DNA of 64,000 bases, taken from a virus. Its lineage: Duplodnaviria; Heunggongvirae; Uroviricota; Caudoviricetes. Numbering within the stretch: the stretch's first letter is position 1; each line of letters opens with the position of its first letter. The stretch lies in IMG/VR virus record IMGVR_UViG_3300026549_002453. One strand, given 5' to 3'. Under the pieces are notes generated by a model, which saw only the letters and a program-made list of their open reading frames with translations, was not told the DNA's origin and did not search any database. Both the position numbers and the translations under genes were made by a program. Below are positions 1 to 64,000 of the stretch, piece after piece.

Positions 1-237
1 ATGAGCTACATTATAAGAATCTTTATTGTAATAATAGGATTAGGTATGCTAGCAGCATTTATTAAATGGGCTGTAAGTGATGTGAAAGAGTATGATGGAA
101 AGCTTGACCTCAGCTTGAAAATTATTGGAATAATTCTTGGTATTAGTGTATGTTTATTTATAGTTGGTCTAGGTCTTTTGGGAGACATAGAATTAATATT
201 AGAGTTTATATATAAGTTTGTTAGATATGCTATTTAG
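1..237 (+). CDS. hypothetical small membrane protein; may start upstream of the window
   Basis: ORF at the window start; two hydrophobic helices; no recognisable motif. Confidence 0.3.
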   Translation: MSYIIRIFIVIIGLGMLAAFIKWAVSDVKEYDGKLDLSLKIIGIILGISVCLFIVGLGLLGDIELILEFIYKFVRYAI

Positions 238-685
238 AAAAATCATTAAAATAGTGGCAACACTTTTAGTACTTCTATTATGTTTAGGACTTCTTTTTTT
301 AAGATACTCTGAGCCCAAAGATAAGCTTATATCGTATTCAGAAGAAACGATAGGCTTACCGCTAGCGAGGTATGTCGAGGATGCAAGAGGCAGAATAAAT
401 GAGGAGTGCTTATATGTTGAAATGAAGATAAGTTCAAGTAAAGAGCAGGAAGTATTACAAATATTTGAAGATAAGTACAAGGGTATTGAAGCGAAAGAAG
501 AAAGGATCTTATTTGAGCACACTGGACTATCTACTTCTTTCCACAATTTCTTCAAGGTAAAAGATTTGACTGTGGATAAAACATATAATCTTCTTAAATT
601 GGGTAAATCAAATAACACTAGAGATATTTGGATTCAGTTTGTCACAGACAGTGATAATATACTTTGGCTATATATTATTGGGTAA
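218..685 (+). CDS. hypothetical protein with N-terminal TM helix
   Basis: 155-aa ORF; hydrophobic N-terminus; no motif recognised. Confidence 0.35.
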   Translation: MLDMLFRKIIKIVATLLVLLLCLGLLFLRYSEPKDKLISYSEETIGLPLARYVEDARGRINEECLYVEMKISSSKEQEVLQIFEDKYKGIEAKEERILFEHTGLSTSFHNFFKVKDLTVDKTYNLLKLGKSNNTRDIWIQFVTDSDNILWLYIIG

Positions 686-760
686 GAGAAAGAAAGGGAT
701 AGTATGCGCCTAAATCGGTATTGTAGGATTATGTAAAAAAGAAAAGGAGAATTTAGAACT

Positions 761-1759
761 ATGAAAAGAAAACTTATTAGCATTTTTATAATCATGGCTG
801 TCTTAGTGACCTCTGTTGTCCCTGTATTTGCTGCAAATAGGACAGTAAGTCAAGTAACGGCAAAAAACAAGTATGAACTTTCATACAAGATTGTAAACGA
901 TATATTTAATAATAGTAAAATTACCAATCCAAAGAAGTTAGTTGTAGTTAATGGTGAGAGTATACCTGATTTAGTATCGGGGTCAGCGTTAGCAAAAGCT
1001 ATGAAGGCACCTATAGTGTATTATAGTAAGTCGTATGAGACAAAAATTGTTAATTTAATTTCAGATAATTATCTTAAGAAACAAGAAATCTATATTATAG
1101 GCGGTACAGGCGCTATTCCATCTACTTTGGATACAAAAATTAAAAACAAAGGGTATAAAGTAACAAGATTCGCTGGAAGTAATAGATATGAAACTAATAT
1201 GAAAGTTTTAAAATATGTGAATGGCTTGTGTGAAGACTTTCTATTTGTAAATTGTGATGATTCATTATCTTTAAAATTAGCATTAAGATATCAATCTGCA
1301 CTCGACGACAACAGTAATTTTCTTATAGCTATTGTAAATAAAAATACCTTAACAGCAAGTCAAAAAACCTTCTTTAACCCTTTTGCACCTAAAGGACTTA
1401 TAAGATATACTTATGTGGTGGGTACTACTTCAAATATCACTAATAATCTTCAGAAGACGCTGCGCGCAAAAAGAGTTGTTCCCTCTGCATCAAAGTTAAC
1501 AAGTATTATGAATAAGAAAGCAACTTCTGCAGTAATAGTACCTGATAATAATCTATTCTATGCAGTATTGGGACAAGAATATAACTATTTCTTTAATAAA
1601 GGAAAAGGTGAACTTATATATGCTAATTATAATAATCACAGTCATTTAAATAAATATAAAAGTTCTAATATAACAAAAATAACACTTATCGGAAGCAATT
1701 TTTCTAAAACCGAATTAACCAAACTCAATCAATTAGTAAATCAAAAAAGTGGAAAATAG
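761..1759 (+). CDS. secreted protein with putative cell-wall-binding repeats (CWB2-like)
   Basis: AAGGAG RBS; signal peptide (MKRKLISIFIIMAVLVTSVVPVFA); recurring GGTGAIPS...TRFAGSNRYETN motifs that resemble clostridial cell-wall-binding repeat 2. Confidence 0.5.
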   Translation: MKRKLISIFIIMAVLVTSVVPVFAANRTVSQVTAKNKYELSYKIVNDIFNNSKITNPKKLVVVNGESIPDLVSGSALAKAMKAPIVYYSKSYETKIVNLISDNYLKKQEIYIIGGTGAIPSTLDTKIKNKGYKVTRFAGSNRYETNMKVLKYVNGLCEDFLFVNCDDSLSLKLALRYQSALDDNSNFLIAIVNKNTLTASQKTFFNPFAPKGLIRYTYVVGTTSNITNNLQKTLRAKRVVPSASKLTSIMNKKATSAVIVPDNNLFYAVLGQEYNYFFNKGKGELIYANYNNHSHLNKYKSSNITKITLIGSNFSKTELTKLNQLVNQKSGK

Positions 1760-1801
1760 TACCTATTCTTTTGAACAATAAATAACAATTGGAGGTATTA
1801 A

Positions 1802-2803
1802 ATGATAGGACTTATAATCACAGTAATTATATTAGTAATTTTAATCGCACTTATTGTAACTAATATCGTAATCGTGCCACAAGAGCACGCATACGTTTTA
1901 GAGTTTCTTGGAAAATACAAAACTACTTGGGGAGCAGGACTTCATATTAAAATTCCAATCGTAGAAAGAATTGTAAGAAAAATAAGCCTTAAAGAGCAAG
2001 TATTAGACTTTCCACCACAACCAGTAATTACAAAAGATAATGTAAGTGTAAGCATTGACAGCGTGGTATTTGCAAAAGTATTTGACCCAAGACTCTATAC
2101 TTATGGAGTAGAAAATCCTATTGCTGGTCTACAAAACCTTAGCGCTACTACATTAAGAAATATTATTGGTAGTATGGAACTTGACCAAACTCTTACTTCA
2201 AGAGATAAAATAAATGCTCAAATGGAAGCAATTCTTGATGAAGCAACAGATAAATGGGGAATTAAAGTCACAAGAGTAGAGCTTAAGAACATTACTCCAC
2301 CAAGAGAAATTGAAGAAGTAATGACTAAGCAGATGAGAGCAGAAAGAGAAAGGAGACAAACAGTATTAGAAGCTCAAGCTCACCAAGAAGCAGTAGTAAG
2401 TAGAGCAAAGGGTGACAAAGAAGCAAAGGTTCTTGCTGCTCAGGCAGAAAAAGAAGCAAGAATAGCTCTCGCAGAGGGTGAAGCTGAAGCGATTAGAAAA
2501 GTTGCTGAAGCGGAAGCCAGAGGAATCACATATCTTAAAGAAGCAAATGCTGATGAACAAGTTTTAAGGTTAAAGGGTTTAGAAGCACTTAAAAATGTAG
2601 CAGACGGAAATGCTACAAAGATATTCATGCCAAGTGATATAACAGGACTTGTTAGCACTTTAGGCGTAGTAGGTGAAAGCCTTTCTAAAACTCCGGTTAA
2701 CGAGAAAAAAGAAAAAGTAAAAGAAAAACCTGTTGACGATTGTGCTTCGCATCACAAGTCTGATGTAAGTAGAAACATTATCGAGGAAGATAAAACTTAT
2801 TAG
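1802..2803 (+). CDS. SPFH/band-7 (stomatin/prohibitin-like) membrane protein
   Basis: N-terminal TM helix; clear SPFH core (IVPQEHAYVLEFLGKY...DNVSVSIDSVVFAKVFDP...TRVELKNITPP); A/E/K-rich coiled-coil tail. Confidence 0.85.
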   Translation: MIGLIITVIILVILIALIVTNIVIVPQEHAYVLEFLGKYKTTWGAGLHIKIPIVERIVRKISLKEQVLDFPPQPVITKDNVSVSIDSVVFAKVFDPRLYTYGVENPIAGLQNLSATTLRNIIGSMELDQTLTSRDKINAQMEAILDEATDKWGIKVTRVELKNITPPREIEEVMTKQMRAERERRQTVLEAQAHQEAVVSRAKGDKEAKVLAAQAEKEARIALAEGEAEAIRKVAEAEARGITYLKEANADEQVLRLKGLEALKNVADGNATKIFMPSDITGLVSTLGVVGESLSKTPVNEKKEKVKEKPVDDCASHHKSDVSRNIIEEDKTY

Positions 2804-2855
2804 AACATGCAGAATATCAAAGTTGTAACAGAAGAAGATATAAAAAGAGACGCTA

Positions 2856-3293
2856 GTGTGTAGCATCTTTTACATTGGAGGGAAATTGAAAAAGAACACA
2901 AGCGCAGTTAAAGGAACAAAAGATAATAAGAATGTTATAGGGTTAGTGTTTGGTATAACATTTATTGTATTAGTTTCGGTGCTGATAATGTTCACAGGCA
3001 CAATAAAAAGCAATCAAGGGCAGGTACACCCACTTTTGGATTTACTTCTGTTGTTCATTCCGTCGTTAATTACAGGTATTGTGTATAGCGTTTACCGGAT
3101 AATGCTTTATGCTGTGGGAGTCCTTGGTTTCATTAGTATCGGAGTAAGCATATACCCCAAAACTAGACACAGTATAGGAATAGCTTTAACCATAATCGGA
3201 ATCGTTTTGTATGCTCTTGTTTTACGTATGATACTAACTGGAGAATTTGATATAGATTTCGTTCTATGGCGAAATTCAGAAAACATGATTTAG
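2856..3293 (+). CDS. multi-pass membrane protein (possible SPFH partner)
   Basis: Four hydrophobic helices; the start may instead be TTG at 2886 after GGAGG. Confidence 0.45.
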   Translation: MCSIFYIGGKLKKNTSAVKGTKDNKNVIGLVFGITFIVLVSVLIMFTGTIKSNQGQVHPLLDLLLLFIPSLITGIVYSVYRIMLYAVGVLGFISIGVSIYPKTRHSIGIALTIIGIVLYALVLRMILTGEFDIDFVLWRNSENMI

Positions 3294-3303
3294 GAGGAAT
3301 GTT

Positions 3304-3972
3304 GTGAAGAGAAAAATCGGACTAATTTTGCTCCTTGTTAACATAATATTATTAGTAGGCTGTTCCGTTTCTTGGAGGGAAGATGCCTCTAATATGCTTC
3401 AAGCAAAATATGGGGAGACTTTCACTGTAACAAAATATCTTGGAAGGGATTTTCGGTATAAGTATTACGAAGTTGAGGCTTATTCCGATAGTTATCCAGA
3501 TATGATATTTACTGCTTCGATAGAAAACAATCTAACAGGCATGTCAGATAGTTACGGAACGAAAAGACTTGGAAGAACAATTTCTAATACCCTTACGGAA
3601 GAGATTAGGGAATTAGATACTAACTGTTACGTATATACGGAGTTTGTTATTCCAGACTACCTGATAGACGATCCAAATCTTACAGTGCCGGAAATGAATA
3701 ACGAATTAGAGCAGAAATCAGTGAGCATCTATATCTTTTTAACAGAAGACTTTGGTATGGATGAGGTTATAACAACTGTAGAGAAAAGCCTATTACATAT
3801 TCCTAAATTTAAAGGAGTATTGAGAATATTCAGGCTCAGTAATCAGGAAATAGAAGAAATAAAAGAGTATCACAATAAAGGGATCAGAGAATTTGATGTA
3901 GAAGTAAAAATGTCAGATTGCGAAATAGGAAGATATAGATTTGAAAATAGCAAAATTGTGGAGGAACTTTAA
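3304..3972 (+). CDS. lipoprotein (family A)
   Basis: AGGAGG RBS; lipobox LLVGC; paralog of 6298..7014 (shared KYGETFTV / SDSYG / NCYVY motifs). Confidence 0.6.
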   Translation: MKRKIGLILLLVNIILLVGCSVSWREDASNMLQAKYGETFTVTKYLGRDFRYKYYEVEAYSDSYPDMIFTASIENNLTGMSDSYGTKRLGRTISNTLTEEIRELDTNCYVYTEFVIPDYLIDDPNLTVPEMNNELEQKSVSIYIFLTEDFGMDEVITTVEKSLLHIPKFKGVLRIFRLSNQEIEEIKEYHNKGIREFDVEVKMSDCEIGRYRFENSKIVEEL

Positions 3973-3975
3973 ATT

Positions 3976-5373
3976 ATGAGAAAAGTAATAGGTATTATAT
4001 TAATTCTTAGCTTAGTTATTTCAATCTCTTCATGTGGAACAAAGGAAGAAGCGAAAGAAGAACCGGTAACTCAAGAAAAGGAAGAACTTACTGTACCGGA
4101 AGAAATTAAAGAAGAAAAGGAAGAAGAAACCCCAGAAGAAATAAACAATACTAGTAGTACAGAATCTCTCCTTTATCCTTTTGCAGAAAATCTCGAAGAA
4201 GTAACTATGGGTGAACTTTATAAAGGTAGCGTCTATAAATACGTTACAGTAAAAGTACCTGAAAACTATGCTCTATATGGACAAGGCGTTTCTGCTAATG
4301 ATGAAAAGTATAACCTTGACAGCGGAGCATGGGGTGGAAGAAGTCTTAAGGAAATAAAAGAAAATGAAGAGAGGTATGCTGAATATCAAACAGCAATATT
4401 GAATGATATTCGGTATATGGGGTATAACGAGACTGAGGAAGAGCTAAAACACTTATTTTTCACTTGGGATATTATTGAAACAAAAAATAGAAGCGGAGAA
4501 GAATGGGATACTACTTTCGAAGAAGATAAAGCAGCAGTTCCTGGAGGTTTTACTATAGGTTCAGGGACTGAACATGAAGCATATTTTTATGACGCGAATA
4601 TTAAGCCCTTAGAACAATCTTCGTCTTTTACAGATGATTATTATGTATACATGATGTATAAACTCAATGACGAAGTGTATCTTGGAGCTGTTTTTTATTC
4701 AGATAATTTGAAGAAATACTCATTAGAAGAACTAAGTGAAGCTATATATAATTTTGTAAGTCCAATAGATAGTGAAAATGCTGAAGAATACACTTTCCAA
4801 GAAGAAGAAAGAATAATTCCTGAAGATTTATATACTTTTATCGTAGATGGTAAGGAAATCATTGTAGGCAAAACGACTTACGGAGAAATAGCAGAATCAT
4901 TTAAAGTATCAGGCTTTTTAGATGAAGAGGGGCTACCTTTAGATGAAAAGATGAAGGATAGTACTAAAGTATATAAAAAAGAGGCATCATTTGGTTCAGT
5001 TATATACGAAGACCACTGCTGGATAATATCTAATAGTTCTGATACATATTTCGCAGCAGTGCTTGAATCACCAAAACTTAATGAAGATGCTACGTGGCGT
5101 GATGCAATAATAACAGCAATTTCAGTAAGTAACAGTCTTGAAGCAAGCCATATACCTATAAACAGAAAAGATGGTATTCATTTAAAAAGAGACGTACTAA
5201 AAAATACTGTAGACGAAATAAAAGAAGCTGTTGGATTAGAAGACAAACTAGATGAAACGATAAGAGAAAACGGCCTAACAATTCTCGAATGGAGTGATAA
5301 GCTAATTGACTTAACCATATACTATGAAGATGATGAAATAACAGATTTAAGGGTGGATTACAAGCAGTGGTAG
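3976..5373 (+). CDS. acidic lipoprotein
   Basis: Signal peptide plus lipobox (ISSCG); E/K-rich linker; 465 aa. Confidence 0.55.
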   Translation: MRKVIGIILILSLVISISSCGTKEEAKEEPVTQEKEELTVPEEIKEEKEEETPEEINNTSSTESLLYPFAENLEEVTMGELYKGSVYKYVTVKVPENYALYGQGVSANDEKYNLDSGAWGGRSLKEIKENEERYAEYQTAILNDIRYMGYNETEEELKHLFFTWDIIETKNRSGEEWDTTFEEDKAAVPGGFTIGSGTEHEAYFYDANIKPLEQSSSFTDDYYVYMMYKLNDEVYLGAVFYSDNLKKYSLEELSEAIYNFVSPIDSENAEEYTFQEEERIIPEDLYTFIVDGKEIIVGKTTYGEIAESFKVSGFLDEEGLPLDEKMKDSTKVYKKEASFGSVIYEDHCWIISNSSDTYFAAVLESPKLNEDATWRDAIITAISVSNSLEASHIPINRKDGIHLKRDVLKNTVDEIKEAVGLEDKLDETIRENGLTILEWSDKLIDLTIYYEDDEITDLRVDYKQW

Positions 5374-5383
5374 GAGGAAAACA

Positions 5384-6283
5384 ATGAAAAAGATAACTAT
5401 TATTTTATTCAGCTTAATCCTTTGTCTGGCTTTAGCTGCCTGTGGCAATAAAACGACATCGAATAATGATAGTAACGGACAGAGTGAGTTCACTTCTGAG
5501 GCAACTTCTAATAGTGGCTACTTTAAGTTGGACGTGCTTGATGAAACGGTGATTGAAGGGTACACAGATGAAGGGTTAAAACAGACGGAACTTGTAATTC
5601 CAGCAGATTGTACGGCTATTAGCGGTCTTCGCGACAATGAAACAGTTGAACAAATCATTTTTAAAAACCCGGATACTGTAATCGAACCTTCAACATTTAG
5701 TGGATGCACAAACCTTAAACATATTAAGCTTCCTGACAATATGAAGGACATTGGACGAAACATGTTCAATAATTGCCAAAGCCTAAAAGACGTTTCTCTC
5801 CCGGATGGAGTGGTAAGTATTGCGCACGATGCGTTTAATAATTGCACATCACTAGAAACAATCGAGTTTGGGAATAATCTTGTTGCTATTGATAGAGATG
5901 CATTTTGGAACTGTTCATCGTTAAAAAGTCTATCTTTGCCTGACCCTGTAGAAACAATAGGCGAAAATGCATTTAAAAACTGCGAATCACTAGAAGAGGT
6001 TTCCTTTGGTACTGGATTAAAAACCATAGGAGAGGAAGCATTTGATGCATGTAAAAATCTAAAATCTGTAAAATTACAAGAAGGTGTAAAAAGTATAGAA
6101 AACTACGCTTTCTTTACTGCGGGATTAGAAGAGATTTATCTCCCTGCCAGCATTGAATCAATCTCTATACAAAGCATACCGCAGAATATAACGGTATACG
6201 TTGTTGAAGGTAGTTATGCTGATCAAACCCTAAATGGATGGGTGAGTGATATGGGAGTACGGTATAACATACAGTATCAATAA
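5384..6283 (+). CDS. lipoprotein with BspA-type leucine-rich repeats
   Basis: Lipobox LAACG; repeated ~23-aa units (IGxxAFxNCxSLxxVxLPD), typical of the LRR_5/BspA surface-protein family. Confidence 0.65.
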   Translation: MKKITIILFSLILCLALAACGNKTTSNNDSNGQSEFTSEATSNSGYFKLDVLDETVIEGYTDEGLKQTELVIPADCTAISGLRDNETVEQIIFKNPDTVIEPSTFSGCTNLKHIKLPDNMKDIGRNMFNNCQSLKDVSLPDGVVSIAHDAFNNCTSLETIEFGNNLVAIDRDAFWNCSSLKSLSLPDPVETIGENAFKNCESLEEVSFGTGLKTIGEEAFDACKNLKSVKLQEGVKSIENYAFFTAGLEEIYLPASIESISIQSIPQNITVYVVEGSYADQTLNGWVSDMGVRYNIQYQ

Positions 6284-6297
6284 ATCAAAGGTCTATC

Positions 6298-7014
6298 ATG
6301 AAAGAGAAATATGAAGATCACTTAAAAAGACGAATTTTAATTTTAATAATAGTATCTCTCATAGCCGGCTTACTTTCCGGGTGTATGGGAAATAGTATAG
6401 AAAAGCGTAAGGCAAAGGCAAAAGAATTGCTCGAAAAAGAATATAACGAGTCTTTCACTGTAACAGATTATATAGAAAGAAAAATTGGAGAAGATTTTTT
6501 TCGTGTAACAGCATACGCTGATAATTACCCAAATATTATATTTTCTGCAAGCGTGGATGTTTATGGAAAAGGAATATCAGATAGTTATGGAGCTAGACGT
6601 ATATGCGATACTATTTCAAAATATGTCAAATCAAAATTAAGTTATTTAAATAGGGATTGTTATGTATTCTCGCGAAGTCTAATAGAAGAAATGTATGTCG
6701 AGAATCCTAGTGTTGGGATTGAAGAACTAAAAAGCGAGATGCAAGATCGCACTGTGGATATATTTGTACTAATCCCGGAAGAAGCAAATAAATCAATTGT
6801 AATTAATGAATCAATGTTTGCTGATTTAGCTTCAGAATTTGATTATATGGCGGGGTTTATGAGGGCATACTTAGTGAATGATGAACTATTAAATGAAATC
6901 CAAACGCATTTAAATAAAAATGACAAACTTAGTTATGAATTAAATAAAGAATTAATAAAACTCGACGGATATGAGTATTATTACAAAAACGGGGTTTTAA
7001 CAAGAGCAGAATAA
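6298..7014 (+). CDS. lipoprotein (family A paralog)
   Basis: Lipobox LSGC; collinear similarity to the 3304..3972 product. Confidence 0.6.
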   Translation: MKEKYEDHLKRRILILIIVSLIAGLLSGCMGNSIEKRKAKAKELLEKEYNESFTVTDYIERKIGEDFFRVTAYADNYPNIIFSASVDVYGKGISDSYGARRICDTISKYVKSKLSYLNRDCYVFSRSLIEEMYVENPSVGIEELKSEMQDRTVDIFVLIPEEANKSIVINESMFADLASEFDYMAGFMRAYLVNDELLNEIQTHLNKNDKLSYELNKELIKLDGYEYYYKNGVLTRAE

Positions 7015-7017
7015 CTG

Positions 7018-7749
7018 GTGGATAAGATGAAAAAGAAAATAGTTTTAATCGTTAGTTTAATTCTTTGTTTTGTCTTAGCTTCTTGCGGATGCCTTAGAGT
7101 AAACAAAGAACAAAAGGCAGGTAATAAGGCAATCGCATATATTGAGGGTAAATACGGAAAGACCTTCACTCCTCTTAGTTATGATTTTGCAGATTATCTG
7201 TCTAATGAAGACATGGTGGAATGTTATACCGAGGGAATGGATCCCGATAAGGAACATGTCACTATTTTCATTGATAACGAAAATGGTAAAGTAAAGTATA
7301 GGGATAACTATTTCGGATTTTTAATAAGAGATGAAATGGAGGCCTATGTTAACAATATCGTAACTAAAGAGTTTCCTGAGTGCAAATCTTTCGTTGCAAT
7401 TAACATAGATAGTTTTCCAGATGAACTGGATTATGACAACCATTTGGAAGACTTGTACAGAGTGCAAAAGGACTACTGGATGACAGTTACGGTTTTTATA
7501 AAGGCAGATGAAAATATTGCTACAGAGGATTATCAAGAAAAGACAAGCCACATAGTTAGTGAACTTCAAGATAGTAAGCATAGATATACATTTGCTATTT
7601 ACGCTGTTAACCAAGATTATTACGACGGCCTAGAGAGATATAAACAAGAGGATTTTTGGAATCAGTATTTCTCTAATGAGAACCGAAAAGAAGATATTTA
7701 CATATTCGAACAACACAAAACAATTATTGATGGTGAACAAATAAGGTAA
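7018..7749 (+). CDS. lipoprotein (distant family A member); start probably ATG 7027
   Basis: Lipobox LASCGC; IEGKYGKTFT motif echoes the neighbouring lipoproteins. Confidence 0.5.
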   Translation: MDKMKKKIVLIVSLILCFVLASCGCLRVNKEQKAGNKAIAYIEGKYGKTFTPLSYDFADYLSNEDMVECYTEGMDPDKEHVTIFIDNENGKVKYRDNYFGFLIRDEMEAYVNNIVTKEFPECKSFVAINIDSFPDELDYDNHLEDLYRVQKDYWMTVTVFIKADENIATEDYQEKTSHIVSELQDSKHRYTFAIYAVNQDYYDGLERYKQEDFWNQYFSNENRKEDIYIFEQHKTIIDGEQIR

Positions 7750-7818
7750 GAAAATGGAAATAGAAGTTAACAAGAAACAAAAACCGGAATGACCAATTAA
7801 CAGAAAGAGGAGACCAAA

Positions 7819-8112
7819 ATGGAGAAAACAGAAGCGAGAAAATTACTAAAAGAGTATTCAAGAATATCTTTTGAAACAGTAAAGAAGGCTTATGCGAAAG
7901 AACCTTATGACATTAAAGTAATTGATGATATTCAGAGTACCTTGCAGGAACTTATTGATTCTGGCGTGTTTTCAAATGAGAATCCACAAGTTAAAAAGAT
8001 GCTCTCAGAAACACTTCTTGATATAAAATATGCCCATAATAGACAGAATATTACCAGTATAAGAATGGCCCAATATATAAAAAATATGGTTAATAAAAAT
8101 ATAAAAGGATAG
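7819..8112 (+). CDS. hypothetical protein
   Basis: GAGGAG RBS; 97 aa; no motif. Confidence 0.45.
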   Translation: MEKTEARKLLKEYSRISFETVKKAYAKEPYDIKVIDDIQSTLQELIDSGVFSNENPQVKKMLSETLLDIKYAHNRQNITSIRMAQYIKNMVNKNIKG

Positions 8113-8181
8113 ATTCTACATTGTAAATATTTTACAATTTAAAATACAGCTTAAATTTATATACACAATTTATATTAGAAG

Positions 8182-8207
8182 AAGATTGGAATTCCAATCT
8201 TTTTTAT
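8182..8207 (+). terminator. Rho-independent terminator
   Basis: Perfect palindrome AAGATTGGAATTCCAATCTT followed by TTTTT. Confidence 0.7.
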
Positions 8208-8318
8208 TATTCACTTATATAATCACTGTTTAGTTGTAGAATTGTTATTAAATTGTTACTGTAATTATATTTAATAATAGAGTTATTATTAGCAGCATAA
8301 CACAATAGGAGGTATATA

Positions 8319-9308
8319 GTGGAATATATGTCTGCAAGCGTAGAAAATATGTGGATTATACCTGATAATGAGGAAAAACCGATTGATGCCAGAAGTACTC
8401 GTTATGAAAGTATGCCTAGCAAAAATGTGAAGCCATTTCTGAAGTGGGCTGGAGGGAAGAGTCAGCTTCTTTCGGAGATAGAAAAATACTATCCTTTTAA
8501 TTCCGGAAAGATAACAAAGTATGCAGAGCCTTTTGTTGGTGGTGGCGCGGTGCTGTTTGATATATTAAGTAAATACAACCTAAAAGAGGTTTATATTAGC
8601 GATATAAATGCAGAACTAATCAATACCTACATAATTATACGAGACAATATTGAAGGCTTAATTAAAGAATTATGCAAAATGAGAGATGATTACATTCCGT
8701 TAGAGACAGAAGACAGAAAAACCTATTACTATGAAAAAAGAGATAGATTCAATGATTTAAAAGTTAATGGCAACGAAGAAACTAACACCGAAAAAGCTGC
8801 TCTGATGATTTTCTTAAATCGAACCTGCTTTAACGGATTGTTCCGTGTAAATATGAAAGGCCAGTTCAATGTCCCAATAGGTTCCTATAAGAATCCTCTT
8901 ATTTGCGACGAAGATAATCTTCGAGATGTCTCAGAGAAGCTTAAGAACGTAACAATTATATGTGGCGACTACCAAGAGTCGAGAGACTTTATAGATAAAA
9001 ACACCTTCGTATATTTTGATCCGCCCTATAGACCATTGACGGAAACATCAAACTTTACAGCATACACAGAAAACCTGTTTAATGATGAGGAGCAAGTTGA
9101 ATTGGCGAAATTTGTAGATGAAATGGACAAGAAGGGTGCTCGGGTAGTGGTAAGCAACTCCGACCCAAAGAATTCAAACAACCAGGATGATTTCTTTGAT
9201 GAGATATATTCAGCACACAAGATAAAAAGAGTTGAAGCAAAGAGAATGATAAATTGCAATGGCGAAGCAAGAGGGAAAATAAAAGAGCTACTCATTTCAA
9301 ATTTTTAG
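8319..9308 (+). CDS. dam: DNA adenine methyltransferase, Dam family (D12 class)
   Basis: KPFLKWAGGK motif, AEPFVGGGAV (SAM motif I) and VYFDPPY (motif IV); AGGAGG RBS. Confidence 0.9.
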   Translation: MEYMSASVENMWIIPDNEEKPIDARSTRYESMPSKNVKPFLKWAGGKSQLLSEIEKYYPFNSGKITKYAEPFVGGGAVLFDILSKYNLKEVYISDINAELINTYIIIRDNIEGLIKELCKMRDDYIPLETEDRKTYYYEKRDRFNDLKVNGNEETNTEKAALMIFLNRTCFNGLFRVNMKGQFNVPIGSYKNPLICDEDNLRDVSEKLKNVTIICGDYQESRDFIDKNTFVYFDPPYRPLTETSNFTAYTENLFNDEEQVELAKFVDEMDKKGARVVVSNSDPKNSNNQDDFFDEIYSAHKIKRVEAKRMINCNGEARGKIKELLISNF

Positions 9309-9366
9309 TAGGTATGACGCGGTAAAATATATAAATATTGTAATAACATATAAATATTATAATTTA

Positions 9367-9394
9367 TTACAAATTTCTAAATAAGACGTATAAT
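9367..9394 (+). promoter_or_regulatory. sigma-A-type promoter TTACAA-16-TATAAT
   Basis: TTACAA at 9367-9372 and TATAAT at 9389-9394 in an AT-rich intergenic region upstream of 9466/9794. Confidence 0.45.
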
Positions 9395-9465
9395 TATATT
9401 TAATTATAAGTAAGCGTACAATGTTGTTGGTAACAAATAACAAAATTTATATAAAGGAGAGAATT

Positions 9466-9759
9466 ATGGCAGCAGGAGTAATGAGAACTAGAAAAGATGG
9501 GGGTTGTAGTATATGTAAAGCTGACCCAAAAAACGTAGGAAAGAGACGATGTAACCATGTTATGGATGGGGCTGAAATTAAAGTTAGAAAAGAAGGTAGT
9601 ACTAATTTCATAAATATATCAGGTAAGGTAGATGGAAAAAATACTAAGTTTGATATCCAAGCCAGTGATGAAAAGATAAAGTCTTACATAGGAAATCTTT
9701 CTAAAGGGTTAAGCAAAAAAGAGAAAAATAATATCCTTAACGCATTGAGAGAACAATAG
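9466..9759 (+). CDS. hypothetical Cys-containing basic protein (ORF-track start 9421 is probably too far upstream)
   Basis: AAGGAG RBS 8 nt before ATG 9466; CSICK...CNH motif. Confidence 0.4.
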   Translation: MAAGVMRTRKDGGCSICKADPKNVGKRRCNHVMDGAEIKVRKEGSTNFINISGKVDGKNTKFDIQASDEKIKSYIGNLSKGLSKKEKNNILNALREQ

Positions 9760-9793
9760 GTGATAATACATCATCCAAGGTTAGGAGGGAACA

Positions 9794-12250
9794 ATGTTAA
9801 ATATTCAATCATGGGATGATTGGTTTAAAATATGTGGAGAAAAAGCTAATGAAGTAAAGGAGTATGAGGATGAGGTATTTTTATTCTTAGACAAAGTTTA
9901 TAAGAAGGATAAAAGTGCTAAAGACCAAATTTTATTCAACCCTTTACCTGCCAATTTTTATAAAAAAGAAGAAAAAAAACTTTTAACAAAATTTATAACA
10001 GGGAGAAGCCTTTTATCAGCTCTCCTTGTTTTTTTAATATTATTTTTATTCTTAACCATAAAGTTTGGCTTTAGGTATGTTAAAAAAGCGGGTTTAACTT
10101 TATTCACTTCAGGGGGTTTTTCTGCCTTTATGGATGGATTTAAATTTAAAATTTTACCCGGGTTAGTTTTGGGGTTAATTGGACTGCTTATTACTCTCAT
10201 TATATTTTATATACTCAGACAACTAACCTTAAAATCGAGTATTAATAAACTTAAAAAGAAAGAAAGCAGGTTAGAAGAATTTTTAAAGTCGGTTCCACCA
10301 AAATATAGAAATTATGAATGTCTAACATTCATATCAGCCTTGTACTTTGAATATCCATACATTACTTTTTCTCAAGCTTTAGAAAACTGTGATGATTTTA
10401 TTAGAAAAAATAGAACAAGAAATATAAAAAGTATTTTATATGATTTACCATATGAATTATCAAACTTATCTTCAACTCAAACGGTTTTAAGAGAACAATA
10501 TAAGGAGGAGTCTGAATTTGAGGAGGAGACTTTTAAGAACCCTAATCTACCTCAGGACATAACGACTAAAACATTTAGTGGTTCCGAAGATGCTCAACGG
10601 GAGTTAAACTCTATGATAGGGTTAGATTCTGTCAAACAACAAGTGGATAGATTAAAAAATAGAATATCCTTTTACGGAGATAATATAGGAAATAGTGGTA
10701 ATCACATGGTATTTTTGGGTTCTGCGGGTACAGGAAAAACAACTGTTGCCAGAGTAATAACCAGAATTCTCTATGACTTTGGGTACATAAGTAAAAATAA
10801 GTGCGTAGAGATTGACGGGGATTACCTTAAATCTCCATATGTAGGCCAAACAGGAGAAAGAACCTCTGCCATAGTAGATTACGCTATGGGAGGAGTCCTA
10901 TTTATAGATGAAGCTTATCTTTTATATGACAAAAATAATAGCACCTCCGCAGAAGCAACTGGAGTGTTGTTAAAAGCCATGGAGGACCATAGAAAGGATT
11001 TTGTGGTTATATTTGCGGGGTACGAAGAACAAATGACCAAACTTCTTGCCTCTAATGAAGGGTTTGCTAGCAGAATCAAGCACAAAATATTCTTCCCTGA
11101 TTACACTGTTGAAGAAATGTATCAAATTTTTACATCTTTCTTAAATAATTATCATAATAATACCGTATATTTAATAGATGACGACGCTAAGGAGTTATTA
11201 TTAAAAAACTTTGCACAAGAGAAAAAGAGTAAGGCATTTGGTAATGCTAGAACTATCAGAAATGCTGTAGATGGCATTATGGATTATCATGCTGATAGAA
11301 TGATAGCAGAACAACGAAAATCAGATACAAATCAAATTACTCTTACAGATGTAAAACCTTACGTTGAAATTAGAGAAAAAGAACTCAAACAAGATATAAG
11401 AAATATGTCTGCAAATAGTCAGTTAGATGAGTCCATAATTAGATTGGCAGACTTGAAAACTAGGATCAAGGAAGGTTCCAACAACGTTCAAGAAGAACTA
11501 AAAGGAATTATTGGCATAGAAGAAATAAAAGAAGAGTTAAAAATTTTACAAAAAGAAAAAGAGTTTGATGGAACCTCCAATAAACAATTTTTATTCATAG
11601 GTACAGATGACACTGTAAAAGACCAGGTGGCCTCTATATTAACTGGATTTTTATATGAGGCTGAATATATTAGAGAAAATAGGTACCTGAGTATATCAGC
11701 CGAGTTTTTAAAAGGCTCTTATGTAGGTCATACTTCAAGGAGGACCGAAGCGATTATTTCTTATGCTAACGGCGGTGTGCTGTATATTAAGAATATAGGG
11801 TTATTATCACAACTTTCGTCTGATACTTTTTCTCAAGAAGCTATATCAATGTTGTCTTCCATGTTAAGAGAAAGTGACGATTTAACTGTTATATTGTCTG
11901 ATACCCAGGATAATATTAATAGATTTATAAGTAGTTATCCTGAATTTAAGGAATATATAACCAATACTTTTGTATTCCCATCCTACACCCCTAACCAGCA
12001 ACTACAAATATTTAATAAGCTCGCTAAACAAAATGAATTTACCATACAGGAGGAGTGTTTAAAGCTTCTATTAACTCATTTTGAACAAGCTGATAAGGCT
12101 TCTGCTCAATATGTATATAATATATTTAAGGAGGTTAGAAAAACACATATTAGTGACTATGATGAAGAAAATAAGTATGTATTAATTAAAAAAGATTTTA
12201 AAAACATATTATCCTCAGAGCAACCTAAAAAATTTAAATTAAAGTTATAG
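9794..12250 (+). CDS. membrane-anchored tandem AAA+ ATPase (SpoVK/CbbX-type); second AAA domain degenerate
   Basis: TM helices near residues 70-150; canonical AAA domain with Walker A GSAGTGKTT, Walker B LFIDEAY and arginine finger; the second module (LFIGTDDTVKD...GGVLYIKNIG) lacks the GK[ST] lysine. Confidence 0.8.
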   Translation: MLNIQSWDDWFKICGEKANEVKEYEDEVFLFLDKVYKKDKSAKDQILFNPLPANFYKKEEKKLLTKFITGRSLLSALLVFLILFLFLTIKFGFRYVKKAGLTLFTSGGFSAFMDGFKFKILPGLVLGLIGLLITLIIFYILRQLTLKSSINKLKKKESRLEEFLKSVPPKYRNYECLTFISALYFEYPYITFSQALENCDDFIRKNRTRNIKSILYDLPYELSNLSSTQTVLREQYKEESEFEEETFKNPNLPQDITTKTFSGSEDAQRELNSMIGLDSVKQQVDRLKNRISFYGDNIGNSGNHMVFLGSAGTGKTTVARVITRILYDFGYISKNKCVEIDGDYLKSPYVGQTGERTSAIVDYAMGGVLFIDEAYLLYDKNNSTSAEATGVLLKAMEDHRKDFVVIFAGYEEQMTKLLASNEGFASRIKHKIFFPDYTVEEMYQIFTSFLNNYHNNTVYLIDDDAKELLLKNFAQEKKSKAFGNARTIRNAVDGIMDYHADRMIAEQRKSDTNQITLTDVKPYVEIREKELKQDIRNMSANSQLDESIIRLADLKTRIKEGSNNVQEELKGIIGIEEIKEELKILQKEKEFDGTSNKQFLFIGTDDTVKDQVASILTGFLYEAEYIRENRYLSISAEFLKGSYVGHTSRRTEAIISYANGGVLYIKNIGLLSQLSSDTFSQEAISMLSSMLRESDDLTVILSDTQDNINRFISSYPEFKEYITNTFVFPSYTPNQQLQIFNKLAKQNEFTIQEECLKLLLTHFEQADKASAQYVYNIFKEVRKTHISDYDEENKYVLIKKDFKNILSSEQPKKFKLKL

Positions 12251-12265
12251 TGGGAGGAAACTATA

Positions 12266-12868
12266 TTGAAAAAGAAATTAAGTATAATAGTACTAATCGT
12301 AATTATGTGCATGACTCTATCATCCTGTGGTTTACACACTTGGATATGGGGTGATGTAGAAGATATAGAGGCGTACAGGCAGTCCACGGAAGATATATTA
12401 AATTCAAAAGAAATAGATATTGAGAATAAAATTCAGAATGAAAATGAGTTATCCTCCCAAGAACTGTCTGATGGATTTAACTCGGAATATGAGAAGAGTT
12501 CTACCTTGTCAATTTTAGTAATTATTCCTTTTACAATACTTATTATAGGACTAACCGCATTAGGTATTCTAGCTCAATGGAAAATGTTTGTTAAAGCGGG
12601 TGAGGCTGGGTGGAAATGCCTAATTCCTTTTTACAATCTTTGGACGATGTTTAAAATAGTGTATGGGGAAGGTATAAGAATGTTTTTAACTTTTATTCCG
12701 TTTGTAGGATTTATATTTTTTATTTTATTCTCTTTTGATTTATCGGATTCATTTGGTAAACACAATATTGGATTTAAGTTGGGGTTATTATTTTTAGCTC
12801 CGGTTTTCTATTTGATGTTAGGACTAAATAAAAATATAAAATATATTGGACCTAAAAGAAAAATCTAG
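12266..12868 (+). CDS. lipoprotein/membrane protein with a GWKxLxPFYN motif
   Basis: Lipobox LSSCG; three C-terminal TM helices; shares motif GWKCLIPFYNLW with the 27060..27593 product. Confidence 0.5.
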   Translation: MKKKLSIIVLIVIMCMTLSSCGLHTWIWGDVEDIEAYRQSTEDILNSKEIDIENKIQNENELSSQELSDGFNSEYEKSSTLSILVIIPFTILIIGLTALGILAQWKMFVKAGEAGWKCLIPFYNLWTMFKIVYGEGIRMFLTFIPFVGFIFFILFSFDLSDSFGKHNIGFKLGLLFLAPVFYLMLGLNKNIKYIGPKRKI

Positions 12869-12917
12869 TAAAGTAAATGTAAATATGAAAAAGAAATAAG
12901 AAAGTAGTAGGTAATGC

Positions 12918-14486
12918 ATGACCCTAGTAAGTAGAAGAATTACAAGATATATTAGTTTATTACTAATGATAGCGTTAGTTATTGGGAACATTAGTTTTAT
13001 TTTTGCTAATGAAGGGGAACTTGTAAAAGAAAAATCCGAAATACAAAAACTCTACGACAAATATTACGAAAAGGGAGTTCTTTTACAATACGTAAATAAA
13101 GGGGAGACATACTTCTCAACTATTGATTTAGAATACCCCGAAGCACAAAATACTCAGTGTGCTCATTTTACCAATAGTTTCTATACTAATGAGTTTGGAA
13201 TTAAACTTGCAAATAGTGTAACTAAAATAAATGATCTTGAACAATCTAATGTTATTAAAACTATTCTTTATGATGATTGGAAGAAATTAGTAGAAAATGA
13301 AGAATGGAAAAAAGAATTATTATCAGACTTACAAGAGGGAGATATAATTACAGCTAGACATCCTGATTTAAATCAAAGAATTGGTCACGCTATGATGGTA
13401 TACGAAGTACTTGAAGACGACGCTATTCTTATCCATTCTACTGGTTCCAATTCTAAAACAGATTCTTGTGAGAGTGAAGTAGAAAAAGGCTTTACGGAAG
13501 GCTCTATCAGAAAAAATTATCTCTCCACTTTATTTGAAAAGAATTATGTTAATGCCGAAAGGGATATTAGAGTAGCAAGACCTTTAGCAAAAACTGTTGA
13601 GGAACCTGCAAATACTAGTAAATCTGATTCCTCTGATGAAGTTACTGTAGATACATATCAGTACAAAATTACATATAAAAATGGAATAGACAACAGTATA
13701 ATATCTGAGGAAAATGTTTCAGGAACAACTCCCATTCTTGCAATTAATGGCATAGAACCTCCTGAAATAGAGGGACACTCATTTAAAGAATGGATAAGTG
13801 ACCAAACTGTAACCCTGATTACTACAAAAGACGGTGTGAGTAAAGAAAATGAGATTGAGAGTAAAAATAGTATTAAATCTATTTTAATTTGTGTAGATAA
13901 CGAAAATGATAAAACAAATTTACTGAGTGTACAAGTTTCAGACAATACTACATTTACTGCACTGTACGAAAAATTAGAACCAATAAAAGGTAATGAAGAA
14001 AATATAAATAATATTGATAATACTACTAATGAGTCAAATTTGTACCCTAATGATGATTATCAGGGGGAAGATTTAGAAAATAATAAAACTAATAATAACA
14101 TAAAAGATGATTCTGAAGAATCTCCATTTTTAGATAAAGTAGAAAATGATAATCAAGTTAAACTAGAAGAAAAAACGGAGGACATCTCTAAAGATAATAA
14201 CAGGGAAGACACCGCAGAAGAAAAAGACCACCAAGAAACAGAGATTTTTAATATAAATGAGAATAATGATTCAAATAAGGAAAATATTGACTTAAAAAAT
14301 AATGAAAAATTAAATACAACTGAATTTATAGATAAATCCAAACAACTCACAAATACTAAGGGTGTACAAAATAACAGTACACAACCCAAAACTGGTGATA
14401 TCAATCAAATGGAACTATACTTTGTATTGATGCTGTTGAGTATTACCATAATAATAAAACTTAAATTAAATAGAAAAACTTATTAG
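12918..14486 (+). CDS. sortase-anchored surface protein with an N-terminal NlpC/P60-like cysteine peptidase domain
   Basis: Signal peptide; Cys (QCAHF) then GDIITARHPD...GHAMMVY...AILIHS matches the NlpC/P60 Cys-His-His layout; C-terminal QPKTGD sorting motif, TM helix and basic tail. Confidence 0.5.
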   Translation: MTLVSRRITRYISLLLMIALVIGNISFIFANEGELVKEKSEIQKLYDKYYEKGVLLQYVNKGETYFSTIDLEYPEAQNTQCAHFTNSFYTNEFGIKLANSVTKINDLEQSNVIKTILYDDWKKLVENEEWKKELLSDLQEGDIITARHPDLNQRIGHAMMVYEVLEDDAILIHSTGSNSKTDSCESEVEKGFTEGSIRKNYLSTLFEKNYVNAERDIRVARPLAKTVEEPANTSKSDSSDEVTVDTYQYKITYKNGIDNSIISEENVSGTTPILAINGIEPPEIEGHSFKEWISDQTVTLITTKDGVSKENEIESKNSIKSILICVDNENDKTNLLSVQVSDNTTFTALYEKLEPIKGNEENINNIDNTTNESNLYPNDDYQGEDLENNKTNNNIKDDSEESPFLDKVENDNQVKLEEKTEDISKDNNREDTAEEKDHQETEIFNINENNDSNKENIDLKNNEKLNTTEFIDKSKQLTNTKGVQNNSTQPKTGDINQMELYFVLMLLSITIIIKLKLNRKTY

Positions 14487-14499
14487 AAAGGAAATTATT

Positions 14500-14943
14500 A
14501 TGTCAGAATTTAAACAAAAAGAAAAATACACTGGGGAATGGAAAGGAAACACTATTTCGTTTAATAGAGAATGGAGTAACCATAGATTTACTGATGCGGA
14601 GTGTGAGGCTCTTTTAAAAGGACATGAAATCATTATAGAGGCAACCAGTAATAAGACAGGTAAAAAATTCAGTGTAGCTGGTAGTTTAGGGGAGGGGTTT
14701 TACGAGGGCAAGAGTTTTATAAGTTTTCAACCCAACTTTGAAAAAAAGATTATACCCATTAGTTTTTGTGGGCATGTGTTTTCTAATAAAGAAAGAAAAG
14801 ATTTAGAGGATGGTAAATCTCTAATTTTAACCGACCTTAAGTCTAAAAAAGGTACTGACTTTACTGCGAGCGTGACATTCGATTCCACAGATGGCATAGA
14901 TATGAGCTTCGATAACCTACCAAATTTAGAAAAAACCAAGTAA
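14500..14943 (+). CDS. hypothetical protein
   Basis: 147-aa ORF, well spaced from the upstream stop. Confidence 0.45.
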   Translation: MSEFKQKEKYTGEWKGNTISFNREWSNHRFTDAECEALLKGHEIIIEATSNKTGKKFSVAGSLGEGFYEGKSFISFQPNFEKKIIPISFCGHVFSNKERKDLEDGKSLILTDLKSKKGTDFTASVTFDSTDGIDMSFDNLPNLEKTK

Positions 14944-14975
14944 GATTATAAACAAAAATATAAAGAAAGGATGAA

Positions 14976-15182
14976 GTGAAATTGACAAAACAGGAAATGA
15001 TAAAAATTAAAGAAGAATTATTTTATGATAATTTTTCTATTAAAACTACCAATGTAGAAGCTCTTAAGGAGTTTTGTAGAGTTCTCACCGAGGTTACAGG
15101 TATACAATGTTGCACCTCTTTTGGGTATACCAACGAACTGCTACCCAAAATTTATAACAGCGTACTTAATACTTTAGAGTAA
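14976..15182 (+). CDS. hypothetical small protein
   Basis: 68-aa ORF. Confidence 0.3.
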   Translation: MKLTKQEMIKIKEELFYDNFSIKTTNVEALKEFCRVLTEVTGIQCCTSFGYTNELLPKIYNSVLNTLE

Positions 15183-15195
15183 GGGTGAATGTGAC

Positions 15196-16077
15196 ATGAG
15201 TAAAAAAACTAAGAAGCTTCCTGCGTTCTCTGGAAAAACTCATTTTTTTCTTAGTATGAGTTTGTTTGCCCTCTTGATGGTGGTACCTTGGTATCCATTG
15301 CAAACTACGTTTGGGTATTTAAAGGATAATATACTTTTGTTTATAGTATGTGCTGCAGTAATAGGCGGGGCATGCTTATTGCCTGATCTAGATAATCCCA
15401 CTTCCACTGCAGGTTCTACTTTAGGTCCTCTTGGCAGCATATTTACTTTATTTATGCGCAGTACAAGTTCTATTGTATGGAATATCTATCATTTTAAAGG
15501 CGACCCCAAACCAAACACTCAGCATAGATATTTATGGCATACGCCTATAGTGGGTATTGGTATGGTGCTGTTATTTTATTTTGGTTTACCTAAGGGTGAT
15601 TATACAATATTTACCAACATAAAAAACAGTATAAGTGCAGGACAATTTGGACAATTTCTTATGAATAATAGTATACTTGCTTTATTTATTATTCTTGCTT
15701 TTATGTGTGTGCTTGTTGGTAGTAATATGATAGTTTATACTCTTACTAAATTTTTGCCTATTCCATTTTTTGTAAAGTATATCTTTCCTGTAGCAGTACT
15801 TGGATATATTGCTATGGCAAATTATAGCGATTTACGAATGATAGGTATATGTATAGGAGTAGGGTATTTATTACATTGTTTAGAGGATTTCTTTGCAGAT
15901 ACAGGAATACCTTTATTATGGCCAATTCCTAAGTTTTGGGGAAGTCAAAAGAAAGTATGGTGGAGACCTTGGTTACCATTTAGAATAACTACAGGAGGAA
16001 CAATAAATACTATATTAGATTTTGTATCTGCAGTATTAGCTATTGGATTAATTATATTCGTATTTATTAAAAAGTAA
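15196..16077 (+). CDS. polytopic membrane protein, possibly a YdjM/DUF457-like metal-dependent hydrolase
   Basis: Multiple TM helices; conserved His/Asp positions and the C-terminal LWPIP motif resemble the YdjM family. Confidence 0.4.
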   Translation: MSKKTKKLPAFSGKTHFFLSMSLFALLMVVPWYPLQTTFGYLKDNILLFIVCAAVIGGACLLPDLDNPTSTAGSTLGPLGSIFTLFMRSTSSIVWNIYHFKGDPKPNTQHRYLWHTPIVGIGMVLLFYFGLPKGDYTIFTNIKNSISAGQFGQFLMNNSILALFIILAFMCVLVGSNMIVYTLTKFLPIPFFVKYIFPVAVLGYIAMANYSDLRMIGICIGVGYLLHCLEDFFADTGIPLLWPIPKFWGSQKKVWWRPWLPFRITTGGTINTILDFVSAVLAIGLIIFVFIKK

Positions 16078-16087
16078 AGGAGAAATT

Positions 16088-16315
16088 ATGAGAATATCAG
16101 AATTTAACACGCAGGTAGGGCATCTATTTACAGATGACACTAGATTTATGATTACTGGTTTTACTTTATTTGGTAAACCTCTCAGACCAGGAGAATTTCA
16201 AGCAGTAAATAAAAGAGAAATCGCCTCTGCTGGAAATGACTTTAATCCAGAAATAGAGTATATTAAACCTGCAGGTGGAGATAATATGATAGAAATTAAG
16301 CTTATTAACAACTAA
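16088..16315 (+). CDS. hypothetical small protein
   Basis: AAGGAG RBS. Confidence 0.35.
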   Translation: MRISEFNTQVGHLFTDDTRFMITGFTLFGKPLRPGEFQAVNKREIASAGNDFNPEIEYIKPAGGDNMIEIKLINN

Positions 16316-16326
16316 AGGAGATAACT

Positions 16327-16755
16327 ATGGGACAATTTTCATGGATAACATCAGATACACATCGGCCTGTAATCATAGATGGATATAAGGGTGGACCAAC
16401 GGAATGCTATTTATTAATTCCAAATGCATATATGCACATATTTGGAAAAGATGCTCTTTATGAGCCAGCATATCAAGGCTATGGTGTCTTTGGAGGCAGG
16501 GACGCTTATGCAGTATTGGCGATATGTAATCTACCAGAAGAAGAATTGAAAGACGCAAATGGAGACTATTTATCAGATGATGAATTGCGTCAACTTGGAA
16601 TTAATTTACAATTTGATGAGCCTCACAAAATTAATTTCCCAATTAAAATTGTTGAAAGAAAATGTTCATATAATGAGGTAGGTGCATCAGAGGATGACCC
16701 TAATCAAGGCTGGGGAGGCGGTGATTGGGATGATGATGAGGATGACTATTATTAA
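16327..16755 (+). CDS. hypothetical protein with acidic D/E-rich tail
   Basis: AAGGAG RBS; C-terminal GWGGGDWDDDEDDYY. Confidence 0.45.
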   Translation: MGQFSWITSDTHRPVIIDGYKGGPTECYLLIPNAYMHIFGKDALYEPAYQGYGVFGGRDAYAVLAICNLPEEELKDANGDYLSDDELRQLGINLQFDEPHKINFPIKIVERKCSYNEVGASEDDPNQGWGGGDWDDDEDDYY

Positions 16756-16775
16756 AACGTAAATGGAGGTAAATT

Positions 16776-17327
16776 TTGATAAATAAATTTTTAGATACAT
16801 ATAGAAATCTTGAAAATGAGTTACGAGCAGAAAATAAGACTGTACTAGAATATGAAAACTCATTGCAAGATACTAACATACAAGAAAAGTTAAAATTATG
16901 TAGAATAACAAGAAACTACCTTTCTCATCAAGATACGAAGTTTGCTAGTGTTAGTAAAGAGATGATAGATTTTTTAGATAAACTTGCTAAAGAGGTAAAT
17001 CTTAAAGCTCATACAGTGAAAGATGAGATGAAAAAGATTAAACCTGTATTTCTTAATGAAAGTGTAAAGAATATAGTGCCTATGTGTGCTAAATATAAAT
17101 ATGTACCGATGGTAGATAAAAAGACTAATCAAGTTATACATATTATAGATAGTGAGTTTCTTGTTGAACAATTAGCAAAGAATAATAAGAAGGTAGTACT
17201 ACCAAAGAAAAGAGAAAAGTATAATTATATAGATAAAAATAGCAGATTAGATAAATTATCTGGGTTATATATAGTTACTAGTGACGGCACAGAAAAAGGA
17301 AACTATTTAGGAGTATTAGAGGTATGA
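16776..17327 (+). CDS. hypothetical protein
   Basis: TTG start after GGAGG. Confidence 0.4.
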   Translation: MINKFLDTYRNLENELRAENKTVLEYENSLQDTNIQEKLKLCRITRNYLSHQDTKFASVSKEMIDFLDKLAKEVNLKAHTVKDEMKKIKPVFLNESVKNIVPMCAKYKYVPMVDKKTNQVIHIIDSEFLVEQLAKNNKKVVLPKKREKYNYIDKNSRLDKLSGLYIVTSDGTEKGNYLGVLEV

Positions 17328-17527
17328 AAGTAGTAGACTTTATTACGTTATCTGATGATATGGCTATTATTTTTAATATCGTAAAAGATAATCGATGTGT
17401 TTATACAGTTCAACGAAGTAATATTAATACTGTTCATCCAGACTATAGTGAATTATTAAATTGTAAGATTACTCGGTGGAATATAAGTGATGGGTATAAC
17501 TATGAGATTGATTTATATATAGATTAA
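17324..17527 (+). CDS. hypothetical small protein
   Basis: ATGA overlap with the upstream gene. Confidence 0.35.
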   Translation: MKVVDFITLSDDMAIIFNIVKDNRCVYTVQRSNINTVHPDYSELLNCKITRWNISDGYNYEIDLYID

Positions 17528-17550
17528 AATTCAATTATAAGGAGAAATAG

Positions 17551-18423
17551 ATGGCTTATGAAGATTATATAAGAGAAAACTTAAATAGTTTAGAAAATTT
17601 ATCCAGAAAAGATTTTCTATATTTGAGCGAGTACACAAATAACTATTTCTCTGAAAAATACAGTGAAATTCAAATAAACGAACTCTCTCAATTACTAAAG
17701 CTGGTAGGTTTAGACGATTTTCCAGATGGGTTTAAATCTAATGAAGTAATAATTACACTCAATCTTGATAGTTTATGTTTTAAGAATTCGTTTAATCAAT
17801 TATGTTTTAATGAGGATGGGCGGTTATATATCACCCCCATCCTACAGGAAGTAAGTCCTGAACAATTTAAAAAAGTCGCAAACAATATCATAAACGCTAA
17901 TAGTAAGAATACTTGGAAACATAAAAATTATAGTCTTGAAACATATAAACAATGTAATACATACTCATTTGATGACAAGTGTGCTGTAGCTATAAGGAAT
18001 AATGAAATCATTAATATTTTAAATGCATCAGGTTCTGAAGTAAATGATTTATCACTGATAGTAGAAACGGTCGCACAAGGTGGAAAATTAATCGAATGTT
18101 ATGCTTCAGATTTTAGTTATTACGTTAATGCTAAATTTATGCCCATATCGGTTTGTAAATGGGATGATAATAGAGCTCCAAAAGCATGGATTAGAAGTAA
18201 TAGACTTTCTCAAAATACTGATGAGTGGAAATATATTGTAGATGAAAATCTTAAATATCCACGGCAAGACATTATCTTTATGATATATATCGGAACAGAT
18301 ACTAATGTTACATTAAATGAGTGGATAAAGAACGTAGGATATAGTGATTCATATGAACAGGCTAAATCTACACAAATAAAGGTTTACAAAGAATTGGAGG
18401 GAATAAATGAATATAGTGGATGA
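17551..18423 (+). CDS. hypothetical protein
   Basis: AAGGAG RBS; 290 aa. Confidence 0.45.
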   Translation: MAYEDYIRENLNSLENLSRKDFLYLSEYTNNYFSEKYSEIQINELSQLLKLVGLDDFPDGFKSNEVIITLNLDSLCFKNSFNQLCFNEDGRLYITPILQEVSPEQFKKVANNIINANSKNTWKHKNYSLETYKQCNTYSFDDKCAVAIRNNEIINILNASGSEVNDLSLIVETVAQGGKLIECYASDFSYYVNAKFMPISVCKWDDNRAPKAWIRSNRLSQNTDEWKYIVDENLKYPRQDIIFMIYIGTDTNVTLNEWIKNVGYSDSYEQAKSTQIKVYKELEGINEYSG

Positions 18424-18772
18424 AGTTAAAAAAGAAACATTTTTATTTTCTGATAACCAAATAGAAAATACTATTACTAATATGCAGAATAATGAAACTT
18501 TGAATGAACTGCAAAAAGCTGACCCAGAGTATATCATGCTATATTGTTATAAAGATAAAGGTCAGTTGACTAAAGAAGAGTATGATATTGAAGTGCTACA
18601 ATATCTCTATCAACATGCACAAGGAACAAAAGAACACATTAATCAAGTTATAGATAAAAATAAAGATTGGTATGATAGTTATTATAAAGATGCAGAAAAC
18701 AATAATCTTACATATTATCATGCAGTTCAATGGGCTAGAGAAAATATGATGCATTTATTTTGTACTAAATAA
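18407..18772 (+). CDS. hypothetical protein, paralog 1 (KETFLFSD family)
   Basis: ~45% identical over its full length to the 19219..19581 product (KETFLFSD...LYCYK.KG..TKEEYD...IDKNK.W...YFHAV..AR.NMM). Confidence 0.5.
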   Translation: MNIVDEVKKETFLFSDNQIENTITNMQNNETLNELQKADPEYIMLYCYKDKGQLTKEEYDIEVLQYLYQHAQGTKEHINQVIDKNKDWYDSYYKDAENNNLTYYHAVQWARENMMHLFCTK

Positions 18773-18788
18773 TAATAAGGAAAAATAA

Positions 18789-19208
18789 ATGAATAAAGAA
18801 CAATTTATAGAAGAATTAAAATCATACTTATATAAAGAATGTGCCAGAGACTATTCTCCTGAGGAAATTAATGATGGCATAGATAAAAGAAGTAATGGAA
18901 TACAAGGATATTTAAATTTAGTCGAAGACAACGAATACGAATCGGTTGAAGAAGTTTTAAAACAAGCAAAGGAGGACTTTAGACTAATATTTTCTATATT
19001 AACATATGAAGAATTTAAACAGGAGGTAATTAAGCAACTACAAACGATTGAGCCCAGTATCCCAAGAACGCAAGAAGAAGTAGAAAAAATAATAGGTAAG
19101 GACCCTAAGTATATAGATATTCATTTTAAAAAAGCTAAAGAAAGTAATGATTATTTTCATGAAGTTGGGTTTGCTGTGAGTAATTATTACTATGCATTTA
19201 TGTATTAA
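18789..19208 (+). CDS. hypothetical protein
   Basis: 139 aa, lies between the two paralogs. Confidence 0.45.
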   Translation: MNKEQFIEELKSYLYKECARDYSPEEINDGIDKRSNGIQGYLNLVEDNEYESVEEVLKQAKEDFRLIFSILTYEEFKQEVIKQLQTIEPSIPRTQEEVEKIIGKDPKYIDIHFKKAKESNDYFHEVGFAVSNYYYAFMY

Positions 19209-19218
19209 GAGGAAATAA

Positions 19219-19581
19219 ATGAACTTAATAAACGGAGTTAAAAAAGAAACATTTCTATTTTCTGACGCAGAAATAAACCAAGCAATAGAAGATATGAAAA
19301 CTGATTCAGATTTAAACGATACACAAAGAGAAATGGCAAGTTATATTGCACTATACTGCTACAAAAATAAGGGAACTATAACAAAAGAAGAATATGATAA
19401 AGATGTAAAAGAGTATCTATATTCAATAAGCATGGATAGTAAAGAAGTAATTGATAAAATCATTGATAAAAACAAAGAATGGTTTAATAGTCATTATAAT
19501 GACGCTGTTGACGGTCTTATCACCTATTTTCATGCAGTTCGGCATGCCAGAAATAATATGATGAGTTTAGTTAGGTATTAA
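19219..19581 (+). CDS. hypothetical protein, paralog 2 (KETFLFSD family)
   Basis: See 18407..18772. Confidence 0.5.
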   Translation: MNLINGVKKETFLFSDAEINQAIEDMKTDSDLNDTQREMASYIALYCYKNKGTITKEEYDKDVKEYLYSISMDSKEVIDKIIDKNKEWFNSHYNDAVDGLITYFHAVRHARNNMMSLVRY

Positions 19582-19713
19582 AAGTTAGTAGAAAAATTAT
19601 GTAATTAAAATGTATAGCCGTAAGGCTCTAAATTACACTCTGTAGAGAGTATAAATACAAAATAAGTTAGTGTAAACAAATTCGGTAAAATCGTAAAGAA
19701 AGGATTACAAACC

Positions 19714-21189
19714 ATGAAAGAAGTAAAAGTATTAGCAAAAGATGGTCAAGAATTAATGCCTACAACAATTGAAAAAGCGAATAAACTAATATCAAAGGGA
19801 GAAGCAGAGATAGTAGAAACTTCCCCTATGACAATTAGAATACTAAAGAATACTAAAAGATATAAGCAAGAAACTCTCGGCGATAGTTATGATTTGCCTA
19901 TAACTTATGAGGAAAAGATTCCTATTGGTGTAACATACATAAATGAAGAAGTAGATTTATATTGGTCTCTTAAAAAATACTCTGAGGAACATTGGAATGT
20001 AGTATACTCGAATACTGTACTTGTTGCTGATGATGACCTTAATCCGAGCTTCTTCATTCATAACACTATTGCGAGTCTTAATTATACACCTAACATTAGT
20101 ATGATATATACAAGTAAACTAAATGGTAGTAAATATGCTTTTGCGAGAAATGTAAGAGGTTCTGCAGGTAATGATGTATCCATAGCGGACACCTCAGAAA
20201 GAGTGAAAAGGCTAATGATGGACCGCTTTAAGTTGCTTGAACAACATCAGGTTAATAGAATTGAACTCTTAAACGGAACGGTACTTACTAACTATAAAAT
20301 GTTTAATAGAGAATGGAATTGGGATGCATTATTTACTGTTGTGGATAATACAGACGCGCCTGAAAAGGCTTTCGGTAAAATGGGTACAGTGTGGCACAAC
20401 AGAAATTATTATACTATAACAATTAAAGAAATGTATGAAAAACTAAATAATGGCGAAATAAAGTACTTTACACTTGCAACACCAGTAAAAGGGGTACCAA
20501 GGCACATATTTAAGTTTGATATTGAAAAAACAGAGGGTGAATACGCGCCCCACAAAGTCATTCTTATCATAGATGACCTCGATGAAATAATGCTTTGCGA
20601 TAATTATAAAGCGGTACATACAGTTAAAGATTCATTAAGTGCAATCGCCAGATTAGGTAGAGCTGCAGGAGTATATCTAATACTTAAGTGTCAAAGGGCA
20701 AGTGGGTCTACTGTGTCTACAGATTTATTAAATAATTGCCTAATTAAAATAAGGACAGGTAATTCTTATGTAGGTCAAGATATTTTTATGTTTGATAAAG
20801 AATTACCGCCATTAAAAGATAATAGAGCATATGTACAATTTTATGGTAGAGAAGTATATGAAATACAGTCATACAACCCTCACAATATAGAACCTTGGGA
20901 TGACGTGTTTGATATAACAAAGACATCTATTGCAGAAATTCAAGCAAACACGGGATATGCAAAAGACTTCGACTTAACAGTAAAACCAAGTAAAGAACTG
21001 TTAGATAAAATAGAGGAAAGTAAGAAAGAGTATGCAAAGTTTGTAGAAGAAACTGAGTATGTATATCTTTCAAAAGGAGAAGTAAAAGATAGATTACTAA
21101 AGAAAATAAATAGTTTGGAAAAAGAAATAAGCTCAATAAAAGAAGATATTGATATGTTGTTTTCTGAATTAGATAATATTATAGAATAG
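19714..21189 (+). CDS. FtsK/SpoIIIE-like protein with degenerate Walker A and an N-terminal PLMP-like domain
   Basis: C-terminal half matches the FtsK motor signature (ILIIDDLDE...IARLGRAAGVYLILKCQRASGSTVSTDLLNNCLIKIRTGN). The Walker A position reads GSAGNDVS, so the Lys is lost. The first ~45 aa align with the PLMP domain of the IscB at 57156. Confidence 0.65.
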   Translation: MKEVKVLAKDGQELMPTTIEKANKLISKGEAEIVETSPMTIRILKNTKRYKQETLGDSYDLPITYEEKIPIGVTYINEEVDLYWSLKKYSEEHWNVVYSNTVLVADDDLNPSFFIHNTIASLNYTPNISMIYTSKLNGSKYAFARNVRGSAGNDVSIADTSERVKRLMMDRFKLLEQHQVNRIELLNGTVLTNYKMFNREWNWDALFTVVDNTDAPEKAFGKMGTVWHNRNYYTITIKEMYEKLNNGEIKYFTLATPVKGVPRHIFKFDIEKTEGEYAPHKVILIIDDLDEIMLCDNYKAVHTVKDSLSAIARLGRAAGVYLILKCQRASGSTVSTDLLNNCLIKIRTGNSYVGQDIFMFDKELPPLKDNRAYVQFYGREVYEIQSYNPHNIEPWDDVFDITKTSIAEIQANTGYAKDFDLTVKPSKELLDKIEESKKEYAKFVEETEYVYLSKGEVKDRLLKKINSLEKEISSIKEDIDMLFSELDNIIE

Positions 21190-21247
21190 AAATACGAGTT
21201 TGGCGGTATCTCATTAAAAACCACCCAATTAAAGAAAGGATGGTTTG

Positions 21248-21955
21248 ATGAAGAAATGTGGACATAAAGGATGCAAAACAAAAATAGACGAACAGTATAG
21301 GTTTTGCTATGAACATAGAAAGGATAAGTACCAGGATACTTGTTATATCCATGGGAAGACTCTTTTTTCTGAGGGCAAATGTTTAAAATGCTTAGATATG
21401 AAGCGTCCTATATATAGAATACATAAGAGAGATAATAATTATTATTTTAATAGAAATAGAAAACCTATAGATAAAGATAGTTTTATGTATCCATATTGTA
21501 AACAACTTACGCATAAAACAATATCCTATCAAAACAGGTATATGGGAAAAATTAGTAATTCAGCTGGGATATATGGCATATTTGTAAGGGATAAAAGGAA
21601 GAAGGACCAGTTAGGTGAGTGCCTATATGTAGGTCAAGCGACCGATATTTCTAGGAGGATTAAACAGCACAAGAAGAACTTTGCGACAGCAAGTAATCAT
21701 ATAAAAGGCTTAAAAGCAAGTAGTAAGAGTAGCGTTATAGTAATACCAAAGTATAAAGTAGAAGCCAAGTACTATATGATGGCTAAAGATTATTGGTTGA
21801 AAGATTTGAAGTTTGTTTGTTTATATAGGTTTGATGATAACTTTAAGAAACTATTGCCCAGCGAACAAAAGGTTTTGCTTACGTTAGAGGAACAATTATT
21901 TATAGATATTTATTCCAGTTCACTTAACACTTTTGCAGCAAGGCCAAGTTACTAA
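21248..21955 (+). CDS. GIY-YIG nuclease-domain protein with N-terminal Cys/His zinc-binding region
   Basis: GIYGIFV...YVGQATDISRRIKQH matches the GIY-YIG core; N-terminal CGHKGC...CYEH, CYIHG, CLKC. Confidence 0.6.
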   Translation: MKKCGHKGCKTKIDEQYRFCYEHRKDKYQDTCYIHGKTLFSEGKCLKCLDMKRPIYRIHKRDNNYYFNRNRKPIDKDSFMYPYCKQLTHKTISYQNRYMGKISNSAGIYGIFVRDKRKKDQLGECLYVGQATDISRRIKQHKKNFATASNHIKGLKASSKSSVIVIPKYKVEAKYYMMAKDYWLKDLKFVCLYRFDDNFKKLLPSEQKVLLTLEEQLFIDIYSSSLNTFAARPSY

Positions 21956-21965
21956 GGAGAAATGT

Positions 21966-22172
21966 ATGAGTAGTATAGCATTAGAACAACTATTTGATAT
22001 TTTACCTGAAGATTATGAATTAAGAATAGTTGATATGAATGACAAAGAACTAGCAAGATATGATGGTCGAAATTCTATTCCAGAAACGTTCAACAAAGAC
22101 AAAATCTATGAAATTAGAATTTTACGCGGAGACTGTCTTAAGATTATTTTAGACCTATTTTATGAAGACTAA
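21966..22172 (+). CDS. hypothetical small protein
   Basis: AAGGAG RBS then ATG 21966; the ORF-track start 21933 lies inside the upstream gene. Confidence 0.35.
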   Translation: MSSIALEQLFDILPEDYELRIVDMNDKELARYDGRNSIPETFNKDKIYEIRILRGDCLKIILDLFYED

Positions 22173-22181
22173 TGTGCAAGT

Positions 22182-23351
22182 ATGGAGGAAATAAAAGTGA
22201 AGCTTAACAAGGATAAAACAAAGAAAGAAAAAATCAAAAAAGAAAAACCTAAGAAAATAAAAGAAAAGCCTAAAAAAATAAAGGAGCCAAAGCAACCTAA
22301 GTTAAAAACAGAAGTTCCTAAACTAGATAAAGAAGTAACTTGGGAATATGCTCATGAGGCAGATTTAACTATAGGTGAAACTAAAATTAGTAATGTAGCT
22401 AAGGTTATTTTAATTTTACTTATTCTTGCTCTTATAGGTGCCGGTATATTTGGTTATTTAAAGAGAGATTATATTTCTGACTATATTAAACAGCCTGCTA
22501 TTGTGTTATCCACTAATGAAGTTACCCTAGAAGTAGGAGACGAGTTTGATTATAAAGACTATCTTACTGATGTCGAATATTTAGATAGATGGGCTCTTAC
22601 GTACCCAGATAATACAGAAGTGGATACAAGCAAATTAGGAGACTATACAGTACAATATAAATTGCAATCCTTGGCTAATGAAAGCTCTTCAGAGTTGGTC
22701 GTTCATATCGAGGATAGCACCCCTCCAACAATTAAATTAAAGGAAACTATGATTAAGTTAGAGCGTGGAGAACAAACTGAAAAATTTGATGCCAGTAAGT
22801 ATATCCAAGAAATAAAGGATAACTATGATAAAAAGGAAGATATTGAAGTAACGTACACAACGACGGTAGACTGGACCAGGGATACGGTCGAAATAGATTA
22901 TACTGTGGTAGATAAATCAGGAAATACTGGCACTGCAAAATTAAATATAGCAGTAACAGACCCTCCCAAGGAACCTGAAGTAGTATACGTTGAGGTTGAG
23001 GTTCCAGTTGAAACTCCTGCCCCATCAAATGATGTTTCCAGCAGCGGTTCATCCGGAGGTAACAGTGGAGGTAATACATCTAGTAGTAATACAGAACAAC
23101 CTTCTAGTGGTAACTCGGGTAACAGTAGTCCACCTCCCTCTCAAAATCATTATATAAATGGAGTGCACAACTTTTCGGTTAAGGTGGGGGATTTAAACAC
23201 ATTTACTGCTGAAGTACAAAGTGGAATTAGCTCAGATGAAACTATATCCGTGGACTATAGTTCTGTAAATCTTAGTGTACCTGGTAGTTATACTGTTACA
23301 TATTCAACAGCGCACGTGACTAAATCGGCCACGGTTACGGTTGTTGAATAA
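22182..23351 (+). CDS. type-II membrane-anchored surface protein with Ig-like (DUF5011-like) domains
   Basis: Lys-rich N-terminus, one TM helix, extracellular repeats, Ser/Gly-rich linker; paralog of 25724..26986; start may be GTG 22197. Confidence 0.55.
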   Translation: MEEIKVKLNKDKTKKEKIKKEKPKKIKEKPKKIKEPKQPKLKTEVPKLDKEVTWEYAHEADLTIGETKISNVAKVILILLILALIGAGIFGYLKRDYISDYIKQPAIVLSTNEVTLEVGDEFDYKDYLTDVEYLDRWALTYPDNTEVDTSKLGDYTVQYKLQSLANESSSELVVHIEDSTPPTIKLKETMIKLERGEQTEKFDASKYIQEIKDNYDKKEDIEVTYTTTVDWTRDTVEIDYTVVDKSGNTGTAKLNIAVTDPPKEPEVVYVEVEVPVETPAPSNDVSSSGSSGGNSGGNTSSSNTEQPSSGNSGNSSPPPSQNHYINGVHNFSVKVGDLNTFTAEVQSGISSDETISVDYSSVNLSVPGSYTVTYSTAHVTKSATVTVVE

Positions 23352-23461
23352 ATATATTTAATTACAGTACTATGGGGAGCAAAAGGAGTAGCTACCTATG
23401 TGAGATAAGAGTGCCTATATCACTCAGCCATAGTCGGTATATCTTATATAGGAGGATATTT

Positions 23462-25672
23462 ATGATAAGAAAAAATGAGTTAAAATATGTAAATTGTTTG
23501 ATTTGTGGGGAATCAAAATCTGTAACTGGACTACCGAATCATGTTAAACACAAACATGGCATACCGCCTGAAGAATACTATCTTAAATTTTTTAAAAAAG
23601 ATGATAATGATGGAAAATGTCTAACTTGTGGCAAACAGATGACGTTTAAAGGAATATTTAAGGGTTATAACAGATTTTGTAGTAATAGTTGCATAAGAAA
23701 AAATCCATCTATTATTGAAAAAACAAAACAAAATAATTTAGAAAAGTACGGTACAGAATGGGCAATATCTGCCCCTCAGACAAGAAGAAAGATTGAACAA
23801 ACTACATTAGAACATTATGGGGTTAAATGTAATTTGTCTTCTCAAAAAATAAGAGAAAATATAAAACAGACGTGTCAAGAAAAATATGGTGGAAATGCAC
23901 CCGCTTGTAATAAAGTAGTTAAAGACAAGATGATAAGTACTAATCGAGAAAGATATGGTGTCGATTTCTATAACAATATAGATAAAACACGTGAAACTAA
24001 TTTAGATAGATATGGCGTTACATGCACTTTACAGGCTAAAGAAGTAAAAGAAAAAATTAAAAAGACAAACTTAGAGAAGTATGGAGCAGAAAATGTATTT
24101 GCCTCAGAAGAAGTAAAAGAAAAAATTAAAAATACTAACATAGAAAAATATGGCTTTGAATATAGTATACAATCAAAAGAGGTTCAAAATAAATGTAGAA
24201 ATACCATGATTAAAAATCATGGAGTTGAATATACTTGGCAGTCTCCAAAATTATTTAAAAAAGTTGTTGATACTAAGATAGAAAGGTATGGACAAAACTA
24301 TAAAGTAAAAGAACGGGAAAAACAGAAAGAGACACTGCTTCAAAGGTATGGAGTAGAAAATCCTATGCAGTGTGCGGAAATTAAGGCTAAAGCAAAAAAT
24401 ACTAACATAGAAAAATATGGAGCTGAATTTTATGCACAAACAGCTGAATTTCATAAAAATAAACTGACAAAATATTGGTACAATAACGTAACCTTTGACT
24501 CTTCTTATGAGCTTTGCTTTTATAGATATTGTCTTGACCACAATATAGATATTGTTAGAAATACAGATTCATTTAAATATGTGTTTCACAATAAAACACA
24601 CTTATATTTCCCTGATTTTGTAGTAGAAGGAGAGTATGTAGAAATTAAAGGTGCCCAATTTTTTGAGGATGGGAAAATGATAAACCCATATGATAGGTCT
24701 CAGGATGCTTTTTATGAAGCTAAACATCAATGTATGATAGAGAATGGTGTAAAAATTATAACTGATTGTACAAGATATATAGAATATATTAATTCTATTG
24801 ATAAAAACTTTTTAGATAAGTGCAGTTTAAAAAGAAAATTAAACCTAGATTGTTTAGAGTGGAAAAAGTTAACAGATGGAAAACAGAGAGTAATAGATAT
24901 TGCTAAAAGGGCAACCGGTGAGGAATTTTATAAAAGAGAATTATCTTTCTGGGAGCAAAATCCAGAGCAAAGAAAGATATTATTTGAAAATAGACTAAAA
25001 TATATACATAAACAACCAAACGAACTCTCCGATTTAGAAATTCTTAGAGGGATAAGCATTTCTGGTAAGGTTAGAGCTTATTCACATTTTGACAACGCTG
25101 GAATGAAAAAATTTATAGAAAAATACAATATTCATTCAATATATGATCCCTGTGCAGGTTGGGGTGAGCGATTGATTACTTGTGCCGCATTAGGCATTGA
25201 ATATAAAGGGATAGATATAAATCCGAATGTTGTAGAAGGGCATAAAAGAATAATTAAGCACTATAATTTAGATAAAAATAAGTACCAAGTATATTGCTGT
25301 GATTCTGGTAGCCAAAGTACAGAAGATAATTTAACTAACGAATATGATGCTACATTTACTTGCCCTCCATATTGGAATGAGGAAATTTATACAGATGCAG
25401 GTGCAGAAAACTTGTCATATAAAGAGTTTTTAGACTGGTGGAAACAAGTAATCATAAATTCAAACACAGATTTATTTGCATACCAAATAAATCAAAAATA
25501 TAAAGAAGATATGAATAAGGTTTTAAAGGATTTGGGGTATGAATTCATTGAAGAAATTATCTTACCTCAAAAAAGTAGTCATTTTACAAGAGAAAAAAAT
25601 GGTGTAAATAAGAAAAAAGAGTATGAAAGTATTCAAGTTTTTAAACTACCTACAGCAAAACCTCGAGTTTAA
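23462..25672 (+). CDS. multidomain protein: zinc fingers + 11 tandem ~30-aa KYG repeats + PD-(D/E)xK nuclease-like core + N6A/N4C DNA methyltransferase
   Basis: GGAGGA RBS then ATG 23462. Two Cys/His clusters at the N-terminus. Eleven repeats of the form K.K.TN[LI]EKYG.E....S.EVKEKI. A nuclease-like core (YFPDFVVEGEYVEIKG). SAM motif I (IYDPCAGWGERL) and motif IV (FTCPPYW). Confidence 0.75.
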   Translation: MIRKNELKYVNCLICGESKSVTGLPNHVKHKHGIPPEEYYLKFFKKDDNDGKCLTCGKQMTFKGIFKGYNRFCSNSCIRKNPSIIEKTKQNNLEKYGTEWAISAPQTRRKIEQTTLEHYGVKCNLSSQKIRENIKQTCQEKYGGNAPACNKVVKDKMISTNRERYGVDFYNNIDKTRETNLDRYGVTCTLQAKEVKEKIKKTNLEKYGAENVFASEEVKEKIKNTNIEKYGFEYSIQSKEVQNKCRNTMIKNHGVEYTWQSPKLFKKVVDTKIERYGQNYKVKEREKQKETLLQRYGVENPMQCAEIKAKAKNTNIEKYGAEFYAQTAEFHKNKLTKYWYNNVTFDSSYELCFYRYCLDHNIDIVRNTDSFKYVFHNKTHLYFPDFVVEGEYVEIKGAQFFEDGKMINPYDRSQDAFYEAKHQCMIENGVKIITDCTRYIEYINSIDKNFLDKCSLKRKLNLDCLEWKKLTDGKQRVIDIAKRATGEEFYKRELSFWEQNPEQRKILFENRLKYIHKQPNELSDLEILRGISISGKVRAYSHFDNAGMKKFIEKYNIHSIYDPCAGWGERLITCAALGIEYKGIDINPNVVEGHKRIIKHYNLDKNKYQVYCCDSGSQSTEDNLTNEYDATFTCPPYWNEEIYTDAGAENLSYKEFLDWWKQVIINSNTDLFAYQINQKYKEDMNKVLKDLGYEFIEEIILPQKSSHFTREKNGVNKKKEYESIQVFKLPTAKPRV

Positions 25673-25723
25673 CTAAACTATAACTGTTACCGTAACAGAG
25701 TATTATTATTGAAAGGAGGTAAT

Positions 25724-26986
25724 ATGGATAAATATCCCATGAACTGGAAGTATGCGGGCAAAGCTGAAGTAAATATGAAGGAAAAAAAGAGCCTTAACAT
25801 AAAAGTAATAATTTTAATATGCGTGTTGATTCTTTTTATTGTATTGGGGTCCTTAGGGTTTATATACAGACACTATATTATAGACAAGTTTACTAACCCA
25901 TACTTTGTTCTTACTACTGAGGAAACAGAGATTGAAGTAAACTCAGAGTTTGACTATTCTATATATGTAGGGGATAACTCTTGGCCAACTAGATACGAAG
26001 TGATATACCCAGACTCTTCTCAAGTAGATACCTCAAAACTAGGTGAATATAACTTAGAGTTTATATTAAAGACCGAGGCTACCGAAAATGTATCCAACCT
26101 ATTGGTGAAGGTGGTAGATACCACTCCGCCGGTTCTAGAGCTTACTGCTGAAGAAATATCATTGACTAAGGGGGAGGAAACTATGGAATTTAACCCCGAG
26201 ACCTACGTTAAATCTATGACTGATAATTATGATAAGAGGGACAACCTAACTCTAAATTATTCTAATATTTTAGATTGGAGTGGTAGTGAGGTATGGGTGG
26301 ATTACACCTTGGCTGACACTTCAGGCAACAATAGTAAGGCTAAACTTAAAGTACTAGTACTAGACGAAGAAAAGGACTTTGGGACAGTAGTGGTTGAATA
26401 TGTAAACACTGAAGGAACACCTATAATTGAGGATGGTGTGGTATTTAAAGCAAAGATAGGCACTCCCTATAAAACAGAGCAAAAAGATATTCCTGGATAC
26501 ACTTTTAAAGAATTGGGTAAAAATTCTGCCCCAAAAGAAGGTGAAATAGAGAGAGGAGAACTGAAGGTTGTTTACGTGTATGAAAAGGTTGAGGAAGAAA
26601 AAAAGGAAGAGGTTCCTAAGGTAGAGGAAAGCAAGCCCAAGGAGGATAACCCTAGTACTGAAGGAGAGTCAACAAGCGCCTCTCAAGACTCCCAAAATGT
26701 TCAAAATTCCCAAGAATCATCCTCATCTACAGAACAAAGTAGTTCTTCTTCAACATCCGCCGCACCCAGAGGCCATTATATAGATGTAGATAATATTACT
26801 GTAAAAAAAGGAACTTCCTTAGACCAGTTTATATCTATCCTACAATCTAGTATAAAGTCAGATGAAGAGGTACAAGTACTGTTCGGTGCAGTGTCTCAAG
26901 AGTCACTTAATACTCCTGGCAAGTATACTATAACTTGCCAATCTGCCAATGTGACCAAGGATGTCATTGTAACTGTCACCAACTAG
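25724..26986 (+). CDS. membrane-anchored surface protein with Ig-like and MucBP-like domains
   Basis: AGGAGG RBS; one TM helix; region collinear with 22182..23351; VVVEYVNTEGTPI...GYTF...VVYVYEK fits a MucBP domain; Ser-rich linker. Confidence 0.6.
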   Translation: MDKYPMNWKYAGKAEVNMKEKKSLNIKVIILICVLILFIVLGSLGFIYRHYIIDKFTNPYFVLTTEETEIEVNSEFDYSIYVGDNSWPTRYEVIYPDSSQVDTSKLGEYNLEFILKTEATENVSNLLVKVVDTTPPVLELTAEEISLTKGEETMEFNPETYVKSMTDNYDKRDNLTLNYSNILDWSGSEVWVDYTLADTSGNNSKAKLKVLVLDEEKDFGTVVVEYVNTEGTPIIEDGVVFKAKIGTPYKTEQKDIPGYTFKELGKNSAPKEGEIERGELKVVYVYEKVEEEKKEEVPKVEESKPKEDNPSTEGESTSASQDSQNVQNSQESSSSTEQSSSSSTSAAPRGHYIDVDNITVKKGTSLDQFISILQSSIKSDEEVQVLFGAVSQESLNTPGKYTITCQSANVTKDVIVTVTN

Positions 26987-27059
26987 TAAAAATTTATTTA
27001 GAGGTTACATAAATCTAATTATAATTATACTGAATAAGTATACTGATTTGAGGTAAAGT

Positions 27060-27593
27060 ATGGATGTAATAATAGTACTATGGTTAGTGTGCGTAGGTTG
27101 TCGCATTAAATTGTTTGTTGATAGATACGAAAAAGGTTGGAAAGCTCTAGTACCCTTTTATAATAAGTATATATTGGGAAAGACCATTAACGAAGTAAAA
27201 TGTGGTAAACTTACCGCTTTAACCAACTTTTTATTTATAACTGCGTTTTGGATTTGCGTAGGAGTGGAGTGGGCTATTTGGTCGAGTCTTCCTTCTGAAA
27301 TAGTTGATATAGAAAATTTTAATATAAATGACTATGTTTCCACTTCCCTTCTTACTAGTGATGTTGTGTGTAAGGTTATATTACTAATTACTGCAATATT
27401 GTATTATGTGAGTTGGGTAATTCTTACGTACAAATTTAGTGACAAACAAGGTACTTCTACTTGGTGGATGGTAGGATGGGGAATTTGTCCTCTTTTACCT
27501 TATATTTATTATGCTTTTATATATAAACCGGTTTACCTACCATCCAAAGGTTTGGTAGAGTATCAGAAAATAGAAGTAAAAATTAAAAGTTAA
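27060..27593 (+). CDS. membrane protein with a GWKxLxPFYN motif (paralog of 12266..12868)
   Basis: GWKALVPFYNKYILGK motif; four TM helices. Confidence 0.45.
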   Translation: MDVIIVLWLVCVGCRIKLFVDRYEKGWKALVPFYNKYILGKTINEVKCGKLTALTNFLFITAFWICVGVEWAIWSSLPSEIVDIENFNINDYVSTSLLTSDVVCKVILLITAILYYVSWVILTYKFSDKQGTSTWWMVGWGICPLLPYIYYAFIYKPVYLPSKGLVEYQKIEVKIKS

Positions 27594-27715
27594 CCTACAT
27601 CACGTATAAAATCATTTAATTATAAGAATATCTAGAGAAGATATATCTGTTTAATAGAAAATATAACAATAGAAGAAGTTGAAGATAACAACTAATTGAG
27701 AAAGAAGGATAATTT

Positions 27716-30700
27716 ATGCGAAAAATATTGAGTAAATTTTTAATGATTATTATGCTATTTACATTATTTCCAACTAGTGTATTGGCACAAACAATTACTG
27801 CTATTACGAATGATTATAATGATTTAGCAATTAACTATGTCCAATTTGATAGGTTAGACTTAACAAAAGCCGAAATTAGTACTACAGGAAACATAAAAGT
27901 GTCTAGGGGGACATTTCCTCAAGTACAAAATGGTAAGACTCCTGAAGATGGGTTAGTATATCCCCATGTCGTAATATATTATGAGGGTCCATTAACTTGG
28001 GGAACAGCAAATAGAACAGCCACAGAAAATGCAAAATTAGGAATTACATCTGTGAATGGTTCTATAACTATGAGATTTCCTAAAATGGCCACATTATCCG
28101 ACGGTACAAAGGCTGATATTTTAATAGATATTAGTGATATTAAGGTTGGGGCATCAGCGAAACCTGAAACTATAGATAATAATACAAAGGTATTTTTTCC
28201 ATTAATCAACAGTGGTATTGTTGTAGAAAATCCTCCAAATTTTCAATATATTTGCGGAGGACCTAGAACAGTTTTAGATGATGTCACATCAACTCTTACA
28301 AGAGCTCAATTCACGCACACTAACAATACTACTATCAAAGTGGTCAAGCCAGGAACTACTACTCCAATTGATACATCTAAATATCCAACTATGCTATTCG
28401 GCGCATATGACTTAGACGTACAAAGCGCAGATATTGCAACAGGTAAGGAGTCTTCTGAACAATATGCTGGATTGTATAGTGAGGGATTTGAACTATTATC
28501 AGGGTTCAATAGTCCACTTTATCTTACTGAAAATACTCTCTGTGTAGTTGAAACAGTAAATGGCAACACAAAAATCAGAGGTACAATGATTGATGGATCA
28601 ACTACCAATAGCGGATTTGTGGCATCCGCCAACCCAGCTGGATTTTCTGTTAAATGGAGTGGTTCGCAGAATTCAAGTGCAACAATTATCGGATCAACAA
28701 TGGGAACTACTTTATCTAATTTTGCAAATGTTGCTGTAACTGCGACATCTGGTGAAGGTGGTTCGATAGAAAAGTCTGGGAATACCTCTTATTTAATAAA
28801 TTCTCAAATTTAATAAATTCTCAAACAACATATGATTATACTCCTTCAGAGGGATATAAAGTAAAATCATTAAAAGTAGACGGTACCGATATAGATTTCG
28901 ATAAAAATGGTGGTACATATACTTTTGAAAAATTAGTACCTAAGACAGATAAACAACCATATACTATTGATGTACAGTTTGAAAGAAAAGATTATCATGT
29001 AGTATATAAGAGTGATGAGGGTGGCTCTATTACGGGTAAAATAGAAGAATATAAAGACCCAAATGAAACTACCACCGGTACAACTCAACAAGATAAAGAA
29101 GACTATAGATTTACTCATTATATAGCAGATAAGGATATTACCCTTACTGATGGAACTACTATTGATAAGGGTGAACCCATTACAGAAGAACAAATTTCAA
29201 AAGTGGTAGTTAATTCAGATTTAGAATTTACTGCTATTCACGAAAAATTGCATAATGTATATTATGTAGCAGAAGATGGCGGAGTTATCACTGGTAAAGA
29301 GCATGAAGTGAGGTCAGAAAATGAAACTTCTACCGGCTCAAGTCAAGAACCAAATGAAGGTTATAGATTCCTCAACTGGAAGGTTGATAGTGATATTACT
29401 CTTAAAGACGGTACAACTATTACAGCAGGTAGCATCGTTACTATGGAAGACATGGAAAATGCTATAGTTGACCACGATATTACATTTACTGCCCATTATG
29501 AAAAAATTCCTAAGTTGGTTGTTGAAAAAATAGCAGATAAGGAAAAATATGGTGTAGATGAAGACATACTATACACCATTACCCTAAATCAAACTGTAGA
29601 AAATGCGGTGGCAAAAAATGTAGTTATTACTGATACCCTACCTGATGGTGTTGAAATAGTCAGTGAACTCACAGTAACTGCGGATATAACAGATATGATT
29701 ACAGATGTTCAATTTAATGAGAAGAGCTTTACGGTAAAAGTTAAGGAATTGGCAGATGCTAATAAGATAACAATTTCATTTACAGCTAAAGCTAATAAAG
29801 AGGTCGTAGTGACACCAGAAGTATTAAATACTGTAGGAGTAGAAGCAAGTAATGCAGAATCTGTAGAGGATGAAGTAGTTGTAGCTAGAGTTGTTAATAT
29901 ATTTACAAAAATAACAAATGGAACTATTGATGAAGACCTCATAGATACTCCGGTAGGAACTACTGTAGCTAGAACCTATACTCCAAATGAAGGATATTAC
30001 ATCAAAGAAATAAGAGTTAATGGGGTACCCGTAAATGTAGAGGACCATCCTGCTTCATATGTATTTGAAGATGTCACTGACGACCAAGATATAGAAGTTA
30101 TATGTGAAAAAATTTCTTATGAAATTACTACTGAAGTAAAAAATGGTACTATCGACAGTGGTGGCAAGGTATTTGTAGGAGATGACTCTACTATAACTTA
30201 TGAACCACAAAAAGGATATAAACTTAAATCTATTGAAGTAGATGGCGTAGAAGTAGATATTAATGAATTTGCTTCTTCTTATAGCTTCTTAGATATACAG
30301 GAAAATCACCATATTAAAGTGGTTTATGAACCAATTCCAGTTGAACCAGAACCACTTCCAGACCCAGTAGACCCTGAAACCTATACTGTAACATTTGTGG
30401 ATGGATATGGTGCTACCCTTAAAGTACAGGATGGCATTCCTTTACACGGAAGTGCAATAGCACCCGAAAATCCGGTTCACGATGGAATGACGTTTAAAGG
30501 ATGGGACATTGCTTTTGATGATATTACTAAAAATATTACAGTTACGGCTCAATGGGAACCGCTTCCTACTGAAGTAACTTATAAGGTAACAACAGAAGTA
30601 GAAAATGGTACTATTGACCCAAGTGTAGTTGTAAAAAAGGGTGATGACGTTACTATTAAGTTCAGCCCTAAAGATGGATATAAATTATCAAAAGTAATTA

Positions 30701-30918
30701 TTGATGGTAAAGAGATTGAACTTAAGGGTGATGAAAAAGAATATACATTCAAAGCTCTTGATAAGGATCATACAATAAAGGTAGTATATGACAAACCAGC
30801 AGTTCCAACCCCTTCAACACAGGTACCAGTAAAAACAGGAGATACCTCAAGTATAATGGGGTGGATGGTAATATTGGTTCTTTCTACCTTGGCTGTTGTT
30901 AAATTAAAAAGATTATAA
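27716..30918 (+). pseudogene. large sorted surface protein (~1061 aa if intact) split by a 17-bp tandem duplication
   Basis: Signal peptide at 27716. Stop at 28811 falls inside the perfect tandem duplication TTTAATAAATTCTCAAA x2 (28792-28825). Removing one copy joins the frame to the downstream repeat-containing ORF, which ends with PVKTGD plus a TM helix and basic tail. The region 28814-29202 is open in the downstream frame and has the same domain pattern. Confidence 0.7.
28792..28825 (+). repeat. perfect 17-bp tandem duplication (2 copies)
   Basis: TTTAATAAATTCTCAAA occupies 28792-28808 and again 28809-28825. Confidence 0.95.
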
Positions 30919-31014
30919 GAATGTAAATGTGGAGAATGGAGGTCTTAGATCCCATTCTCCCTACTGACTAACTATAAGTATGGATAAACCTAGCGGAAAG
31001 GAAAATTGATTGTT

Positions 31015-33840
31015 ATGCAATGGAAAAAGTATGTATGTTTGCTATTAAGTGTTATAATAGCAACCATGCCTATAATTTCTTTAGCAGAGGATGAGAAAAA
31101 TATAGCTGAACCAACTACAGCAGAAGAAACAGTTTCAAATGAAGAAACGAAAACTGAACCTCCAACTGTTAAAGAAACAGAGGAAGTTAAAGAAGAAACT
31201 TCAAATGAACAAGTGAATAATGAAGAAGCTAAAACTGAAAACGAGACTACAAAAGCAGAAGAACAAAAGAAATTAGAGGAACAGGAAGCCCAACAAAGGG
31301 CTGAGGAGGAAGCGAAACAAAAAGCCGACGCAGAAGCCAAAAAGAAAGCTGAAGAAGCACAGAAAAAAGCAGAAGAGGAAAAGGCTAAAGCTGAGGCGGA
31401 TAAAAAAGCAGAGGAAGAAGCTAAAAAGAAAGAAGAACAGCAAAAAGCTGAGGAAGCTAGTGCTACTCCTAATATAGAATCTTCTACAGTAGTTGTTACA
31501 AGTAATAATGGGGATACATCAGCATATAGATATGATGAAGCACAATACAACCCAGAAGTAGGAACAACTTTAAGATACCCTCTTTCAATGCAAGGGACTC
31601 TTACGTCATATTTTGGTAAAAGAACACCGGTTGATACCCCAATGGGGCAGAGTTCATCCGACCATATGGGAATTGATATTGCCATATCAGCTGGAACTCC
31701 AGTAATAGCAGCTGAAACAGGTGTTATTATAAGAGCATCTTGGTATGGCGGGTATGGCAATTGTATTGATATCGAACATAAAGATGGTATGGTTACTAGA
31801 TATGGGCATTTGTCTGAAATTAATGTTAAAGTTGGAGATAATGTGCTTAGAGGTCAACTTATTGGCAAAGTAGGGTCAACTGGGAGAAGTAGCGCTCCGC
31901 ATTTACATTTTGAAGTTATGCCGGACGGTAGAACACCAGTAAATCCACTTCCATTTTTAGAAGAGCCTGCTACAGATAGAGATACTCAATATTCTAATGT
32001 AAAATTTCTATTAGTAAAGAAAGATAATCTAGAAACCATTATGGACAATCTTATTTTATTTCTAGAGTCAGAAATTGAGGCAGATGCAAATCTTGAGGAT
32101 AATACCAAAATAGATGAAATATCTTTAGCAGATGAAAAAAAATCTATTAAAGAAGCAGAAAATAAAGAAATTCTAGATGAAAGTACATCCAGATATCTAG
32201 GTGAAGACATAGTAGCTTATGGCAAAATATATGCTTCTATTGGAAATGATAATTCTTCCAATTATACCATTACCACACCGTATGTTCTTGGTGGACATGA
32301 TTTAGATGTAGCAGTAGATTGTGGCGGGTTTGTAACAGAAGTATATAAACATTTTGGATATGATATAAAGTTTGGAAATGTTGGCTCTATTTATAATGAA
32401 GTTATGAATAATCATAATGGACAAGTTATATCTGAAAATTTAGGTACAACATATAACAAGGCTGAAATAGATAAATGGCTTCCTGGAGATATTATCTTCT
32501 TTAGTGATTCTGAGTGGGCATGGTCTCACGTAGCTTTATATGCCGGAAACGGACAAATCGTACACTCTAAGTGGGAAAAATCAGGAGTAATATTAGAAAA
32601 TCTATATTCTAACAACCATGTGTATAGTGGAAAAAGTGTTAAATATGTAGTGAGAATACTCACTCCAGAAGATAAAGTTCAAAATAACTTTAAGAAAACT
32701 GAAAAATCTGTATCAACAAAGTCATATGCGGGCCGTGCAGTTAATACAGGCGATATCCTATTCCAGCTAAATGAAAGATTACCGATAGAAATCAAAGATG
32801 GAAAAACACTCATAGATATTTCTAAGTATTATAATACTGGTTTACTAAAAGATGAACCAATTCTTATACAAACAAAAGAGGGTTATAATGTTGATTTTAG
32901 AATTAATAACACAGTGGAAGATATAAATGACCCAGAATTACATGAAATTAAAAACGAGTTACTTAGAAAGTATGAATTAGTTATTGATGAAGAAGTACCT
33001 CAATCTGAAATTCAACTTATCATCCCAAGTGAAAATATATCTAAAACTAAGGTAATCACTCGAATTAATAGTGAATTTGATACCTTACCATCAGATATAT
33101 ATGAATTTAATCCACTGTTTGGAATGAATCTTAACTTAGGCATAAAAGATATTACTAAAGAAAATATTACTGTTTCAGTAAATGGTAAAGAATTGCCACA
33201 TAATTATTATAGTTATAATAATGAAGTATTAACTATAAATTATTCAGCATTGTACGTAGAGACCCTTGAAATCAAAGTTACAAAAGAAAAGCATCAGCTA
33301 GAAGATTTACCAATTATCAGCAGTGTACATGGTATATCAACATGGCTCAACATAGAGGGAGATATTGATTTGATTGGACTTAATTCTTCTATAGAGGGAT
33401 GCTATTTTGTAAACTCTATGCTTGATAATAATATTCAAAGTGAGTATAGAGTACTTCCGTACAATAGGTACAACTTTACTGTAAATAAGGAAAACAATAT
33501 AGAGTCTAACCTACTTATAGATAATGAATTGGCCGACGGATATATAAGTATTCCAATTAAACAATTCTTGTCAGACTTCAAGTATACTTCTAAACTTGAC
33601 CCTCTAACTTATAGTGATGAGTCAATGTTACAAGAACTTAAGATTAATGATAAGAATTATAATATCTTTATATATGGTGAGCAGCTTAATTTGTTAGATA
33701 ATATCGACCTTGAGGATGGAGAAAAAGAGGTAAACTTCAAGGTACTAGACTATTATGAACAAGGTAGTGACAATTATTTCATAGTTTCCTATGAAGTAGA
33801 AGGGATAGGTGGATACTTTGGCATTAACATCAAAGATTAA
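31015..33840 (+). CDS. secreted bifunctional peptidoglycan hydrolase: M23 (LytM) peptidase + NlpC/P60 domain with a long E/K/A-rich linker
   Basis: Signal peptide; KAEE-type charged repeats; M23 motifs HMGIDIA...YGHL...SAPHLHFEV; NlpC/P60 Cys (VDCGGFV) and His (WSHVALYAG...IVHS). Confidence 0.85.
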   Translation: MQWKKYVCLLLSVIIATMPIISLAEDEKNIAEPTTAEETVSNEETKTEPPTVKETEEVKEETSNEQVNNEEAKTENETTKAEEQKKLEEQEAQQRAEEEAKQKADAEAKKKAEEAQKKAEEEKAKAEADKKAEEEAKKKEEQQKAEEASATPNIESSTVVVTSNNGDTSAYRYDEAQYNPEVGTTLRYPLSMQGTLTSYFGKRTPVDTPMGQSSSDHMGIDIAISAGTPVIAAETGVIIRASWYGGYGNCIDIEHKDGMVTRYGHLSEINVKVGDNVLRGQLIGKVGSTGRSSAPHLHFEVMPDGRTPVNPLPFLEEPATDRDTQYSNVKFLLVKKDNLETIMDNLILFLESEIEADANLEDNTKIDEISLADEKKSIKEAENKEILDESTSRYLGEDIVAYGKIYASIGNDNSSNYTITTPYVLGGHDLDVAVDCGGFVTEVYKHFGYDIKFGNVGSIYNEVMNNHNGQVISENLGTTYNKAEIDKWLPGDIIFFSDSEWAWSHVALYAGNGQIVHSKWEKSGVILENLYSNNHVYSGKSVKYVVRILTPEDKVQNNFKKTEKSVSTKSYAGRAVNTGDILFQLNERLPIEIKDGKTLIDISKYYNTGLLKDEPILIQTKEGYNVDFRINNTVEDINDPELHEIKNELLRKYELVIDEEVPQSEIQLIIPSENISKTKVITRINSEFDTLPSDIYEFNPLFGMNLNLGIKDITKENITVSVNGKELPHNYYSYNNEVLTINYSALYVETLEIKVTKEKHQLEDLPIISSVHGISTWLNIEGDIDLIGLNSSIEGCYFVNSMLDNNIQSEYRVLPYNRYNFTVNKENNIESNLLIDNELADGYISIPIKQFLSDFKYTSKLDPLTYSDESMLQELKINDKNYNIFIYGEQLNLLDNIDLEDGEKEVNFKVLDYYEQGSDNYFIVSYEVEGIGGYFGINIKD

Positions 33841-34702
33841 AGTAAAGTTAGTTGTTATATTGGTACTAGTATGTTTAATACTAGGATTATTGAGCACTTT
33901 AAATGTATCTATTTCATCCCTTTTACAGGGGGTAGATCTGGACAATGTAAAGGTTGAAACGGCTATTAATGGGGATGTAAAAATCTTAGATAATTCCGAA
34001 AACATTAGGGCAAAAACCTCTACGTCTGACATATCGAACACTATATTAGAGTTAGAAAACCCTGAATTAACGGAAACAGACAGTCAACTACTGGTATCTG
34101 GAGAAGTGGACTCCAATTTAATAGATAATGCTCTTAATGGTAAAGTTGGAGTTACTCATATATTTAATAAGGAAACAAAAGAGTACCTCAGGTCACAAAT
34201 TGAGTTAGAAGATAAGATGAATGATAAAATTTCAGAAGTAGTGGTAAATGAACTATCCACTACAAACTCTTCTCTCGATGAAGGTATGGTTGATGTCAGT
34301 TCTAACTCAGTAATAACAGTGTCTCCAGCTGAACAGACTACCACAGTTACACTGGAGGAGGAACTAAAGTCAAAGCTCGATTATTTACAACCTGTATCAA
34401 TTAGTGATAAGGTAAAAGAAATAACTGTAAATAATAACAAGTATGTGTTAGGAACTACAAAATTTACTGAAGATGCAAAGGCTCAAGAAAATGTGAAATT
34501 TATTGTAGATGATGGGATTATTTATGGAGTACGGGGAAAATCGGGCGACGTAAAGTATCTGGCAGAAGAAGACCTAAAAAAGGAGTTGGGGGAACCTACC
34601 GTAATTCATGATACAAAATATTGGAAGGTAGCGGTTGACAACGAAGAAATAAATATAGCTTTAACAAAGGATTCAATTGATGTATTATATAAACACAATT
34701 AA
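33809..34702 (+). CDS. secreted/membrane-anchored hypothetical protein
   Basis: N-terminal hydrophobic segment; overlaps the upstream gene end. Confidence 0.45.
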   Translation: MDTLALTSKIKVKLVVILVLVCLILGLLSTLNVSISSLLQGVDLDNVKVETAINGDVKILDNSENIRAKTSTSDISNTILELENPELTETDSQLLVSGEVDSNLIDNALNGKVGVTHIFNKETKEYLRSQIELEDKMNDKISEVVVNELSTTNSSLDEGMVDVSSNSVITVSPAEQTTTVTLEEELKSKLDYLQPVSISDKVKEITVNNNKYVLGTTKFTEDAKAQENVKFIVDDGIIYGVRGKSGDVKYLAEEDLKKELGEPTVIHDTKYWKVAVDNEEINIALTKDSIDVLYKHN

Positions 34703-34725
34703 GAAAATAAGAAAGGATGTACAAA

Positions 34726-34890
34726 ATGGATTTTAGTTATAAAGATGCACTTAGAGAAGATATTAAGTTATCAGAGATGGAAGAATCTATGGAAACCAAC
34801 CCAAGGGGTCAAACCCAAATTACGGAGTTAAAGGCCTTCTGTGAAAATTTTCCCATAGATACCTATCTTGGAAAGGAGAATAATGTATAA
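34726..34890 (+). CDS. hypothetical small protein (54 aa)
   Basis: GAAAGGA RBS then ATG 34726; below the ORF-track length cutoff. Confidence 0.3.
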   Translation: MDFSYKDALREDIKLSEMEESMETNPRGQTQITELKAFCENFPIDTYLGKENNV

Positions 34891-35797
34891 ACTACAATCC
34901 TCAGACAAGACTAATGGTCACTTTGTGGCTGCCTTAGAAACCAATCCTGAATTTTTAAAAGAACTCTCTTCAAAGTGGACCCCTGACATGCTTAGATATT
35001 TTATTTTTCATGAAGAAGTAAATGAAAAACAATTTAAAATTTTAGGGTCCACTCTAAGTTGTGGAGATAACTTGGGGACGCCTCTTCTGGAGAGTGAAGC
35101 GAGATTCTTATGGTTCGTGTTATGTGTCAATTTTGCACATTATAACAAGGAAATTGGATTAAAAATTTCAACACCTGTTCATGCTAAATATTTATATGAC
35201 CTGTGCGAAGGCGAGTATAAAAATTTAGATTTGGAAAATGACCATAGTGAGAAAAAGCACCGTGAGGCATACTGCAGGTTTTTAGCTAGACATACTTGTC
35301 TCTATCCAGAGAAAAATATATACTGGGAAATTCCTGTTAGCTTCTATAAAAATCATTGTATGGTGGCGGGAGCGTGGGCAACATTTGCCATTGCTACTAT
35401 TGGAGATACTAAAGTCAAAATTCCTCGCAGTATATTTTTGAAATTTTTTGCATCTTCCATTTCAGAAGGTAAGGTTGTGGCTAACGACTCAAAAGAGATT
35501 AGGCTGTTCTTTGATGAATCTATAAGTGAACCTGTATGGGACACCCTTAAGTATATGGGGTACAACCTTCATAGTAAAATAATTATGCACGACGGTGTGG
35601 ACTACTATTATGATGATAACATGGACAAGGGTTTGTGTGCTCACCTTCTTAATAAAACTGCAGTATTATGGCAAAACGAAGAAGAAAAAGTATATTGGAA
35701 CGAAATTCAGCCCAACACCTATCATTATCTAAGGAGAGATGAAGAGTATGTTCCTACCAAACCTATAGGCAATATTATTTATGTTTATAAAAATTAG
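34883..35797 (+). CDS. hypothetical protein
   Basis: AAGGAG RBS before ATG 34883. Confidence 0.45.
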   Translation: MYKLQSSDKTNGHFVAALETNPEFLKELSSKWTPDMLRYFIFHEEVNEKQFKILGSTLSCGDNLGTPLLESEARFLWFVLCVNFAHYNKEIGLKISTPVHAKYLYDLCEGEYKNLDLENDHSEKKHREAYCRFLARHTCLYPEKNIYWEIPVSFYKNHCMVAGAWATFAIATIGDTKVKIPRSIFLKFFASSISEGKVVANDSKEIRLFFDESISEPVWDTLKYMGYNLHSKIIMHDGVDYYYDDNMDKGLCAHLLNKTAVLWQNEEEKVYWNEIQPNTYHYLRRDEEYVPTKPIGNIIYVYKN

Positions 35798-35811
35798 TGA
35801 AAGGAGAATAT

Positions 35812-36531
35812 ATGGATTTTAGATTTTTAAGGCAACCTGTAGAAGGATTGGACCCTTTACGAGCTAACTCCCGATATTTTACGGAAGCAGACGAAGGGTA
35901 CAGTTATACGGATTTTTATAAATATAAAATGGCCCGTTCAGCTGCAGAGTACTTTAAGGCTCTAGTCTTTAAGCTGGATAATAGGAGTACTGATGGTAAA
36001 GGACTATACTCTTATGATAAGGAAGATGACTATATAGACCAGGAGGCCACTAGTAAAAATAGAGGCCCTTATGCAGACAAGTTCCTATTGTTCGAAGAAC
36101 AATGGCAGGCATATAAAAAACAGAATTTAGACCAAGAGTTTAAGCCTCAGGAGAGCATAGAAAATACCGACTCAGAAGAACTAGGATTGAGTGAATTTAA
36201 TCCATCAATTTCTTGCTCATTGGATGAAGCCATTCAGGCTTATTATTGTGCTTCTGAAATTCTTGCAAGGTATGATAAGAAAAAGGGGGACAGATATGAC
36301 TCTCTTCCTAAGTCCACTAAATACGTATCTAAGGATGAATACAAGGAGAAGCATGAAATATTTAGAAAACAGCTGAGAGAAAAATTAGGTCTCCCTGAGG
36401 ATGATACCTTTAAGGTATATAAACATGAAATAAGGCCCAGAATGAAACCCGGTAAGCGTCCAGAGGCTACAGATGACTCTAAGTTCCAGGAATATTCCAA
36501 GGAATTTACGAAGTTTATTATTAATGACTAA
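35812..36531 (+). CDS. hypothetical protein
   Basis: AAGGAG RBS before ATG 35812. Confidence 0.45.
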   Translation: MDFRFLRQPVEGLDPLRANSRYFTEADEGYSYTDFYKYKMARSAAEYFKALVFKLDNRSTDGKGLYSYDKEDDYIDQEATSKNRGPYADKFLLFEEQWQAYKKQNLDQEFKPQESIENTDSEELGLSEFNPSISCSLDEAIQAYYCASEILARYDKKKGDRYDSLPKSTKYVSKDEYKEKHEIFRKQLREKLGLPEDDTFKVYKHEIRPRMKPGKRPEATDDSKFQEYSKEFTKFIIND

Positions 36532-36598
36532 ATTATAATTATATTTAATAATAATGAATATAAATTGAAGGTAATTTTTAACAGAAAGGAAATTTATT

Positions 36599-36814
36599 AT
36601 GACACTTAATGAAACAAAATTTGGAAAAATCGTAGTAGAGCTTAACAATTTTACTAATCTTATCAATCCAGAAGCTATTATGCAATTTGACAATATGACA
36701 GACAGTCAGCTTAATGCTTTGGCAGATTCTGATTCTCTTACTGGTAAGATTGCTAGTCTCTATCTTGATTTACTCGCTCAGATGAGGGAGGTTTCTGCTC
36801 CAAGAGAAGACTAA
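36599..36814 (+). CDS. hypothetical small protein
   Basis: AAAGGAA RBS. Confidence 0.35.
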   Translation: MTLNETKFGKIVVELNNFTNLINPEAIMQFDNMTDSQLNALADSDSLTGKIASLYLDLLAQMREVSAPRED

Positions 36815-36835
36815 TTTTTAAAGAAAGGAGAAATA

Positions 36836-37258
36836 ATGAAGATAAACCCCAATCTAATACAAAGTAGAGATATGGAAAATCAGTTATCTAATCTACCAGA
36901 AAATATAGAGGAATTTGATGAAAAAGATTGGAGGACTTTTATTGCAGAAGTTTTTCTTCCCATCATCAATTCATTCCATTCTGAAGAATTGGATAAAGAT
37001 GCTACAAGCTTTGATTTATCTTTTCCTCGCGTTCTATCTACTAACAAAAAAGGGGCATCAGAGTTTACTTTAAAAGCTTACAATAAAAATAAAAGCGATT
37101 TTAACCCAATTATAATTGTAACTCCAACATTAGTGGATGCAATTGAAGAATTTAATATACCATTTAGGGGTACTGAAGATAAAGTAAATTTTGAAGAAAC
37201 TATGTCTTATTTAAAAGATAAGATAACAATTTATTATCCCGCTGGAGAAATAGAATGA
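36836..37258 (+). CDS. hypothetical protein
   Basis: AAGGAG RBS. Confidence 0.4.
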   Translation: MKINPNLIQSRDMENQLSNLPENIEEFDEKDWRTFIAEVFLPIINSFHSEELDKDATSFDLSFPRVLSTNKKGASEFTLKAYNKNKSDFNPIIIVTPTLVDAIEEFNIPFRGTEDKVNFEETMSYLKDKITIYYPAGEIE

Positions 37259-37276
37259 AGAAAAGAGGTGAGTAGA

Positions 37277-37657
37277 ATGTTTGACATTGTAGCAAGAAAA
37301 GATTTTAGACAGTTGTTTGATGAGATGTTCGACACAACTAGAAAATCAATAACAACAGATTTTAAAGAAAAAGACGGAAAGTGTACATTAGTTTCTCAAT
37401 TGGCAGGATTTGATAAAGATGACATTAAGATTACTCTTAATGGTGGATATTTGACAATCCTTGCTGAAAAGAAAGAGGATAACTCAGACGAGTATTCTCA
37501 TAAAGAAAGTTATAGTAAAATGAGCAGAAGTTTCTATGTAGGTAGGGATTTCTCAGAAGAAGACTTTACTGCTAAATTTGAAAATGGCTTACTCACAATA
37601 GAATTTGATAAAAAAGAGCCGAAGCAGATTGAAGTGAAAACAATCGAAGTAGAATAA
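37277..37657 (+). CDS. small heat-shock protein, Hsp20/alpha-crystallin family
   Basis: The alpha-crystallin domain pattern (DIKITLNGGYLTILAEKKEE...SYSKMSRSFYVG...ENGLLTIEFDKKEP) matches Hsp20 proteins. Confidence 0.6.
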   Translation: MFDIVARKDFRQLFDEMFDTTRKSITTDFKEKDGKCTLVSQLAGFDKDDIKITLNGGYLTILAEKKEDNSDEYSHKESYSKMSRSFYVGRDFSEEDFTAKFENGLLTIEFDKKEPKQIEVKTIEVE

Positions 37658-37670
37658 GAAAGGATAATGT

Positions 37671-39089
37671 ATGAAAAGAAAACTTATTAGTCTAATGATG
37701 TGTATGGCATTAGTATTCGGCATGGCAGTTCCTACTTTCGCTGATACTTTTAACTATACACCAATCAATGGCCCAGCAGCAGGCGCAGATGATGGTTTTG
37801 AATTTGAGAAGGATTTAGTAATTCCTGCTGATGCTGAAGTGCCAGAAGCAACATTTAGTTATTCTGTAGCGCCAGGAACAGCTGTAGACGCTGGAACAGG
37901 TACAGCTAAAGTGCTTGCTGGCGTGGGTACTCCTACTATTGAGGATGTAGAGTATGCCGCAGGTGAAACAGCAAGTGCTGACATGACTCTCACGACTGAG
38001 GGTGAAAACAAGGTAGCTACAAAGAAGGCTCAAGTAGATTTTTCCGCTTGTGAATTCACAGAGCCTGGTATCTATCGTTACATCGTTACTGAAAGTGGCG
38101 ACAATCAAGGTATTACAAATGACCCAATTCTCACAAGAACACTTGATGTATATGTAGAAAATGATGAAGATGCAACTGGTTCTCCTGCTGTTCTTTATAC
38201 ACAGGAAGATGTAGATGCATGGGTAGCAGCTAATCCTGACGAAGACCCAGCAGATTGCCCATTTGCAGCAGGTGATGTTAAGACTCCTGTGGTTCCTGCT
38301 GGTAGAGGTCTTAAGGTAACTGGTTATGTATTCTATGAAGGAACAAAGACTGATGCTCCTAGTACAACAGCTACTGAAGCAACAGGAAAGAGTGAAGGAT
38401 ACAGAAATACTTATGAAACAGCTAACCTTGAATTTGGTAAAGAAGTAAAAGGTAACTTTGGTTCTCTTGACCAGTATTTCGAATTCACTGTAGTTCTTGG
38501 CAATATGCCTGAAGGCACTGTTCTTAATGTAGACCTTACAGATGCTGACGCAACTCCGCATGCAAGTGATGCTAACGAAGTAACTACTGCGGCTAACCCA
38601 ACTAAGTTAACAGTTGGCGCTGATGGAACTATTACTCAGAAGTTCTATATTCATGATGGTCAATACATTATAATTAAGGGACTTCCTGTAGATGCAACAT
38701 ATGCTATTACAGAAGAAGCACACGATTATACGAGTGCAGAAGGTATTGAAGCTGCTGATAATGATGAGAGCGTAGCACATATAGATGCAGTGTCTGGAAC
38801 AATTGGTTCTAAGGAAGGCGAAATTACAGGATATAAGAACACCCAAACTGAAGAAGAAATCACAGTTGAAGAATATGAAGAACTTTCTGACGAAGGAAAG
38901 CTCGGATATGAACCTGTAAGAGGAACAGATGACCAGAATGTAAAGACAGGTTATACTAATACAAAGGACGTAGTAACTCCTACAGGTATTGCTAACGCTC
39001 TTACAACATTTGGTCCTGCAGTTCTTATTGCTCTTGTAGCAGTTGCAGGTATTGTAGTTTTCTCTAGAAAAAAGAGAACTAATGAGTAA
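37671..39089 (+). CDS. pilin-like surface protein (SpaA/isopeptide-type) with a C-terminal sorting signal
   Basis: Signal peptide; pilin-like PGIYRYIVTE box; codon usage more GC-rich than the neighbours, as for a highly expressed gene; C-terminal VTPTG motif, TM helix and RKKR tail. Confidence 0.55.
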   Translation: MKRKLISLMMCMALVFGMAVPTFADTFNYTPINGPAAGADDGFEFEKDLVIPADAEVPEATFSYSVAPGTAVDAGTGTAKVLAGVGTPTIEDVEYAAGETASADMTLTTEGENKVATKKAQVDFSACEFTEPGIYRYIVTESGDNQGITNDPILTRTLDVYVENDEDATGSPAVLYTQEDVDAWVAANPDEDPADCPFAAGDVKTPVVPAGRGLKVTGYVFYEGTKTDAPSTTATEATGKSEGYRNTYETANLEFGKEVKGNFGSLDQYFEFTVVLGNMPEGTVLNVDLTDADATPHASDANEVTTAANPTKLTVGADGTITQKFYIHDGQYIIIKGLPVDATYAITEEAHDYTSAEGIEAADNDESVAHIDAVSGTIGSKEGEITGYKNTQTEEEITVEEYEELSDEGKLGYEPVRGTDDQNVKTGYTNTKDVVTPTGIANALTTFGPAVLIALVAVAGIVVFSRKKRTNE

Positions 39090-39204
39090 GTGTGAACATT
39101 AGGTACTCTGGCCTAAAGAGTTTAAATAATGCAGTCCGCCGACGGTTAGCCTAATTTCATATATGAGTTTAGCAGTATCTCATTAAAAACTGCCTCCCCT
39201 TTCT

Positions 39205-39275
39205 GGCGGGATGATGCAATGGTAGCAAAAGAGACTCATTCTCTCTTAGTTTTGGTTCAAGTCCAAATCCCGCAA
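39205..39275 (+). tRNA. tRNA-Met/Ile(CAT)-like element, atypical
   Basis: Hand-folded cloverleaf: acceptor stem GGCGGGA/TCCCGCA (one mismatch), D-arm with GG, anticodon stem AGAGA/TCTCT with loop CTCATTC (anticodon CAT but T at position 37), T-arm TTTGG-TTCAAGT-CCAAA; no encoded CCA. Confidence 0.4.
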
Positions 39276-39355
39276 GACTTATGTGTATACAACCTTGACG
39301 TGGTATAAGTCCTTTAAACTAATAGTATACAATTATTTTAAAAAGGAGAAGTATA

Positions 39356-39825
39356 TGAATATTCTACAAATCAAAGATAAATTAGATAATGATAAGAACT
39401 TAAAAGATACTGAAATCTACAATTTATATTTTAACCTTACTGAATTAGATATAGATAGTACAGAAATCATTGAAAACCCTAAATTGATTTTTAAACCTTT
39501 AGAGGAACTGGATGAAAAATACGGGCAATTCGATGAGTTTATTCTTCCTATGGCTCAACTACTAGAAATTAAAAGAAGAGAATTAACAGAGTTTTTAAAT
39601 CAACTAGGTAGTATGTATGCAGAAGATAAATTAGAGGCATTTGCAAGAAAACATCTATTAATTATAAAAGAGGAAGAAGAATATAAGGTATACTATCCTA
39701 CAAACAATAGAGAAGAACTGATTAATAAGTTATTATATAGTAACTATGCTAAAATGAGATTGAGCGAAGAATATTCTATAGTAGAAAAAGAATGGTATAA
39801 ATTATTTGCTTGGACATTGGAGTAA
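39356..39825 (+). CDS. hypothetical protein
   Basis: AAAGGAG RBS before ATG 39356; the ORF-track start 39283 abuts the tRNA-like element. Confidence 0.4.
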
Positions 39826-39827
39826 GT

Positions 39828-40475
39828 ATGATAAATTTAGGAAAAATAAAAAAAGGAACAAGAAATTTAAAATTTGAGTGGGGGCACTCTGATTTTTCTA
39901 ATAAAAATTTTATTCCGAGTACCACTACCCTTATTATATCTAAAAATTATAATAAAAGAAAGAGTATTATAGATAAACTCACTTGTACAGAAGAACCTTG
40001 TGAAATATTAAATCTTAATGGTTTAGATATAGATAATCTAGCAAAAGAATTAAGAGGGTATAAAGATTTAATAAACAAGCGATTAAATAATCAAGAAAAT
40101 GATAAAAAATACATACTGTGTTTAGATGATTATGATTTGTTGTTATATAAGGATTATAGCACTCAAATTAAAGATATAAAAGAAAGTATAAATTATATAA
40201 ATGATTATGGTAAAAGAGTAAATATATTTTTGTTACTGGGCTGTAATGAAATGACTGAAAGATTTATTGATAGTGTAGATAACATTTTATTACTTCCACC
40301 ATATAATATTCAGTATCTAATTTACATATTTAACAATTCGACATATAATATAATTAATAATATAGACCCCATTGGTCAATTTCAAACAGCTAATGGGATA
40401 AAGATAGACCAGGCCGAAAATGAACCAGCTATAATAAAGAATGGAAATAATATATACTTGTGGTTTGAAAAATAG
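39828..40475 (+). CDS. hypothetical protein
   Basis: ATGA overlap with the upstream gene. Confidence 0.4.
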   Translation: MINLGKIKKGTRNLKFEWGHSDFSNKNFIPSTTTLIISKNYNKRKSIIDKLTCTEEPCEILNLNGLDIDNLAKELRGYKDLINKRLNNQENDKKYILCLDDYDLLLYKDYSTQIKDIKESINYINDYGKRVNIFLLLGCNEMTERFIDSVDNILLLPPYNIQYLIYIFNNSTYNIINNIDPIGQFQTANGIKIDQAENEPAIIKNGNNIYLWFEK

Positions 40476-40487
40476 GGAGCAAAATTT

Positions 40488-41384
40488 ATGAAAAAGTTAA
40501 TGCCAATACTTATATCTTTAATCTTAGTATTACAAGCTGCGCCTGTTTTTGCAGAGGAACTTAACTTTAAAGAGGTTAATCCTAATGAAACAAGTGTTAC
40601 TATTAATATTGATGTATCACTTCCTTCTACTGTAGAAATAACAGGAGATGGGTATTTACCTGAGCAATCAAAAGTGGACATTGAAACTTCACATAGTTTT
40701 ATATTAACCTACACAGATGTTGGTGAATATACCTATCAGATTAAACAAATTCCAAAAGAAGATGGAATAGAATACGATAGTACAATCTATGATATTCATG
40801 TTAGTGTCGTTAGGGAGAATGGTTGTTTAATAGCAAGAATGTCAGTAAATATTAGCGGAGAAAAAGAAAAAGAAACTAATATATCATTTAATAACACTAA
40901 GCCAAGAGAAAATGAACTAATCATTAAGAAGGTAAATGAAGAGGGACAGCCTCTTGAAAATGCCAAGTTAGTTATTTTTAATGGCAGCAAGATAATTGAT
41001 AGTTGGACAACAGATGGAACTGACCATAAAATTAGCTTACTTAACGGTACTTACACTATACACGAAGAATTTGCTCCCGAAGGATATATAAAAATTAAAG
41101 ATTTTGAATTAAAGGTTACTGAAAGCAGTTTTTCTATTGAAGAAATAGAAAATGTAAAGTTAGAAGGAAATATTCTTACCATTACTGACTCTATAGAAGA
41201 AAAGCCTGAAGAACCACAGACTCCTCCTAAACCAGAGGAACCAAAAACACCAGAGCAGCCTAATAAACCACATACTCCTATAAAAACAGGAGATAATACT
41301 AATATAATTGTGCCTATAGTTGTATTCGGTACAACAGGAATTGCTCTTTTAATTATGTTGTTGCTAAAAAGAAAGGATAAATAA
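40488..41384 (+). CDS. sortase-anchored surface protein with CnaB-type domain(s)
   Basis: Signal peptide; CnaB-like signature (LENAKLVIFNGSKII...TTDGTDHKISLLNGTYTIHEEFAPEGY); C-terminal PIKTGD motif, TM helix and KRKDK tail. Confidence 0.7.
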   Translation: MKKLMPILISLILVLQAAPVFAEELNFKEVNPNETSVTINIDVSLPSTVEITGDGYLPEQSKVDIETSHSFILTYTDVGEYTYQIKQIPKEDGIEYDSTIYDIHVSVVRENGCLIARMSVNISGEKEKETNISFNNTKPRENELIIKKVNEEGQPLENAKLVIFNGSKIIDSWTTDGTDHKISLLNGTYTIHEEFAPEGYIKIKDFELKVTESSFSIEEIENVKLEGNILTITDSIEEKPEEPQTPPKPEEPKTPEQPNKPHTPIKTGDNTNIIVPIVVFGTTGIALLIMLLLKRKDK

Positions 41385-41387
41385 CAC

Positions 41388-44300
41388 ATGAAGAAACTAC
41401 TAAGTTTACTATTATGTTTAACAATAGTATTTTCTTCTATGCCAATAGGCGTAATTGCAGAGGATACTCAAAGCGAGGAATCCTCTGCTTTTTCTCTTTC
41501 TGAACATCAAGAGGAATCTATGGAAGAAGAGACTGAAGAATCTGTAGAAGAAAACCAGGAAGAGAGTATCGAGGAAGAAGAACCTCAAGAGGAGGTAATT
41601 GAAGACACTATTCAGGAAGAGGCAGAAGAAAAACTTCCAGAAGAAAATATTCAAGTTAATCAAAATAGCGAAAATGATAAAATTGAAGAGGAAAATGAAC
41701 AAATTGAACTTGTTCAATTAGTAGAAAGTCAAGTAATAGACAATATCAAGATTACTGTAAATGGAGCTTTTGCTGAAGAAGGAACTCTTTCTATTCAAAA
41801 AGTAGAAAGTCAAGAACTTTCTGAAAATAATATAGCAGAAAGCCATAGTTTTGATATTAAAGTACTAAATAGCGACAATCAAGAAATTCAGCCTATAGAT
41901 AAAATTCATGTAAGTTTTGAATTCGAGTCTATTAGTGAGAATGTTGACATAGAAGTATATCACGAAGAAGAACAGTTAGAAGCAGAAACAAAAGAAAATG
42001 TTGTTACTGTGGAAAGTGATGGTTTTTCTATTTATACAGTGGAATTTACTTACAACGATAAAGAATATGTATTGGAAGGCGATACTTATGTAAAACTTTC
42101 TGATATTCTTGATTTTGTAGGTCTTGCAGGAGAAGTAGAATCTTGGGAAATTTCTAATAATGAGTTATTTACAGTCTTAAAAGGAGATGAATATGGAATT
42201 TCTTATGATATAGAGTATATTGATGAAATAGAATATGCTACTCCTATAGATAATCCTGATGGAAATATTCTTTATATGGCCGCTCTTCAAATGTTTGATA
42301 CGGAAGAATGGCTTGATATAACTATAGACGGAATTACATATCATATTATCGTAACAGATGATGCTTATGTTAATGGTCAGTCGCAAAATAAAATAACAGA
42401 TAACAGAGTAGTGCAAGGCGGTAATGAAACTAACTTTACTGCTACTATGCCTTTAGCAACTATCTTTATTGACGAAGATATAGTTAATATGGATGCGTAT
42501 AAGTTACTTCCGCCAACTATAAAAACACAAGAACAGTACGATGTGTATGTTGCAGAACACGGAGAAAATCCTTCATGGAATGTCGGGGATATCGATTATG
42601 ACAACCCCGAAAATACAGGAAAAATGGTGGCAAGACTTGTTTACGATACAACACAAACAGGTGCAAGAACTGGTATGAAAGTTAATACTTCGCCTGATGC
42701 TGGAGATGCATATGGTCAACTTTACTTTGATTTTGCAGATGGTGATTGGGATAAAGGAACTACTGCAAATAACCATGTAATAAATACTTGGAATGGTCCT
42801 GTTGTTGAATATAGGTTCATAAATGCTGCTGAAAGATTTAATACAGAAACTCAACAGTATGAAAGAATGGATGTCATTATTACATATTCTAATGTTAATA
42901 TTAGTATGCAATATAATTTTAACATGGATAATTATAGTAAGTTAACAAAATATGATATCTTAGATGCAAATAAGATTCAACCAAAATTATTTGCAAGCTC
43001 TGATTTAGGCGGAAACGCTAATGATAGAACAGGTCTTAAATTAGATGTCAATATTCAAGTAGTAGATAAGAATGATAATCGTATTCCTGGTTCATACTAT
43101 TTTCCATTGGTTGACGCGGATATTGGTAGAAGTGGAGCTTTTGGAAATCTTTATAAAGGAACAAATACTGAAAATAACTATTATTCAGAACAGTTCGTTC
43201 TTTTAGATAATTATGGTCAACCTACATCTGCTGGTGAATGGGAACAAAAAATTTGGATTCCTGGTGGAGACTATGATAAAACTAAAGCGGCTTCACAAAC
43301 AAGTAATATGCCGTACTTATCTAATATAGATAGTATTAATGGTAACTTGAGAATTAAACCTGGTGCAAGTTATAGTAGTATACCAGCTAATGGATATGAA
43401 CATCCAGTGACAGGAAACACTGGTAGAGACGAAGATTTTTACACAGGTTTTGCTACACTTGCTAATAACACTGACGGCGGAGTTAAGTTCCGTTATTGGG
43501 GAAATTCTGCATATAGAGCTACCCCAAGCGGTTCCGGTACGGTAACATCTTATGTCCTTGCAGGAACACAAAGAATTAACCATAAATTAGATGCTTCTTC
43601 TGATGAAGGAGGCACAATTTATACTACAACCACAGGTAACTCCGACGGTTCACTTTCGGGTGGCGAGCTTATGGGTAATAATTTAGTTAATTCTCCTCAC
43701 CAAATTTCTACTGCTACGGGTCAGCATACTACATACACAATGACACCAAAAGGTGGTTATAGAATTAAGAGTGTATATGTAAAGAGCGGAGATATTGATG
43801 TTCTCGAACAAGTAGAAGGTGGTAACGGAGCAACTTATAATGTTCCTATCAGCGATTTAACAAGCAAGGGTCATGGTATTTATACCTACACATTTACTGA
43901 TATTCAAGAAGATAGCTCCATCCATGTGGAGTGGGAAAAGACAGAGTTAAGTGTAACTAAAAATATAACTCCAGCAGACCCAAATGAAACCCACAAATTT
44001 AATTTCCAAATTAGACTATGGGATACAAGTACAGAAGACTCTATTTGGAGAGTGAGGGCAAGAAAATATAATGGTACTCTCATTAGGGATTATGGAATAG
44101 AAGACGGAACTCCTTATTATATGACTTATAGTGAGTCCCATAATGAGGAAGGTGAAATCGAGAGGTATACTGAGGTACCAGCTAGTGAAATCACAGATGA
44201 GACTAATCCTTCTGAGAATGGTTGGTATGAATCTGTGAGATATTTAGCACAAGCTGCAACACAAAATTTATATATGACAAGATATTTCTTAACAGAGGAT

Positions 44301-47300
44301 ACTGAACCTTATGTAGAAATAGATGATATTACAGGACTTGTTAATTCAAGAAAAACATACTATACAAGAGAAGTCGTAGAGGGAAATATTGAAAGATATT
44401 ATCAACATATTCTTGGTTACAATGAAGAAACCAATACGTGGACAAGTTATGATGTTCGTTCTGATGTAGATAATAGTGTTGTAGCCGATTTAGGTTTGAC
44501 CAATATAGACGAAACTCTTTCTGATAATTATCGCTTTGTCGAAGAGGAAGGGAAAGTATATTTAAAATCATCCTTTGATACAGAATCCCAGACTTACACA
44601 AAATATTTGATGTGGGTGTCTGATGACCAAATTACTAGAGATGTTTTAGTCGTCGGAAATGAAGAACTTTATCCAGAAGGAACCCCGTTTGAAGCAATGG
44701 GAGTATATAATGATTATATATATCTTTGGAAAGATGATGAAAGAGAGTGGTTGCCGTATAATAAGATTATAAGGTCTGAACATTATATGTATATATATCT
44801 GCAACTATGTTTTCCAAGCGCTTCTCATAATAAGTATAAATACGAAAGAGACACTAATAATCCAGTTCATTATGATTTTGTAAGTAACCCAGATGGATTT
44901 GCATTACAAGACGGATATACAAAGCTTACTGGTGAAACAGGTATGTATATTATCAATCTTCCTGCAGGTCAGTCTCCTGATTTAAGTGCTTTTGAAGGAA
45001 CAGATTGGGATTTACTTGTAAGTAGAGTAGGTGCAATTCAAGATGACTTTGATATGGATGCTGAATTTATAGCGAAAGGAGCTACTCCTGCTGCTGGTGC
45101 TAATACTTATACATTTAGTCTTGCTCCTGGTGAAACCATTGACTTTGAAGGTTGCGTCCCTATGGGTTGGAACTACGAAATTATAGAGACGGGTCTCGAA
45201 GGAACAATATGGCAAGAAGTAAGTCACACGACTAATGCTAATATATCAGATTTTGATGGGGAAGAAGCAGTAGAATTTGTCAATCAAAAAAGACTTTATG
45301 ATTTAGATATTACAAAAGAAACTGTAAATGATGCTCCAGGAACATTTGAGTTCAAGGTTAAAGTCTGGCATGAAAGTGCTGAAGAGTTTAAACCTACAAC
45401 TCTAGATGAATCGGGTGCAGGTGGAAACTGGTATGAGAACGACCTCCCTGTTAACCTTATAGAGGATGTTTTTTCTTGGGGGTCTTCTGAAACCATATCA
45501 GGTGAATTTAATAAACCTGTAAATTTAACTGTGCGTCCACATCCTTACGGTATAGAAAAGTTTATACCTGAGCCATGTGCAGTAAAATTATTTAAGGTGG
45601 CAGAAATTAATGATAATGGCACTATAGCTACAATTTCTCCATTTAATCCACCAAACGGGGATAGCACATTTGCAAATATCATTTCTGCTCTTGAGCCTAC
45701 TCAAATAAAGTATATGAGCAGTACTAATGACGCGGTATTTTTAGATGTAGAACCTGGTTTTTATCTTGTTGAATTTAATGAAAATTGGGTTTCTTCAGCT
45801 TGGATTTTACCTCAACAGGATTGGGATTCAGGTGAAATTGTAACGGACTCAATTCTTGATTGTGGAGCGGTGTACCAAATTATACAGCCAATCATAACTG
45901 AAATACCAATGGATTTATCTGAACAATTTGGTGAACCGGATAGTGATGGATATTATCATTTTACTCTATCAGAAGGAAGTGGTATAAAGATAGAAGATAT
46001 TCTTTATGGATACCATTATGAGGTTATAGAAGTACCTCAAGAAGGATGGACTCTTGAAAGTTCTGAAAACACTACAGGTATGATGAGTAAAGACACTACT
46101 GCTAAGTTTACTAACAAGAAAGATATTTCTTTAACGGTTAAAAAAGAAACTGATGCAGATACTGATGAAGAATTTGAGTTTGAAATAGTATTTCCAAGTA
46201 ATAATAGTACATATATATATGCATGGTCATATATAGAACCGATGCAATATGCACTATTACAGGAGGATGCACTGTCTTACTCATATCAGTCTGCTATTAT
46301 GGGTATAAATTTATATATTTGGAATAAATCAGGGTGGCCACCAGATAATTGGGCATATGAAAAGGTCAAAATTCCAGGGATTACTGCAACAGCATACCAA
46401 TATGGTACTGGCGACGAAATAGAAATTATAGATGCAGATTCTTTTTGGCTAAATGATTGGACACAAATAGAACTTTATGATGACAGTAATAATTTACTTA
46501 GAACTCATAATAGAGATGATTTACAGTTTAACTCACTTGATAGTGGAGAACAATTTATCTGTACGGAGTCTAATGGTGCATCTATAAATAGTGTTAATTT
46601 TATTAAAAATAATGAATCAGGTACACTTGATTTAACTGAACAAGATGATGTATATGTAGGAACATTTAAACTTAAAAAAGATGAAGAAATTAAGTTTACA
46701 GATATCCCATATAGCATTGAGTATGAAATATATGAAATAGACCAATTCGGAAATAGGGTTGCTATAGGAGACATTTTTAATACAAAATGGGAACTTAAAT
46801 CCAAAACTAATGATTCGGGTACTTTAACAGAAAACACAACTTCAGTATTTACCAATAAAATGAAAAAAGGTTCTATCAATGTAAAGAAAGAAACCAAAGG
46901 TGATGAAGCTGGTGAATTTAAGTTTAAAGTAAAAGTTTGGAAAGATGTGGTTGGATACGATTATAATAATTTAACACTTGTAACAGAAATGTATGAAGAA
47001 CCAAGTGATGATTTTTATAATTGGGGCGTTGGTTCGTATCGTGAATGTATTGATGAAGAGGCTGGTGAACTCATAAATCATGATATTTATTGGAACGGAA
47101 CTTGTGTCTCAGGGCTCGAATTGGCAACCTGCTCTTCTTCAGGAGCATGGGATTATATGGGGTATGAATATAATACTCACCCATTTACACAAGAATATTT
47201 ACACGGAGATTTTGAATTAATCCCGTTTTTAAAAACTTTTGTGTATTATATTGACGAAAACAACATTGAGCACAATACAGAAACGTACAACCACAAAGAT

Positions 47301-48476
47301 ACTGGCGAAAAAATTACAATCGACGGGATAGAATACCCATTAATCGTTAGTGGGTATGGACATGGAGCGGAGCACAATTATCAGTTGTTTATTCCGAAAT
47401 TAATAACAGAAAATATATCTTTGGATTTATCTGAACAGCTTGGAGAAATTGGTGACGATAGATATTATGAGTTCACTCTTAAAAATGGAGAAAACCTAAA
47501 AATAGAAGATATACCATTTGGACATAAATACGAAGTATACGAAGAAACTCCTGATGGTTGGGAGCTTGTATCTATTGACGAATTGACTCCAAGAGATAAA
47601 GCTGAGGGAACTATCGAGTCAGAAACTCCTTATGAACACACCTTCCTTAATGCCAAAAAGAAGACCCTCACATTTGGTAAAGAAGTAACTGGTAATATGG
47701 GAGATAAGACAAAAGAGTTTGAGTTTGAGGTGAAGGTTCATGGTTGGAAACTTCTCTTTGCAGATGAGGTAGGGCAGTATCTCGCAGCAAATAGTTATTT
47801 TGGTGGCACAGCGGGAATCTTATTTAAATATCCAGAACTTAATCAGCCGCCATTTGAAGCATATTTTGATAAGTTTGAGAGTGGAAACCTTAGAGATTTG
47901 AAGGAATATGTTGGAACACACACTTATTGTCGTTTTGATACTGGACTTGAGTATGATTCGCCAGGAGGCTATGAAGGTAATAGTTTGAATAATGGGGATG
48001 CTTATTGGCAAGAAATATCTGGACGCGGAGTAGGGAATATAGGAGAGTCACATTACTCTATAGATTATCCTCAACCTATTGAAGGGATTGAAAATACTAA
48101 ACAGGGTGAGGTATATTCCCCAGATTGGATAGATTTAGAAGAATATGGTGGTAAATATATAGGTAATGGCGTTTTCAAGTTTAATCTCAAACATGGTGAA
48201 ACAGTTACTATTCCAGACCTCCCTTATGGATACTCCTATGAAATCATAGAAAAGGATTACTCAGAAGAAGGATATGAACAAAAAGTAGATGGTGCAGCTG
48301 GAAGAAGGGTAAGTGGCACCTTAACAGAAGATAAAGAGCACAAATTTGAAAATAGACTTCAAGTATCGGTTCCGACAAAAATATCATTATATAATAATTA
48401 TATGTATATAATTATACTATTAATTAGTATAATGGGTTTATCAACTATAATTATTAGAAGAAAATTGAAAAAGTAA
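41388..48476 (+). CDS. giant (2362 aa) surface adhesin with multiple CnaB/SpaA-like repeat domains and a C-terminal membrane anchor
   Basis: Signal peptide; E-rich acidic N-region; recurring modules (e.g. TFGKEVTG...EFEFEVKV and YxYEIIE..EGW); C-terminal hydrophobic helix and RRKLKK tail. Confidence 0.8.
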   Translation: MKKLLSLLLCLTIVFSSMPIGVIAEDTQSEESSAFSLSEHQEESMEEETEESVEENQEESIEEEEPQEEVIEDTIQEEAEEKLPEENIQVNQNSENDKIEEENEQIELVQLVESQVIDNIKITVNGAFAEEGTLSIQKVESQELSENNIAESHSFDIKVLNSDNQEIQPIDKIHVSFEFESISENVDIEVYHEEEQLEAETKENVVTVESDGFSIYTVEFTYNDKEYVLEGDTYVKLSDILDFVGLAGEVESWEISNNELFTVLKGDEYGISYDIEYIDEIEYATPIDNPDGNILYMAALQMFDTEEWLDITIDGITYHIIVTDDAYVNGQSQNKITDNRVVQGGNETNFTATMPLATIFIDEDIVNMDAYKLLPPTIKTQEQYDVYVAEHGENPSWNVGDIDYDNPENTGKMVARLVYDTTQTGARTGMKVNTSPDAGDAYGQLYFDFADGDWDKGTTANNHVINTWNGPVVEYRFINAAERFNTETQQYERMDVIITYSNVNISMQYNFNMDNYSKLTKYDILDANKIQPKLFASSDLGGNANDRTGLKLDVNIQVVDKNDNRIPGSYYFPLVDADIGRSGAFGNLYKGTNTENNYYSEQFVLLDNYGQPTSAGEWEQKIWIPGGDYDKTKAASQTSNMPYLSNIDSINGNLRIKPGASYSSIPANGYEHPVTGNTGRDEDFYTGFATLANNTDGGVKFRYWGNSAYRATPSGSGTVTSYVLAGTQRINHKLDASSDEGGTIYTTTTGNSDGSLSGGELMGNNLVNSPHQISTATGQHTTYTMTPKGGYRIKSVYVKSGDIDVLEQVEGGNGATYNVPISDLTSKGHGIYTYTFTDIQEDSSIHVEWEKTELSVTKNITPADPNETHKFNFQIRLWDTSTEDSIWRVRARKYNGTLIRDYGIEDGTPYYMTYSESHNEEGEIERYTEVPASEITDETNPSENGWYESVRYLAQAATQNLYMTRYFLTEDTEPYVEIDDITGLVNSRKTYYTREVVEGNIERYYQHILGYNEETNTWTSYDVRSDVDNSVVADLGLTNIDETLSDNYRFVEEEGKVYLKSSFDTESQTYTKYLMWVSDDQITRDVLVVGNEELYPEGTPFEAMGVYNDYIYLWKDDEREWLPYNKIIRSEHYMYIYLQLCFPSASHNKYKYERDTNNPVHYDFVSNPDGFALQDGYTKLTGETGMYIINLPAGQSPDLSAFEGTDWDLLVSRVGAIQDDFDMDAEFIAKGATPAAGANTYTFSLAPGETIDFEGCVPMGWNYEIIETGLEGTIWQEVSHTTNANISDFDGEEAVEFVNQKRLYDLDITKETVNDAPGTFEFKVKVWHESAEEFKPTTLDESGAGGNWYENDLPVNLIEDVFSWGSSETISGEFNKPVNLTVRPHPYGIEKFIPEPCAVKLFKVAEINDNGTIATISPFNPPNGDSTFANIISALEPTQIKYMSSTNDAVFLDVEPGFYLVEFNENWVSSAWILPQQDWDSGEIVTDSILDCGAVYQIIQPIITEIPMDLSEQFGEPDSDGYYHFTLSEGSGIKIEDILYGYHYEVIEVPQEGWTLESSENTTGMMSKDTTAKFTNKKDISLTVKKETDADTDEEFEFEIVFPSNNSTYIYAWSYIEPMQYALLQEDALSYSYQSAIMGINLYIWNKSGWPPDNWAYEKVKIPGITATAYQYGTGDEIEIIDADSFWLNDWTQIELYDDSNNLLRTHNRDDLQFNSLDSGEQFICTESNGASINSVNFIKNNESGTLDLTEQDDVYVGTFKLKKDEEIKFTDIPYSIEYEIYEIDQFGNRVAIGDIFNTKWELKSKTNDSGTLTENTTSVFTNKMKKGSINVKKETKGDEAGEFKFKVKVWKDVVGYDYNNLTLVTEMYEEPSDDFYNWGVGSYRECIDEEAGELINHDIYWNGTCVSGLELATCSSSGAWDYMGYEYNTHPFTQEYLHGDFELIPFLKTFVYYIDENNIEHNTETYNHKDTGEKITIDGIEYPLIVSGYGHGAEHNYQLFIPKLITENISLDLSEQLGEIGDDRYYEFTLKNGENLKIEDIPFGHKYEVYEETPDGWELVSIDELTPRDKAEGTIESETPYEHTFLNAKKKTLTFGKEVTGNMGDKTKEFEFEVKVHGWKLLFADEVGQYLAANSYFGGTAGILFKYPELNQPPFEAYFDKFESGNLRDLKEYVGTHTYCRFDTGLEYDSPGGYEGNSLNNGDAYWQEISGRGVGNIGESHYSIDYPQPIEGIENTKQGEVYSPDWIDLEEYGGKYIGNGVFKFNLKHGETVTIPDLPYGYSYEIIEKDYSEEGYEQKVDGAAGRRVSGTLTEDKEHKFENRLQVSVPTKISLYNNYMYIIILLISIMGLSTIIIRRKLKK

Positions 48477-48527
48477 CATTGCTCTAAGTTATTATGGGAG
48501 TAGTATACTGTATCATAGTAAGAAAGA

Positions 48528-48567
48528 GATTAGGACAAAGATAATTCCTTTGGCCTAATTCTTTATT
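48528..48567 (+). terminator. Rho-independent terminator candidate after the giant adhesin gene
   Basis: Interrupted hairpin ATTAGG-ACAAAG...CTTTGG-CCTAAT followed by a T-rich run. Confidence 0.5.
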
Positions 48568-48671
48568 TACAAGAGATAACTTTTGTGATATAATAAAATA
48601 ATAAGAAGATGTATTATGTAAGTGTAAGATAGAAAGGCCCAGTAAATAAACATACTTTTTGGAGGGATAAT

Positions 48672-49301
48672 TTGAGTATAGAAAAAATTTTAGAATATTT
48701 AGAGCAGGAGGGAATACACCCTCATGGAATATATCAGTTACAGGACGGAACTACTTTTGTAATATCTATGTTCCCAAATGGCAGGGTATACATCTATAAT
48801 AATATTCCAGACTATGAGCTAAGTGGACCTTATCAAACTATTGAGGAAGCTAGGACAAAATTGCAGGATTGTATTGAGGTATGGAAGGAGGAGGCACCTC
48901 CTTCAAAAGAAAAGGTTGATGAAATCACAGAAGTTGTGTATGAAATCACTTTTATTCTTACTCATGATACTAATGATAGAAAAAAGGCCCAAGCCTACCT
49001 CAATGAAGATAACTTCACCCCTTATATACAAGACAAGGTTTCAGAGAGCACCTCTTCTAAACTAAAAAAAGTACAATATAAACTTAAGGGTTCTCGTTAC
49101 GGAGGTATCTATATTACAACTAATTCAATTTTAGAAGACACGGAGAAAAAAGAACTAAAATCAGCTCTCAGTGACTTTCAGACTAATGAATTGAATGATG
49201 GCTGGTCTGAACAAGAGTTTGCTATTGTTGGTTGTAATATTAGTGAGTTTAAGCCACTAAGCACCTACGGAGAGTTAAAGGTTATACGGGAAGGAATGTA
49301 A
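48672..49301 (+). CDS. hypothetical protein
   Basis: GGAGGG RBS, TTG start. Confidence 0.45.
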   Translation: MSIEKILEYLEQEGIHPHGIYQLQDGTTFVISMFPNGRVYIYNNIPDYELSGPYQTIEEARTKLQDCIEVWKEEAPPSKEKVDEITEVVYEITFILTHDTNDRKKAQAYLNEDNFTPYIQDKVSESTSSKLKKVQYKLKGSRYGGIYITTNSILEDTEKKELKSALSDFQTNELNDGWSEQEFAIVGCNISEFKPLSTYGELKVIREGM

Positions 49302-49304
49302 AGA

Positions 49305-50087
49305 ATGTCATATATATCAAAATTAAAAACTAAATTTACATTATTCTATATAGAAAATAAGCAATTTAATAGAAGTGTATTAATTAATTCAATTCCACTA
49401 ATTAAGCCAAGTCTCATTATATGGGCTGGTATTTCTCTCTATTTACTAGTTCAGGCGGTGATGACTCAACTATTACTTGTTGATTTAGCCATAGCTCTTA
49501 GTGCTGTTGTCACTACAGTGTTATGCATTCCTTTTATACAAAAGGGTCCTTCTAAGACGAGTGAACCTGACCCAATACTTTATGGCGCAGGCATATCTCT
49601 GGGCATGATAATGATAGGGGCCTATTTATCACAAGTGATCAATGACCCTAATATGGTGGAGTATACCAATGCCCTTCAGAGGTTATCACCTGTAACCCTA
49701 GTTGTTAATTTACTAATTTTTGCCCCCGTATCGGAAGAACTCTTCTTTAGAGGTTTTTTATATACCAAACTCCAAGACCTCTCTATAGGTAAATATTTGG
49801 CTATGATAATAAGTTCAATAATGTTTGTAATAGTACACGGCACTTTTGTACATATCATCCCAGCCTTTATTATGGGTATAACTTTCTGCCTGGTATATGA
49901 GTATACAAACAACATATTGTATGGAATAGTGTGCCACAGTTTATATAACTTGCTAACCATACTACTAGGTTTTGTTATTAAGGAAGTAAACCTTTTAACC
50001 CTGGTGTTATCTATTATACTAGTAGGTTGGGTACTTTGGAAATTTTCTCAATATATGAGTGCCCCTAGGAAAGGAGAATTATGTTAG
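49305..50087 (+). CDS. CPBP-family intramembrane metalloprotease (CAAX protease/Abi-like)
   Basis: Motif 1 SEELFFRGF, motif 2 FVIVHG, motif 3 HSLYN; multiple TM helices. Confidence 0.75.
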   Translation: MSYISKLKTKFTLFYIENKQFNRSVLINSIPLIKPSLIIWAGISLYLLVQAVMTQLLLVDLAIALSAVVTTVLCIPFIQKGPSKTSEPDPILYGAGISLGMIMIGAYLSQVINDPNMVEYTNALQRLSPVTLVVNLLIFAPVSEELFFRGFLYTKLQDLSIGKYLAMIISSIMFVIVHGTFVHIIPAFIMGITFCLVYEYTNNILYGIVCHSLYNLLTILLGFVIKEVNLLTLVLSIILVGWVLWKFSQYMSAPRKGELC

Positions 50088-50323
50088 GGTACATATTATT
50101 AGGTTCTCTACTGTTGGTCGCAGTACTGTTTATATCTTTGGTTCAGGCTACAAGAGGGACTACTTTAAGAGGAAGGGAAGAATTATTAACTTCTGATGTA
50201 GTTGACGATGATACTGATGACCCTTATCTAGAGAACGATTGGCATGATATAGCATATAATGACAACGATTTTGCGGAGGATGACTACAATAGAGAAATAG
50301 AAATGTTTGATGATATGTTGTAA
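50081..50323 (+). CDS. small protein with one TM helix and an acidic tail
   Basis: AAGGAG RBS; overlaps the CPBP gene end. Confidence 0.4.
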   Translation: MLGYILLGSLLLVAVLFISLVQATRGTTLRGREELLTSDVVDDDTDDPYLENDWHDIAYNDNDFAEDDYNREIEMFDDML

Positions 50324-50416
50324 GTATTAACAACTTATATAAAACTATATACAAAAATATACTTTTGTTAATACTTTTTAATAAAATTTAATAGAAAGAT
50401 AGAAAGGAGGTACAAA

Positions 50417-51640
50417 TTGTTAGTACAAAGAACTGAACAACACATCATAGATAGACAGTCCAAGTGGTACAAAATGCTTAAGGAATTGTGTTATAAAGCT
50501 AAAAACACTTATAATCAAGGCAACTATATTATCAGGCAAGAATTTATTAAAAATGGTAAGTGGTTAAGGTATAATGACGTAGATAAACTGCTTAAGTATG
50601 ACCCTCAAAATGATAACTATTACTCTTGGTACGCTCATGCAAATCAACAAGTGCTTAGAAGACTTGATAAAAACTGGAAAAGCTTCTTCGCAAGTATAAA
50701 AGATTGGAAGAAAAATCCCTCTAAGTATAACGGCGTGCCAAAATTACCTAAGTATCTTAAAAAAGATGGTCTAACTGAATGGGGCATTACGGCGGGTGAA
50801 CTTAGGTTAGATTATACCGAAGGATTAATATATTTTCCTAAAGTGATGCAAGGTTTTAATATTCAACCACAATTTATCTATGATGAAAGATTTGTTCAAT
50901 TTAATCATTGTAGAATTGTTCCTAAGAATGATAGAATTATTGTCGAATTAATTTATACTATCTCAATCCCTGATTTTGTTAAAGAGCAAGGCTCTATAGG
51001 AAGTATTGACCTTGGTTTAGATAACTTTGTAACCTTTGTTGATAATCTTGGAAATCGTCCAATTATCATCAACGGTAAAGGTCTAAAGTCCTGTAATCAA
51101 TACTATAACAAGTTAATCGCTCAAATAAAATCAGAGCTTGATAAAAACGGTAATTCAGGATATAGTCACTTGCTATATTCAATTACAAACAAGCGAAATG
51201 ATAAAATTAAGCATTTCATGGATAAAGCATCTAAATATATTGTTGAAAATTGTCTTGATTTAGGAATAAAAACTATCGTGATTGGTAAAAATGATAATCA
51301 AAAACAAAATAGCAGAATGAAAAACTTTGTGCAAATTCCATATAACTTGTTTATTCAAAAACTTGCGTATAAGTGTCAAGAAGTAGGAATTGAACTAATT
51401 CTTACTGAAGAAAGTTATACAAGTGGTACAAGTTTTCTTGATGATGAACTACCAACTAAAGAAAATTATAATATTTCAAGAAGAGTAAAACGAGGGTTAT
51501 TCAAAAGCAATGACGGCAAGTTAATAAACGCAGATGTAAACGCTGCATACCAGACAATAAAAAAGGTATTCTCCGATGCTGTAAAGCCAGGAGATATAGG
51601 GTTAGTAATGAACCCAGTTCGGGTAAACTTTAGTTTCTGA
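50417..51640 (+). CDS. tnpB: TnpB-like (IS200/IS605 OrfB family) protein lacking the C-terminal zinc finger
   Basis: RuvC-I GSIDLGLDNF; YTSG segment; RuvC-III NADVNAAYQ. There are no CxxC pairs where the zinc finger should be. The residue expected for the RuvC-II Glu aligns to IVIGKND, so a Gly or Lys may sit there. GGAGG RBS, TTG start. Confidence 0.75.
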   Translation: MLVQRTEQHIIDRQSKWYKMLKELCYKAKNTYNQGNYIIRQEFIKNGKWLRYNDVDKLLKYDPQNDNYYSWYAHANQQVLRRLDKNWKSFFASIKDWKKNPSKYNGVPKLPKYLKKDGLTEWGITAGELRLDYTEGLIYFPKVMQGFNIQPQFIYDERFVQFNHCRIVPKNDRIIVELIYTISIPDFVKEQGSIGSIDLGLDNFVTFVDNLGNRPIIINGKGLKSCNQYYNKLIAQIKSELDKNGNSGYSHLLYSITNKRNDKIKHFMDKASKYIVENCLDLGIKTIVIGKNDNQKQNSRMKNFVQIPYNLFIQKLAYKCQEVGIELILTEESYTSGTSFLDDELPTKENYNISRRVKRGLFKSNDGKLINADVNAAYQTIKKVFSDAVKPGDIGLVMNPVRVNFSF

Positions 51641-51790
51641 GGTTGATAGAACAAAAAAGACTAAAAACTATAAACAAGGGTGTATTTTTGTATATGCTTT
51701 TATATAGTTGTTAACAGTTTTTATATTATATGTTGTAAAGTGTTGAAATTTTAATATTATAAAAAATTTATGGATGTATGTAAAAAATTA

Positions 51791-51819
51791 TTTACAGCAT
51801 CCATTTTTTTATATATAAT
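51791..51819 (+). promoter_or_regulatory. sigma-A promoter TTTACA-17-TATAAT with upstream A-tract, driving the MoxR-type ATPase gene
   Basis: Perfect consensus hexamers with a 17-nt spacer; near-duplicate of the promoter at 52981. Confidence 0.6.
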
Positions 51820-51871
51820 AATATTGTAATCAAATTGAAAATTATTTTAATCAAGTTAAGGAGAAATCAAA

Positions 51872-52831
51872 ATGAAAATTAACAAAAAGTACAACATTAA
51901 AAAAGAAAACAGAACTAATGACATTATTACTAATCTAATGACAGGGTACCGCCTCGAACGATACAGACCTGGGGACACTAGATACTCTGAACTTTACAGA
52001 ATCTTGAAGATTATGAAGAGACGTTCTATAACTGTTTCTTTGAAAAATAAACTTCTTGAAAGAGCTCTTGAAAGAATTTTTACTGACCCAGAAGACATTC
52101 AGAAGAGACTCATTCAGGTTGAACCTGAACCTGAGGTTGTTTATACTCAAACTTCTGTACCGGAATCTTCTTCCCCAGAGGTTGAGACTAATCCCGAGGA
52201 ACTAAAAAAGCGTACAGTTGAAAAACTTATGGACTTCTTTAGTGAATTTAACTTTTCACCCTCATTTAGATTTACCAATACTCTTGCTTTTGTAACAGAT
52301 GCTAATGAGTATGTAGCAAACTATTTTGCAATTCAAGACCATCAGTATGCTGGTGAGATTGCAGAAAAAATTAAGTCATTGGAGTTTACAGATATTATAT
52401 CCAAGATTAAGAACTTCAATAAACCTAGTAATGAAATTAATTCCCGTATGAAAATATATTATGGGGAACCCGGAACAGGTAAGACCACTCAGGCTATTAC
52501 AGAAGCCGACAGGTGCGTGGTGTGTAGTTCCGATATGCTTCCCACGGATCTCATGCAGAATTTTGCATTTAGTGAAGGTAAGGCAGAGTTCCAGAAGAGT
52601 GACCTTTGGAAGGCTATGGAGAATGGAGAAGTAATAGTTCTTGATGAAATTAATATGCTTCCATTTGAAAGTCTCCGCTTCCTTCAGGGTATTACAGATG
52701 GTAAAAACGAACTTGACTACAAGGGTTTCCATATTGAGATTAAGAAAGGTTTCCAGATTATTGGAACTATGAACCTCAATGTGGGGGGGAGCAGTAATGA
52801 GTGTTCCTTCACCTCTTGCAGACAGATGTAG
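51872..52831 (+). CDS. MoxR/AAA_5-type AAA+ ATPase, truncated at a poly-G tract
   Basis: Walker A YYGEPGTGKTT, Walker B VIVLDEINM, sensor-1 region IIGTMNLN. The ORF ends 13 codons after a G7 run; the -1 frame continues with PSPLADRCSEIVEF, which resembles the sensor-2 region. Confidence 0.75.
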   Translation: MKINKKYNIKKENRTNDIITNLMTGYRLERYRPGDTRYSELYRILKIMKRRSITVSLKNKLLERALERIFTDPEDIQKRLIQVEPEPEVVYTQTSVPESSSPEVETNPEELKKRTVEKLMDFFSEFNFSPSFRFTNTLAFVTDANEYVANYFAIQDHQYAGEIAEKIKSLEFTDIISKIKNFNKPSNEINSRMKIYYGEPGTGKTTQAITEADRCVVCSSDMLPTDLMQNFAFSEGKAEFQKSDLWKAMENGEVIVLDEINMLPFESLRFLQGITDGKNELDYKGFHIEIKKGFQIIGTMNLNVGGSSNECSFTSCRQM

Positions 52832-52918
52832 TGAAATCGTAGAATTTAAATTGACAGCTGATAATCTTATGGCCGCACTAGCGTAGCCTTGATTATAAAT
52901 GATTTCTCCTTTTAGAAG

Positions 52919-52948
52919 AGTGCCACTTGAAATACAGTGGCATTTTTC
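52919..52948 (+). terminator. Rho-independent terminator
   Basis: TGCCACT-tgaaatac-AGTGGCA followed by TTTTT. Confidence 0.65.
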
Positions 52949-52980
52949 ATATAAAAAATTGCAGTTCTATGAAAAAATTA

Positions 52981-53009
52981 TTTACAAAAGGTTCCCTCCG
53001 TGATATAAT
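52981..53009 (+). promoter_or_regulatory. sigma-A promoter TTTACA-17-TATAAT driving the vWA/metallopeptidase gene
   Basis: Perfect hexamers, 17-nt spacer and upstream A-tract; duplicate of the 51791 promoter, including the downstream leader TAAGGAGAAATCAAA. Confidence 0.6.
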
Positions 53010-53044
53010 ATATATGTAATTAATAAGAATAAAGGAGAAATCAA

Positions 53045-54619
53045 ATGTTAAACTACAATATTGTAAATGAAATTTTTAAAACTCTTCCTGTAGGTTATTA
53101 TCTTGGTAGAAAGATTGAGTGTGAGCTGTCTGAAACAGAATCAGGAAGTTACTACAATCCCGCCAAGGATGTCATAGTAGTAAGTTACCCTATGGTCAAA
53201 AAAGCTCTTAGTTCTGTTGAATATACTAGAGAAGGTCTTGAAGAACTTGTTAGAACTATTCTTTATCATGAAATTTCTCATGTTATTCTTACTCCTAAAA
53301 ATTGGAGAATGAGTAGAATCCATAATATAGTAGAAGACGAGAGAATTGAAACCATCTTTAGAACCTACTATATGAACACAAACTTTAGAAAAACAGTTAA
53401 ATTAATAAATAACTTTGAAGGTGTGTCCGTTATTAGCTCAACCCCCATTAGTATGGATAGTGCGTTTTATCATCTCGTAAGATATAGAATTGGAGAAGAA
53501 AAGTGGTTGGAAAGACTTTCTTCCCTTATTTACAAGTATAGAACTCTTAATGCAAATGATAACTATCGTGATTACCAATGGGATATTGATGATTTTTACA
53601 GAGATTTCTGTAGAGAGTGGAGAACCAAAGAAACTGATGAAGCTAGGTCTGATGAAGGGGACAAAGAATCTGGTTCTTCCACTGAACCCTCTCCTGACGT
53701 AACGGAGATGGATGAAAGCTCAGAAACGGCAGAAGAATCTGAAGAACCCTCTGAATACATTTCTAAAACATCCTCCGAGACAGCAGAAGAACTTGATGAC
53801 GCTGATGATGTAGAACAGGATAATAGTGATAACCCTGGTTGTGGTGATGAGAGCGACTTTGAAGATACAATAGAGGATGCTACTAATATCATTAAAAAAG
53901 CAATTAAATCCACCATTGACAAATATAATGATGAAACTCTTACAGCTAGACTCATTCAAATAGTTGACAGAAAACTTAAGCAAAATAAAAAGACAGGTTC
54001 CGCAATAAATAGTTACAGTGGTCAACTTAATAAAAGAGCAATAGCCACTAGAGATGATTACCGTTGGTGGACAACACAGAATAGAGAAGGCAATATCAGA
54101 AGATACTCCAATGTTCACTTTAATCTTTTTATTGACAACAGTGGAAGCTTCTCTCATAATGATACTCTTATGAATACTTTTATTAAGAGTCTTGATAAGA
54201 TTTCTAAAATGAACAAGCAGTTTACCTTTGATGTCATTACTATCAATCACGAAGTAGTAGAATGGGAAGACCACAATAGAGAGTTTGATTCTTGTGGAGG
54301 TAACGAACTTACTGATGATATTGCCAAAGTAATTAAGAGACATACAAAGGTCAATTCAAATAATTACAATATAGTACTCTTTGATGGAGACGCTCATAGT
54401 GATGATTTTAGAAACTACACACCCGAGCAACACATGGCTAAGGGTACAGCTATGGACCCATTCAGGCATTTTGATGGGCCTAACACAATCATTATTTCAG
54501 ACCCCTATAACAAAAAGTATATTACGGCATCAGTAAAAAAGGCAAGAACGATATACACCTATGACTATTGTAATACTTTTGCTGATAATATCTGTAACCT
54601 TCTTGAAAAGGTAATATAA
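53045..54619 (+). CDS. HExxH metallopeptidase-like + acidic linker + von Willebrand factor A (MIDAS) domain protein (partner of the MoxR ATPase)
   Basis: HEISH motif at residue ~75; D/E/S-rich linker; vWA MIDAS motif DNSGSFS. Confidence 0.7.
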   Translation: MLNYNIVNEIFKTLPVGYYLGRKIECELSETESGSYYNPAKDVIVVSYPMVKKALSSVEYTREGLEELVRTILYHEISHVILTPKNWRMSRIHNIVEDERIETIFRTYYMNTNFRKTVKLINNFEGVSVISSTPISMDSAFYHLVRYRIGEEKWLERLSSLIYKYRTLNANDNYRDYQWDIDDFYRDFCREWRTKETDEARSDEGDKESGSSTEPSPDVTEMDESSETAEESEEPSEYISKTSSETAEELDDADDVEQDNSDNPGCGDESDFEDTIEDATNIIKKAIKSTIDKYNDETLTARLIQIVDRKLKQNKKTGSAINSYSGQLNKRAIATRDDYRWWTTQNREGNIRRYSNVHFNLFIDNSGSFSHNDTLMNTFIKSLDKISKMNKQFTFDVITINHEVVEWEDHNREFDSCGGNELTDDIAKVIKRHTKVNSNNYNIVLFDGDAHSDDFRNYTPEQHMAKGTAMDPFRHFDGPNTIIISDPYNKKYITASVKKARTIYTYDYCNTFADNICNLLEKVI

Positions 54620-54629
54620 GGAGTAAAAT

Positions 54630-55238
54630 ATGATATATAAAAAAGATGATAATAACTTTATTCTCAGTTGTAGTTGTGGATGTGGCGAAGCTCTTTCTTT
54701 TGTTATCCCAGATTTTTACGAAGGTTATGGTGATTATTGCTTCATTAATCCTGTTTGTTACGGTACAAATAAAGATAAAACAAGCGTTTGGTATAACATC
54801 AAGGAAACTTTTACTAATATCGTTAAACTTATAACAGGTAAAAATGTATATAGAGTAGGTATCTGTCTTACACCTGGGGATATTGAAACATTGGTCAAAT
54901 GGTTTGAAAAGCAACTTGTCAAAGCTAAGAAAAACAATCTAGTACCTAAAGAAGATAGTTTTATAAGTATATTTAATAGTGATATAATTGAGTATAGAGA
55001 CGGTGAAGAAATTTATATAGGAGTGGATGGTGACTATTCGGACATTTTTGAACTATACTTTTATTCTACAAGAGTACATAATTATAAACTAATGCAAACT
55101 ATTAGGCAGATATTTAGAGAGTTTAGAAGAAATAAATATATGCTTCCTGAAATAGTATTTAATCGTATTAGTTTTATTCATTTTTGTGAATATATGATAG
55201 ATACTATTAGACCATACATAGAAAAGGAGAAATGTTAA
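54630..55238 (+). CDS. hypothetical protein with N-terminal Cys cluster
   Basis: CSCGCGE motif; 202 aa. Confidence 0.45.
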   Translation: MIYKKDDNNFILSCSCGCGEALSFVIPDFYEGYGDYCFINPVCYGTNKDKTSVWYNIKETFTNIVKLITGKNVYRVGICLTPGDIETLVKWFEKQLVKAKKNNLVPKEDSFISIFNSDIIEYRDGEEIYIGVDGDYSDIFELYFYSTRVHNYKLMQTIRQIFREFRRNKYMLPEIVFNRISFIHFCEYMIDTIRPYIEKEKC

Positions 55239-55239
55239 T

Positions 55240-56241
55240 ATGATTAAAACAGGTCAATATGGTAGATACTATGAATATGAACAAGATGGGCAAACTAAGA
55301 GGTTGAGTTTGCCTTCAAAAGAAATCACTGAACAGCTAGCAGAACAATTAATAATGGGTAAGCAAGTTCAATATGAAAAAAAGTTTACCACATATAAAAA
55401 GATAATTACAGCAAAAACGGTCCCATATACAAATAAAAAGGGTAAGAACACTATCATTGTTAAAGAGGAGGAGCTTGAAACCATTTTTGATAGTGACCTT
55501 ATTCTTGGGGCTGTTTCTAATATCCGTCCTGTTTTGGAGCAGGATACTATTGAAAGCCTTGCCCAGAAGTTCAAGAAGGTCATAACTGAACTAGAACTCG
55601 TTGCCTCTTGGGGAGTTAGACATTTTCATCACAGTGAACGTGCAGGTGATAAAATTATATATTATATAGGCATAGAACAGAATATGCCTATATCTCGCAG
55701 CAGGTATGGTGAAAGTTTGCCAAATAAGGCATACATAATAGACAACTCGCTGTCAGGCTGCATCTTAGAAGAACCCGATGAACAAAGGTTAGAACAGTTC
55801 AGAGCTGAAGTTAGGGTTTGGCGCGAAAAGGAGAGTGAGCGTAGGGCTGCAGAGGCTACTAAGGCTAGGGAAAAAGCTATAAAAGAAGAGGAAGAAAGAA
55901 TTAGGGCCATTCCATGGAAAGAAAGGTATCTTGAAGACTATAAGGACAGCGAAAATCAGTATAATGAACTCCTAGCTGTCCTGCAGGACAAATATCCAGA
56001 TAAGGACCCTTCTACTCTGATATTATACAAATATAAGTATTATAACAGAATTGAACATGATATCCACAATTCACGCCCAGGGTATGTAGACAGTTGGATG
56101 CTTGTAACGGAAATGCTCCCAGGACTAAACCCTAAAGATGTTCTCTTTGATACATTCTTTTTAGTAGATACCGGTATTTCGGAAACAACGGAATACGGGG
56201 CTGAATACAAAGTAAAGTATAGACGTCACAACGCAGATTAA
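55240..56241 (+). CDS. hypothetical protein with a charged coiled-coil segment
   Basis: TAATATG overlap; R/E-rich helix. Confidence 0.45.
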   Translation: MIKTGQYGRYYEYEQDGQTKRLSLPSKEITEQLAEQLIMGKQVQYEKKFTTYKKIITAKTVPYTNKKGKNTIIVKEEELETIFDSDLILGAVSNIRPVLEQDTIESLAQKFKKVITELELVASWGVRHFHHSERAGDKIIYYIGIEQNMPISRSRYGESLPNKAYIIDNSLSGCILEEPDEQRLEQFRAEVRVWREKESERRAAEATKAREKAIKEEEERIRAIPWKERYLEDYKDSENQYNELLAVLQDKYPDKDPSTLILYKYKYYNRIEHDIHNSRPGYVDSWMLVTEMLPGLNPKDVLFDTFFLVDTGISETTEYGAEYKVKYRRHNAD

Positions 56242-56260
56242 AAAAAAAGGAGAAAATACA

Positions 56261-56524
56261 ATGCCTAAAAAAGAAATCACGCAAGAAATGATTGATAATC
56301 TCAACAACGAACTCAATGACTCTATAATTATGTGTAAGTTGAGACCAGATAATTTTGGACCTACCATTGATTTTGTTCTTAGAAATGAAACAAGGATAAG
56401 TTCTTATATTATCAATCTTGAGGAAGATACTCACAAGATGATTGAAAACTTCTTTGAAAAACAAGGGATTAAAATTAAGTATAACAACACACGCTCATGT
56501 TTCTGGGCGTCTGTAAGTGATTAA
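56261..56524 (+). CDS. hypothetical small protein
   Basis: AAGGAG RBS. Confidence 0.4.
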   Translation: MPKKEITQEMIDNLNNELNDSIIMCKLRPDNFGPTIDFVLRNETRISSYIINLEEDTHKMIENFFEKQGIKIKYNNTRSCFWASVSD

Positions 56525-56539
56525 AAGGAGTAAAAAGAA

Positions 56540-56809
56540 ATGAAAACATTAAAAGAAGATTGGCAAGCTCAACAAGATTGTGACCCTAAGGCTCACGGAG
56601 TAAATCCATTAGAAATTAAAGGAGTAACTATAACTCTCACCCATTCGGATAGCGGCGGATTTATGATTGGGTTTAATGTACCCGGCAGAGGTACTTGGTC
56701 AGAGCCTGTGTCTGATTATAAAGATTTTTATGATGCTCTTGGACACATATTTGTAGAAGAGGGAGGTATAATGGATAACTTATTGTGTAAAGGAACTCTA
56801 TTAGAGTGA
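56540..56809 (+). CDS. hypothetical small protein
   Basis: AAGGAG RBS. Confidence 0.4.
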   Translation: MKTLKEDWQAQQDCDPKAHGVNPLEIKGVTITLTHSDSGGFMIGFNVPGRGTWSEPVSDYKDFYDALGHIFVEEGGIMDNLLCKGTLLE

Positions 56810-57155
56810 ACGAGTGCACACCCTGAAAGTGCCACTTTCACAAGCATAGCTTGAAGTGTATGCACCTTCGGGTACAAGACGTTCACAAGACTTAGGTTGG
56901 AGAAATCCTACCTACGTTAAATAGGTTATGACACCCATGGATGTTGGGCAAGACCATTGCTCTGTCGATTAGTTTTAAGTTGAATGCTAGTGTACAGATA
57001 GTTCTGTGAACTAATTATGTAAGCCTATTTAACATTGTCGATGCCAAGTCCGACACTTATTATGGTAATATTAGTAAGTTAGGCACTACAGTCATTAGAA
57101 GTACTGGTTTATAGCGTAAAACTTCTAAAATATCTACAGAAAGGAGCTAAAGCGT
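56810..57155 (+). ncRNA. candidate IscB omega RNA / structured 5' leader
   Basis: 346-nt non-coding stretch, more GC-rich than the surroundings, directly upstream of iscB. Contains several local hairpins, e.g. GAAAGTG-C-CACTTTC and ACC-TTCG-GGT (a UUCG tetraloop). IscB omega RNAs lie 5' of iscB. Confidence 0.5.
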
Positions 57156-58439
57156 ATGTTTGTATATGTTTTAGATAGTAATGGACAACCACTTATGCCA
57201 ACATCTCGTTTTGGCAAGGTTCGTAGATTACTTAATTTAAAACAAGCTAAAGTAGTACGGAGTTGTCCATTCACTATACAGTTGTTGTATGAACCTAAAA
57301 CAACTGTAGTACAAGAAATTGTCTTAGGAGTAGATACAGGTTCAAAACGTATTGGCACAGCTTGTGTTGCTAATGACAAAGTTCTATATCAATCACAGAT
57401 TGAATTGAGAACTGATATCAAATCTAAAATGGACAGTCGTAGACAAGCTCGTAGGTTTAGACGAAATCGTAAAACTAGATACAGAAAAGCAAGATTCCTA
57501 AACAGAGCTAATTCTACAAAGAAAGACAGATTACCACCAAGTGTAAGACATAAGGTACAAGCTCACATTGATGAGGTAGAATTTTGTAAGAAAATACTAC
57601 CAATTTCAAAAATTGTACTTGAGGTAAGTCAATTTGATACCCACTTAATGAAAAATCCTGCATTAATAAGCGAAAAATTAAAACATTGGGCTTATCAAAA
57701 GGGTTTCAATTATGAATTTAGTTCAAGAAGAGAAGCAGTGTTACACAGAGATAACTATACTTGTCAAATATGTGGTAAAAAACATACAAAATTAGAAGTA
57801 CATCATATCATTTATAGAAGTCAAGGTGGTACGGATGATGAGGATAATCTCATAACTCTATGTAAAGATTGTCATGATGCACTACACGATGGACAAATAA
57901 TATTGACTAAAAAACCTCGTAGGATGAATCTTAAACATGCAACTCACATGAGCATTATTAGAAGTCAATTACTTAAAGTCTATCCTGAAGCTACAGAAAC
58001 ATTTGGATTTGTAACTAAAGAGAATAGAAATCATCTTGATTTGCCAAAGGACCACTATATAGATGCTTGTGTAATAGCATCAGGTGGAGAAGGGTTTAAA
58101 CTTAATAATGAGATATTTTACAAAAGAAGAGTAGCTTATGCAGATAGAAAACTATGTAGAGGTATTCGAGGAGAAGAAAGAATACCAACGGGTAAAATAC
58201 ATGGTTTTAAGAGATATGACAAAGTTAGATATTTTAACAAAGAGTATTTTATCAAGGGCAGAATGAGTAATGGATATGTAGTATTGATGGACATATTTAA
58301 TAATAAGGTAGATTTTAGTTACATGCCAAAAGGCATGAAAACGCCTAAATTGGCAAATTGTAAAAGATTAAATTCAAGAAAAAGTGTAATAGTGGATAGG
58401 CAAGAAAGGTATGTAATTTTCTTGCCTAAGATTGTATAA
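57156..58439 (+). CDS. iscB: IscB, OMEGA-system RNA-guided nuclease (PLMP, split RuvC, HNH)
   Basis: PLMP domain with the literal PLMP motif; RuvC-I VLGVDTGSKRIG; Arg-rich bridge helix RRQARRFRRNRKTRYRKARF; HNH CQICGKK...HHIIYRSQGG...DNLITLCKDCHDALH; RuvC-III HYIDACVIASGG. Confidence 0.85.
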   Translation: MFVYVLDSNGQPLMPTSRFGKVRRLLNLKQAKVVRSCPFTIQLLYEPKTTVVQEIVLGVDTGSKRIGTACVANDKVLYQSQIELRTDIKSKMDSRRQARRFRRNRKTRYRKARFLNRANSTKKDRLPPSVRHKVQAHIDEVEFCKKILPISKIVLEVSQFDTHLMKNPALISEKLKHWAYQKGFNYEFSSRREAVLHRDNYTCQICGKKHTKLEVHHIIYRSQGGTDDEDNLITLCKDCHDALHDGQIILTKKPRRMNLKHATHMSIIRSQLLKVYPEATETFGFVTKENRNHLDLPKDHYIDACVIASGGEGFKLNNEIFYKRRVAYADRKLCRGIRGEERIPTGKIHGFKRYDKVRYFNKEYFIKGRMSNGYVVLMDIFNNKVDFSYMPKGMKTPKLANCKRLNSRKSVIVDRQERYVIFLPKIV

Positions 58440-58451
58440 AGGAGAAAAAGT

Positions 58452-58733
58452 ATGATATTAGATATAGACAATGCTTGTTATGGAACTTTGTCTCTTGACT
58501 CTATGGATGATGAAGTAAGTAAGGATACTTACTTTGTTAATGGTGACACGGCGGACAGTGTATCTTTTAAGATTGGGTATGAAGTTTTACTTTCAAGCGG
58601 AAAGAAGGTTGGAAAATTATATTCAGGTGTGGTACAAAGTGTAGATGTAGATAGTGGAACAATTAGTGTTGATGGAAACGACTTAAAGGTTTCCAATTTC
58701 GAATATTTTGCCAGAGTTGGACATTACTCATAA
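58452..58733 (+). CDS. hypothetical protein
   Basis: AAGGAG RBS. Confidence 0.4.
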   Translation: MILDIDNACYGTLSLDSMDDEVSKDTYFVNGDTADSVSFKIGYEVLLSSGKKVGKLYSGVVQSVDVDSGTISVDGNDLKVSNFEYFARVGHYS

Positions 58734-58745
58734 GAGGGAGGTACA

Positions 58746-58949
58746 ATGGCTGATTATACAAACAATGATTTTATAAAGTGTGCAAAGTGTGCTTCTAAAA
58801 ATATACGAATTAAAAACAAAGACTTTGATATAATAGAAGACTATATAGAATTATATTTAGATTTTAAGTGCAATGATTGCGGTGCAAGTACTAGGATTTC
58901 ACTAGTTAATCCCTATAAACCAGAAAGAGTAAACGTATTTAGCGATTAA
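58746..58949 (+). CDS. C4 zinc-ribbon small protein
   Basis: CAKCAS...CNDCGAS. Confidence 0.4.
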   Translation: MADYTNNDFIKCAKCASKNIRIKNKDFDIIEDYIELYLDFKCNDCGASTRISLVNPYKPERVNVFSD

Positions 58950-58960
58950 GGAGGATAGTT

Positions 58961-59215
58961 ATGACTCTGAAAAATTTTTTAGATACTTGTAGTTCCAATG
59001 CAATAAATATTGGGGTGTTTGATGCTCATGATAACCTATTGTATGATGGATTACTCTATTTAATAGGATATCTGAGTGAGAGAACTACCGATAGTGAAAA
59101 TCAAAATAAAGCATACTTTTCTGAAGAAGAGACCGATGCAATCCTTAATTCAACCGTGCAGGTATGGTACCTAGATGATGATAGTATAGGTATAGGTACT
59201 GATTACGAGAGATAA
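58961..59215 (+). CDS. hypothetical small protein
   Basis: AAGGAG RBS. Confidence 0.4.
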   Translation: MTLKNFLDTCSSNAINIGVFDAHDNLLYDGLLYLIGYLSERTTDSENQNKAYFSEEETDAILNSTVQVWYLDDDSIGIGTDYER

Positions 59216-59218
59216 TTT

Positions 59219-59259
59219 TGTAAATAATTATTTACAGTTTAGAGAATATAATATATAAT
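59219..59259 (+). promoter_or_regulatory. perfect 18-bp palindrome TGTAAATAATTATTTACA overlapping a TTTACA-17-TATAAT promoter
   Basis: Palindrome 59219-59236; -35 TTTACA 59231-59236; -10 TATAAT 59254-59259; upstream of the 59304/recombinase module. Confidence 0.55.
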
Positions 59260-59303
59260 AATATTATATATAATACTGAAAGAAAGGAGGCAAGGTCTAA
59301 AAT

Positions 59304-59807
59304 ATGGCAAGAACATTTCAAGAGGCTCAGAAAGATGTAAATGTTATGTATAAAAATCTTGTTCAAATCGCAGATGATATAATCAAGAAAAATACAGAGC
59401 ACCTAGATAAAACGATTAAGCAAATTGAGAATAATGTAGAAAATCTAACAGACAGCGATTTGAGAAATTACATATTGAAGTTAGCATCTTTGGCCTATGC
59501 ACTTGGAGATAAGGTAGAACACGCAGATTTCAAACGTGATTGTGCTAATGCTCTTTTAAAGGAGACTAATGCTAGAGAATTCAACCTAGCGGCAGGTCCT
59601 GTTGCAACAAAACAGAATGTTGCTTTGCTTAATACTAGTCAAGAAACAGCGGTTAATATTCTTTACAACGTGGTTGCTGACAGTATGAAAAGTAAGTTAC
59701 AATTGACAAACAGGATGTTGGATAGTATTAAAAATGTACTTATATCCAGAAGTGCTGAAGCAAAAATCCAAAATCAATTGGGATTTGGAACCAAAGAAGA
59801 ACTTTAA
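59304..59807 (+). CDS. hypothetical protein (first gene of the recombination module)
   Basis: AAGGAGG RBS; 167 aa. Confidence 0.45.
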   Translation: MARTFQEAQKDVNVMYKNLVQIADDIIKKNTEHLDKTIKQIENNVENLTDSDLRNYILKLASLAYALGDKVEHADFKRDCANALLKETNAREFNLAAGPVATKQNVALLNTSQETAVNILYNVVADSMKSKLQLTNRMLDSIKNVLISRSAEAKIQNQLGFGTKEEL

Positions 59808-59833
59808 TCGATTACAGAAAGGAAACACAACTT

Positions 59834-61027
59834 ATGGCTAGTGTATTAGATATTGCTAAACAAATAAATAAAAAATATAAAGATGGTAAAGTTATTGTCG
59901 CAGGAGACATACTACCAGATGTAAAGAAGGTGCCTTTTGGAACTCTCGGTGCTGATTATGCTACTTGGGGAGGAGTTCCTTACGGAGCGATCTCAGTTTT
60001 TGCAGGTGACTACGGTTCTGGTAAGACTACCGCAGCAGCTCTCGTAATGGCAAACTATCAGAGAGCAAACCCAGATAAGACTTGTGTATATGTAGATGTA
60101 GAAGGTGTTTTACCTCTTCAGTTACCATATTTAGTAAAGATGACAGGTTTACAGACAGATGAGGACCATTTTGTAAGATACGACTGTTACGGAAAATCCT
60201 CTAAATCAATATTTGAGGACCTTCTTGACCTTCAAACCGGTTCAGATAATATTGGTATGATTATAATTGATAGCGTTGCTTCCCTGGTGTCGGATAACGA
60301 CATGGAAAGTGATTTTAGTAAGGATAACGGTATGAGAGCGAGTACGGCTAGTGACTCTCATAAATTCTGTAGAATGGTAATTCCACAACTTCAGAAAAAA
60401 GGCAATATTATTCTTGCAATTAATCAAGTAAGAACAGTAGGCAAAACCTTTACAGGAGCACCCATTCTCAAAGAACCTGGTGGAGACGCTTGGAACTATT
60501 ATAGTTCATTTAAAGTAAGGTTCGGTACCAGGACTTTCGTCAAGGATGATAAGACAGACATTGCAGCATCCAAAGCAGAAGATACTACTGGATTTAGACT
60601 TAAGTTTAGTATTACAAAGTCTAGAGTATGTCCCATTAATAGAGGCGGCGGATTTATTACTTTTGACTTAGAGGAAGGTCTTGACCTTATTAATGATACT
60701 CTTGAGGCGGCCATTAAATTCGAATTTATTGAAAGACCTAATCTTCAGACTTACATTCCTGTTAATTTGACCACGGGAGAGTACTACAAGGATAAAGACG
60801 GGTCAGACCTTAAGTTTATAGGCAAGGCTAAACTGGTGTCTTATATGCAAGAAAACGAAGACTTTACCAAGGAATACTTTAATATGCTGTTAAATCATGT
60901 TAATGGAACAAATCCTTCAGGAGTATCACTACTTAACCCTGAGGAGTTGGCTGAAATTCTTGAAGAAGAAGCAAGCATTGAATCTCCCAAAACCAAAAGA
61001 AAAAAGTCAGCTGAGGTAGAAGAGTAA
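59834..61027 (+). CDS. RecA-family recombinase (phage RecA/UvsX-like)
   Basis: Walker A GDYGSGKTT, IIIDSVASLV, AINQVRT, EPGGDAWNYYSSFKVRF; collinear with RecA core motifs. Confidence 0.85.
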   Translation: MASVLDIAKQINKKYKDGKVIVAGDILPDVKKVPFGTLGADYATWGGVPYGAISVFAGDYGSGKTTAAALVMANYQRANPDKTCVYVDVEGVLPLQLPYLVKMTGLQTDEDHFVRYDCYGKSSKSIFEDLLDLQTGSDNIGMIIIDSVASLVSDNDMESDFSKDNGMRASTASDSHKFCRMVIPQLQKKGNIILAINQVRTVGKTFTGAPILKEPGGDAWNYYSSFKVRFGTRTFVKDDKTDIAASKAEDTTGFRLKFSITKSRVCPINRGGGFITFDLEEGLDLINDTLEAAIKFEFIERPNLQTYIPVNLTTGEYYKDKDGSDLKFIGKAKLVSYMQENEDFTKEYFNMLLNHVNGTNPSGVSLLNPEELAEILEEEASIESPKTKRKKSAEVEE

Positions 61028-61401
61028 TGGCCTCCTTATTTAAGCAGTCAATAAAAAAAGAAGCTAAACCTAAAACGACTAGGGAAGCCTCTTCAAAACA
61101 AGAACACAGTGTAGCAAAAGCTGTTGGTGGTAGAACAACTGCCAACAGCGGAGCTTCTGCATTTAGTAAGGGTGACATTTTAACAGAACAGTGGCTCATT
61201 GAAGCTAAAACAAAAATGACAGATAGTCAATCTATCTCTATAAAAAAAGAATGGATAGAAAAAAATAAGCAGGAAGCAGTATTTATGAATAAGGATTATC
61301 ACTGCATAGCCTTTAATTTTGGTCCCAATCAGCCTAACTATTTTATTATTGATGAACTAACCTTTCAAGAGTTACTAAGTCATCAAAAGGAGAACCAATG
61401 A
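61027..61401 (+). CDS. PD-(D/E)xK Holliday-junction resolvase-like protein (Hjc-type)
   Basis: E...GGRTTANSGAS...GDIL...IEAKTK matches the Hjc E/SGxG/D/ExK layout; ATGGCC overlap with the recA stop. Confidence 0.5.
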   Translation: MASLFKQSIKKEAKPKTTREASSKQEHSVAKAVGGRTTANSGASAFSKGDILTEQWLIEAKTKMTDSQSISIKKEWIEKNKQEAVFMNKDYHCIAFNFGPNQPNYFIIDELTFQELLSHQKENQ

Positions 61402-61565
61402 AAATTATGGAAAAGTTAAACATAGATTTTGCAGAAAGAGAAATTATAGACAATATGGTAAAATTCTGTTGGAACATCCAATCAAATTGTAGAGATGAGG
61501 AATTGGTAGATATTGCAACAGAAGTCTTAGAAAAGATAGAAAAGTTAGAGGAGTATATAGTATAA
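61398..61565 (+). CDS. hypothetical small protein (55 aa)
   Basis: AAGGAG RBS; ATGA overlap with the upstream gene; ends 1 nt before the next start. Confidence 0.35.
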   Translation: MKIMEKLNIDFAEREIIDNMVKFCWNIQSNCRDEELVDIATEVLEKIEKLEEYIV

Positions 61566-62144
61566 ATGAAACTGGTTATAGGAATATCAGGTAAAGCTCA
61601 ACACGGTAAAGACACTATTGCAACTTATCTTCAATCTAGGCTAGGAGGCTCCATTGTACATTTTACAGATCTACTTAAGGAGCAGGCTCAATACTTGGGT
61701 TGGGATGGTACTAAAGATATTGGAGGACGTACATTTCTGCAAACTTTATCGGAACCTATCAGGAAGTACGGTAATTGGTTAGCTGAAAAGTATCCAGAAT
61801 ATAGAGATTTTTCAGGAGGTAACTATTATTCCGCTTCTTTATACAACGCAATTTTAGAGGGAGAGTCCGATATATACTATATAGCTGATATGAGAATGAT
61901 GCAGGAGTATAAATTTTTCCTCGATAAGGGTAATGAAGGTAAAATAAAATTTATTACTTTACGAGTAGATAGATTAGAAGAGGGGGCTCCATTTGATAAT
62001 GGACTAACACCTTCTCAAAAACTAGATAAAACAGAAACAGAGTTAGACACTACTCAGATGGATTATCACATTATCAACGATGGGGATATCTCAGCCCTGG
62101 AGACTAATTTGGAAGGAATAGTAAAAGACTTATGCGAACTATAA
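61566..62144 (+). CDS. deoxynucleoside monophosphate kinase-like P-loop kinase
   Basis: N-terminal P-loop IGISGKAQHGKDT, typical of phage dNMP kinases. Confidence 0.7.
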   Translation: MKLVIGISGKAQHGKDTIATYLQSRLGGSIVHFTDLLKEQAQYLGWDGTKDIGGRTFLQTLSEPIRKYGNWLAEKYPEYRDFSGGNYYSASLYNAILEGESDIYYIADMRMMQEYKFFLDKGNEGKIKFITLRVDRLEEGAPFDNGLTPSQKLDKTETELDTTQMDYHIINDGDISALETNLEGIVKDLCEL

Positions 62145-62614
62145 ACATTAGTTGGGATAGAACTTGGATGAACATAGCGGAAGAGATAGCTACCCGCAGT
62201 AAGGATACAACTAGACAGGTAGGAGCAGTTATAGTCAAGAATAAAAAATTGTTATCATTGGGGTACAACGGAGCTCCAAAAGGTTTTAATGATAACGAAA
62301 TTCCTGACTCTAAAGATAGAAATGACCTTCCTATAAAGCGCAAGACCACTTATATGCTTCATGCTGAGGTAAATGCAGTATTAAATTATGGAGGTTCTCT
62401 TCAAGATTTAGAGGGGGCTTCTATCTATGTAACCACCTCACCGTGTTTTGAGTGTGCTAAAGTTTTGGCTCAGGTAGGAATAAAAAGAGTTATCTATAAG
62501 ACTGAATACAATAAACCCGAACTTTGGGAACCTAGTAAAGTAATTTTGTCAAAATGCGGCGTACAACTACAAAAGTTTGAGGATATCTTACAGGAGGAGA
62601 GTAGTGCGAACTAA
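62132..62614 (+). CDS. dCMP/cytidine deaminase (zinc-dependent)
   Basis: HAEVNAV and SPCFECAK zinc-binding motifs. Confidence 0.85.
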   Translation: MRTINISWDRTWMNIAEEIATRSKDTTRQVGAVIVKNKKLLSLGYNGAPKGFNDNEIPDSKDRNDLPIKRKTTYMLHAEVNAVLNYGGSLQDLEGASIYVTTSPCFECAKVLAQVGIKRVIYKTEYNKPELWEPSKVILSKCGVQLQKFEDILQEESSAN

Positions 62615-63167
62615 GGAAATTATTGAGGGATTATTATACATAACTCCTTACAAAGATATATTGACCAAGTGCCTTACTACCTGCCATATTCTCAATGAAA
62701 GTGACCGTTCTTGGAAGGCGACGCATCATCCTGAATTTCATTTTTTAGATGATTTCAAGTATTGCAGCTTCCTTATGATAATAGACAAACAATTGCATGT
62801 GTACCTTATAGGTGAAAAATCAAAAAACCGTAGTTATCATATATTAAATATTGAAGGACACACTACAGAACTATTGAACTTACCCAAAAGTTTACTCATT
62901 GAATATATAGAAACTCAATCTAAAGAAACAGATAAACTTTATTTACCAGAGTTATTTGGAAAAAGAATTATATTTATCAAACCTGATTATGTTAATGGCT
63001 TATTAGGTGAGGAAGACGTGTATGTATTTAATAATCAATCTTTAGAAGGAAACTTGTTTAGGAAGACAAACTGGAGCATTGGGACAGATGTTTATAAGGT
63101 AGACCAACCTTCATTTAGACTATCTGCTAAAAAGATTCTTCAGGAATGTTTAAAAGAAATTGTATAA
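62577..63167 (+). CDS. hypothetical protein
   Basis: Overlaps the deaminase gene end; 196 aa. Confidence 0.45.
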   Translation: MRISYRRRVVRTKEIIEGLLYITPYKDILTKCLTTCHILNESDRSWKATHHPEFHFLDDFKYCSFLMIIDKQLHVYLIGEKSKNRSYHILNIEGHTTELLNLPKSLLIEYIETQSKETDKLYLPELFGKRIIFIKPDYVNGLLGEEDVYVFNNQSLEGNLFRKTNWSIGTDVYKVDQPSFRLSAKKILQECLKEIV

Positions 63168-63192
63168 TATAACTTATTAAGCGGAGGAACTT

Positions 63193-63561
63193 ATGTATCG
63201 TAAAAATGTGGAAGAAATAAAAGTATATTTTAAAGATTTGTCACCTAGGGTACAAAATAAACTGTTAAATCTTAGAGACATTAGTCAAGATATAATTGAA
63301 AATAATTATCCAGTTACCATTATTTTCCCTGAAGAAGTAACTAACTATTTAGATGATTGGGATATGGAAGAGTTTGATGACGAGTTTACAGACTATGGAA
63401 AGTATAATAGTTTGGATTTAGATAACTTAGATGATGACTACGAGGATGATTATGATGAAGATTATGACTATGATTTAAGCTACTGTGATGATGATTGCGA
63501 AACTTGTAAGAAAGTTAGATGTGAAGAGCGTGGTTTTCATGGTCACGACTTAGATTGGTAG
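63193..63561 (+). CDS. acidic Cys-rich small protein
   Basis: D/E/Y-rich; CDDDCETCKKVRCEERGFHGH. Confidence 0.4.
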   Translation: MYRKNVEEIKVYFKDLSPRVQNKLLNLRDISQDIIENNYPVTIIFPEEVTNYLDDWDMEEFDDEFTDYGKYNSLDLDNLDDDYEDDYDEDYDYDLSYCDDDCETCKKVRCEERGFHGHDLDW

Positions 63562-63565
63562 TAGT

Positions 63566-64000
63566 ATGATGAGTAATATTTTAGAAGTACACACTAATAT
63601 GCATAAAGCTATTAATGGAGGTCCACAAACTAAATTAGAGCAGTTAATTTCTGACTGCTTTGACTATAAAATCTTTTTAAGAAAACCTACTAAAAAGCAC
63701 AGAATGTGGTTCAAGTCCTACTATGGAGTTGACTATCCTACAGAAGTGTCAGAGTTGACAAAGTCCTTACAAAAAGAATTACGTCGTACTATTAAACTAC
63801 GTAAACAGGATAGACTATTTGAAGAAAAAATGACTGAACAGCGTAAAAAGAATGGATATTGCGACACAGACGTATGGAACTTCAACTCTTGGCTAGCAGA
63901 AATGACTCATAAAATTCTTAGTCAAATGGCAAAACATCATATGGGGCATCCACTTATTGACGGAGAAGGTAATTATTTAAAGAATAATTACGATGTTAAA
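63566..64000 (+). CDS. hypothetical protein, 3'-truncated by the window end
   Basis: ATG at 63566; open to the window end. Confidence 0.4.
   Translation, partial: MMSNILEVHTNMHKAINGGPQTKLEQLISDCFDYKIFLRKPTKKHRMWFKSYYGVDYPTEVSELTKSLQKELRRTIKLRKQDRLFEEKMTEQRKKNGYCDTDVWNFNSWLAEMTHKILSQMAKHHMGHPLIDGEGNYLKNNYDVK

Follow-up and report, generated by a model that had tools for sequence, protein, structure and literature searches.

An IscB-type PLMP domain fused to a putative FtsK/TcpA-like pseudo-ATPase, encoded behind a candidate structured RNA leader

Results

Gene and domain architecture

The window, by which we mean the whole 64,000-nucleotide stretch of DNA that was analyzed, belongs to a ~250-kb phage- or plasmid-like element. 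On its + strand, which carries all parts of the gene and leader described below, it contains an ATG-to-stop open reading frame of 491 amino acids at 19714-21189 (P0001). The encoded protein consists, in this order, of a PLMP domain (residues 1-46; 19714..19851), a linker (residues 47-65; 19852..19908), a putative FtsK/TcpA-like pseudo-ATPase body with a RecA fold (residues 66-390; 19909..20883), and a predicted C-terminal coiled coil (residues 427-490; 20992..21183). A Shine-Dalgarno sequence, AAAGGA, can be read at 19699..19704, 9 nt before the ATG, and GGA or GGAG is conserved in all loci. Directly abutting the start codon is a predicted structured leader of ~98 nt (19616..19713), found once in the window and once per locus that carries the fused gene.

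The AlphaFold2 model used here was built from 80 sequences; it superseded a first model from 14 sequences, whose N-terminus was unreliable (pLDDT ~50). The linker opens with the basic stretch T47-K48-R49-Y50 and is otherwise predicted to be disordered, with pLDDT below 50 in the model for residues 48-64. All four opening residues are invariant in an alignment of eight sequences (A2); of the members outside it, P0130 and the L011 protein have His instead of R49. The coiled coil corresponds to model helices 427-447 and 454-490 (alignment A1); it is found in family members of 480-490 amino acids and is missing from those of 308-350. P0001 has no hydrophobic segment, its maximum 19-residue hydropathy being 1.17.

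The N-terminal PLMP domain

An earlier note on this DNA had proposed that the first ~45 residues resemble the PLMP domain of the IscB encoded at 57156 in the same window, and this likeness goes far beyond chance. Pfam RRXRR (PF14239) matches residues 4-53 over profile positions 1-50 (E = 1.2e-7; 32.2 bits against a gathering cut-off of 25 bits), and the homologues P0003 and P0006 also score above this threshold. BLASTP against the IscB of the window, run as a single comparison, gives 18 identities in 46 positions (39%; E = 2e-7). Moreover, a profile made from the N-termini of the fused clade alone matches solved IscB structures within their PLMP domain (residues 2-44) with E = 4.6e-6, and nine of the 10 PDB matches listed for it are IscB or IsrB. 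The predicted fold, with pLDDT of 90-96, comprises strands b1 (3-7) and b2 (13-18), helix a1 (19-27), and strands b3 (31-35) and b4 (40-43). Strand b2 carries L14-M15-P16, and the window protein reads E13-L14-M15-P16-T17 at this place; L14, M15 and T17 are invariant across the fused clade, and P16 is less constant, some members having S or A there. Taken together, the sequence matches and the predicted fold identify residues 1-46 as genuine PLMP. An IF3-N identity was considered and discarded: Pfam gave no IF3 match at E <= 10, and RRXRR was significant instead.

The domain stands apart from the nuclease modules that accompany it in IscB. The RRXRR match covers only positions 1-50 of the 174 in the profile, and no HNH match was found at E <= 10, so nothing RuvC-like or HNH-like was detected after the PLMP domain; for contrast, the IscB of the window matches RRXRR over positions 1-174 and HNH as well. 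A homology search with the PLMP domain alone, aimed at other architectures, was uninformative, returning only ORFs of at most 98 amino acids, which are truncated IscB N-termini continuing into the RuvC-I LGxDTGS motif.

Sequence conservation is concentrated in this domain. Among 11 fused members, the mean pairwise identity is 75% for PLMP versus 32% for the body. At conserved residues, the same codon is used in 48%-60% of cases within PLMP in five of six pairs (37.5% in the sixth), and in 42%-54% within the body. Since codon identity is alike for PLMP and body in most pairs, the conservation reflects selection at the protein level rather than recent recombination, which is ruled out as its source in six of seven pairs; for the pair formed by the window and L001, recent recombination is possible. 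Charge also sets the fused domains apart: they carry a net +0.8 (from 0 to +3 in single members), versus +8.1 ± 1.5 for IscB N-termini (minimum +4; n = 82). The basic character of the fused PLMP is confined to the K-TKRY-K motif after b4, and acidic replacements occur (GEAEIVE for KAKVVR; EKANKLI for GKVRRLL). This near-neutral charge argues against backbone binding of the kind seen with ωRNA.

An FtsK/TcpA-like body with lost catalytic motifs

The FtsK-like identity of the C-terminal part, which had been recognized from the sequence alone, is borne out by several methods. Pfam FtsK_SpoIIIE (PF01580) matches with E = 7.9e-6 (25.9 bits versus a cut-off of 24), a partial match restricted to profile positions 106-220; PHROG 1358 matches with E = 2.5e-9. 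In Foldseek searches the model matched TcpA (6o1w; 7.5e-11), FtsK (2ius; 6.5e-10) and EssC (4lya; 1.4e-9), with TMt of 0.5-0.58, and TcpA is also the best PDB sequence match by phmmer (E = 0.006). The body includes a family-specific insertion of ~90 residues at ~185-275. The gamma (KOPS-reading) domain gave no Pfam match.

All peptide strings quoted in the earlier note are present in the protein, and the assignment of the motifs has to be revised. The degenerate Walker A had been placed at GSAGNDVS (residues 149-156; 20158..20181); this segment in fact pairs with GVKGV--ALDV of the intact relatives, downstream of their P-loop. The position homologous to their GGTGSGKS is A105-DDDLNP-S112 (20026..20049), flanked in the model by strand 101-105 and helix 109-122, where Pro111 occupies the place of the P-loop Lys and three residues are acidic. 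A search for an intact Walker A elsewhere found no GxxxxGK[ST] anywhere in the 491 amino acids. The string ILIIDDLDE does mark the Walker B position (V282-ILIID-D288; 20557..20577), yet the motif is not intact, with Asp288 in place of the catalytic Glu. Asp288 is invariant in alignment A2. The FtsK-family RAAG motif is retained (R313-LGRAAG-319; 20650..20670), and the family shows no variation at R313, L314 or G315.

The loss extends throughout the fused family. The P-loop is gone in 10 of 11 fused homologues, whereas all five membrane-anchored relatives keep GGTGSGKS; Walker B ends in [D/N/S]-D in every one of the 11 fused members versus D-E in all five intact relatives. Sequence comparison thus supports a catalytically dead FtsK/SpoIIIE-like pseudo-ATPase, and the loss of the P-loop Lys, and probably of ATPase activity with it, now stands on firmer ground than when it was argued from a single protein. 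One rare fused homologue, P0144, has a canonical P-loop (VGKSGTGKST), which implies that the fusion is older than the decay, and P0002 keeps GxxxxGK with D replacing S/T. The five long relatives all have two N-terminal transmembrane segments (hydropathy peak 2.4-3.1), whereas the fused proteins have none N-terminally: the PLMP domain stands where the catalytically intact paralogues have their two-segment membrane anchor.

A structured leader upstream of the gene

The leader is specific to the fused gene. Its motif AGYCKTAAGRCNNWAAATTA has one match in the window and one per locus in 12 loci, and every match precedes the fused gene; L003 and L004, which carry non-fused paralogues, lack the motif. 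A covariance model of the leader (R1), searched with filters off, scores 106.5 bits at the leader and at most 17 bits elsewhere in the window; at each fused locus it scores 100-123 bits. The distance from leader to ATG is kept while the upstream neighbour genes vary between loci.

Four hairpins are predicted. Hairpin 1 (AGCC-GTAA-GGCT; 19616..19627) has 4 bp and a GNRA-type loop; its stem (A5 columns 25-28/33-36) is 97% paired, shows a compensatory change from C-G to U-A, and was predicted independently by RNAalifold. Hairpin 2 (ACUCU-GUAG-AGAGU; 19637..19650), also recovered by RNAalifold, has 5 bp with double-sided changes in four of them, and occurs as four different stems among nine loci (ACUC/GAGU, AGAC/GUCU, AGCC/GGCU and AGUGA/UCACU); an invariant extension at 19633-19635/19652-19654 is possible. 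Hairpin 3 (UAGU-GUAA-ACAA; 19668..19679) again has a GNRA-type loop. Its columns (A5 85-88/93-96) are 89% paired, with one A.A mismatch in the window copy, and pair 87/94 is CG in five sequences, GC in three and UA in one. Hairpin 4 (CGG-UAAAA-UCG; 19683..19693) is the least secure of them: its register shifts, and L011 has lost it. Pairing in its A5 columns 105-107/117-119 is 95%, and G.U/U-A covariation is seen there.

Overall, 92.8% of cells are paired, versus 23%-45% in slid controls, and double-sided changes are found in seven of 16 pairs; covariation scores 0.406, while slid controls reach no more than 0.061 and shuffled ones no more than 0.135 (0/500), for a structure derived from and tested on the same nine sequences. 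The G.U pairs (9 of 138 cells) and the GUAA loops are compatible with the sense strand only, the G.U pairs becoming A.C mismatches on the opposite strand and weak G.T pairs in DNA.

Rfam gave nothing at E <= 10 over 18500-22500, HEARO/ωRNA included, and the leader model found no match upstream of 18 IscB genes or of the IscB of the window. A derivation from the 3' tail of ωRNA was accordingly dropped, there being no detectable similarity. A repeated promoter or regulon motif is ruled out by the single copy, and an upstream ORF was rejected, no ATG being conserved across loci. Scans for promoters and terminators gave counts near those of shuffled sequence; no promoter could be placed, and none is conserved upstream of hairpin 1. 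An invariant TATAAA 3' of hairpin 2 could be a -10 box, in which case hairpins 1 and 2 would lie outside the mRNA. The leader region is almost certainly transcribed, since the genes all run in one direction and no terminator separates them. We regard the leader as a candidate new RNA motif without an Rfam counterpart.

Distribution and genomic setting of the fused family

The fused family is rare: intact ORFs are known from ~9 lineages, in independent samples and from different assemblers, all from metagenomes. The carriers are phage- or plasmid-like elements of ~250-500 kb from Gram-positive rumen and gut bacteria. No match to the protein was found by tblastn among INPHARED phages and PLSDB plasmids, and no relative by a protein-pattern search of GTDB species-representative genomes and JGI metagenome contigs; in the latter collections the DNA signature of the leader occurs in a single contig of 250,568 bp, already known from IMG/VR.

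The fused gene keeps its place in a neighbourhood of surface-protein and FtsK genes, not beside IscB. Intact membrane-anchored paralogues lie within 10 kb of it in three other elements (L001, L006 and L012/13); none was found in the 64-kb window, where the ORF at 12918-14486, compared with the TraG-like protein of L001 as its possible counterpart, proved unrelated. Conjugation-associated domains and TraG/TrwB-type P-loop proteins are encoded near the gene in L001 and L012. No RuvC-like gene, nor any other evident conserved partner, adjoins the fused gene in all loci. IscB/ωRNA elements do multiply in this class of elements, with up to four copies in one 248-kb genome, and the IscB of the window has a bona fide HEARO RNA (83.9 bits); in the other loci, no IscB lies within 10 kb of the fused gene.

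Discussion

A proposed non-catalytic adaptor with a PLMP head

We suggest that the fused protein works without catalysis, as an adaptor or a regulatory subunit, and that its PLMP head would bind a specific ligand, probably the leader of its own gene; we put the probability of this reading at about 0.45. By its sequence, the protein is a soluble, dead paralogue of a membrane-anchored FtsK/TcpA-type translocase ATPase, in which an IscB-type PLMP took over from the ancestral N-terminal region with its two transmembrane segments, tethered to the body by ~17 flexible residues. The FtsK-like body, together with the coiled coil where present, may join the active membrane-bound paralogue or form rings by itself. 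The head would recognize its ligand, most likely the structured leader of its own mRNA. The PLMP domain of IscB and IsrB binds the terminal hairpins of ωRNA and the Shine-Dalgarno region just 5' of its own ORF (PMC9581776, PMC9640706). It thus contacts RNA just upstream of its own start codon, and the present layout is analogous.

The simplest outcome would be translational autoregulation; a more ambitious version envisages a ribonucleoprotein that persists and would feed or gate the translocase. In its fullest form, which we consider speculative and rather improbable, PLMP, taken over from an IscB gene, would be an autonomous hairpin-recognition module displayed six-fold on an inactive FtsK-like ring, assembling with the GNRA-loop leader into a ribonucleoprotein that gates or loads a membrane-bound FtsK-type motor. 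If this were true, then a part of an OMEGA nuclease would have given rise to RNA-dependent but non-guide control of DNA translocation, and the native function of PLMP would be revealed.

The same observations can be read in other ways. PLMP might have been repurposed as a module for protein-protein docking, with the leader an independent cis-regulatory RNA that has another binder or acts through its structure alone. A near-neutral surface with acidic replacements fits such a role, as does the very high conservation of the domain, which would suit a conserved protein partner; moreover, in IsrB and IscB the PLMP domain packs extensively against RuvC (RuvC-I) and TI. However, neither a RuvC-like gene nor an evident conserved partner adjoins the fused gene in all loci, and the co-inheritance of the leader with the PLMP gene and its absence from non-fused paralogues would have to be coincidence. 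On balance we find docking unlikely, although it deserves to be taken seriously.

The block of hairpins could alternatively work as DNA, as a pac-, oriT- or ssi-like site of single-stranded hairpins or inverted repeats that the PLMP-pseudo-ATPase marks for an active motor. Cis-acting sites of such machinery often adjoin the gene of the recognition subunit, proteins of the FtsK/TcpA family work on DNA, and the best structural match is a conjugation coupling protein. The conjugation-associated and TraG/TrwB-type genes nearby in L001 and L012, and the lack of a conserved promoter upstream of hairpin 1, are consistent with this, and GNA/GNRA loops are stable in DNA as well. We nevertheless think it improbable that the block is a DNA site, considering that the G.U cells would be poor pairs in DNA, that the block lies at a fixed distance from the Shine-Dalgarno sequence and ATG and runs into them, as an mRNA leader would, and that the region is almost certainly transcribed.

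It is very improbable that the free PLMP serves as a decoy or regulator of ωRNA, competing for its terminal hairpins and so restraining assembly of the IscB ribonucleoprotein. IscB/ωRNA elements are abundant in this element class, the window itself has one with HEARO, and the domain is homologous to IscB PLMPs; but its basic surface is lost, IscB is absent within 10 kb in every other locus, where the gene sits among surface-protein and FtsK genes, the leader has no detectable likeness to ωRNA tails, and the FtsK-like body would be left without a role. The missing catalytic motifs and the fast-diverging body might suggest a functionless gene, either a pseudogene-like relic in decay or a chimera made by assembly, but conservation effectively refutes this: ORFs stay intact across ~9 independently sampled and assembled lineages, PLMP is under protein-level purifying selection, D288, R313, L314 and G315 are invariant, and the leader is conserved with covariation. 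Just as hard to credit is a still-active NTPase working through a non-canonical site, for which the P-loop of P0144, the near-complete one of P0002 and the retained RAAG could be cited, against the ADDDLNPS of the window P-loop, where Pro stands in for Lys, and a Walker B Glu lost in all members.

Significance of the fusion

Reviews place PLMP in IscB, IsrB and IshB only, and the literature calls its role in IscB/IsrB 'still unclear'. The fusion to an FtsK-like protein appears to be undescribed so far: as the earlier note had supposed, the literature searched has no PLMP together with FtsK. Here the domain occurs with no nuclease attached, is more strongly selected than the remainder of the protein, and is linked to a small RNA-like element that covaries; a 50-residue domain with a 100-nt leader offers a simple system for asking what PLMP recognizes. 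The gene also illustrates how a host element can reuse one component of a selfish RNA-guided nuclease. The FtsK/TcpA family gains a free-standing pseudo-ATPase paralogue, of interest for how such motors are regulated in huge phage- or plasmid-like elements. The reach of the finding is limited to ~9 lineages of uncultivated rumen and gut elements.

Comparison with known systems

With the PLMP domains of IscB, IsrB and IshB, the window domain shares significant sequence homology, the LMP(T) motif on b2, and a position at the extreme N-terminus, directly 3' of small hairpins and a Shine-Dalgarno sequence. The predicted four-stranded sheet with one helix resembles the PLMP of DtIsrB as described. 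Unlike those domains, it is nearly neutral rather than strongly basic, has no RuvC-I or HNH after it and no HEARO/ωRNA upstream of its gene, and, instead of being packed against a nuclease, is connected to an unrelated fold through a linker predicted to be disordered.

For the body, the closest system is TcpA of Clostridium perfringens plasmid pCW3 (PDB 6O1W-6O1Z), an FtsK/SpoIIIE-type conjugation coupling protein: it is the best match both by structure and by PDB sequence, it has the RAAG motif, it comes from a Gram-positive mobile element, and the membrane-anchored relatives of the family are similar to it in layout. The window protein differs in having no transmembrane anchor, P-loop or catalytic Glu, and in its ~90-residue insertion and C-terminal coiled coil; identity is ~11%-12%. 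It shares with the FtsK motor of E. coli and P. aeruginosa (PDB 2IUS, 2IUT, 6T8B) the RecA-like alpha/beta fold and a Pfam FtsK_SpoIIIE score above cut-off, but is soluble, has dead motifs, matches partially (106-220), and lacks a gamma-domain match. The type VII secretion ATPases EssC and EccC (D2/D3; PDB 4LYA, 4NH0, 4N1A), with structural matches at 1e-9, have FtsK-family folds in which domains with little or no catalytic activity take part in regulation or in the docking of substrates. There, however, the degenerate domains are fused in cis to an active domain within a membrane protein that also has an FHA domain, whereas here the dead domain stands alone as a soluble polypeptide headed by PLMP.

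Finally, ribosomal-protein leaders and the phage T4 genes for RegA, gp32 and gp43 offer a precedent for the layout of the RNA. Although these autoregulatory leaders have no sequence or Rfam relationship to that of the window, they resemble it in that the Shine-Dalgarno sequence closes a covarying hairpin leader peculiar to a gene whose product has a nucleic-acid-binding domain, a putative one in the window protein.

A PLMP domain joined to a degenerate FtsK-like body

The fused gene is a 491-aa ORF running from ATG to stop on the plus strand (19714-21189), with a Shine-Dalgarno sequence (AAAGGA) on the same strand 9 nt 5' of its ATG. Its product, P0001, is identical to a database entry known from one contig of 253,880 bp. 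Residues 4-53 match positions 1-50 of 174 in the Pfam profile RRXRR (PF14239, the IscB N-terminus; E=1.2e-7; 32.2 bits, curated cut-off 25), and residues 158-330 match positions 106-220 of 221 in FtsK_SpoIIIE (PF01580; E=7.9e-6; 25.9 bits, curated cut-off 24); in PHROGs, an FtsK/SpoIIIE-like family is matched at 2.5e-9. The earlier note had read the N-terminus as PLMP-like from its likeness to the IscB at 57156-58439. That likeness is borne out (18/46 identities; E=2e-7 as a single comparison), as is the domain reading, both by RRXRR and by a profile of fused-clade N-termini holding zero IscB sequences, which matches solved IscB PLMP domains over residues 2-44 (E=4.6e-6 to 1.1e-5; IscB or IsrB make up nine of the ten PDB matches listed). 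From an 80-sequence alignment, AlphaFold2 predicts residues 1-45 with pLDDT 90-96, as b1 (3-7), b2 (13-18, with L14-M15-P16), a1 (19-27), b3 (31-35) and b4 (40-43). The predicted fold agrees with the one published for PLMP in IsrB, a sheet of four strands plus a helix (PMC9581776). Sequence, motif and predicted fold of the module all agree with PLMP. The same model places an ATPase-like body at residues 66-390 and a C-terminal coiled coil at 427-490; residues 48-64 form a linker predicted to be disordered (pLDDT <50), which argues that PLMP is tethered to the body rather than packed against it.

The closest structure to the body is TcpA, a conjugation coupling protein of FtsK type from Clostridium plasmid pCW3; it is the top PDB match of P0001 both by Foldseek (7.5e-11, followed by the FtsK motor at 6.5e-10 and EssC/EccC) and by sequence (E=0.006). 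Some homologues are longer (650-725 aa) and membrane-anchored; their Walker motifs read GGTGSGKS and hhhhDE, and 5/5 of these long relatives keep both. Aligned to them, P0001 has A105-DDDLNP-S112 at the P-loop position, with Pro111 opposite the Lys, and IID287-D288 as Walker B. Asp stands at the Walker B Glu position in 11/11 fused members, and 10 of the 11 have a degenerate P-loop; VGKSGTGKST is kept in P0144 only, a singleton lineage. With both sites degenerate in P0001, the label of pseudo-ATPase given earlier is correct. The Walker A had been placed at GSAGNDVS (149-156), which aligns instead to GVKGVALDV, a downstream segment of the long relatives; the quoted Walker B is present but itself degenerate (Asp for Glu). 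Both domain readings and the loss of catalytic motifs thus stand, the Walker A placement being the one error. Compared with FtsK/SpoIIIE proteins, the body has the profile match, the fold and the RAAG motif (R313-LGRAAG), and lacks intact Walker A and Walker B motifs and the membrane anchor.

Replacement of the membrane anchor and selection on PLMP

Near their N-termini the long relatives carry a pair of TM segments, with hydropathy peaking at 2.4-3.1. Hydropathy revealed no N-terminal TM segment in the fused proteins, and homology between the two forms starts at a conserved IPLG motif just past the linker, which argues that PLMP occupies the place of the former membrane anchor and juxtamembrane region. 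A catalytically intact, membrane-anchored FtsK-like gene lies <10 kb from the fused gene in three loci (L001, L006 and L012/13), and the two genes are immediate neighbours in L012; no intact FtsK-like paralogue was found in the 64-kb window.

PLMP (residues 3-50) shows a mean pairwise identity of 75% (minimum 58%) across the 11 fused members, and the body 32% (minimum 22%). When the window gene was compared with the others, the share of conserved residues using the same codon was about equal in the two parts in six of seven comparisons (PLMP 48-60% in five and 37.5% in one; body 42-54%). Since synonymous sites are equally diverged in PLMP and body, the conservation of PLMP reflects selection at the protein level, with the PLMP head as the constrained part. 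A recent exchange of PLMP is hinted at in the window-L001 pair only (same codon 78%).

The intact paralogue of L012 is split into an N-half (11043-12224, with TM segments and AGATGGGKSV) and a C-half (14441-15103, with VVVDELAEL and LGRSAGIHLLLATQRPS), with four ORFs inserted between them over 2.2 kb. For L006, the C-terminal part alone was called (1334-2572), adjoining a DUF7487 gene. The intact FtsK-like gene seems to be a target of selfish insertions. Four homologues (P0012, P0016, P0017 and P0018) have N-termini of the form ...YYGFTLE...NG[IV]x[LF]HN|SGKSV, which resemble blocks F and G of an intein with a +1 Ser after them; the putative intein would split the P-loop GGTG|SGKS of intact relatives.

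A structured leader upstream of the fused gene

The ~100 nt 5' of the start codon are conserved in 9/9 distinct loci. A single copy of the signature AGYCKTAAGRCNNWAAATTA lies in the window (19616-19635), 12 fused loci have one copy each, and both loci with the non-fused gene alone lack it. Genes upstream of the leader differ among loci, which ties the block to the fused gene. Its fold comprises four small hairpins: HP1 (19616-19627), HP2 (19637-19650), HP3 (19668-19679) and HP4 (19683-19693). In this structure, derived from the same nine sequences that tested it, 92.8% of cells pair, versus 23-45% with partners slid 1-3 columns; seven of 16 pairs show double-sided changes, and the covariation score is 0.406, versus <=0.061 (slid) and <=0.135 (shuffled; 0/500 reach 0.406). 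Four different HP2 stems occur across loci, HP1 and HP2 are recovered independently by RNAalifold, and in 8/9 loci HP1 and HP3 end in GUAA loops (GTAA enrichment ~four-fold). With a covariance model of the leader, each fused gene scored 100-123 bits; the rest of the window, scanned with filters off, and the upstream regions of 18 IscB genes yielded noise only. Rfam returned nothing at E<=10. We regard the leader as a candidate new RNA motif.

The GUAA loops are complementary to UUAC, present in the HP1-HP2 linker (19633-19636) and just past the Shine-Dalgarno (19705-19708) in 7/9 loci, so loop-linker pseudoknots, of 4 nt only, are possible. Promoter scans gave counts close to those of shuffled sequence; an invariant TATAAA, which may be a -10 box, directly follows HP2 on its 3' side.

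Genomic context

Contigs bearing fused genes are large (254 kb for that of the window, 250,568 bp for one classed as viral by IMG/VR, 38-103 kb for others), with rumen assemblies among their source samples. All window ORFs of >=200 aa not nested in a longer ORF lie on the plus strand; GC is 29-37% and GC skew positive throughout. Gram-positive surface and secretion genes, many in a long run, include CWB2, Band_7, BspA-LRR, CAAX protease, Toprim_Crpt/DUF3945 and, all on the plus strand, DUF7487 (23372-25672), MucBP (25709-26986), an M23+NlpC/P60 hydrolase (31006-33840) and the pilin-like proteins FctA/SpaA (40488-41384) and DUF7601 (2362 aa, 41388-48476). The window also encodes a UvsX-like recombinase, a methyltransferase, a sole tRNA, tRNA-Met (CAT; 39204-39276), and a 407-aa TnpB-type protein with OrfB_IS605 and a Cas12f1-like TNB domain (50417-51640), which a gene of L012 resembles (1621-2844). 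No virion hallmark was found in the 64-kb window; the related 250-kb contig is nonetheless classed as viral. Homologous loci have a like neighbourhood, with sortase, signal peptidase S26 and TraG/TrwB-type P-loop proteins. These replicons may be either huge phages or megaplasmids. The 522-aa ORF at 12918-14486, considered as a relative of the TraG-like protein of L001, is unrelated to it; it has zero Pfam or PHROGs matches and its best PDB match is non-significant (E=0.21).

Between the fused gene and an Ig-like surface-protein gene (22182-23351) lies a GIY-YIG-like ORF (21245-21955; weak Pfam match, E=2.8e-4); it looks like a homing-endonuclease insertion, because the flanking genes are adjacent in L001 and L002. 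Just upstream of the fused gene, paralogous ORFs of 121 aa (18407-18772) and 120 aa (19219-19581) flank a 139-aa ORF; they share VKKETFLFSD, LYCYK.KG..TKEEYD and IDKNK.W, and neither matches any family. Another FtsK-like relative is carried by a 504,301-bp contig deposited within a 'Bacilli bacterium' MAG (GCA_017465005.1, JAFTXA010000001.1); its content around that gene is phage-like (HNH, thymidine kinase, PARP, T5orf172, many small unknown ORFs), and it may be a huge phage binned as a bacterium.

The IscB of the window (427 aa, 57156-58439) is genuine: it has full-length RRXRR and HNH domains and an upstream HEARO/ωRNA (56806-57053; Rfam, 83.9 bits). Relatives (57-75% identity) are spread over many IMG/VR contigs (170-284 kb), and a single genome of 247,792 bp has as many as four copies; the last ~125 nt before their ATGs align and have covarying hairpins of their own, different from the fused-gene leader.

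Distribution, function and comparison with known systems

We searched 1.84 billion representative proteins with a profile built from eight fused members. Among its 1,443 FtsK-like matches, the alignment starts at profile position 1 only for P0001, P0002, P0008, P0130, P0144 and two fragments. The family comprises ~nine lineages, counted as 90%-identity clusters plus one IMG/VR locus. There were zero matches to the fused protein among INPHARED phages, PLSDB plasmids and 185,579 GTDB species genomes, and no fused member carries a name in any database source searched. The novelty proposed earlier agrees with the literature searched: no paper with PLMP and FtsK together was found, and reviews name PLMP in IscB, IsrB and IshB only. 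The protein is a new combination of two known parts, PLMP and an FtsK/SpoIIIE-like fold. This reuse of a nuclease domain is real and apparently undescribed, and the leader offers an experimentally tractable partner element; the family is rare, and its function is inferred.

As the simplest model, we suggest that the PLMP head would bind its own leader, in autoregulation or as an RNP, and that the dead body, together with its coiled coil, would either attach to the active paralogue in the membrane or assemble into a ring of its own, the fused protein acting as a non-catalytic adaptor or regulator. We give this model as a whole a probability of roughly 0.45. Against the model, the fused PLMP is near neutral (net charge +0.8, versus +8.1 ± 1.5 in 82 IscB PLMPs), and the leader has no detectable relation to ωRNA. 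The same near-neutral charge favours the foremost alternative, PLMP repurposed for protein docking, which we consider unlikely, though a serious contender; against it, the conserved leader accompanies every fused gene. Less probable still is that the block is a DNA-level cis site for the translocase: G.U pairs occur in nine leader cells and fit the sense strand only. A role as ωRNA decoy is favoured by the homology of PLMP to that of IscB, but is very improbable given the near-neutral charge and a leader unlike ωRNA. We give hardly any weight to a non-functional relic, since PLMP is under protein-level selection even though the body has diverged, or to a cryptic active NTPase, since P0001 has lost the P-loop even though P0144 keeps it.

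P0001 does not qualify as an OMEGA nuclease, since RuvC and HNH domains and an ωRNA are all lacking. In IscB and IsrB, PLMP contacts terminal ωRNA hairpins, and in IsrB also the Shine-Dalgarno region immediately upstream of the ORF that encodes it (PMC9581776, PMC9640706). The layout of these systems is like that of the fused gene: hairpins, then a Shine-Dalgarno, then the PLMP codons.

Follow-up and report, generated by a model that had tools for sequence, protein, structure and literature searches.

Homing endonucleases are thought to spare their own genome through the destruction of their target, either by the insertion itself or by a nearby polymorphism; restriction enzymes, for their part, rely on a partner methylase. 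When both activities are found in one chain, as in Type IIG and Type IIC enzymes, the layout is an N-terminal PD-ExK nuclease, a gamma-class N6A methyltransferase (NPPY) and a C-terminal target-recognition domain. A nuclease and an amino-methyltransferase have also been joined in one polypeptide by engineering, with the Eco29kI restriction-modification (R-M) enzymes (PMC3039593). Among homing enzymes, F-LimVIII of the Dickeya phage LIMEstone1 was classed as a Hef-like free-standing homing endonuclease (PMC3296691), and the Hef type is recognised by a Vsr-like catalytic domain (..D..E.(D/N)G..WH..), as in I-Bth0305I and Hef (PMC3239194).

The gene that we analysed here, in a window of 64,000 nucleotides (the whole stretch of DNA under study), brings together elements of these systems. 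Its product is one polypeptide made of zinc modules and tandem repeats, a nuclease, a helical region with a probable motif X and a compact amino-methyltransferase. The repeat array and the nuclease are already catalogued, as DUF7487 and as homing endonuclease families; their fusion to a methyltransferase, common in metagenomes, appears not to have been studied. In the literature on DUF7487, on Hef-like proteins with methyltransferases and on homing endonuclease-methyltransferase fusions, of which our coverage is incomplete, we found no description of this architecture.

The coding sequence occupies positions 23462..25672, stop codon included, on the plus strand—as do all features given below—and encodes 736 aa. 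A ribosome-binding site, AGGAGG, can be read at 23450..23455, 6 nt 5' of the ATG at 23462; an alternative, longer ORF starts at 23372, but the homologues begin instead at the Met of 23462. The identical protein (P0001) exists in a public collection, borne by a contig of 253,880 bp. The four modules that the first-pass annotation had read in this ORF—zinc clusters, repeats, a PD-(D/E)xK core and a methyltransferase—are all present. Around the gene, an Rfam scan detected no intron or other RNA element, promoter-like and terminator-like sites were no commoner than in shuffled sequence, and no plasmid matched the 6-kb region by megablast.

The two Cys/His clusters of the N-terminus resolve into a C2H2-like module (C12, C15 and H27/H30/H32; 23495..23557), with a weak match to the ROS/MucR-like Pfam model and an AF2 model made of a beta-hairpin and a helix, and a C4 zinc ribbon (C53, C56, C73 and C77; 23618..23692), with weak matches to zinc-ribbon/FCS Pfam models. 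In an alignment of 44 homologues C53, C56 and C77 are invariant.

The putative DNA-binding array follows (23696..24436). Eleven tandem repeats had been announced, which is the right number (aa 94-320, anchored on [KRNH][YH]G), but not with the right length: instead of about 30 aa, the unit recurs every 23 aa, save for two copies of 19-20 aa, and the consensus reads ..S.EvKeKiK.TNlEKYGvE... The protein contains 12 [KRNH][YH]G tripeptides, compared with a maximum of 6 in 20,000 shuffles. At the scale of the family, a logo built from 398 repeats has K at -10 in 89%, Y at -1 in 96% and G at 0 in 97% of the copies—the T at -6 being fixed by the search pattern—and the modal spacing is 23 aa. Tandem Repeats Finder detected no DNA tandem repeat matching the protein repeats, which are visible at the protein level only, so that the array is probably old and diverged rather than recently expanded. 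Far from being unrecognisable, as was first believed, the array together with the nuclease corresponds to Pfam DUF7487 (PF24308; 163.8 bits for a cut-off of 27, E=7.2e-48, in three stretches, the best covering aa 220-401) and to PHROG families annotated "homing endonuclease" (phrog_12131, 5e-33; phrog_3339, 7e-32). The repeats thus belong to a catalogued family with a homing endonuclease annotation; it is not a family of defined function for Pfam, which lists DUF7487 as of unknown function.

In the structure prediction of the array each repeat is modelled as a 15-residue helix and a short turn (AF2 pLDDT ~90), for which no structural match was found in the PDB. The role of DNA-binding modules proposed at first pass is plausible: the repeat region counts 50 K/R for 34 D/E (net charge +16), it occupies the site of the DNA-binding modules of homing endonucleases, and its copy number is variable. 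A fixed basic/Thr/Tyr-Gly frame combined with variable loop and helix-start positions suggests, on reading the aligned repeats, one DNA contact unit per repeat. By its sequence the KYG array is the same as that of a subset of the annotated Hef-like free-standing homing endonucleases. It has no solved structural relative and would be, if each repeat reads DNA, a candidate for a new modular DNA-recognition scaffold.

The nuclease domain (24467..24781) is of the PD-(D/E)xK type and resembles T7 endonuclease I, with which its profile aligns across the catalytic motifs. The core FDSSYE(350)...YFPD(385)F...VE(394)IK(396)G can be recognised and is conserved, and it carries the residues that define the superfamily, E...(P)D...(D/E)xK, on an alpha-beta-beta-beta-alpha-beta core. 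D385 is invariant; E350, E394 and K396 are kept in at least 90% of the aligned homologues, and the whole catalytic tetrad in 15/15 of the PD-ExK-type fusions inspected. What had been called a nuclease-like core is thus predicted to hold an intact site, conserved in the homologues. The window protein was also searched for a Vsr-like (EDxHD) catalytic domain, and it has none. With the N-terminal half as query, tblastn found matches in 118 and 94 phage records, and at 13-25 places per genome in megaphages. The DUF7487 family is free-standing, sporadic and multi-copy in phage genomes; in LIMEstone1, where the match falls within F-LimVIII, it lies in intergenic position between structural genes. 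The window contains only one DUF7487 gene.

The methyltransferase module, of about 270 aa, has no recognisable target-recognition domain. It starts with a helical region (24782..25096; AF2 helices with pLDDT >90), also found in stand-alone methyltransferase homologues; its NRLKY (aa 510-514), which is probably motif X, has an N, an R and a Y (in alignment A2, N71, R72 and Y75) that are invariant or nearly so. The class I Rossmann amino-methyltransferase domain itself (25097..25669) is assigned from AF2, Foldseek, the PDB profile and its invariant residues. It contains motif I, DPCAGWG (aa 562-568; 25145-25165), the acidic end of beta-2, GIDIN (25208-25222), and motif IV, FTCPPYW (aa 632-638; 25355-25375). 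Motif I stands before motif IV. Across 24 full-length homologues no change is seen in D562, G566, R570, D585, C634, P636 and Y637, nor across 146 representatives in motifs I and IV (TCPPY). With this invariance and a Rossmann methyltransferase fold modelled by AF2 (pLDDT 91.4, pTM 0.88), the motifs pointed out at first pass prove genuine.

Among its nearest structures this domain has RNA as well as DNA amino-methyltransferases. Foldseek linked the model to class I methyltransferases with a probability of 1.00, namely aTrm11, METTL5 and TrmM; the profile matched, in the PDB, aTrm11 (1.4e-6) and the DNA N4-cytosine methyltransferase 8s9n (1.5e-5), as well as DpnA and MboIIA. Elsewhere, the matches were phrog_498, a DNA methyltransferase (7e-10), and TIGR01177 (3.8e-9), the best of NCBIfam, below threshold. 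The window protein matches none of the Pfam DNA-methyltransferase models (PF01555, PF02384 etc.) at E<=1; some of its homologues have precomputed matches to N6_N4_Mtase (PF01555) or N6_Mtase (PF02384). Both model and profile resemble the (D/N)PP(Y/F) amino-methyltransferases. The first residue of their motif IV is classically D, N or S, not Cys. Here the motif is T-C-P-P-Y, with the Cys first, while distant relatives of the same HMM family have T-S-P-P-Y. On sequence grounds, the methyltransferase of the window falls in a clade of presumed DNA methyltransferases from phages and mobile elements.

This clade is large: at E<=1e-30 it comprises 594 clusters, each with its representative. Every one of the 150 best matches among these 594 has the methyltransferase at its C-terminus, most of the proteins being 450-1127 aa long. 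DUF7487 is present in 46 of 73 sampled representatives, and others of the sample carry the zinc-finger DNA-binding domains DUF723, DUF4379 and CapR, which are typical of homing endonucleases (PMC10448857). The same module is occasionally fused to LAGLIDADG, HNH or DUF559/Vsr-like nucleases; it also occurs alone, or with many unrelated N-terminal domains including a plain HTH. When the loci were fetched, the close methyltransferase relatives were 36 times fused, 3 times adjacent and 20 times alone; for the distant TSPPY relatives the corresponding counts were 1, 2 and 50. In several contigs a nuclease ORF adjoins the methyltransferase ORF. One locus (L003) has a stand-alone methyltransferase amid three different DUF7487 nuclease genes, and a T4SS coupling protein as well; another (L005) has two paralogous fusions in tandem; nuclease genes are clustered in L003 and in L001. 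The closest homologue is 49% identical to the window protein, and its locus shares only the fusion gene with the window (E<1e-8). The window protein itself is a chimera of two sub-lineages, with a PD-ExK-type nuclease and a GWGER-type methyltransferase. The domain combination, first held to be unrecognisable, prevails within a large family of metagenomic proteins; judged by homology, the fusion is widespread and conserved, with modules shuffled among sub-lineages. The family would also account for a substantial set of so far unannotated proteins, hundreds of clusters at 50% identity, encoded by phage or plasmid contigs of gut and environmental origin.

The gene is bracketed by two genes for surface proteins, outside the enzyme and given as context: upstream (22182..23351), a single-pass membrane/surface protein with Ig-like domains, and downstream (25724..26986), a surface protein with a MucBP domain, whose ATG at 25724 is preceded by the ribosome-binding site AAAGGAGG. 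They are paralogous, as had been stated, with 39% identity over 220 aa (E=5e-55) and one N-terminal transmembrane segment each. Further upstream lies a homing-endonuclease-like gene (21245..21955) with a Cys-rich N-terminus and a weak GIY-YIG match (Pfam E=2.8e-4, 21.5 bits for a cut-off of 22.6); together with the fusion gene it makes up a group of selfish nuclease genes, lying downstream of an FtsK-like gene. The 254-kb element gives opposite indications of its nature: a UvsX-like RecA and a tRNA-Met on one side, the FtsK-like protein, an M23+NlpC/P60 hydrolase, DUF3945/Toprim_Crpt and adhesins on the other. The element that hosts the gene could be a conjugative plasmid instead of a phage.

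Two metagenome scans, with the upstream surface protein and the fusion protein as queries, retrieved neither an allele without the gene nor a near-identical contig, and in IMG/VR the full protein, used as query, brought up a single distant locus; with no empty-site allele at hand, no target site can therefore be deduced. Membership of a PADLOC defence system was rejected: there is only a local match to mad2, and the partner genes are absent among the proteins scanned. Four other proteins of the window, including those of the GIY-YIG and FtsK-like ORFs, two of the nearest genes upstream, gave against the PADLOC mads only a marginal match to mad8, for an AAA protein 11 kb away.

We tentatively favour, with a confidence that falls a little short of an even call, the idea that the protein is a homing or restriction-like nuclease of the free-standing kind, and that its DNA-binding array serves in addition to guide a fused methyltransferase protecting the element's own DNA. 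The basic zinc and repeat array would bind a long DNA site and so place both catalytic domains. Where a competing or naive genome has the site unmodified, the nuclease would cut it, and homing, exclusion or gene conversion would follow. The methyltransferase would methylate adenine-N6 or cytosine-N4 in or beside the same site on the DNA of the element which, having its own site methylated, would therefore be immune to its own nuclease. Such an enzyme would be a one-chain hybrid of homing endonuclease and R-M system, with self-immunity obtained through methylation and not through target-site disruption. In its favour are the family assignment of the N-terminal half, the conserved motifs of the nuclease and of the methyltransferase, the linkage of the two halves across the clade, the mobility and modularity shown by the unrelated locus of the closest homologue and by the chimeric make-up of the window protein, and the basic charge of the repeat region. 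Several observations go against this proposal. The window protein reaches no Pfam DNA-methyltransferase cut-off, and the Cys of motif IV is not classical; the RNA methyltransferases aTrm11, METTL5 and TrmM are among the best solved relatives, and an RNA substrate is therefore possible. About one third of the close methyltransferase relatives are stand-alone proteins with no nuclease alongside; these, and the single methyltransferase surrounded by three nucleases in L003, fit a general-purpose methyltransferase better than a site-matched one. Lastly, neither an empty-site allele nor a target was found in the scans, and the window has its single DUF7487 gene.

Should the host element be a plasmid, an orphan anti-restriction methyltransferase is the obvious alternative. 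The methyltransferase, of short or low specificity, would then be a cargo shielding the whole element from the restriction enzymes of the host, and the Hef-like nuclease would have an unrelated and long target, with no control by methylation; fusion would merely secure joint inheritance, the benefit of the methyltransferase helping the selfish gene to persist. This we hold to be rather unlikely, even if much is in keeping with it: the small size of the module, which lacks a recognisable target-recognition domain, its occurrence alone or with so many unrelated N-terminal domains, the arrangement of L003, and the conjugation-like genes of the element, conjugative-type elements often carrying orphan methyltransferases. 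Besides, the swapping of nuclease and methyltransferase sub-types suggests that their functions are independent. Yet co-inheritance requires adjacency only, whereas the C-terminal fusion is nearly constant across hundreds of clusters; the partners are too often nucleases, of several unrelated folds; and the distant TSPPY relatives are essentially never fused to DUF7487.

The conservation of both active sites in one chain, and the weak match of the methyltransferase region (aa 559-693) to PADLOC mad2, a methylation-associated defence methyltransferase (3.1e-8), could on the other hand be those of a conventional single-chain R-M enzyme similar to Type IIC/IIG, which would defend the element or its host cell against foreign DNA, without any homing; it would read a short site, and the repeats would be a novel specificity domain. 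We find this improbable: the domain order and types are different, with neither a gamma-class NPPY methyltransferase nor a C-terminal target-recognition domain; the N-terminal family is annotated homing endonuclease, and is sporadic and present at 13-25 places per genome in phages; eleven repeats and two zinc modules suggest a long site; and the tandem paralogous fusions of L005, like the nuclease clusters of L001 and L003, look like an accumulation of homing-endonuclease genes. It is even less probable, to the point of being very hard to credit, that one catalytic domain has been misjudged, the nuclease being an inactive DNA-binding relic that targets the methyltransferase, or the methyltransferase acting on RNA (e.g. 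of the tRNA m2G/m6A type) or on protein. The best structural matches being RNA amino-methyltransferases, with TIGR01177 as best NCBIfam model, and the non-canonical Cys of motif IV do point that way; but the nuclease tetrad is kept in the fusions and homologues as reported above, it is to DNA nucleases and DNA-binding domains that the methyltransferase is fused, and the homologues match Pfam N6_N4_Mtase/N6_Mtase, the profile matching DNA N4C and N6A methyltransferases as well. Moreover the distant TSPPY relatives are fusions of a methyltransferase with a ParB-like domain (assigned by eye), typical of phage DNA methyltransferases.

Coming back to the nuclease protected by its own methylase, a fused methylase may let a selfish nuclease protect the genome that bears it. 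If natural fusions of a homing-type nuclease and a methylase are indeed abundant, the divide between homing endonucleases and R-M systems would be blurred, and a testable route would be offered from selfish nucleases to R-M systems, or the reverse. If the methyltransferase is a generic anti-restriction cargo, the case would be a more ordinary one, of homing-gene hitch-hiking. The idea can be extended to the whole family, in a form that is possible but that we would rather doubt: the TCPPY methyltransferase, a small and dedicated DNA methyltransferase module, would be a transferable domain that confers self-immunity on homing endonucleases, defining a hitherto unrecognised class of single-chain homing R-M enzymes in which the repeats specify a long site. 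The module would have been captured mainly by KYG/DUF7487 nucleases, both PD-ExK and Vsr-like, and in occasional cases by enzymes of the LAGLIDADG and HNH types; the modular 23-aa array, in which each repeat would amount to about one unit of DNA contact, would set the long site for cutting and for methylation. If the repeat code is readable, this would provide a new programmable DNA-targeting scaffold already bearing a nuclease and a methylase.

Among known systems, the Hef-like enzymes—F-LimVIII, and the "Hef" of Campylobacter phages CP220/CP21—share with the window protein a Zn-ribbon N-terminus, 23-aa repeats of the ..T..EKYG.. type and a nuclease of restriction-endonuclease fold. However, F-LimVIII and the other Hef-type enzymes have a Vsr-like nuclease (..EFNGLYWH..), whereas the window protein has the PD...ExK variant close to T7 endonuclease I; and the homologues that we found in cultured phages match its N-terminal half only, without the TCPPY methyltransferase. 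T7 endonuclease I, and also TnsA, VRR-NUC, Vsr and I-Bth0305I, have the same motif in the same order, E...PD...ExK, on a matching core fold. Short helical tandem repeats in variable number, attached to a nuclease, are likewise known in TAL effectors and in the NUMOD3-type helices of I-TevI-like endonucleases, but neither the sequence nor the structure of the TALE, PUF and NUMOD families matches the KYG array.

For the C-terminal half, the phage orphan amino-methyltransferases of TSPPY type (PF01555-like, and those fused to a ParB-like domain) would share the chemistry of motifs I and IV, and they too occur in phages and mobile elements. They differ by the Ser, Asp or Asn that stands in place of the Cys in motif IV, and the window module is found mostly at the C-terminus of nuclease fusions; in the beta-class PF01555, motif IV precedes motif I, unlike here, where I comes before IV without an insertion of target-recognition type. 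As for the R-M systems, the first-pass annotation rightly saw no canonical Type I-IV enzyme in a protein where zinc modules, repeats and nuclease come before a compact TCPPY methyltransferase that ends the chain. Membership of Type IIG/IIC was rejected, with no N6_Mtase match and no C-terminal target-recognition domain. The Type IIC/IIG enzymes (MmeI, BcgI-like) do unite a nuclease and an amino-methyltransferase in one chain, presumably with one recognition element for both; in the window protein, by contrast, recognition would presumably go through the N-terminal zinc and repeat array, and the nuclease family is one associated with homing endonucleases.

The fusion protein is real and well defined; it combines known kinds of domain and belongs to a large uncharacterised family. 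Its gene (23462-25672, + strand, 736 aa from the ORF list and translation) has AGGAGG 6 nt 5' of the ATG, as read from the sequence; a longer reading of the ORF is possible from 23372, and the homologues start at the Met of 23462. The N-terminus holds a C2H2-like cluster (C12, C15, H27/30/32) and a C4 ribbon (C53, C56, C73, C77), with three of the four ribbon cysteines invariant among 44 homologues. The KYG repeats come next, then the nuclease motifs FDSSYE(350)...YFPD(385)F...VE(394)IK(396)G, a helical stretch containing NRLKY (aa 510-514), and the MTase motifs DPCAGWG (aa 562-568) and, C-terminal to it, FTCPPYW (aa 632-638). The genes on either side (22182-23351 and 25724-26986) are paralogues encoding single-pass surface proteins with Ig-like and MucBP domains, 39% identical to each other over 220 aa (E=5e-55). 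The ORF, the motifs and the comparison of the flanks thus bear out the arrangement proposed in the first-pass annotation, i.e. Zn clusters, repeats, nuclease-like core and MTase between paralogous surface-protein genes.

The repeats number eleven, with [KRNH][YH]G anchors at aa 94, 117, 140, 163, 182, 205, 228, 251, 274, 294 and 317. They are shorter than the approximately 30 aa first attributed to them: the measured period is 23 aa, two copies being of 19-20 aa. The fusion protein contains 12 [KRNH][YH]G tripeptides, against at most 6 across 20,000 shuffles; in the DNA coding for the array, no tandem repeat matching the protein repeats was found. Across the family, 3 to 10 repeats per protein follow the strict pattern. 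Within the repeat, the loop and the opening turn of the helix hold most of the variation, while K-10, T-6, K/R-2, Y-1 and G0 are fixed, and the array carries 50 K/R vs 34 D/E. In the AF2 model of aa 1-463 a short turn follows the 15-residue helix of each repeat, and aa 338-433, after the array, form an alpha/beta domain; this model is locally confident (pLDDT 90.9), and its low pTM (0.41) agrees with an extended array.

The fusion protein belongs to Pfam DUF7487 (PF24308, 163.8 bits for a cut-off of 27) and matches two 'homing endonuclease' families of PHROGs (5e-33 and 7e-32). By tblastn it matched 118 of 50,697 phage records, through its N-terminal half only. Megaphages carry many copies: Lak-A1 was hit at 13-18 places, and one uncultured 462-kb phage at as many as 25. 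The match in Dickeya phage LIMEstone1 is F-LimVIII, a free-standing gene flanked by tail-tube and tail-sheath genes, classed as a 'Hef-like' homing endonuclease by the LIMEstone1 authors (PMC3296691). Its translation shows ...EKYGV... repeats and then a Vsr-like nuclease (..EFNGLYWH..), and this C-terminal module is the part labelled 'Hef' or 'Hef-like' in T4-like, Campylobacter and RaK2-like phages; Hef-type enzymes were assigned to the Vsr-like family of I-Bth0305I by Taylor et al. (PMC3239194). Since F-LimVIII joins the repeats to a Vsr-like module annotated Hef, the KYG array is the DNA-binding-type appendage that some of the Hef-like homing endonucleases carry. The tie to Hef of phage U5, which has been studied experimentally, is one of annotation only.

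Membership of the fusion protein itself in the Vsr-like Hef nuclease family was rejected, as the nuclease profile, built from 44 homologues, finds T7 endonuclease I (1m0d) at E=4.4e-4, in an alignment spanning FdSswE, YfPDF and iEiKG. These motifs have as their T7 counterparts the catalytic residues E20, D55, E65 and K67. Conservation is complete at D385 and 90% or more at E350, E394 and K396; the domain falls in the PD-(D/E)xK superfamily and is a PD-ExK variant.

The C-terminal third is a genuine amino-MTase of a distinct clade. AF2 models aa 440-736 as a Rossmann MTase with helices ahead (pLDDT 91.4, pTM 0.88), whose top Foldseek matches, aTrm11, METTL5 and TrmM, are (D/N)PP(Y/F) amino-MTases; a profile compared with PDB sequences found aTrm11 (1.4e-6), the DNA N4-cytosine MTase 8s9n (1.5e-5), and also DpnA and M.MboIIA. 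Motif I stands ahead of motif IV, so that the order is unlike that of beta-class PF01555 enzymes, and the MTase module has no insertion big enough for a target-recognition domain. In 146 representatives motif IV invariably reads T-C-P-P-Y; farther relatives, many with N-termini assigned by eye as ParB-like, have T-S-P-P-Y, which places the Cys at the Ser/Asp/Asn position of the motif. No curated DNA-MTase model scored above cut-off on the fusion protein, while some homologues do pass; the fusion partners indicate that the substrate is likely DNA.

Nuclease-MTase fusions make up a large family, in which the two halves are associated specifically and recurrently. Full-length homologues are many (25-49% identity, 85-98% coverage). 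Searched exhaustively against 1.84 billion cluster representatives, the MTase-module HMM retrieved 8,831 matches at E<=1e-3, 5,015 at E<=1e-10 and 594 at E<=1e-30; the module ends the protein in all the best 150 matches, most of them 450-1127 aa long. A Pfam census of 73 representatives drawn from these matches gave DUF7487 in 46, DUF4379 and DUF723 in 10 each, CapR in 2, LAGLIDADG, DUF559 and MTES_1575 (a restriction endonuclease family) in 1 each, and HTH families with 1-3 members each. In T5orf172 homing endonucleases, DUF723 and CapR are DNA-binding domains of the Zn-finger type (Barth et al., PMC10448857); we group with them, beyond what Barth et al. covered, DUF4379, which Pfam describes as a probable treble-clef zinc finger. 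On IMG/VR contigs the TCPPY module is also fused, with no KYG repeats, to LAGLIDADG (L052:4741-6687; LAGLIDADG_3, 4.9e-8) and to HNH (L060:5137-6465; 4e-7), and locus L013 has a DUF559/Vsr-like nuclease with the same module. Among the fetched loci, 36 close MTase relatives were fused, 3 adjacent and 20 alone, against 1, 2 and 50 for the distant TSPPY relatives.

The partnership has an unfused form in a conjugation-like setting, at L003:979-8531 on a gut metagenome contig of 112 kb. There P0130, an MTase of 277 aa that stands alone, lies among three DUF723+DUF7487 nuclease genes, two just upstream and the third downstream past a 152-aa ORF, and the cluster adjoins a VirD4-type T4SS coupling protein. 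On a 532,570-bp metagenomic contig (L005:3500-7968), P0009 (699 aa) and P0007 (655 aa) are tandem fusion paralogues, both of the Vsr-like variant. At L001, the locus of P0002, the closest homologue at 49% identity, two more DUF7487 genes and an FtsK fragment are found directly upstream.

The nuclease domain is 50-65% identical to the PD-ExK/'GFxGR-MTase' lineage and about 20% to the Vsr/'GWGER-MTase' lineage, the MTase domain 26-30% and 40-67% respectively, with P0007, P0008, P0009 and P0011 the closest (60-67%). These per-domain identities, taken over the A1 homologues, show the window protein and P0002 to be inter-lineage chimeras, in which a PD-ExK-type nuclease is joined, near aa 440, to an MTase sub-type usually paired with Vsr-type nucleases. 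The fusion gene is the only gene common, at E<1e-8, to the window and the loci of its closest homologues, which fits a horizontal movement of the gene.

The host element, a 253,880-bp contig of GC about 0.33 with all genes on one strand, gives mixed signals as to its nature, phage or plasmid. It carries conjugation-like genes, i.e. an FtsK-like gene, an M23+NlpC/P60 hydrolase (31006-33840), a DUF3945/Toprim_Crpt protein, these three typical of conjugative elements, and giant adhesins; it also carries phage-like ones, a UvsX-like RecA and a tRNA-Met. The spans 59834-61027 and 14500-14943 cover the RecA-like and DUF3945/Toprim_Crpt genes; the RecA-like protein is nearest to phage UvsX-like recombinases, at about 30% identity. 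The tRNA-Met (39204-39276) lies between two adhesin-like genes, one for a 2,362-aa surface protein with six DUF7601 stretches and DUF5979 (41388-48476), the other for its 472-aa relative (37671-39089). A D12-class (Dam-like) N6-adenine DNA MTase is encoded separately at 8319-9308 (E=6e-68), so the element has at least two DNA MTases.

Selfish nuclease elements are also present on the element: GIY-YIG, TnpB, and IscB with HEARO RNA. The HEARO RNA (RF02033, 56806-57053) scores 83.9 bits for a gathering score of 83 and is directly followed by a 427-aa RRXRR + HNH protein (57156-58439); 56806-58439 seems to hold an entire IscB-type element. A second element of RNA-guided-nuclease type, at 50417-51640, encodes a TnpB-like protein with OrfB_IS605 and a Cas12f1-like TNB domain. 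Of the FtsK domain, the FtsK/SpoIIIE-like ORF (19714-21189) matches the C-terminal half alone; its own first ~45 aa are similar to the start of the IscB-like protein (RRXRR E=1.2e-7; BLASTP 40% over 42 aa). At L001 the pair of DUF7487 genes is likewise followed by the FtsK fragment, which directly precedes the homologous fusion. Selfish nuclease genes may have an insertion hotspot in this FtsK-like gene region. The Cys-rich product of 21245-21955, 1.5 kb upstream of the fusion, has a weak GIY-YIG match (21.5 bits, cut-off 22.6) and is probably a second free-standing homing-endonuclease-like gene.

The comparisons establish what the modules are, that both active sites are conserved, that the fusion is specific and recurs, and that the modules are shuffled. 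As the mechanism we tentatively favour, with a confidence slightly below even, self-immunity by methylation: the Zn modules and the KYG array would bind a long site, the PD-ExK domain would cut copies of this site that lack methylation, and on the resident genome the MTase would modify that site, making the genome immune. The main rival, which we hold possible but rather unlikely, makes the MTase a generic anti-restriction cargo travelling along with the selfish nuclease. Such a cargo accounts better for an MTase without target-recognition domain, for MTase copies that stand alone, and for L003, where one MTase accompanies three nucleases; the phage or plasmid nature of the element bears on this choice between homing and anti-restriction. 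A conventional Type IIC/IIG-like defence enzyme is improbable: by Pfam and architecture the protein lies outside Type IIG/IIC, and outside the PADLOC defence systems. More improbable still would be an RNA-directed or half-dead enzyme. An incomplete literature coverage yielded no publication about DUF7487 or about a homing endonuclease naturally fused to an MTase.

Compared with known systems, the fusion protein has the same catalytic core as T7 endonuclease I. It has the same array as the Hef-like homing endonucleases with KYG arrays, but differs from them in its nuclease variant and in its MTase, which they lack. The chemistry of its MTase is common to the phage TSPPY DNA MTases, whereas topology and context differ. 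With Type IIG/IIC enzymes it shares the one-chain logic, but not the architecture.

What the first reader, a model, noticed from the sequence alone, without database searches (positions are those of the whole stretch)
28792..28825. Perfect 17-bp tandem duplication splits a ~1060-aa sorted surface-protein gene
TTTAATAAATTCTCAAA occurs twice in direct tandem. The upstream ORF (27716-28813, with signal peptide) terminates inside the duplication. Removing one copy joins it in frame to the downstream reading frame (28813 onward, then 29203-30918). That frame carries the same repeated ~90-aa domains (…GYK.K…DG…V.Y…) and ends with a PVKTGD sorting signal. The sequence between 28814 and 29202 has no annotated ORF but is open and protein-like. 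This is a recent inactivating duplication, or an on/off switch by gain or loss of one repeat.
Basis: seen in the sequence. Interest (0 to 1): 0.6.

Follow-up and report, generated by a model that had tools for sequence, protein, structure and literature searches.

The report
17-bp duplication splits an adhesin gene
A perfect 17-base tandem duplication frameshifts a cell-wall-anchored adhesin gene on a large mobile element from a metagenome, and the intact one-copy version of the same gene exists in another public metagenome, so this is a real, recent on/off difference of an ordinary kind.

Summary
TTTAATAAATTCTCAAA occurs twice in perfect tandem (28792-28808, 28809-28825). The 365-aa ORF (27716-28813) stops at TAA TAA inside copy 2. 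The -1 frame is open from 28756 to 30918.

Removing one copy gives a 1061-aa protein. It has a signal peptide, an adhesin head whose predicted fold resembles the Sgo0707 N-terminal domain, a stalk of InlB-B-repeat-like and DUF11 domains, and a PVKTGD sorting signal.

Eight of nine aligned homologues run ungapped through the junction, and standalone 365-aa heads are not a family architecture.

The predicted single-copy allele exists. JGI metagenome 3300026526 contig Ga0256869_1028879 (2918 bp) is identical to window 26915-29849 except that one 17-bp copy is missing.

The two-copy allele appears in a 253,880-bp ENA MEGAHIT contig and in Logan contigs of SRR7971121 and SRR7971122. It is therefore not an assembly artefact.

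Best reading: a recent slippage duplication that knocks out surface display, leaving only a secreted head, and is polymorphic in nature. It could revert by loss of one copy, as in pneumococcal cap3A phase variation. Nothing shows a dedicated switch: there are only two copies, and the closest homologue has no repeat at the site.

It is a known kind of event, and interest is moderate to low.

The parts
27716..28813 (+). 5' fragment of the split adhesin gene: a 365-aa ORF comprising the signal peptide, the head domain and the first strands of the first stalk repeat
   Evidence: The ORF list and translation are. The exact product is in public protein collections as P0028. The AlphaFold model has pLDDT 78 and pTM 0.79. 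Its only significant PDB fold match is 4igb_A, the N-terminal adhesin domain of Sgo0707, at E 6e-9.
27716..27790 (+). Predicted signal peptide MRKILSKFLMIIMLFTLFPTSVLA|Q
   Evidence: This is read directly from the sequence: a basic n-region, a hydrophobic core and VLA-Q. The AQT motif after the hydrophobic segment recurs in several homologues and is the alignment consensus. No signal-peptide predictor was run.
28792..28808 (+). Copy 1 of the 17-bp unit TTTAATAAATTCTCAAA
28809..28825 (+). Copy 2 of the 17-bp unit. One of the two copies is absent from the intact allele.
   Evidence: The copies are shown. JGI contig L004 lacks exactly 17 bp here and is otherwise identical.
28811..28816 (+). Premature TAA TAA stop codons, created in frame 0 by the duplication
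28826..29202 (+). Open, protein-like stretch in the -1 frame with no start codon. It encodes the first stalk repeats of the ancestral protein.
   Evidence: Searches show the open frame. It aligns at about 60% identity to homologue P0001. It is translated as part of a 705-aa uninterrupted ORF on L004.
29203..30918 (+). 3' fragment as called by gene finders: 571 aa from a GTG start, with no signal peptide. It contains the stalk and the sorting signal.
   Evidence: The ORF is. The exact product is in public collections as P0030 and P0031. Pfam finds Flg_new_2, DUF11 and Flg_new.
30826..30915 (+). Cell-wall sorting signal: PVKTGD (30826-30843), a 19-residue hydrophobic segment and a KLKRL tail
   Evidence: Searches show the sequence. 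Similar signals occur in three other ORFs of the window. Homologues end in x(K/R/S)TGD, a transmembrane segment and a basic tail.

Best explanation
The locus is a single ancestral gene for a sortase-anchored fibrillar adhesin of 1061 aa. It consists of a signal peptide, an Sgo0707-like head of about 310 aa, a stalk of InlB-B-repeat-like and DUF11 modules, and a PVKTGD sorting signal. The gene sits on a large element of at least 254 kb, phage- or plasmid-like, probably in a Clostridia host.

A spontaneous tandem duplication of 17 bp (17 mod 3 = 2) shifted the frame after codon 364. The likely mechanism is strand slippage during replication in a stretch that is 88% A+T. Translation now ends at TAA TAA one codon into the new frame.

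The two-copy allele should therefore produce only a secreted, unanchored head. Its sequence differs from the wild type only in the last residue. The stalk and anchor are not made: the first start codon in their frame lies 390 nt downstream, has no recognisable ribosome-binding site, and would give a protein without a signal peptide. Surface display of the adhesin is off.

The event is very recent:
- the two copies are identical;
- the 2.1-kb downstream frame carries no further lesion;
- the intact allele circulates in an otherwise identical background.

Precise loss of one copy would restore the gene, so the state is revertible in principle. It looks like an accidental polymorphism rather than a built-in switch.

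Shown: the duplication, the frameshift, the family architecture, both alleles in public data, and reproducibility across assemblers and sequencing runs. Inferred: the slippage mechanism, secretion of the head, absence of stalk expression, and reversibility.
For: - The duplication and the reading frames are shown, and the duplication is beyond chance.
- P0001 (1200 aa, 44% identity, 97% coverage) aligns without a gap through the junction: SYLINSQTTYDY against SYIINSKTLYKY. Eight of the nine aligned homologues do the same.
- An exhaustive HMMER search with the 365-aa fragment finds 65 representative clusters. Nearly all are 500-1900 aa and continue well past the break. None other than the fragment itself ends at it.
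- The intact allele is JGI 3300026526 Ga0256869_1028879, which equals window 26915-29849 minus 17 bp with no other difference. Its gene call is 705 aa and runs off the contig end. A second contig from that sample matches window 36467-39203 exactly.
- The two-copy allele is in ENA ERZ27252065 k141_147859 (253,880 bp, identical to the window). It is also in Logan SRR7971122 (31,139 bp) and Logan SRR7971121 (1120 bp). The protein records further point to a 177,605-bp JGI contig.
- Sgo0707 binds type-1 collagen and keratinocytes (PMC3656908).
- The homologue's DNA has no repeat at the site.
Against: - No reads were available, so allele frequencies within samples are unknown.
- It is also unknown whether both alleles coexist in one population.
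- The two-copy allele is the consensus wherever the element assembles into long contigs. That could mean the off state is selected rather than a neutral accident.
- Finding both alleles in identical backgrounds is also what a reversible switch would produce.
- Secretion of the head and silence of the stalk are predictions, not observations.
- The fold match to Sgo0707 is moderate (TM 0.48 and 0.42, 12% identity).
Confidence: 0.7

Rival explanations
1. The duplication is a functional reversible ON/OFF switch, that is, phase variation by gain and loss of one 17-bp copy. The population would hedge between anchored adhesin (one copy) and secreted head only (two copies), as with duplication-mediated capsule phase variation in pneumococcus.
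For: - Both alleles occur in otherwise identical DNA: no other differences over 5655 bp compared.
- The off allele is the consensus in two sequencing runs.
- The copies are perfect, so precise excision is mechanistically easy.
- Surface adhesins are typical targets of phase variation.
- There is a precedent. Tandem duplications in cap3A switch the capsule off, and reversion of the duplication switches it on (Waite et al. 2001, as summarised in PMC11163986).
Against: - There are only two copies of a 17-bp unit, not a repeat tract.
- The closest homologue has different, non-repeated DNA at the site, so nothing is conserved that would favour switching.
- Only two states were seen, and no three-copy allele.
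- No within-sample heterogeneity could be shown.
- The Logan contig ends at 28823. That is not where a bubble between one- and two-copy alleles at k=31 would break, which would be 28808 or 28837 (my calculation).
- The ancestral stretch has no significant secondary structure.
Confidence: 0.22
2. The duplication is an assembly or sequencing artefact, and the real sequence has one copy.
For: Nothing positive supports this. Reads could not be inspected. The one-copy contig shows that such a sequence exists.
Against: - The two-copy sequence is reproduced by MEGAHIT at k=141 (ENA contig).
- It is also reproduced by the Logan pipeline in two different runs.
- The protein records indicate a JGI assembly as well.
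- A 35-nt periodic stretch contains no repeated 31-mers, so de Bruijn assemblers have no reason to create or collapse it (my calculation).
Confidence: 0.02
3. The split is functional as it stands. Either it is a native two-gene arrangement, or full-length protein is made by programmed -1 frameshifting or by ribosomal hopping from a codon in copy 1 to the identical codon 17 nt downstream in copy 2.
For: - The needed shift is -1, and the two frames overlap over 28756-28813.
- A perfect duplication offers matched take-off and landing codons, for example CAA 28805-28807 and CAA 28822-24. Hopping between them would regenerate the wild-type sequence. This idea comes from my knowledge of T4 gene 60 bypassing and was not tested.
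Against: - No X_XXY_YYZ slippery heptamer lies in frame in the overlap (reading).
- There is no significant local structure.
- Family members encode head and stalk in one ORF, and none ends at the break.
- The identical background with one copy shows that the uninterrupted ORF is the normal state.
Confidence: 0.04

Closest known systems
Duplication-mediated phase variation of the pneumococcal type 3 capsule (cap3A; Waite et al. 2001, as summarised in PMC11163986)
   Same: A perfect tandem duplication inside an ORF for a surface structure gives the off state. The no-duplication allele is the on state. Reversion would occur by precise loss of the duplication.
   Different: In pneumococcus, switching was demonstrated in culture. 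Here only the two static alleles are seen in metagenome assemblies. No rate, no direction of change and no additional independent duplications are known.
Simple-sequence-repeat contingency loci (for example tetra- and pentanucleotide tracts in Haemophilus and Neisseria surface genes; from my own knowledge and reviews such as PMC4235727)
   Same: A copy-number change of a direct repeat inside a surface-protein ORF shifts the frame and turns expression on or off.
   Different: Contingency loci carry long tracts of 1-9-nt units that are conserved as tracts. Here a 17-nt unit is present once in the intact allele and twice in the disrupted allele. It is absent as a repeat from the closest homologue.
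Sgo0707 of Streptococcus gordonii and fibrillar adhesins generally (PMC3656908; Periscope proteins, PMC8201768)
   Same: The layout matches: signal peptide, non-repetitive N-terminal adhesive head, repeated stalk domains and a C-terminal cell-wall sorting motif. The head model's only significant PDB match is the Sgo0707 N-terminal domain.
   Different: - Sequence identity is only 12% and TM only 0.42-0.48.
- The stalk is built from InlB-B-repeat-like (Flg_new_2), DUF11 and Flg_new modules, not SHIRT domains.
- The stalk repeats are divergent at DNA level, with no tandem DNA repeats in 28826-30918, so this is not a length-variable Periscope protein.
- The ligand is unknown.
Ordinary frameshift pseudogenes of surface proteins
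   Same: A single indel truncates the protein upstream of its anchor.
   Different: The lesion is a perfect, revertible duplication. The intact allele coexists in the same clonal background. No secondary decay is visible.

Membership tests
Sortase-anchored (LPXTG-type) surface protein / fibrillar adhesin | N-terminal Sec signal peptide | tested here: met
   MRKILSKFLMIIMLFTLFPTSVLA|QT was read from the translation. The equivalent region aligns in the homologues. No dedicated predictor was run.
Sortase-anchored (LPXTG-type) surface protein / fibrillar adhesin | C-terminal sorting motif followed by a hydrophobic segment and a positively charged tail | tested here: met
   The protein ends in PVKTGD, 19 hydrophobic residues and KLKRL. 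Three more ORFs in the window end in QPKTGD, NVKTGY and PIKTGD with the same layout. Homologues end in xTGD, a transmembrane segment and an RRR-type tail. The motif is a variant of LPXTG, not the canonical form.
Sortase-anchored (LPXTG-type) surface protein / fibrillar adhesin | Cleavage and cell-wall attachment by a cognate sortase | not testable with these tools
   No ORF of the window contains the sortase signature TLxTC. The host genome is unknown.
Sortase-anchored (LPXTG-type) surface protein / fibrillar adhesin | Repeated stalk domains plus a distal adhesive domain | tested here: met
   Pfam finds Flg_new_2 (E 4.6e-20, 3 stretches), DUF11 at 595-710 and Flg_new at 884-926. Four GYK.K..VDG modules are present. 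The head fold matches the Sgo0707 N-terminal domain at E 6e-9.
Simple-sequence-repeat contingency locus | A tract of many copies of a short (1-9 nt) unit in the ORF or promoter | tested here: not met
   The unit is 17 nt and there are 2.1 copies. The intact allele has a single copy.
Simple-sequence-repeat contingency locus | The repeat tract is conserved at the site among homologues | tested here: not met
   The DNA of homologue L001 at the aligned site is TATATTATTAACTCCAAAACA, a single copy with a different sequence.
Duplication-mediated phase variation (cap3A type) | A perfect tandem duplication inside the ORF abolishes the product | tested here: met
Duplication-mediated phase variation (cap3A type) | Duplication and no-duplication alleles both occur in the same genetic background | tested here: met
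   L004 and L007 (JGI 3300026526) are identical to the window over 5655 bp except for the 17-bp copy. Whether the two alleles share one sample is unknown.
Duplication-mediated phase variation (cap3A type) | Observed reversible switching at elevated frequency | not testable with these tools
   This needs read-level allele counts or culture experiments.

The most novel reading that the evidence does not exclude
The 17-bp copy is gained and lost at high frequency. It would act as a reversible switch on a giant (at least 254 kb) phage- or plasmid-like element of a gut-type Clostridia host. The switch would toggle an element-encoded adhesin between a wall-anchored form and a freely secreted head that could act as a decoy or competitor. 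This would tune host-cell adhesion or aggregation, and hence spread of the element. Low-level ribosomal hopping between the identical codons of the two copies could add leaky expression.
Probability: 0.15. Interest if true: 0.55.

Novelty: new member of a known kind. Interest (0 to 1): 0.35.

Why it matters
This is a clean natural example of one mutational event switching off surface display of an adhesin. Both alleles were captured in public metagenomes in an otherwise identical background. The case can therefore be tested directly by counting reads that span the junction. That would show whether mobile elements of uncultured gut-type Firmicutes vary their surface proteins by unstable duplications.

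For annotation, the 365-aa and 571-aa proteins deposited in public collections (P0028, P0030, P0031) are two halves of one gene, and the 390 nt between them is coding sequence.

It does not reveal a new mechanism.

Tried and rejected
**Searches that found nothing**
- Megablast of 27000-31000 against PLSDB plasmids and INPHARED phages gave no match.
- The search for related loci with the repaired protein found no relative in genome, viral or metagenome contigs.
- Exact DNA patterns allowing one or two copies gave no match in metagenome contigs or viral contigs. These collections evidently lack the relevant JGI contigs, so the negatives say little.
- The alignment-based genome scan failed on the broad alignment. 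With a narrower alignment it found one relative, in an Acutalibacteraceae MAG.
- A paper search for the sample accessions returned no paper, so sample metadata remain unknown.
- Exact look-ups of the repaired 1061-aa protein and of the 705-aa partial protein were both negative.
- A look-up of P0031 found nothing on record.

**Unreliable negatives from the search for homologous proteins**
- The full-length query did not return the 100%-identical fragments P0028 and P0030.
- A 191-aa query spanning the junction returned nothing at all, not even P0001.
- Negatives from that tool are therefore uninformative.

**Ideas considered and rejected**
- Programmed -1 frameshifting: no X_XXY_YYZ heptamer lies in frame within the 28756-28813 overlap.
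- DNA secondary structure as a driver of slippage: z-scores were 0.53 and -0.76, not significant.
- An intrinsic terminator or a new promoter created by the duplication: the scans were at background level.
- An alternative genetic code rescuing the stop: the stops are TAA TAA. To my knowledge TAA is not reassigned in any known phage or bacterial code, and frame 0 is full of all three stop codons downstream.
- A Periscope-type length-variable stalk: no DNA tandem repeats occur in the stalk region.

Full report
**1. The observation**

The window reads ...GGGAATACCTCTTA TTTAATAAATTCTCAAA TTTAATAAATTCTCAAA CAACATATG.... The two 17-mers lie at 28792-28808 and 28809-28825. Tandem Repeats Finder reports 28791-28825, period 17, 2.1 copies and 100% matches.

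Only one other perfect tandem duplication with a period of 10 or more exists in the 64 kb, a 10-mer at 19837. In 100 first-order Markov simulations the longest perfect duplication was 13 bp. The duplication is therefore real sequence and not chance.

The 365-aa ORF 27716-28813 ends at TAA TAA (28811-28816) inside copy 2. The -1 frame is open from 28756 to 30918 and has no ATG, GTG or TTG before the GTG at 29203. Deleting one copy yields a continuous ORF of 3186 nt, encoding 1061 aa.

**2. What the gene is**

The repaired protein has four parts:
- a signal peptide (MRKILSKFLMIIMLFTLFPTSVLA|Q);
- a region of about 310 residues with no Pfam hit;
- a stalk with Flg_new_2 (divergent InlB B-repeat, E 4.6e-20), DUF11 at 595-710 and Flg_new at 884-926;
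- a tail of PVKTGD, 19 hydrophobic residues and KLKRL.

Four GYK.K..VDG modules lie at residues 374, 754, 828 and 982. The first starts nine residues after the break.

An AlphaFold model of the 365-aa fragment has pLDDT 78 and pTM 0.79 and is mostly beta-strand. Its single significant PDB match is 4igb_A, the N-terminal adhesin domain of Streptococcus gordonii Sgo0707 (Foldseek E 6e-9, probability 1.00, TM 0.48 and 0.42). [quoted passage not shown]

The gene therefore encodes a fibrillar adhesin: head, stalk and wall anchor.

Three other ORFs in the window end in similar signals: QPKTGD at 12918-14486, NVKTGY at 37671-39089 and PIKTGD at 40488-41384. This supports reading PVKTGD as a sorting motif.

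**3. The single ORF is the ancestral state**

The best homologue, P0001, is 1200 aa with 44% identity over 97% of the query. It aligns without a gap through the junction, SYLINSQTTYDYTPSEGYKVKSLKVDG against SYIINSKTLYKYTPSEGYKVKSLKVDG. Its DNA at that site is a single, different sequence. Eight of the nine aligned homologues cross the junction ungapped.

An exhaustive HMMER search of 1.84 billion representatives with the 365-aa fragment finds 65 clusters. Nearly all are 500-1900 aa and continue far beyond the break. None but the fragment itself ends there. A native two-gene arrangement is therefore rejected.

**4. Both alleles exist in public data**

*Window source.* The window is identical to ENA ERZ27252065 contig k141_147859 wherever the two were compared. 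This is a MEGAHIT contig of 253,880 bp, and the window corresponds to its positions 90271-154270.

*Two-copy allele.*
- The two fragments are deposited as separate proteins: P0028 (365 aa) and P0030/P0031 (571 aa). The latter two differ only in whether the GTG start is read as M or V.
- The allele is also in Logan contig SRR7971122_62365 (31,139 bp, of which the fetched 19,258 bp are identical to window 21015-40272).
- It is in Logan contig SRR7971121_205110 (1120 bp, identical to window 27704-28823).
- According to the protein records it is on a 177,605-bp JGI contig as well.

Different assemblers and two sequencing runs thus reproduce it. By my calculation a 35-nt periodic stretch has no repeated 31-mers that could mislead a de Bruijn assembler. 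An artefact is very unlikely.

*One-copy allele.* JGI metagenome 3300026526 contig Ga0256869_1028879 (2918 bp) is identical to window 26915-29849 except that exactly one 17-bp copy is missing. Its gene call is a 705-aa uninterrupted ORF running off the contig end. A second contig from that metagenome (2737 bp) matches window 36467-39203 exactly.

Over 5655 bp, the 17-bp indel is therefore the only difference between the one-copy population and the window.

**5. Consequences of the duplication (inference)**

The two-copy allele encodes the signal peptide, the complete head and about 30 residues of the first stalk repeat. It ends ...NTSYLINSQI. This product should be secreted but not anchored.

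The stalk and anchor frame has no start codon for 390 nt. The GTG at 29203 has no obvious Shine-Dalgarno sequence (one search shows the upstream 20 nt), and its product would lack a signal peptide. Surface display is therefore expected to be off.

I found no in-frame slippery heptamer in the 58-nt overlap of the two frames and no significant local structure. Ribosomal hopping between the identical codons of the two copies is conceivable. It is purely speculative.

**6. Accident or switch**

Points favouring an accidental, recent duplication:
- there are only two copies of a 17-nt unit;
- there is no repeat in the closest homologue;
- only 1 bp of flanking microhomology is present (the A at 28791);
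- the local context is 88% A+T;
- no other state was seen.

Points compatible with a working switch:
- the perfect copies can be lost precisely;
- both alleles circulate in an identical background;
- the off allele is the consensus where the element is abundant, that is, where contigs are long;
- there is a precedent in pneumococcal cap3A, where tandem duplications give the off state and their reversion restores the on state (Waite et al. 2001, as summarised in PMC11163986).

Logan contig L002 ends at 28823. I calculate that a bubble between one- and two-copy alleles at k=31 would break at 28808 or 28837. That end therefore more likely reflects low coverage than allele mixing.

I put about 0.7 on an accidental loss-of-function polymorphism that is revertible in principle. 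I put about 0.2 on a functionally used switch.

**7. Context**

All ORFs of 100 aa or more that look real lie on the + strand, and GC is 29-37% across the window. The window carries:
- a CWB2 protein, several lipoproteins and pilin-like and DUF7601 surface proteins;
- an M23 plus NlpC/P60 hydrolase directly downstream of the adhesin;
- a Dam methylase, a UvsX-like recombinase, a dCMP deaminase and a dNMP kinase;
- HNH/RRXRR nucleases, a TnpB and a tRNA-Met.

It is part of a contig of at least 254 kb of unclear type, phage-like or plasmid-like. The one relative of the adhesin found in genomes is in an Acutalibacteraceae MAG. The host is therefore probably a member of the Clostridia.

**8. Verdict**

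This is a known kind of event: a frameshifting tandem duplication in a surface-protein gene. It is unusually well documented because both alleles were recovered. It is a new member of a known kind, of moderate to low interest.

Noticed in passing
window 56806-58439: An Rfam HEARO RNA (RF02033, 83.9 bits, E 1.9e-15) lies at 56806-57053. It sits directly upstream of a 427-aa ORF with RRXRR and HNH domains (57156-58439). This looks like an IscB and omega-RNA (OMEGA) pair.
   Followed up: partly
window 50417-51640 and 19714-21189: A TnpB-like ORF with OrfB_IS605 and the Cas12f-like TNB domain lies at 50417-51640. A second ORF containing RRXRR, with a weak FtsK/SpoIIIE match, lies at 19714-21189.
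   Followed up: no
whole window (= ENA ERZ27252065 k141_147859, positions 90271-154270 of 253,880 bp): - All substantial ORFs lie on one strand over 64 kb.
- There is one tRNA-Met, at 39204-39276.
- Phage-like DNA-metabolism genes are present: UvsX-like at 59834, dCMP deaminase at 62132, dNMP kinase, Dam at 8319, and DnaB just downstream in L008.
- These are mixed with many host-surface proteins.
- No clear phage structural genes or type IV secretion genes were found.
- The nature of this element of at least 254 kb is unresolved.
   Followed up: partly
window 12918-14486, 37671-39089, 40488-41384, 41388-48476: Three further proteins end in xKTG(D) sorting signals: QPKTGD, NVKTGY and PIKTGD. 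They sit alongside a 2362-aa DUF7601 surface protein and a pilin-like protein with SpaA and FctA domains. No ORF of the window contains the sortase signature TLxTC.
   Followed up: partly
window 3304-7749 and 12266-12868: There is a run of five consecutive ORFs with lipoprotein-type signal peptides (a hydrophobic segment followed by Cys), plus another at 12266. One of the run (5384-6283) carries BspA-type LRR_5 repeats.
   Followed up: no
L002 (Logan SRR7971121_205110) = window 27704-28823: This contig stops 2 nt before the end of copy 2. By my calculation that is not the breakpoint expected for a bubble between one- and two-copy alleles at k=31. It is probably a coverage drop, but allele mixing in that run cannot be excluded.
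   Followed up: partly
window 22238-22282 and 31332-31376: Two imperfect 21-bp tandem repeats (2.1 copies each) lie in frame in Lys/Glu-rich linkers. One is in the Ig-like surface protein (22182-23351) and one in the M23 plus NlpC/P60 hydrolase (31006-33840).
   Followed up: no
window 30931-30960: A perfect 9-bp inverted repeat, GGAGAATGG...CCATTCTCC with a 12-nt loop, lies 13 nt after the adhesin stop codon. No T-run follows it, and the terminator scan did not call it.
   Followed up: no
tool behaviour: The word-indexed protein search missed 100%-identical fragments (P0028, P0030) with the full-length query. It also missed every known relative with a 191-aa query spanning the junction. Negative results from that search should not be read as absence.
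   Followed up: yes
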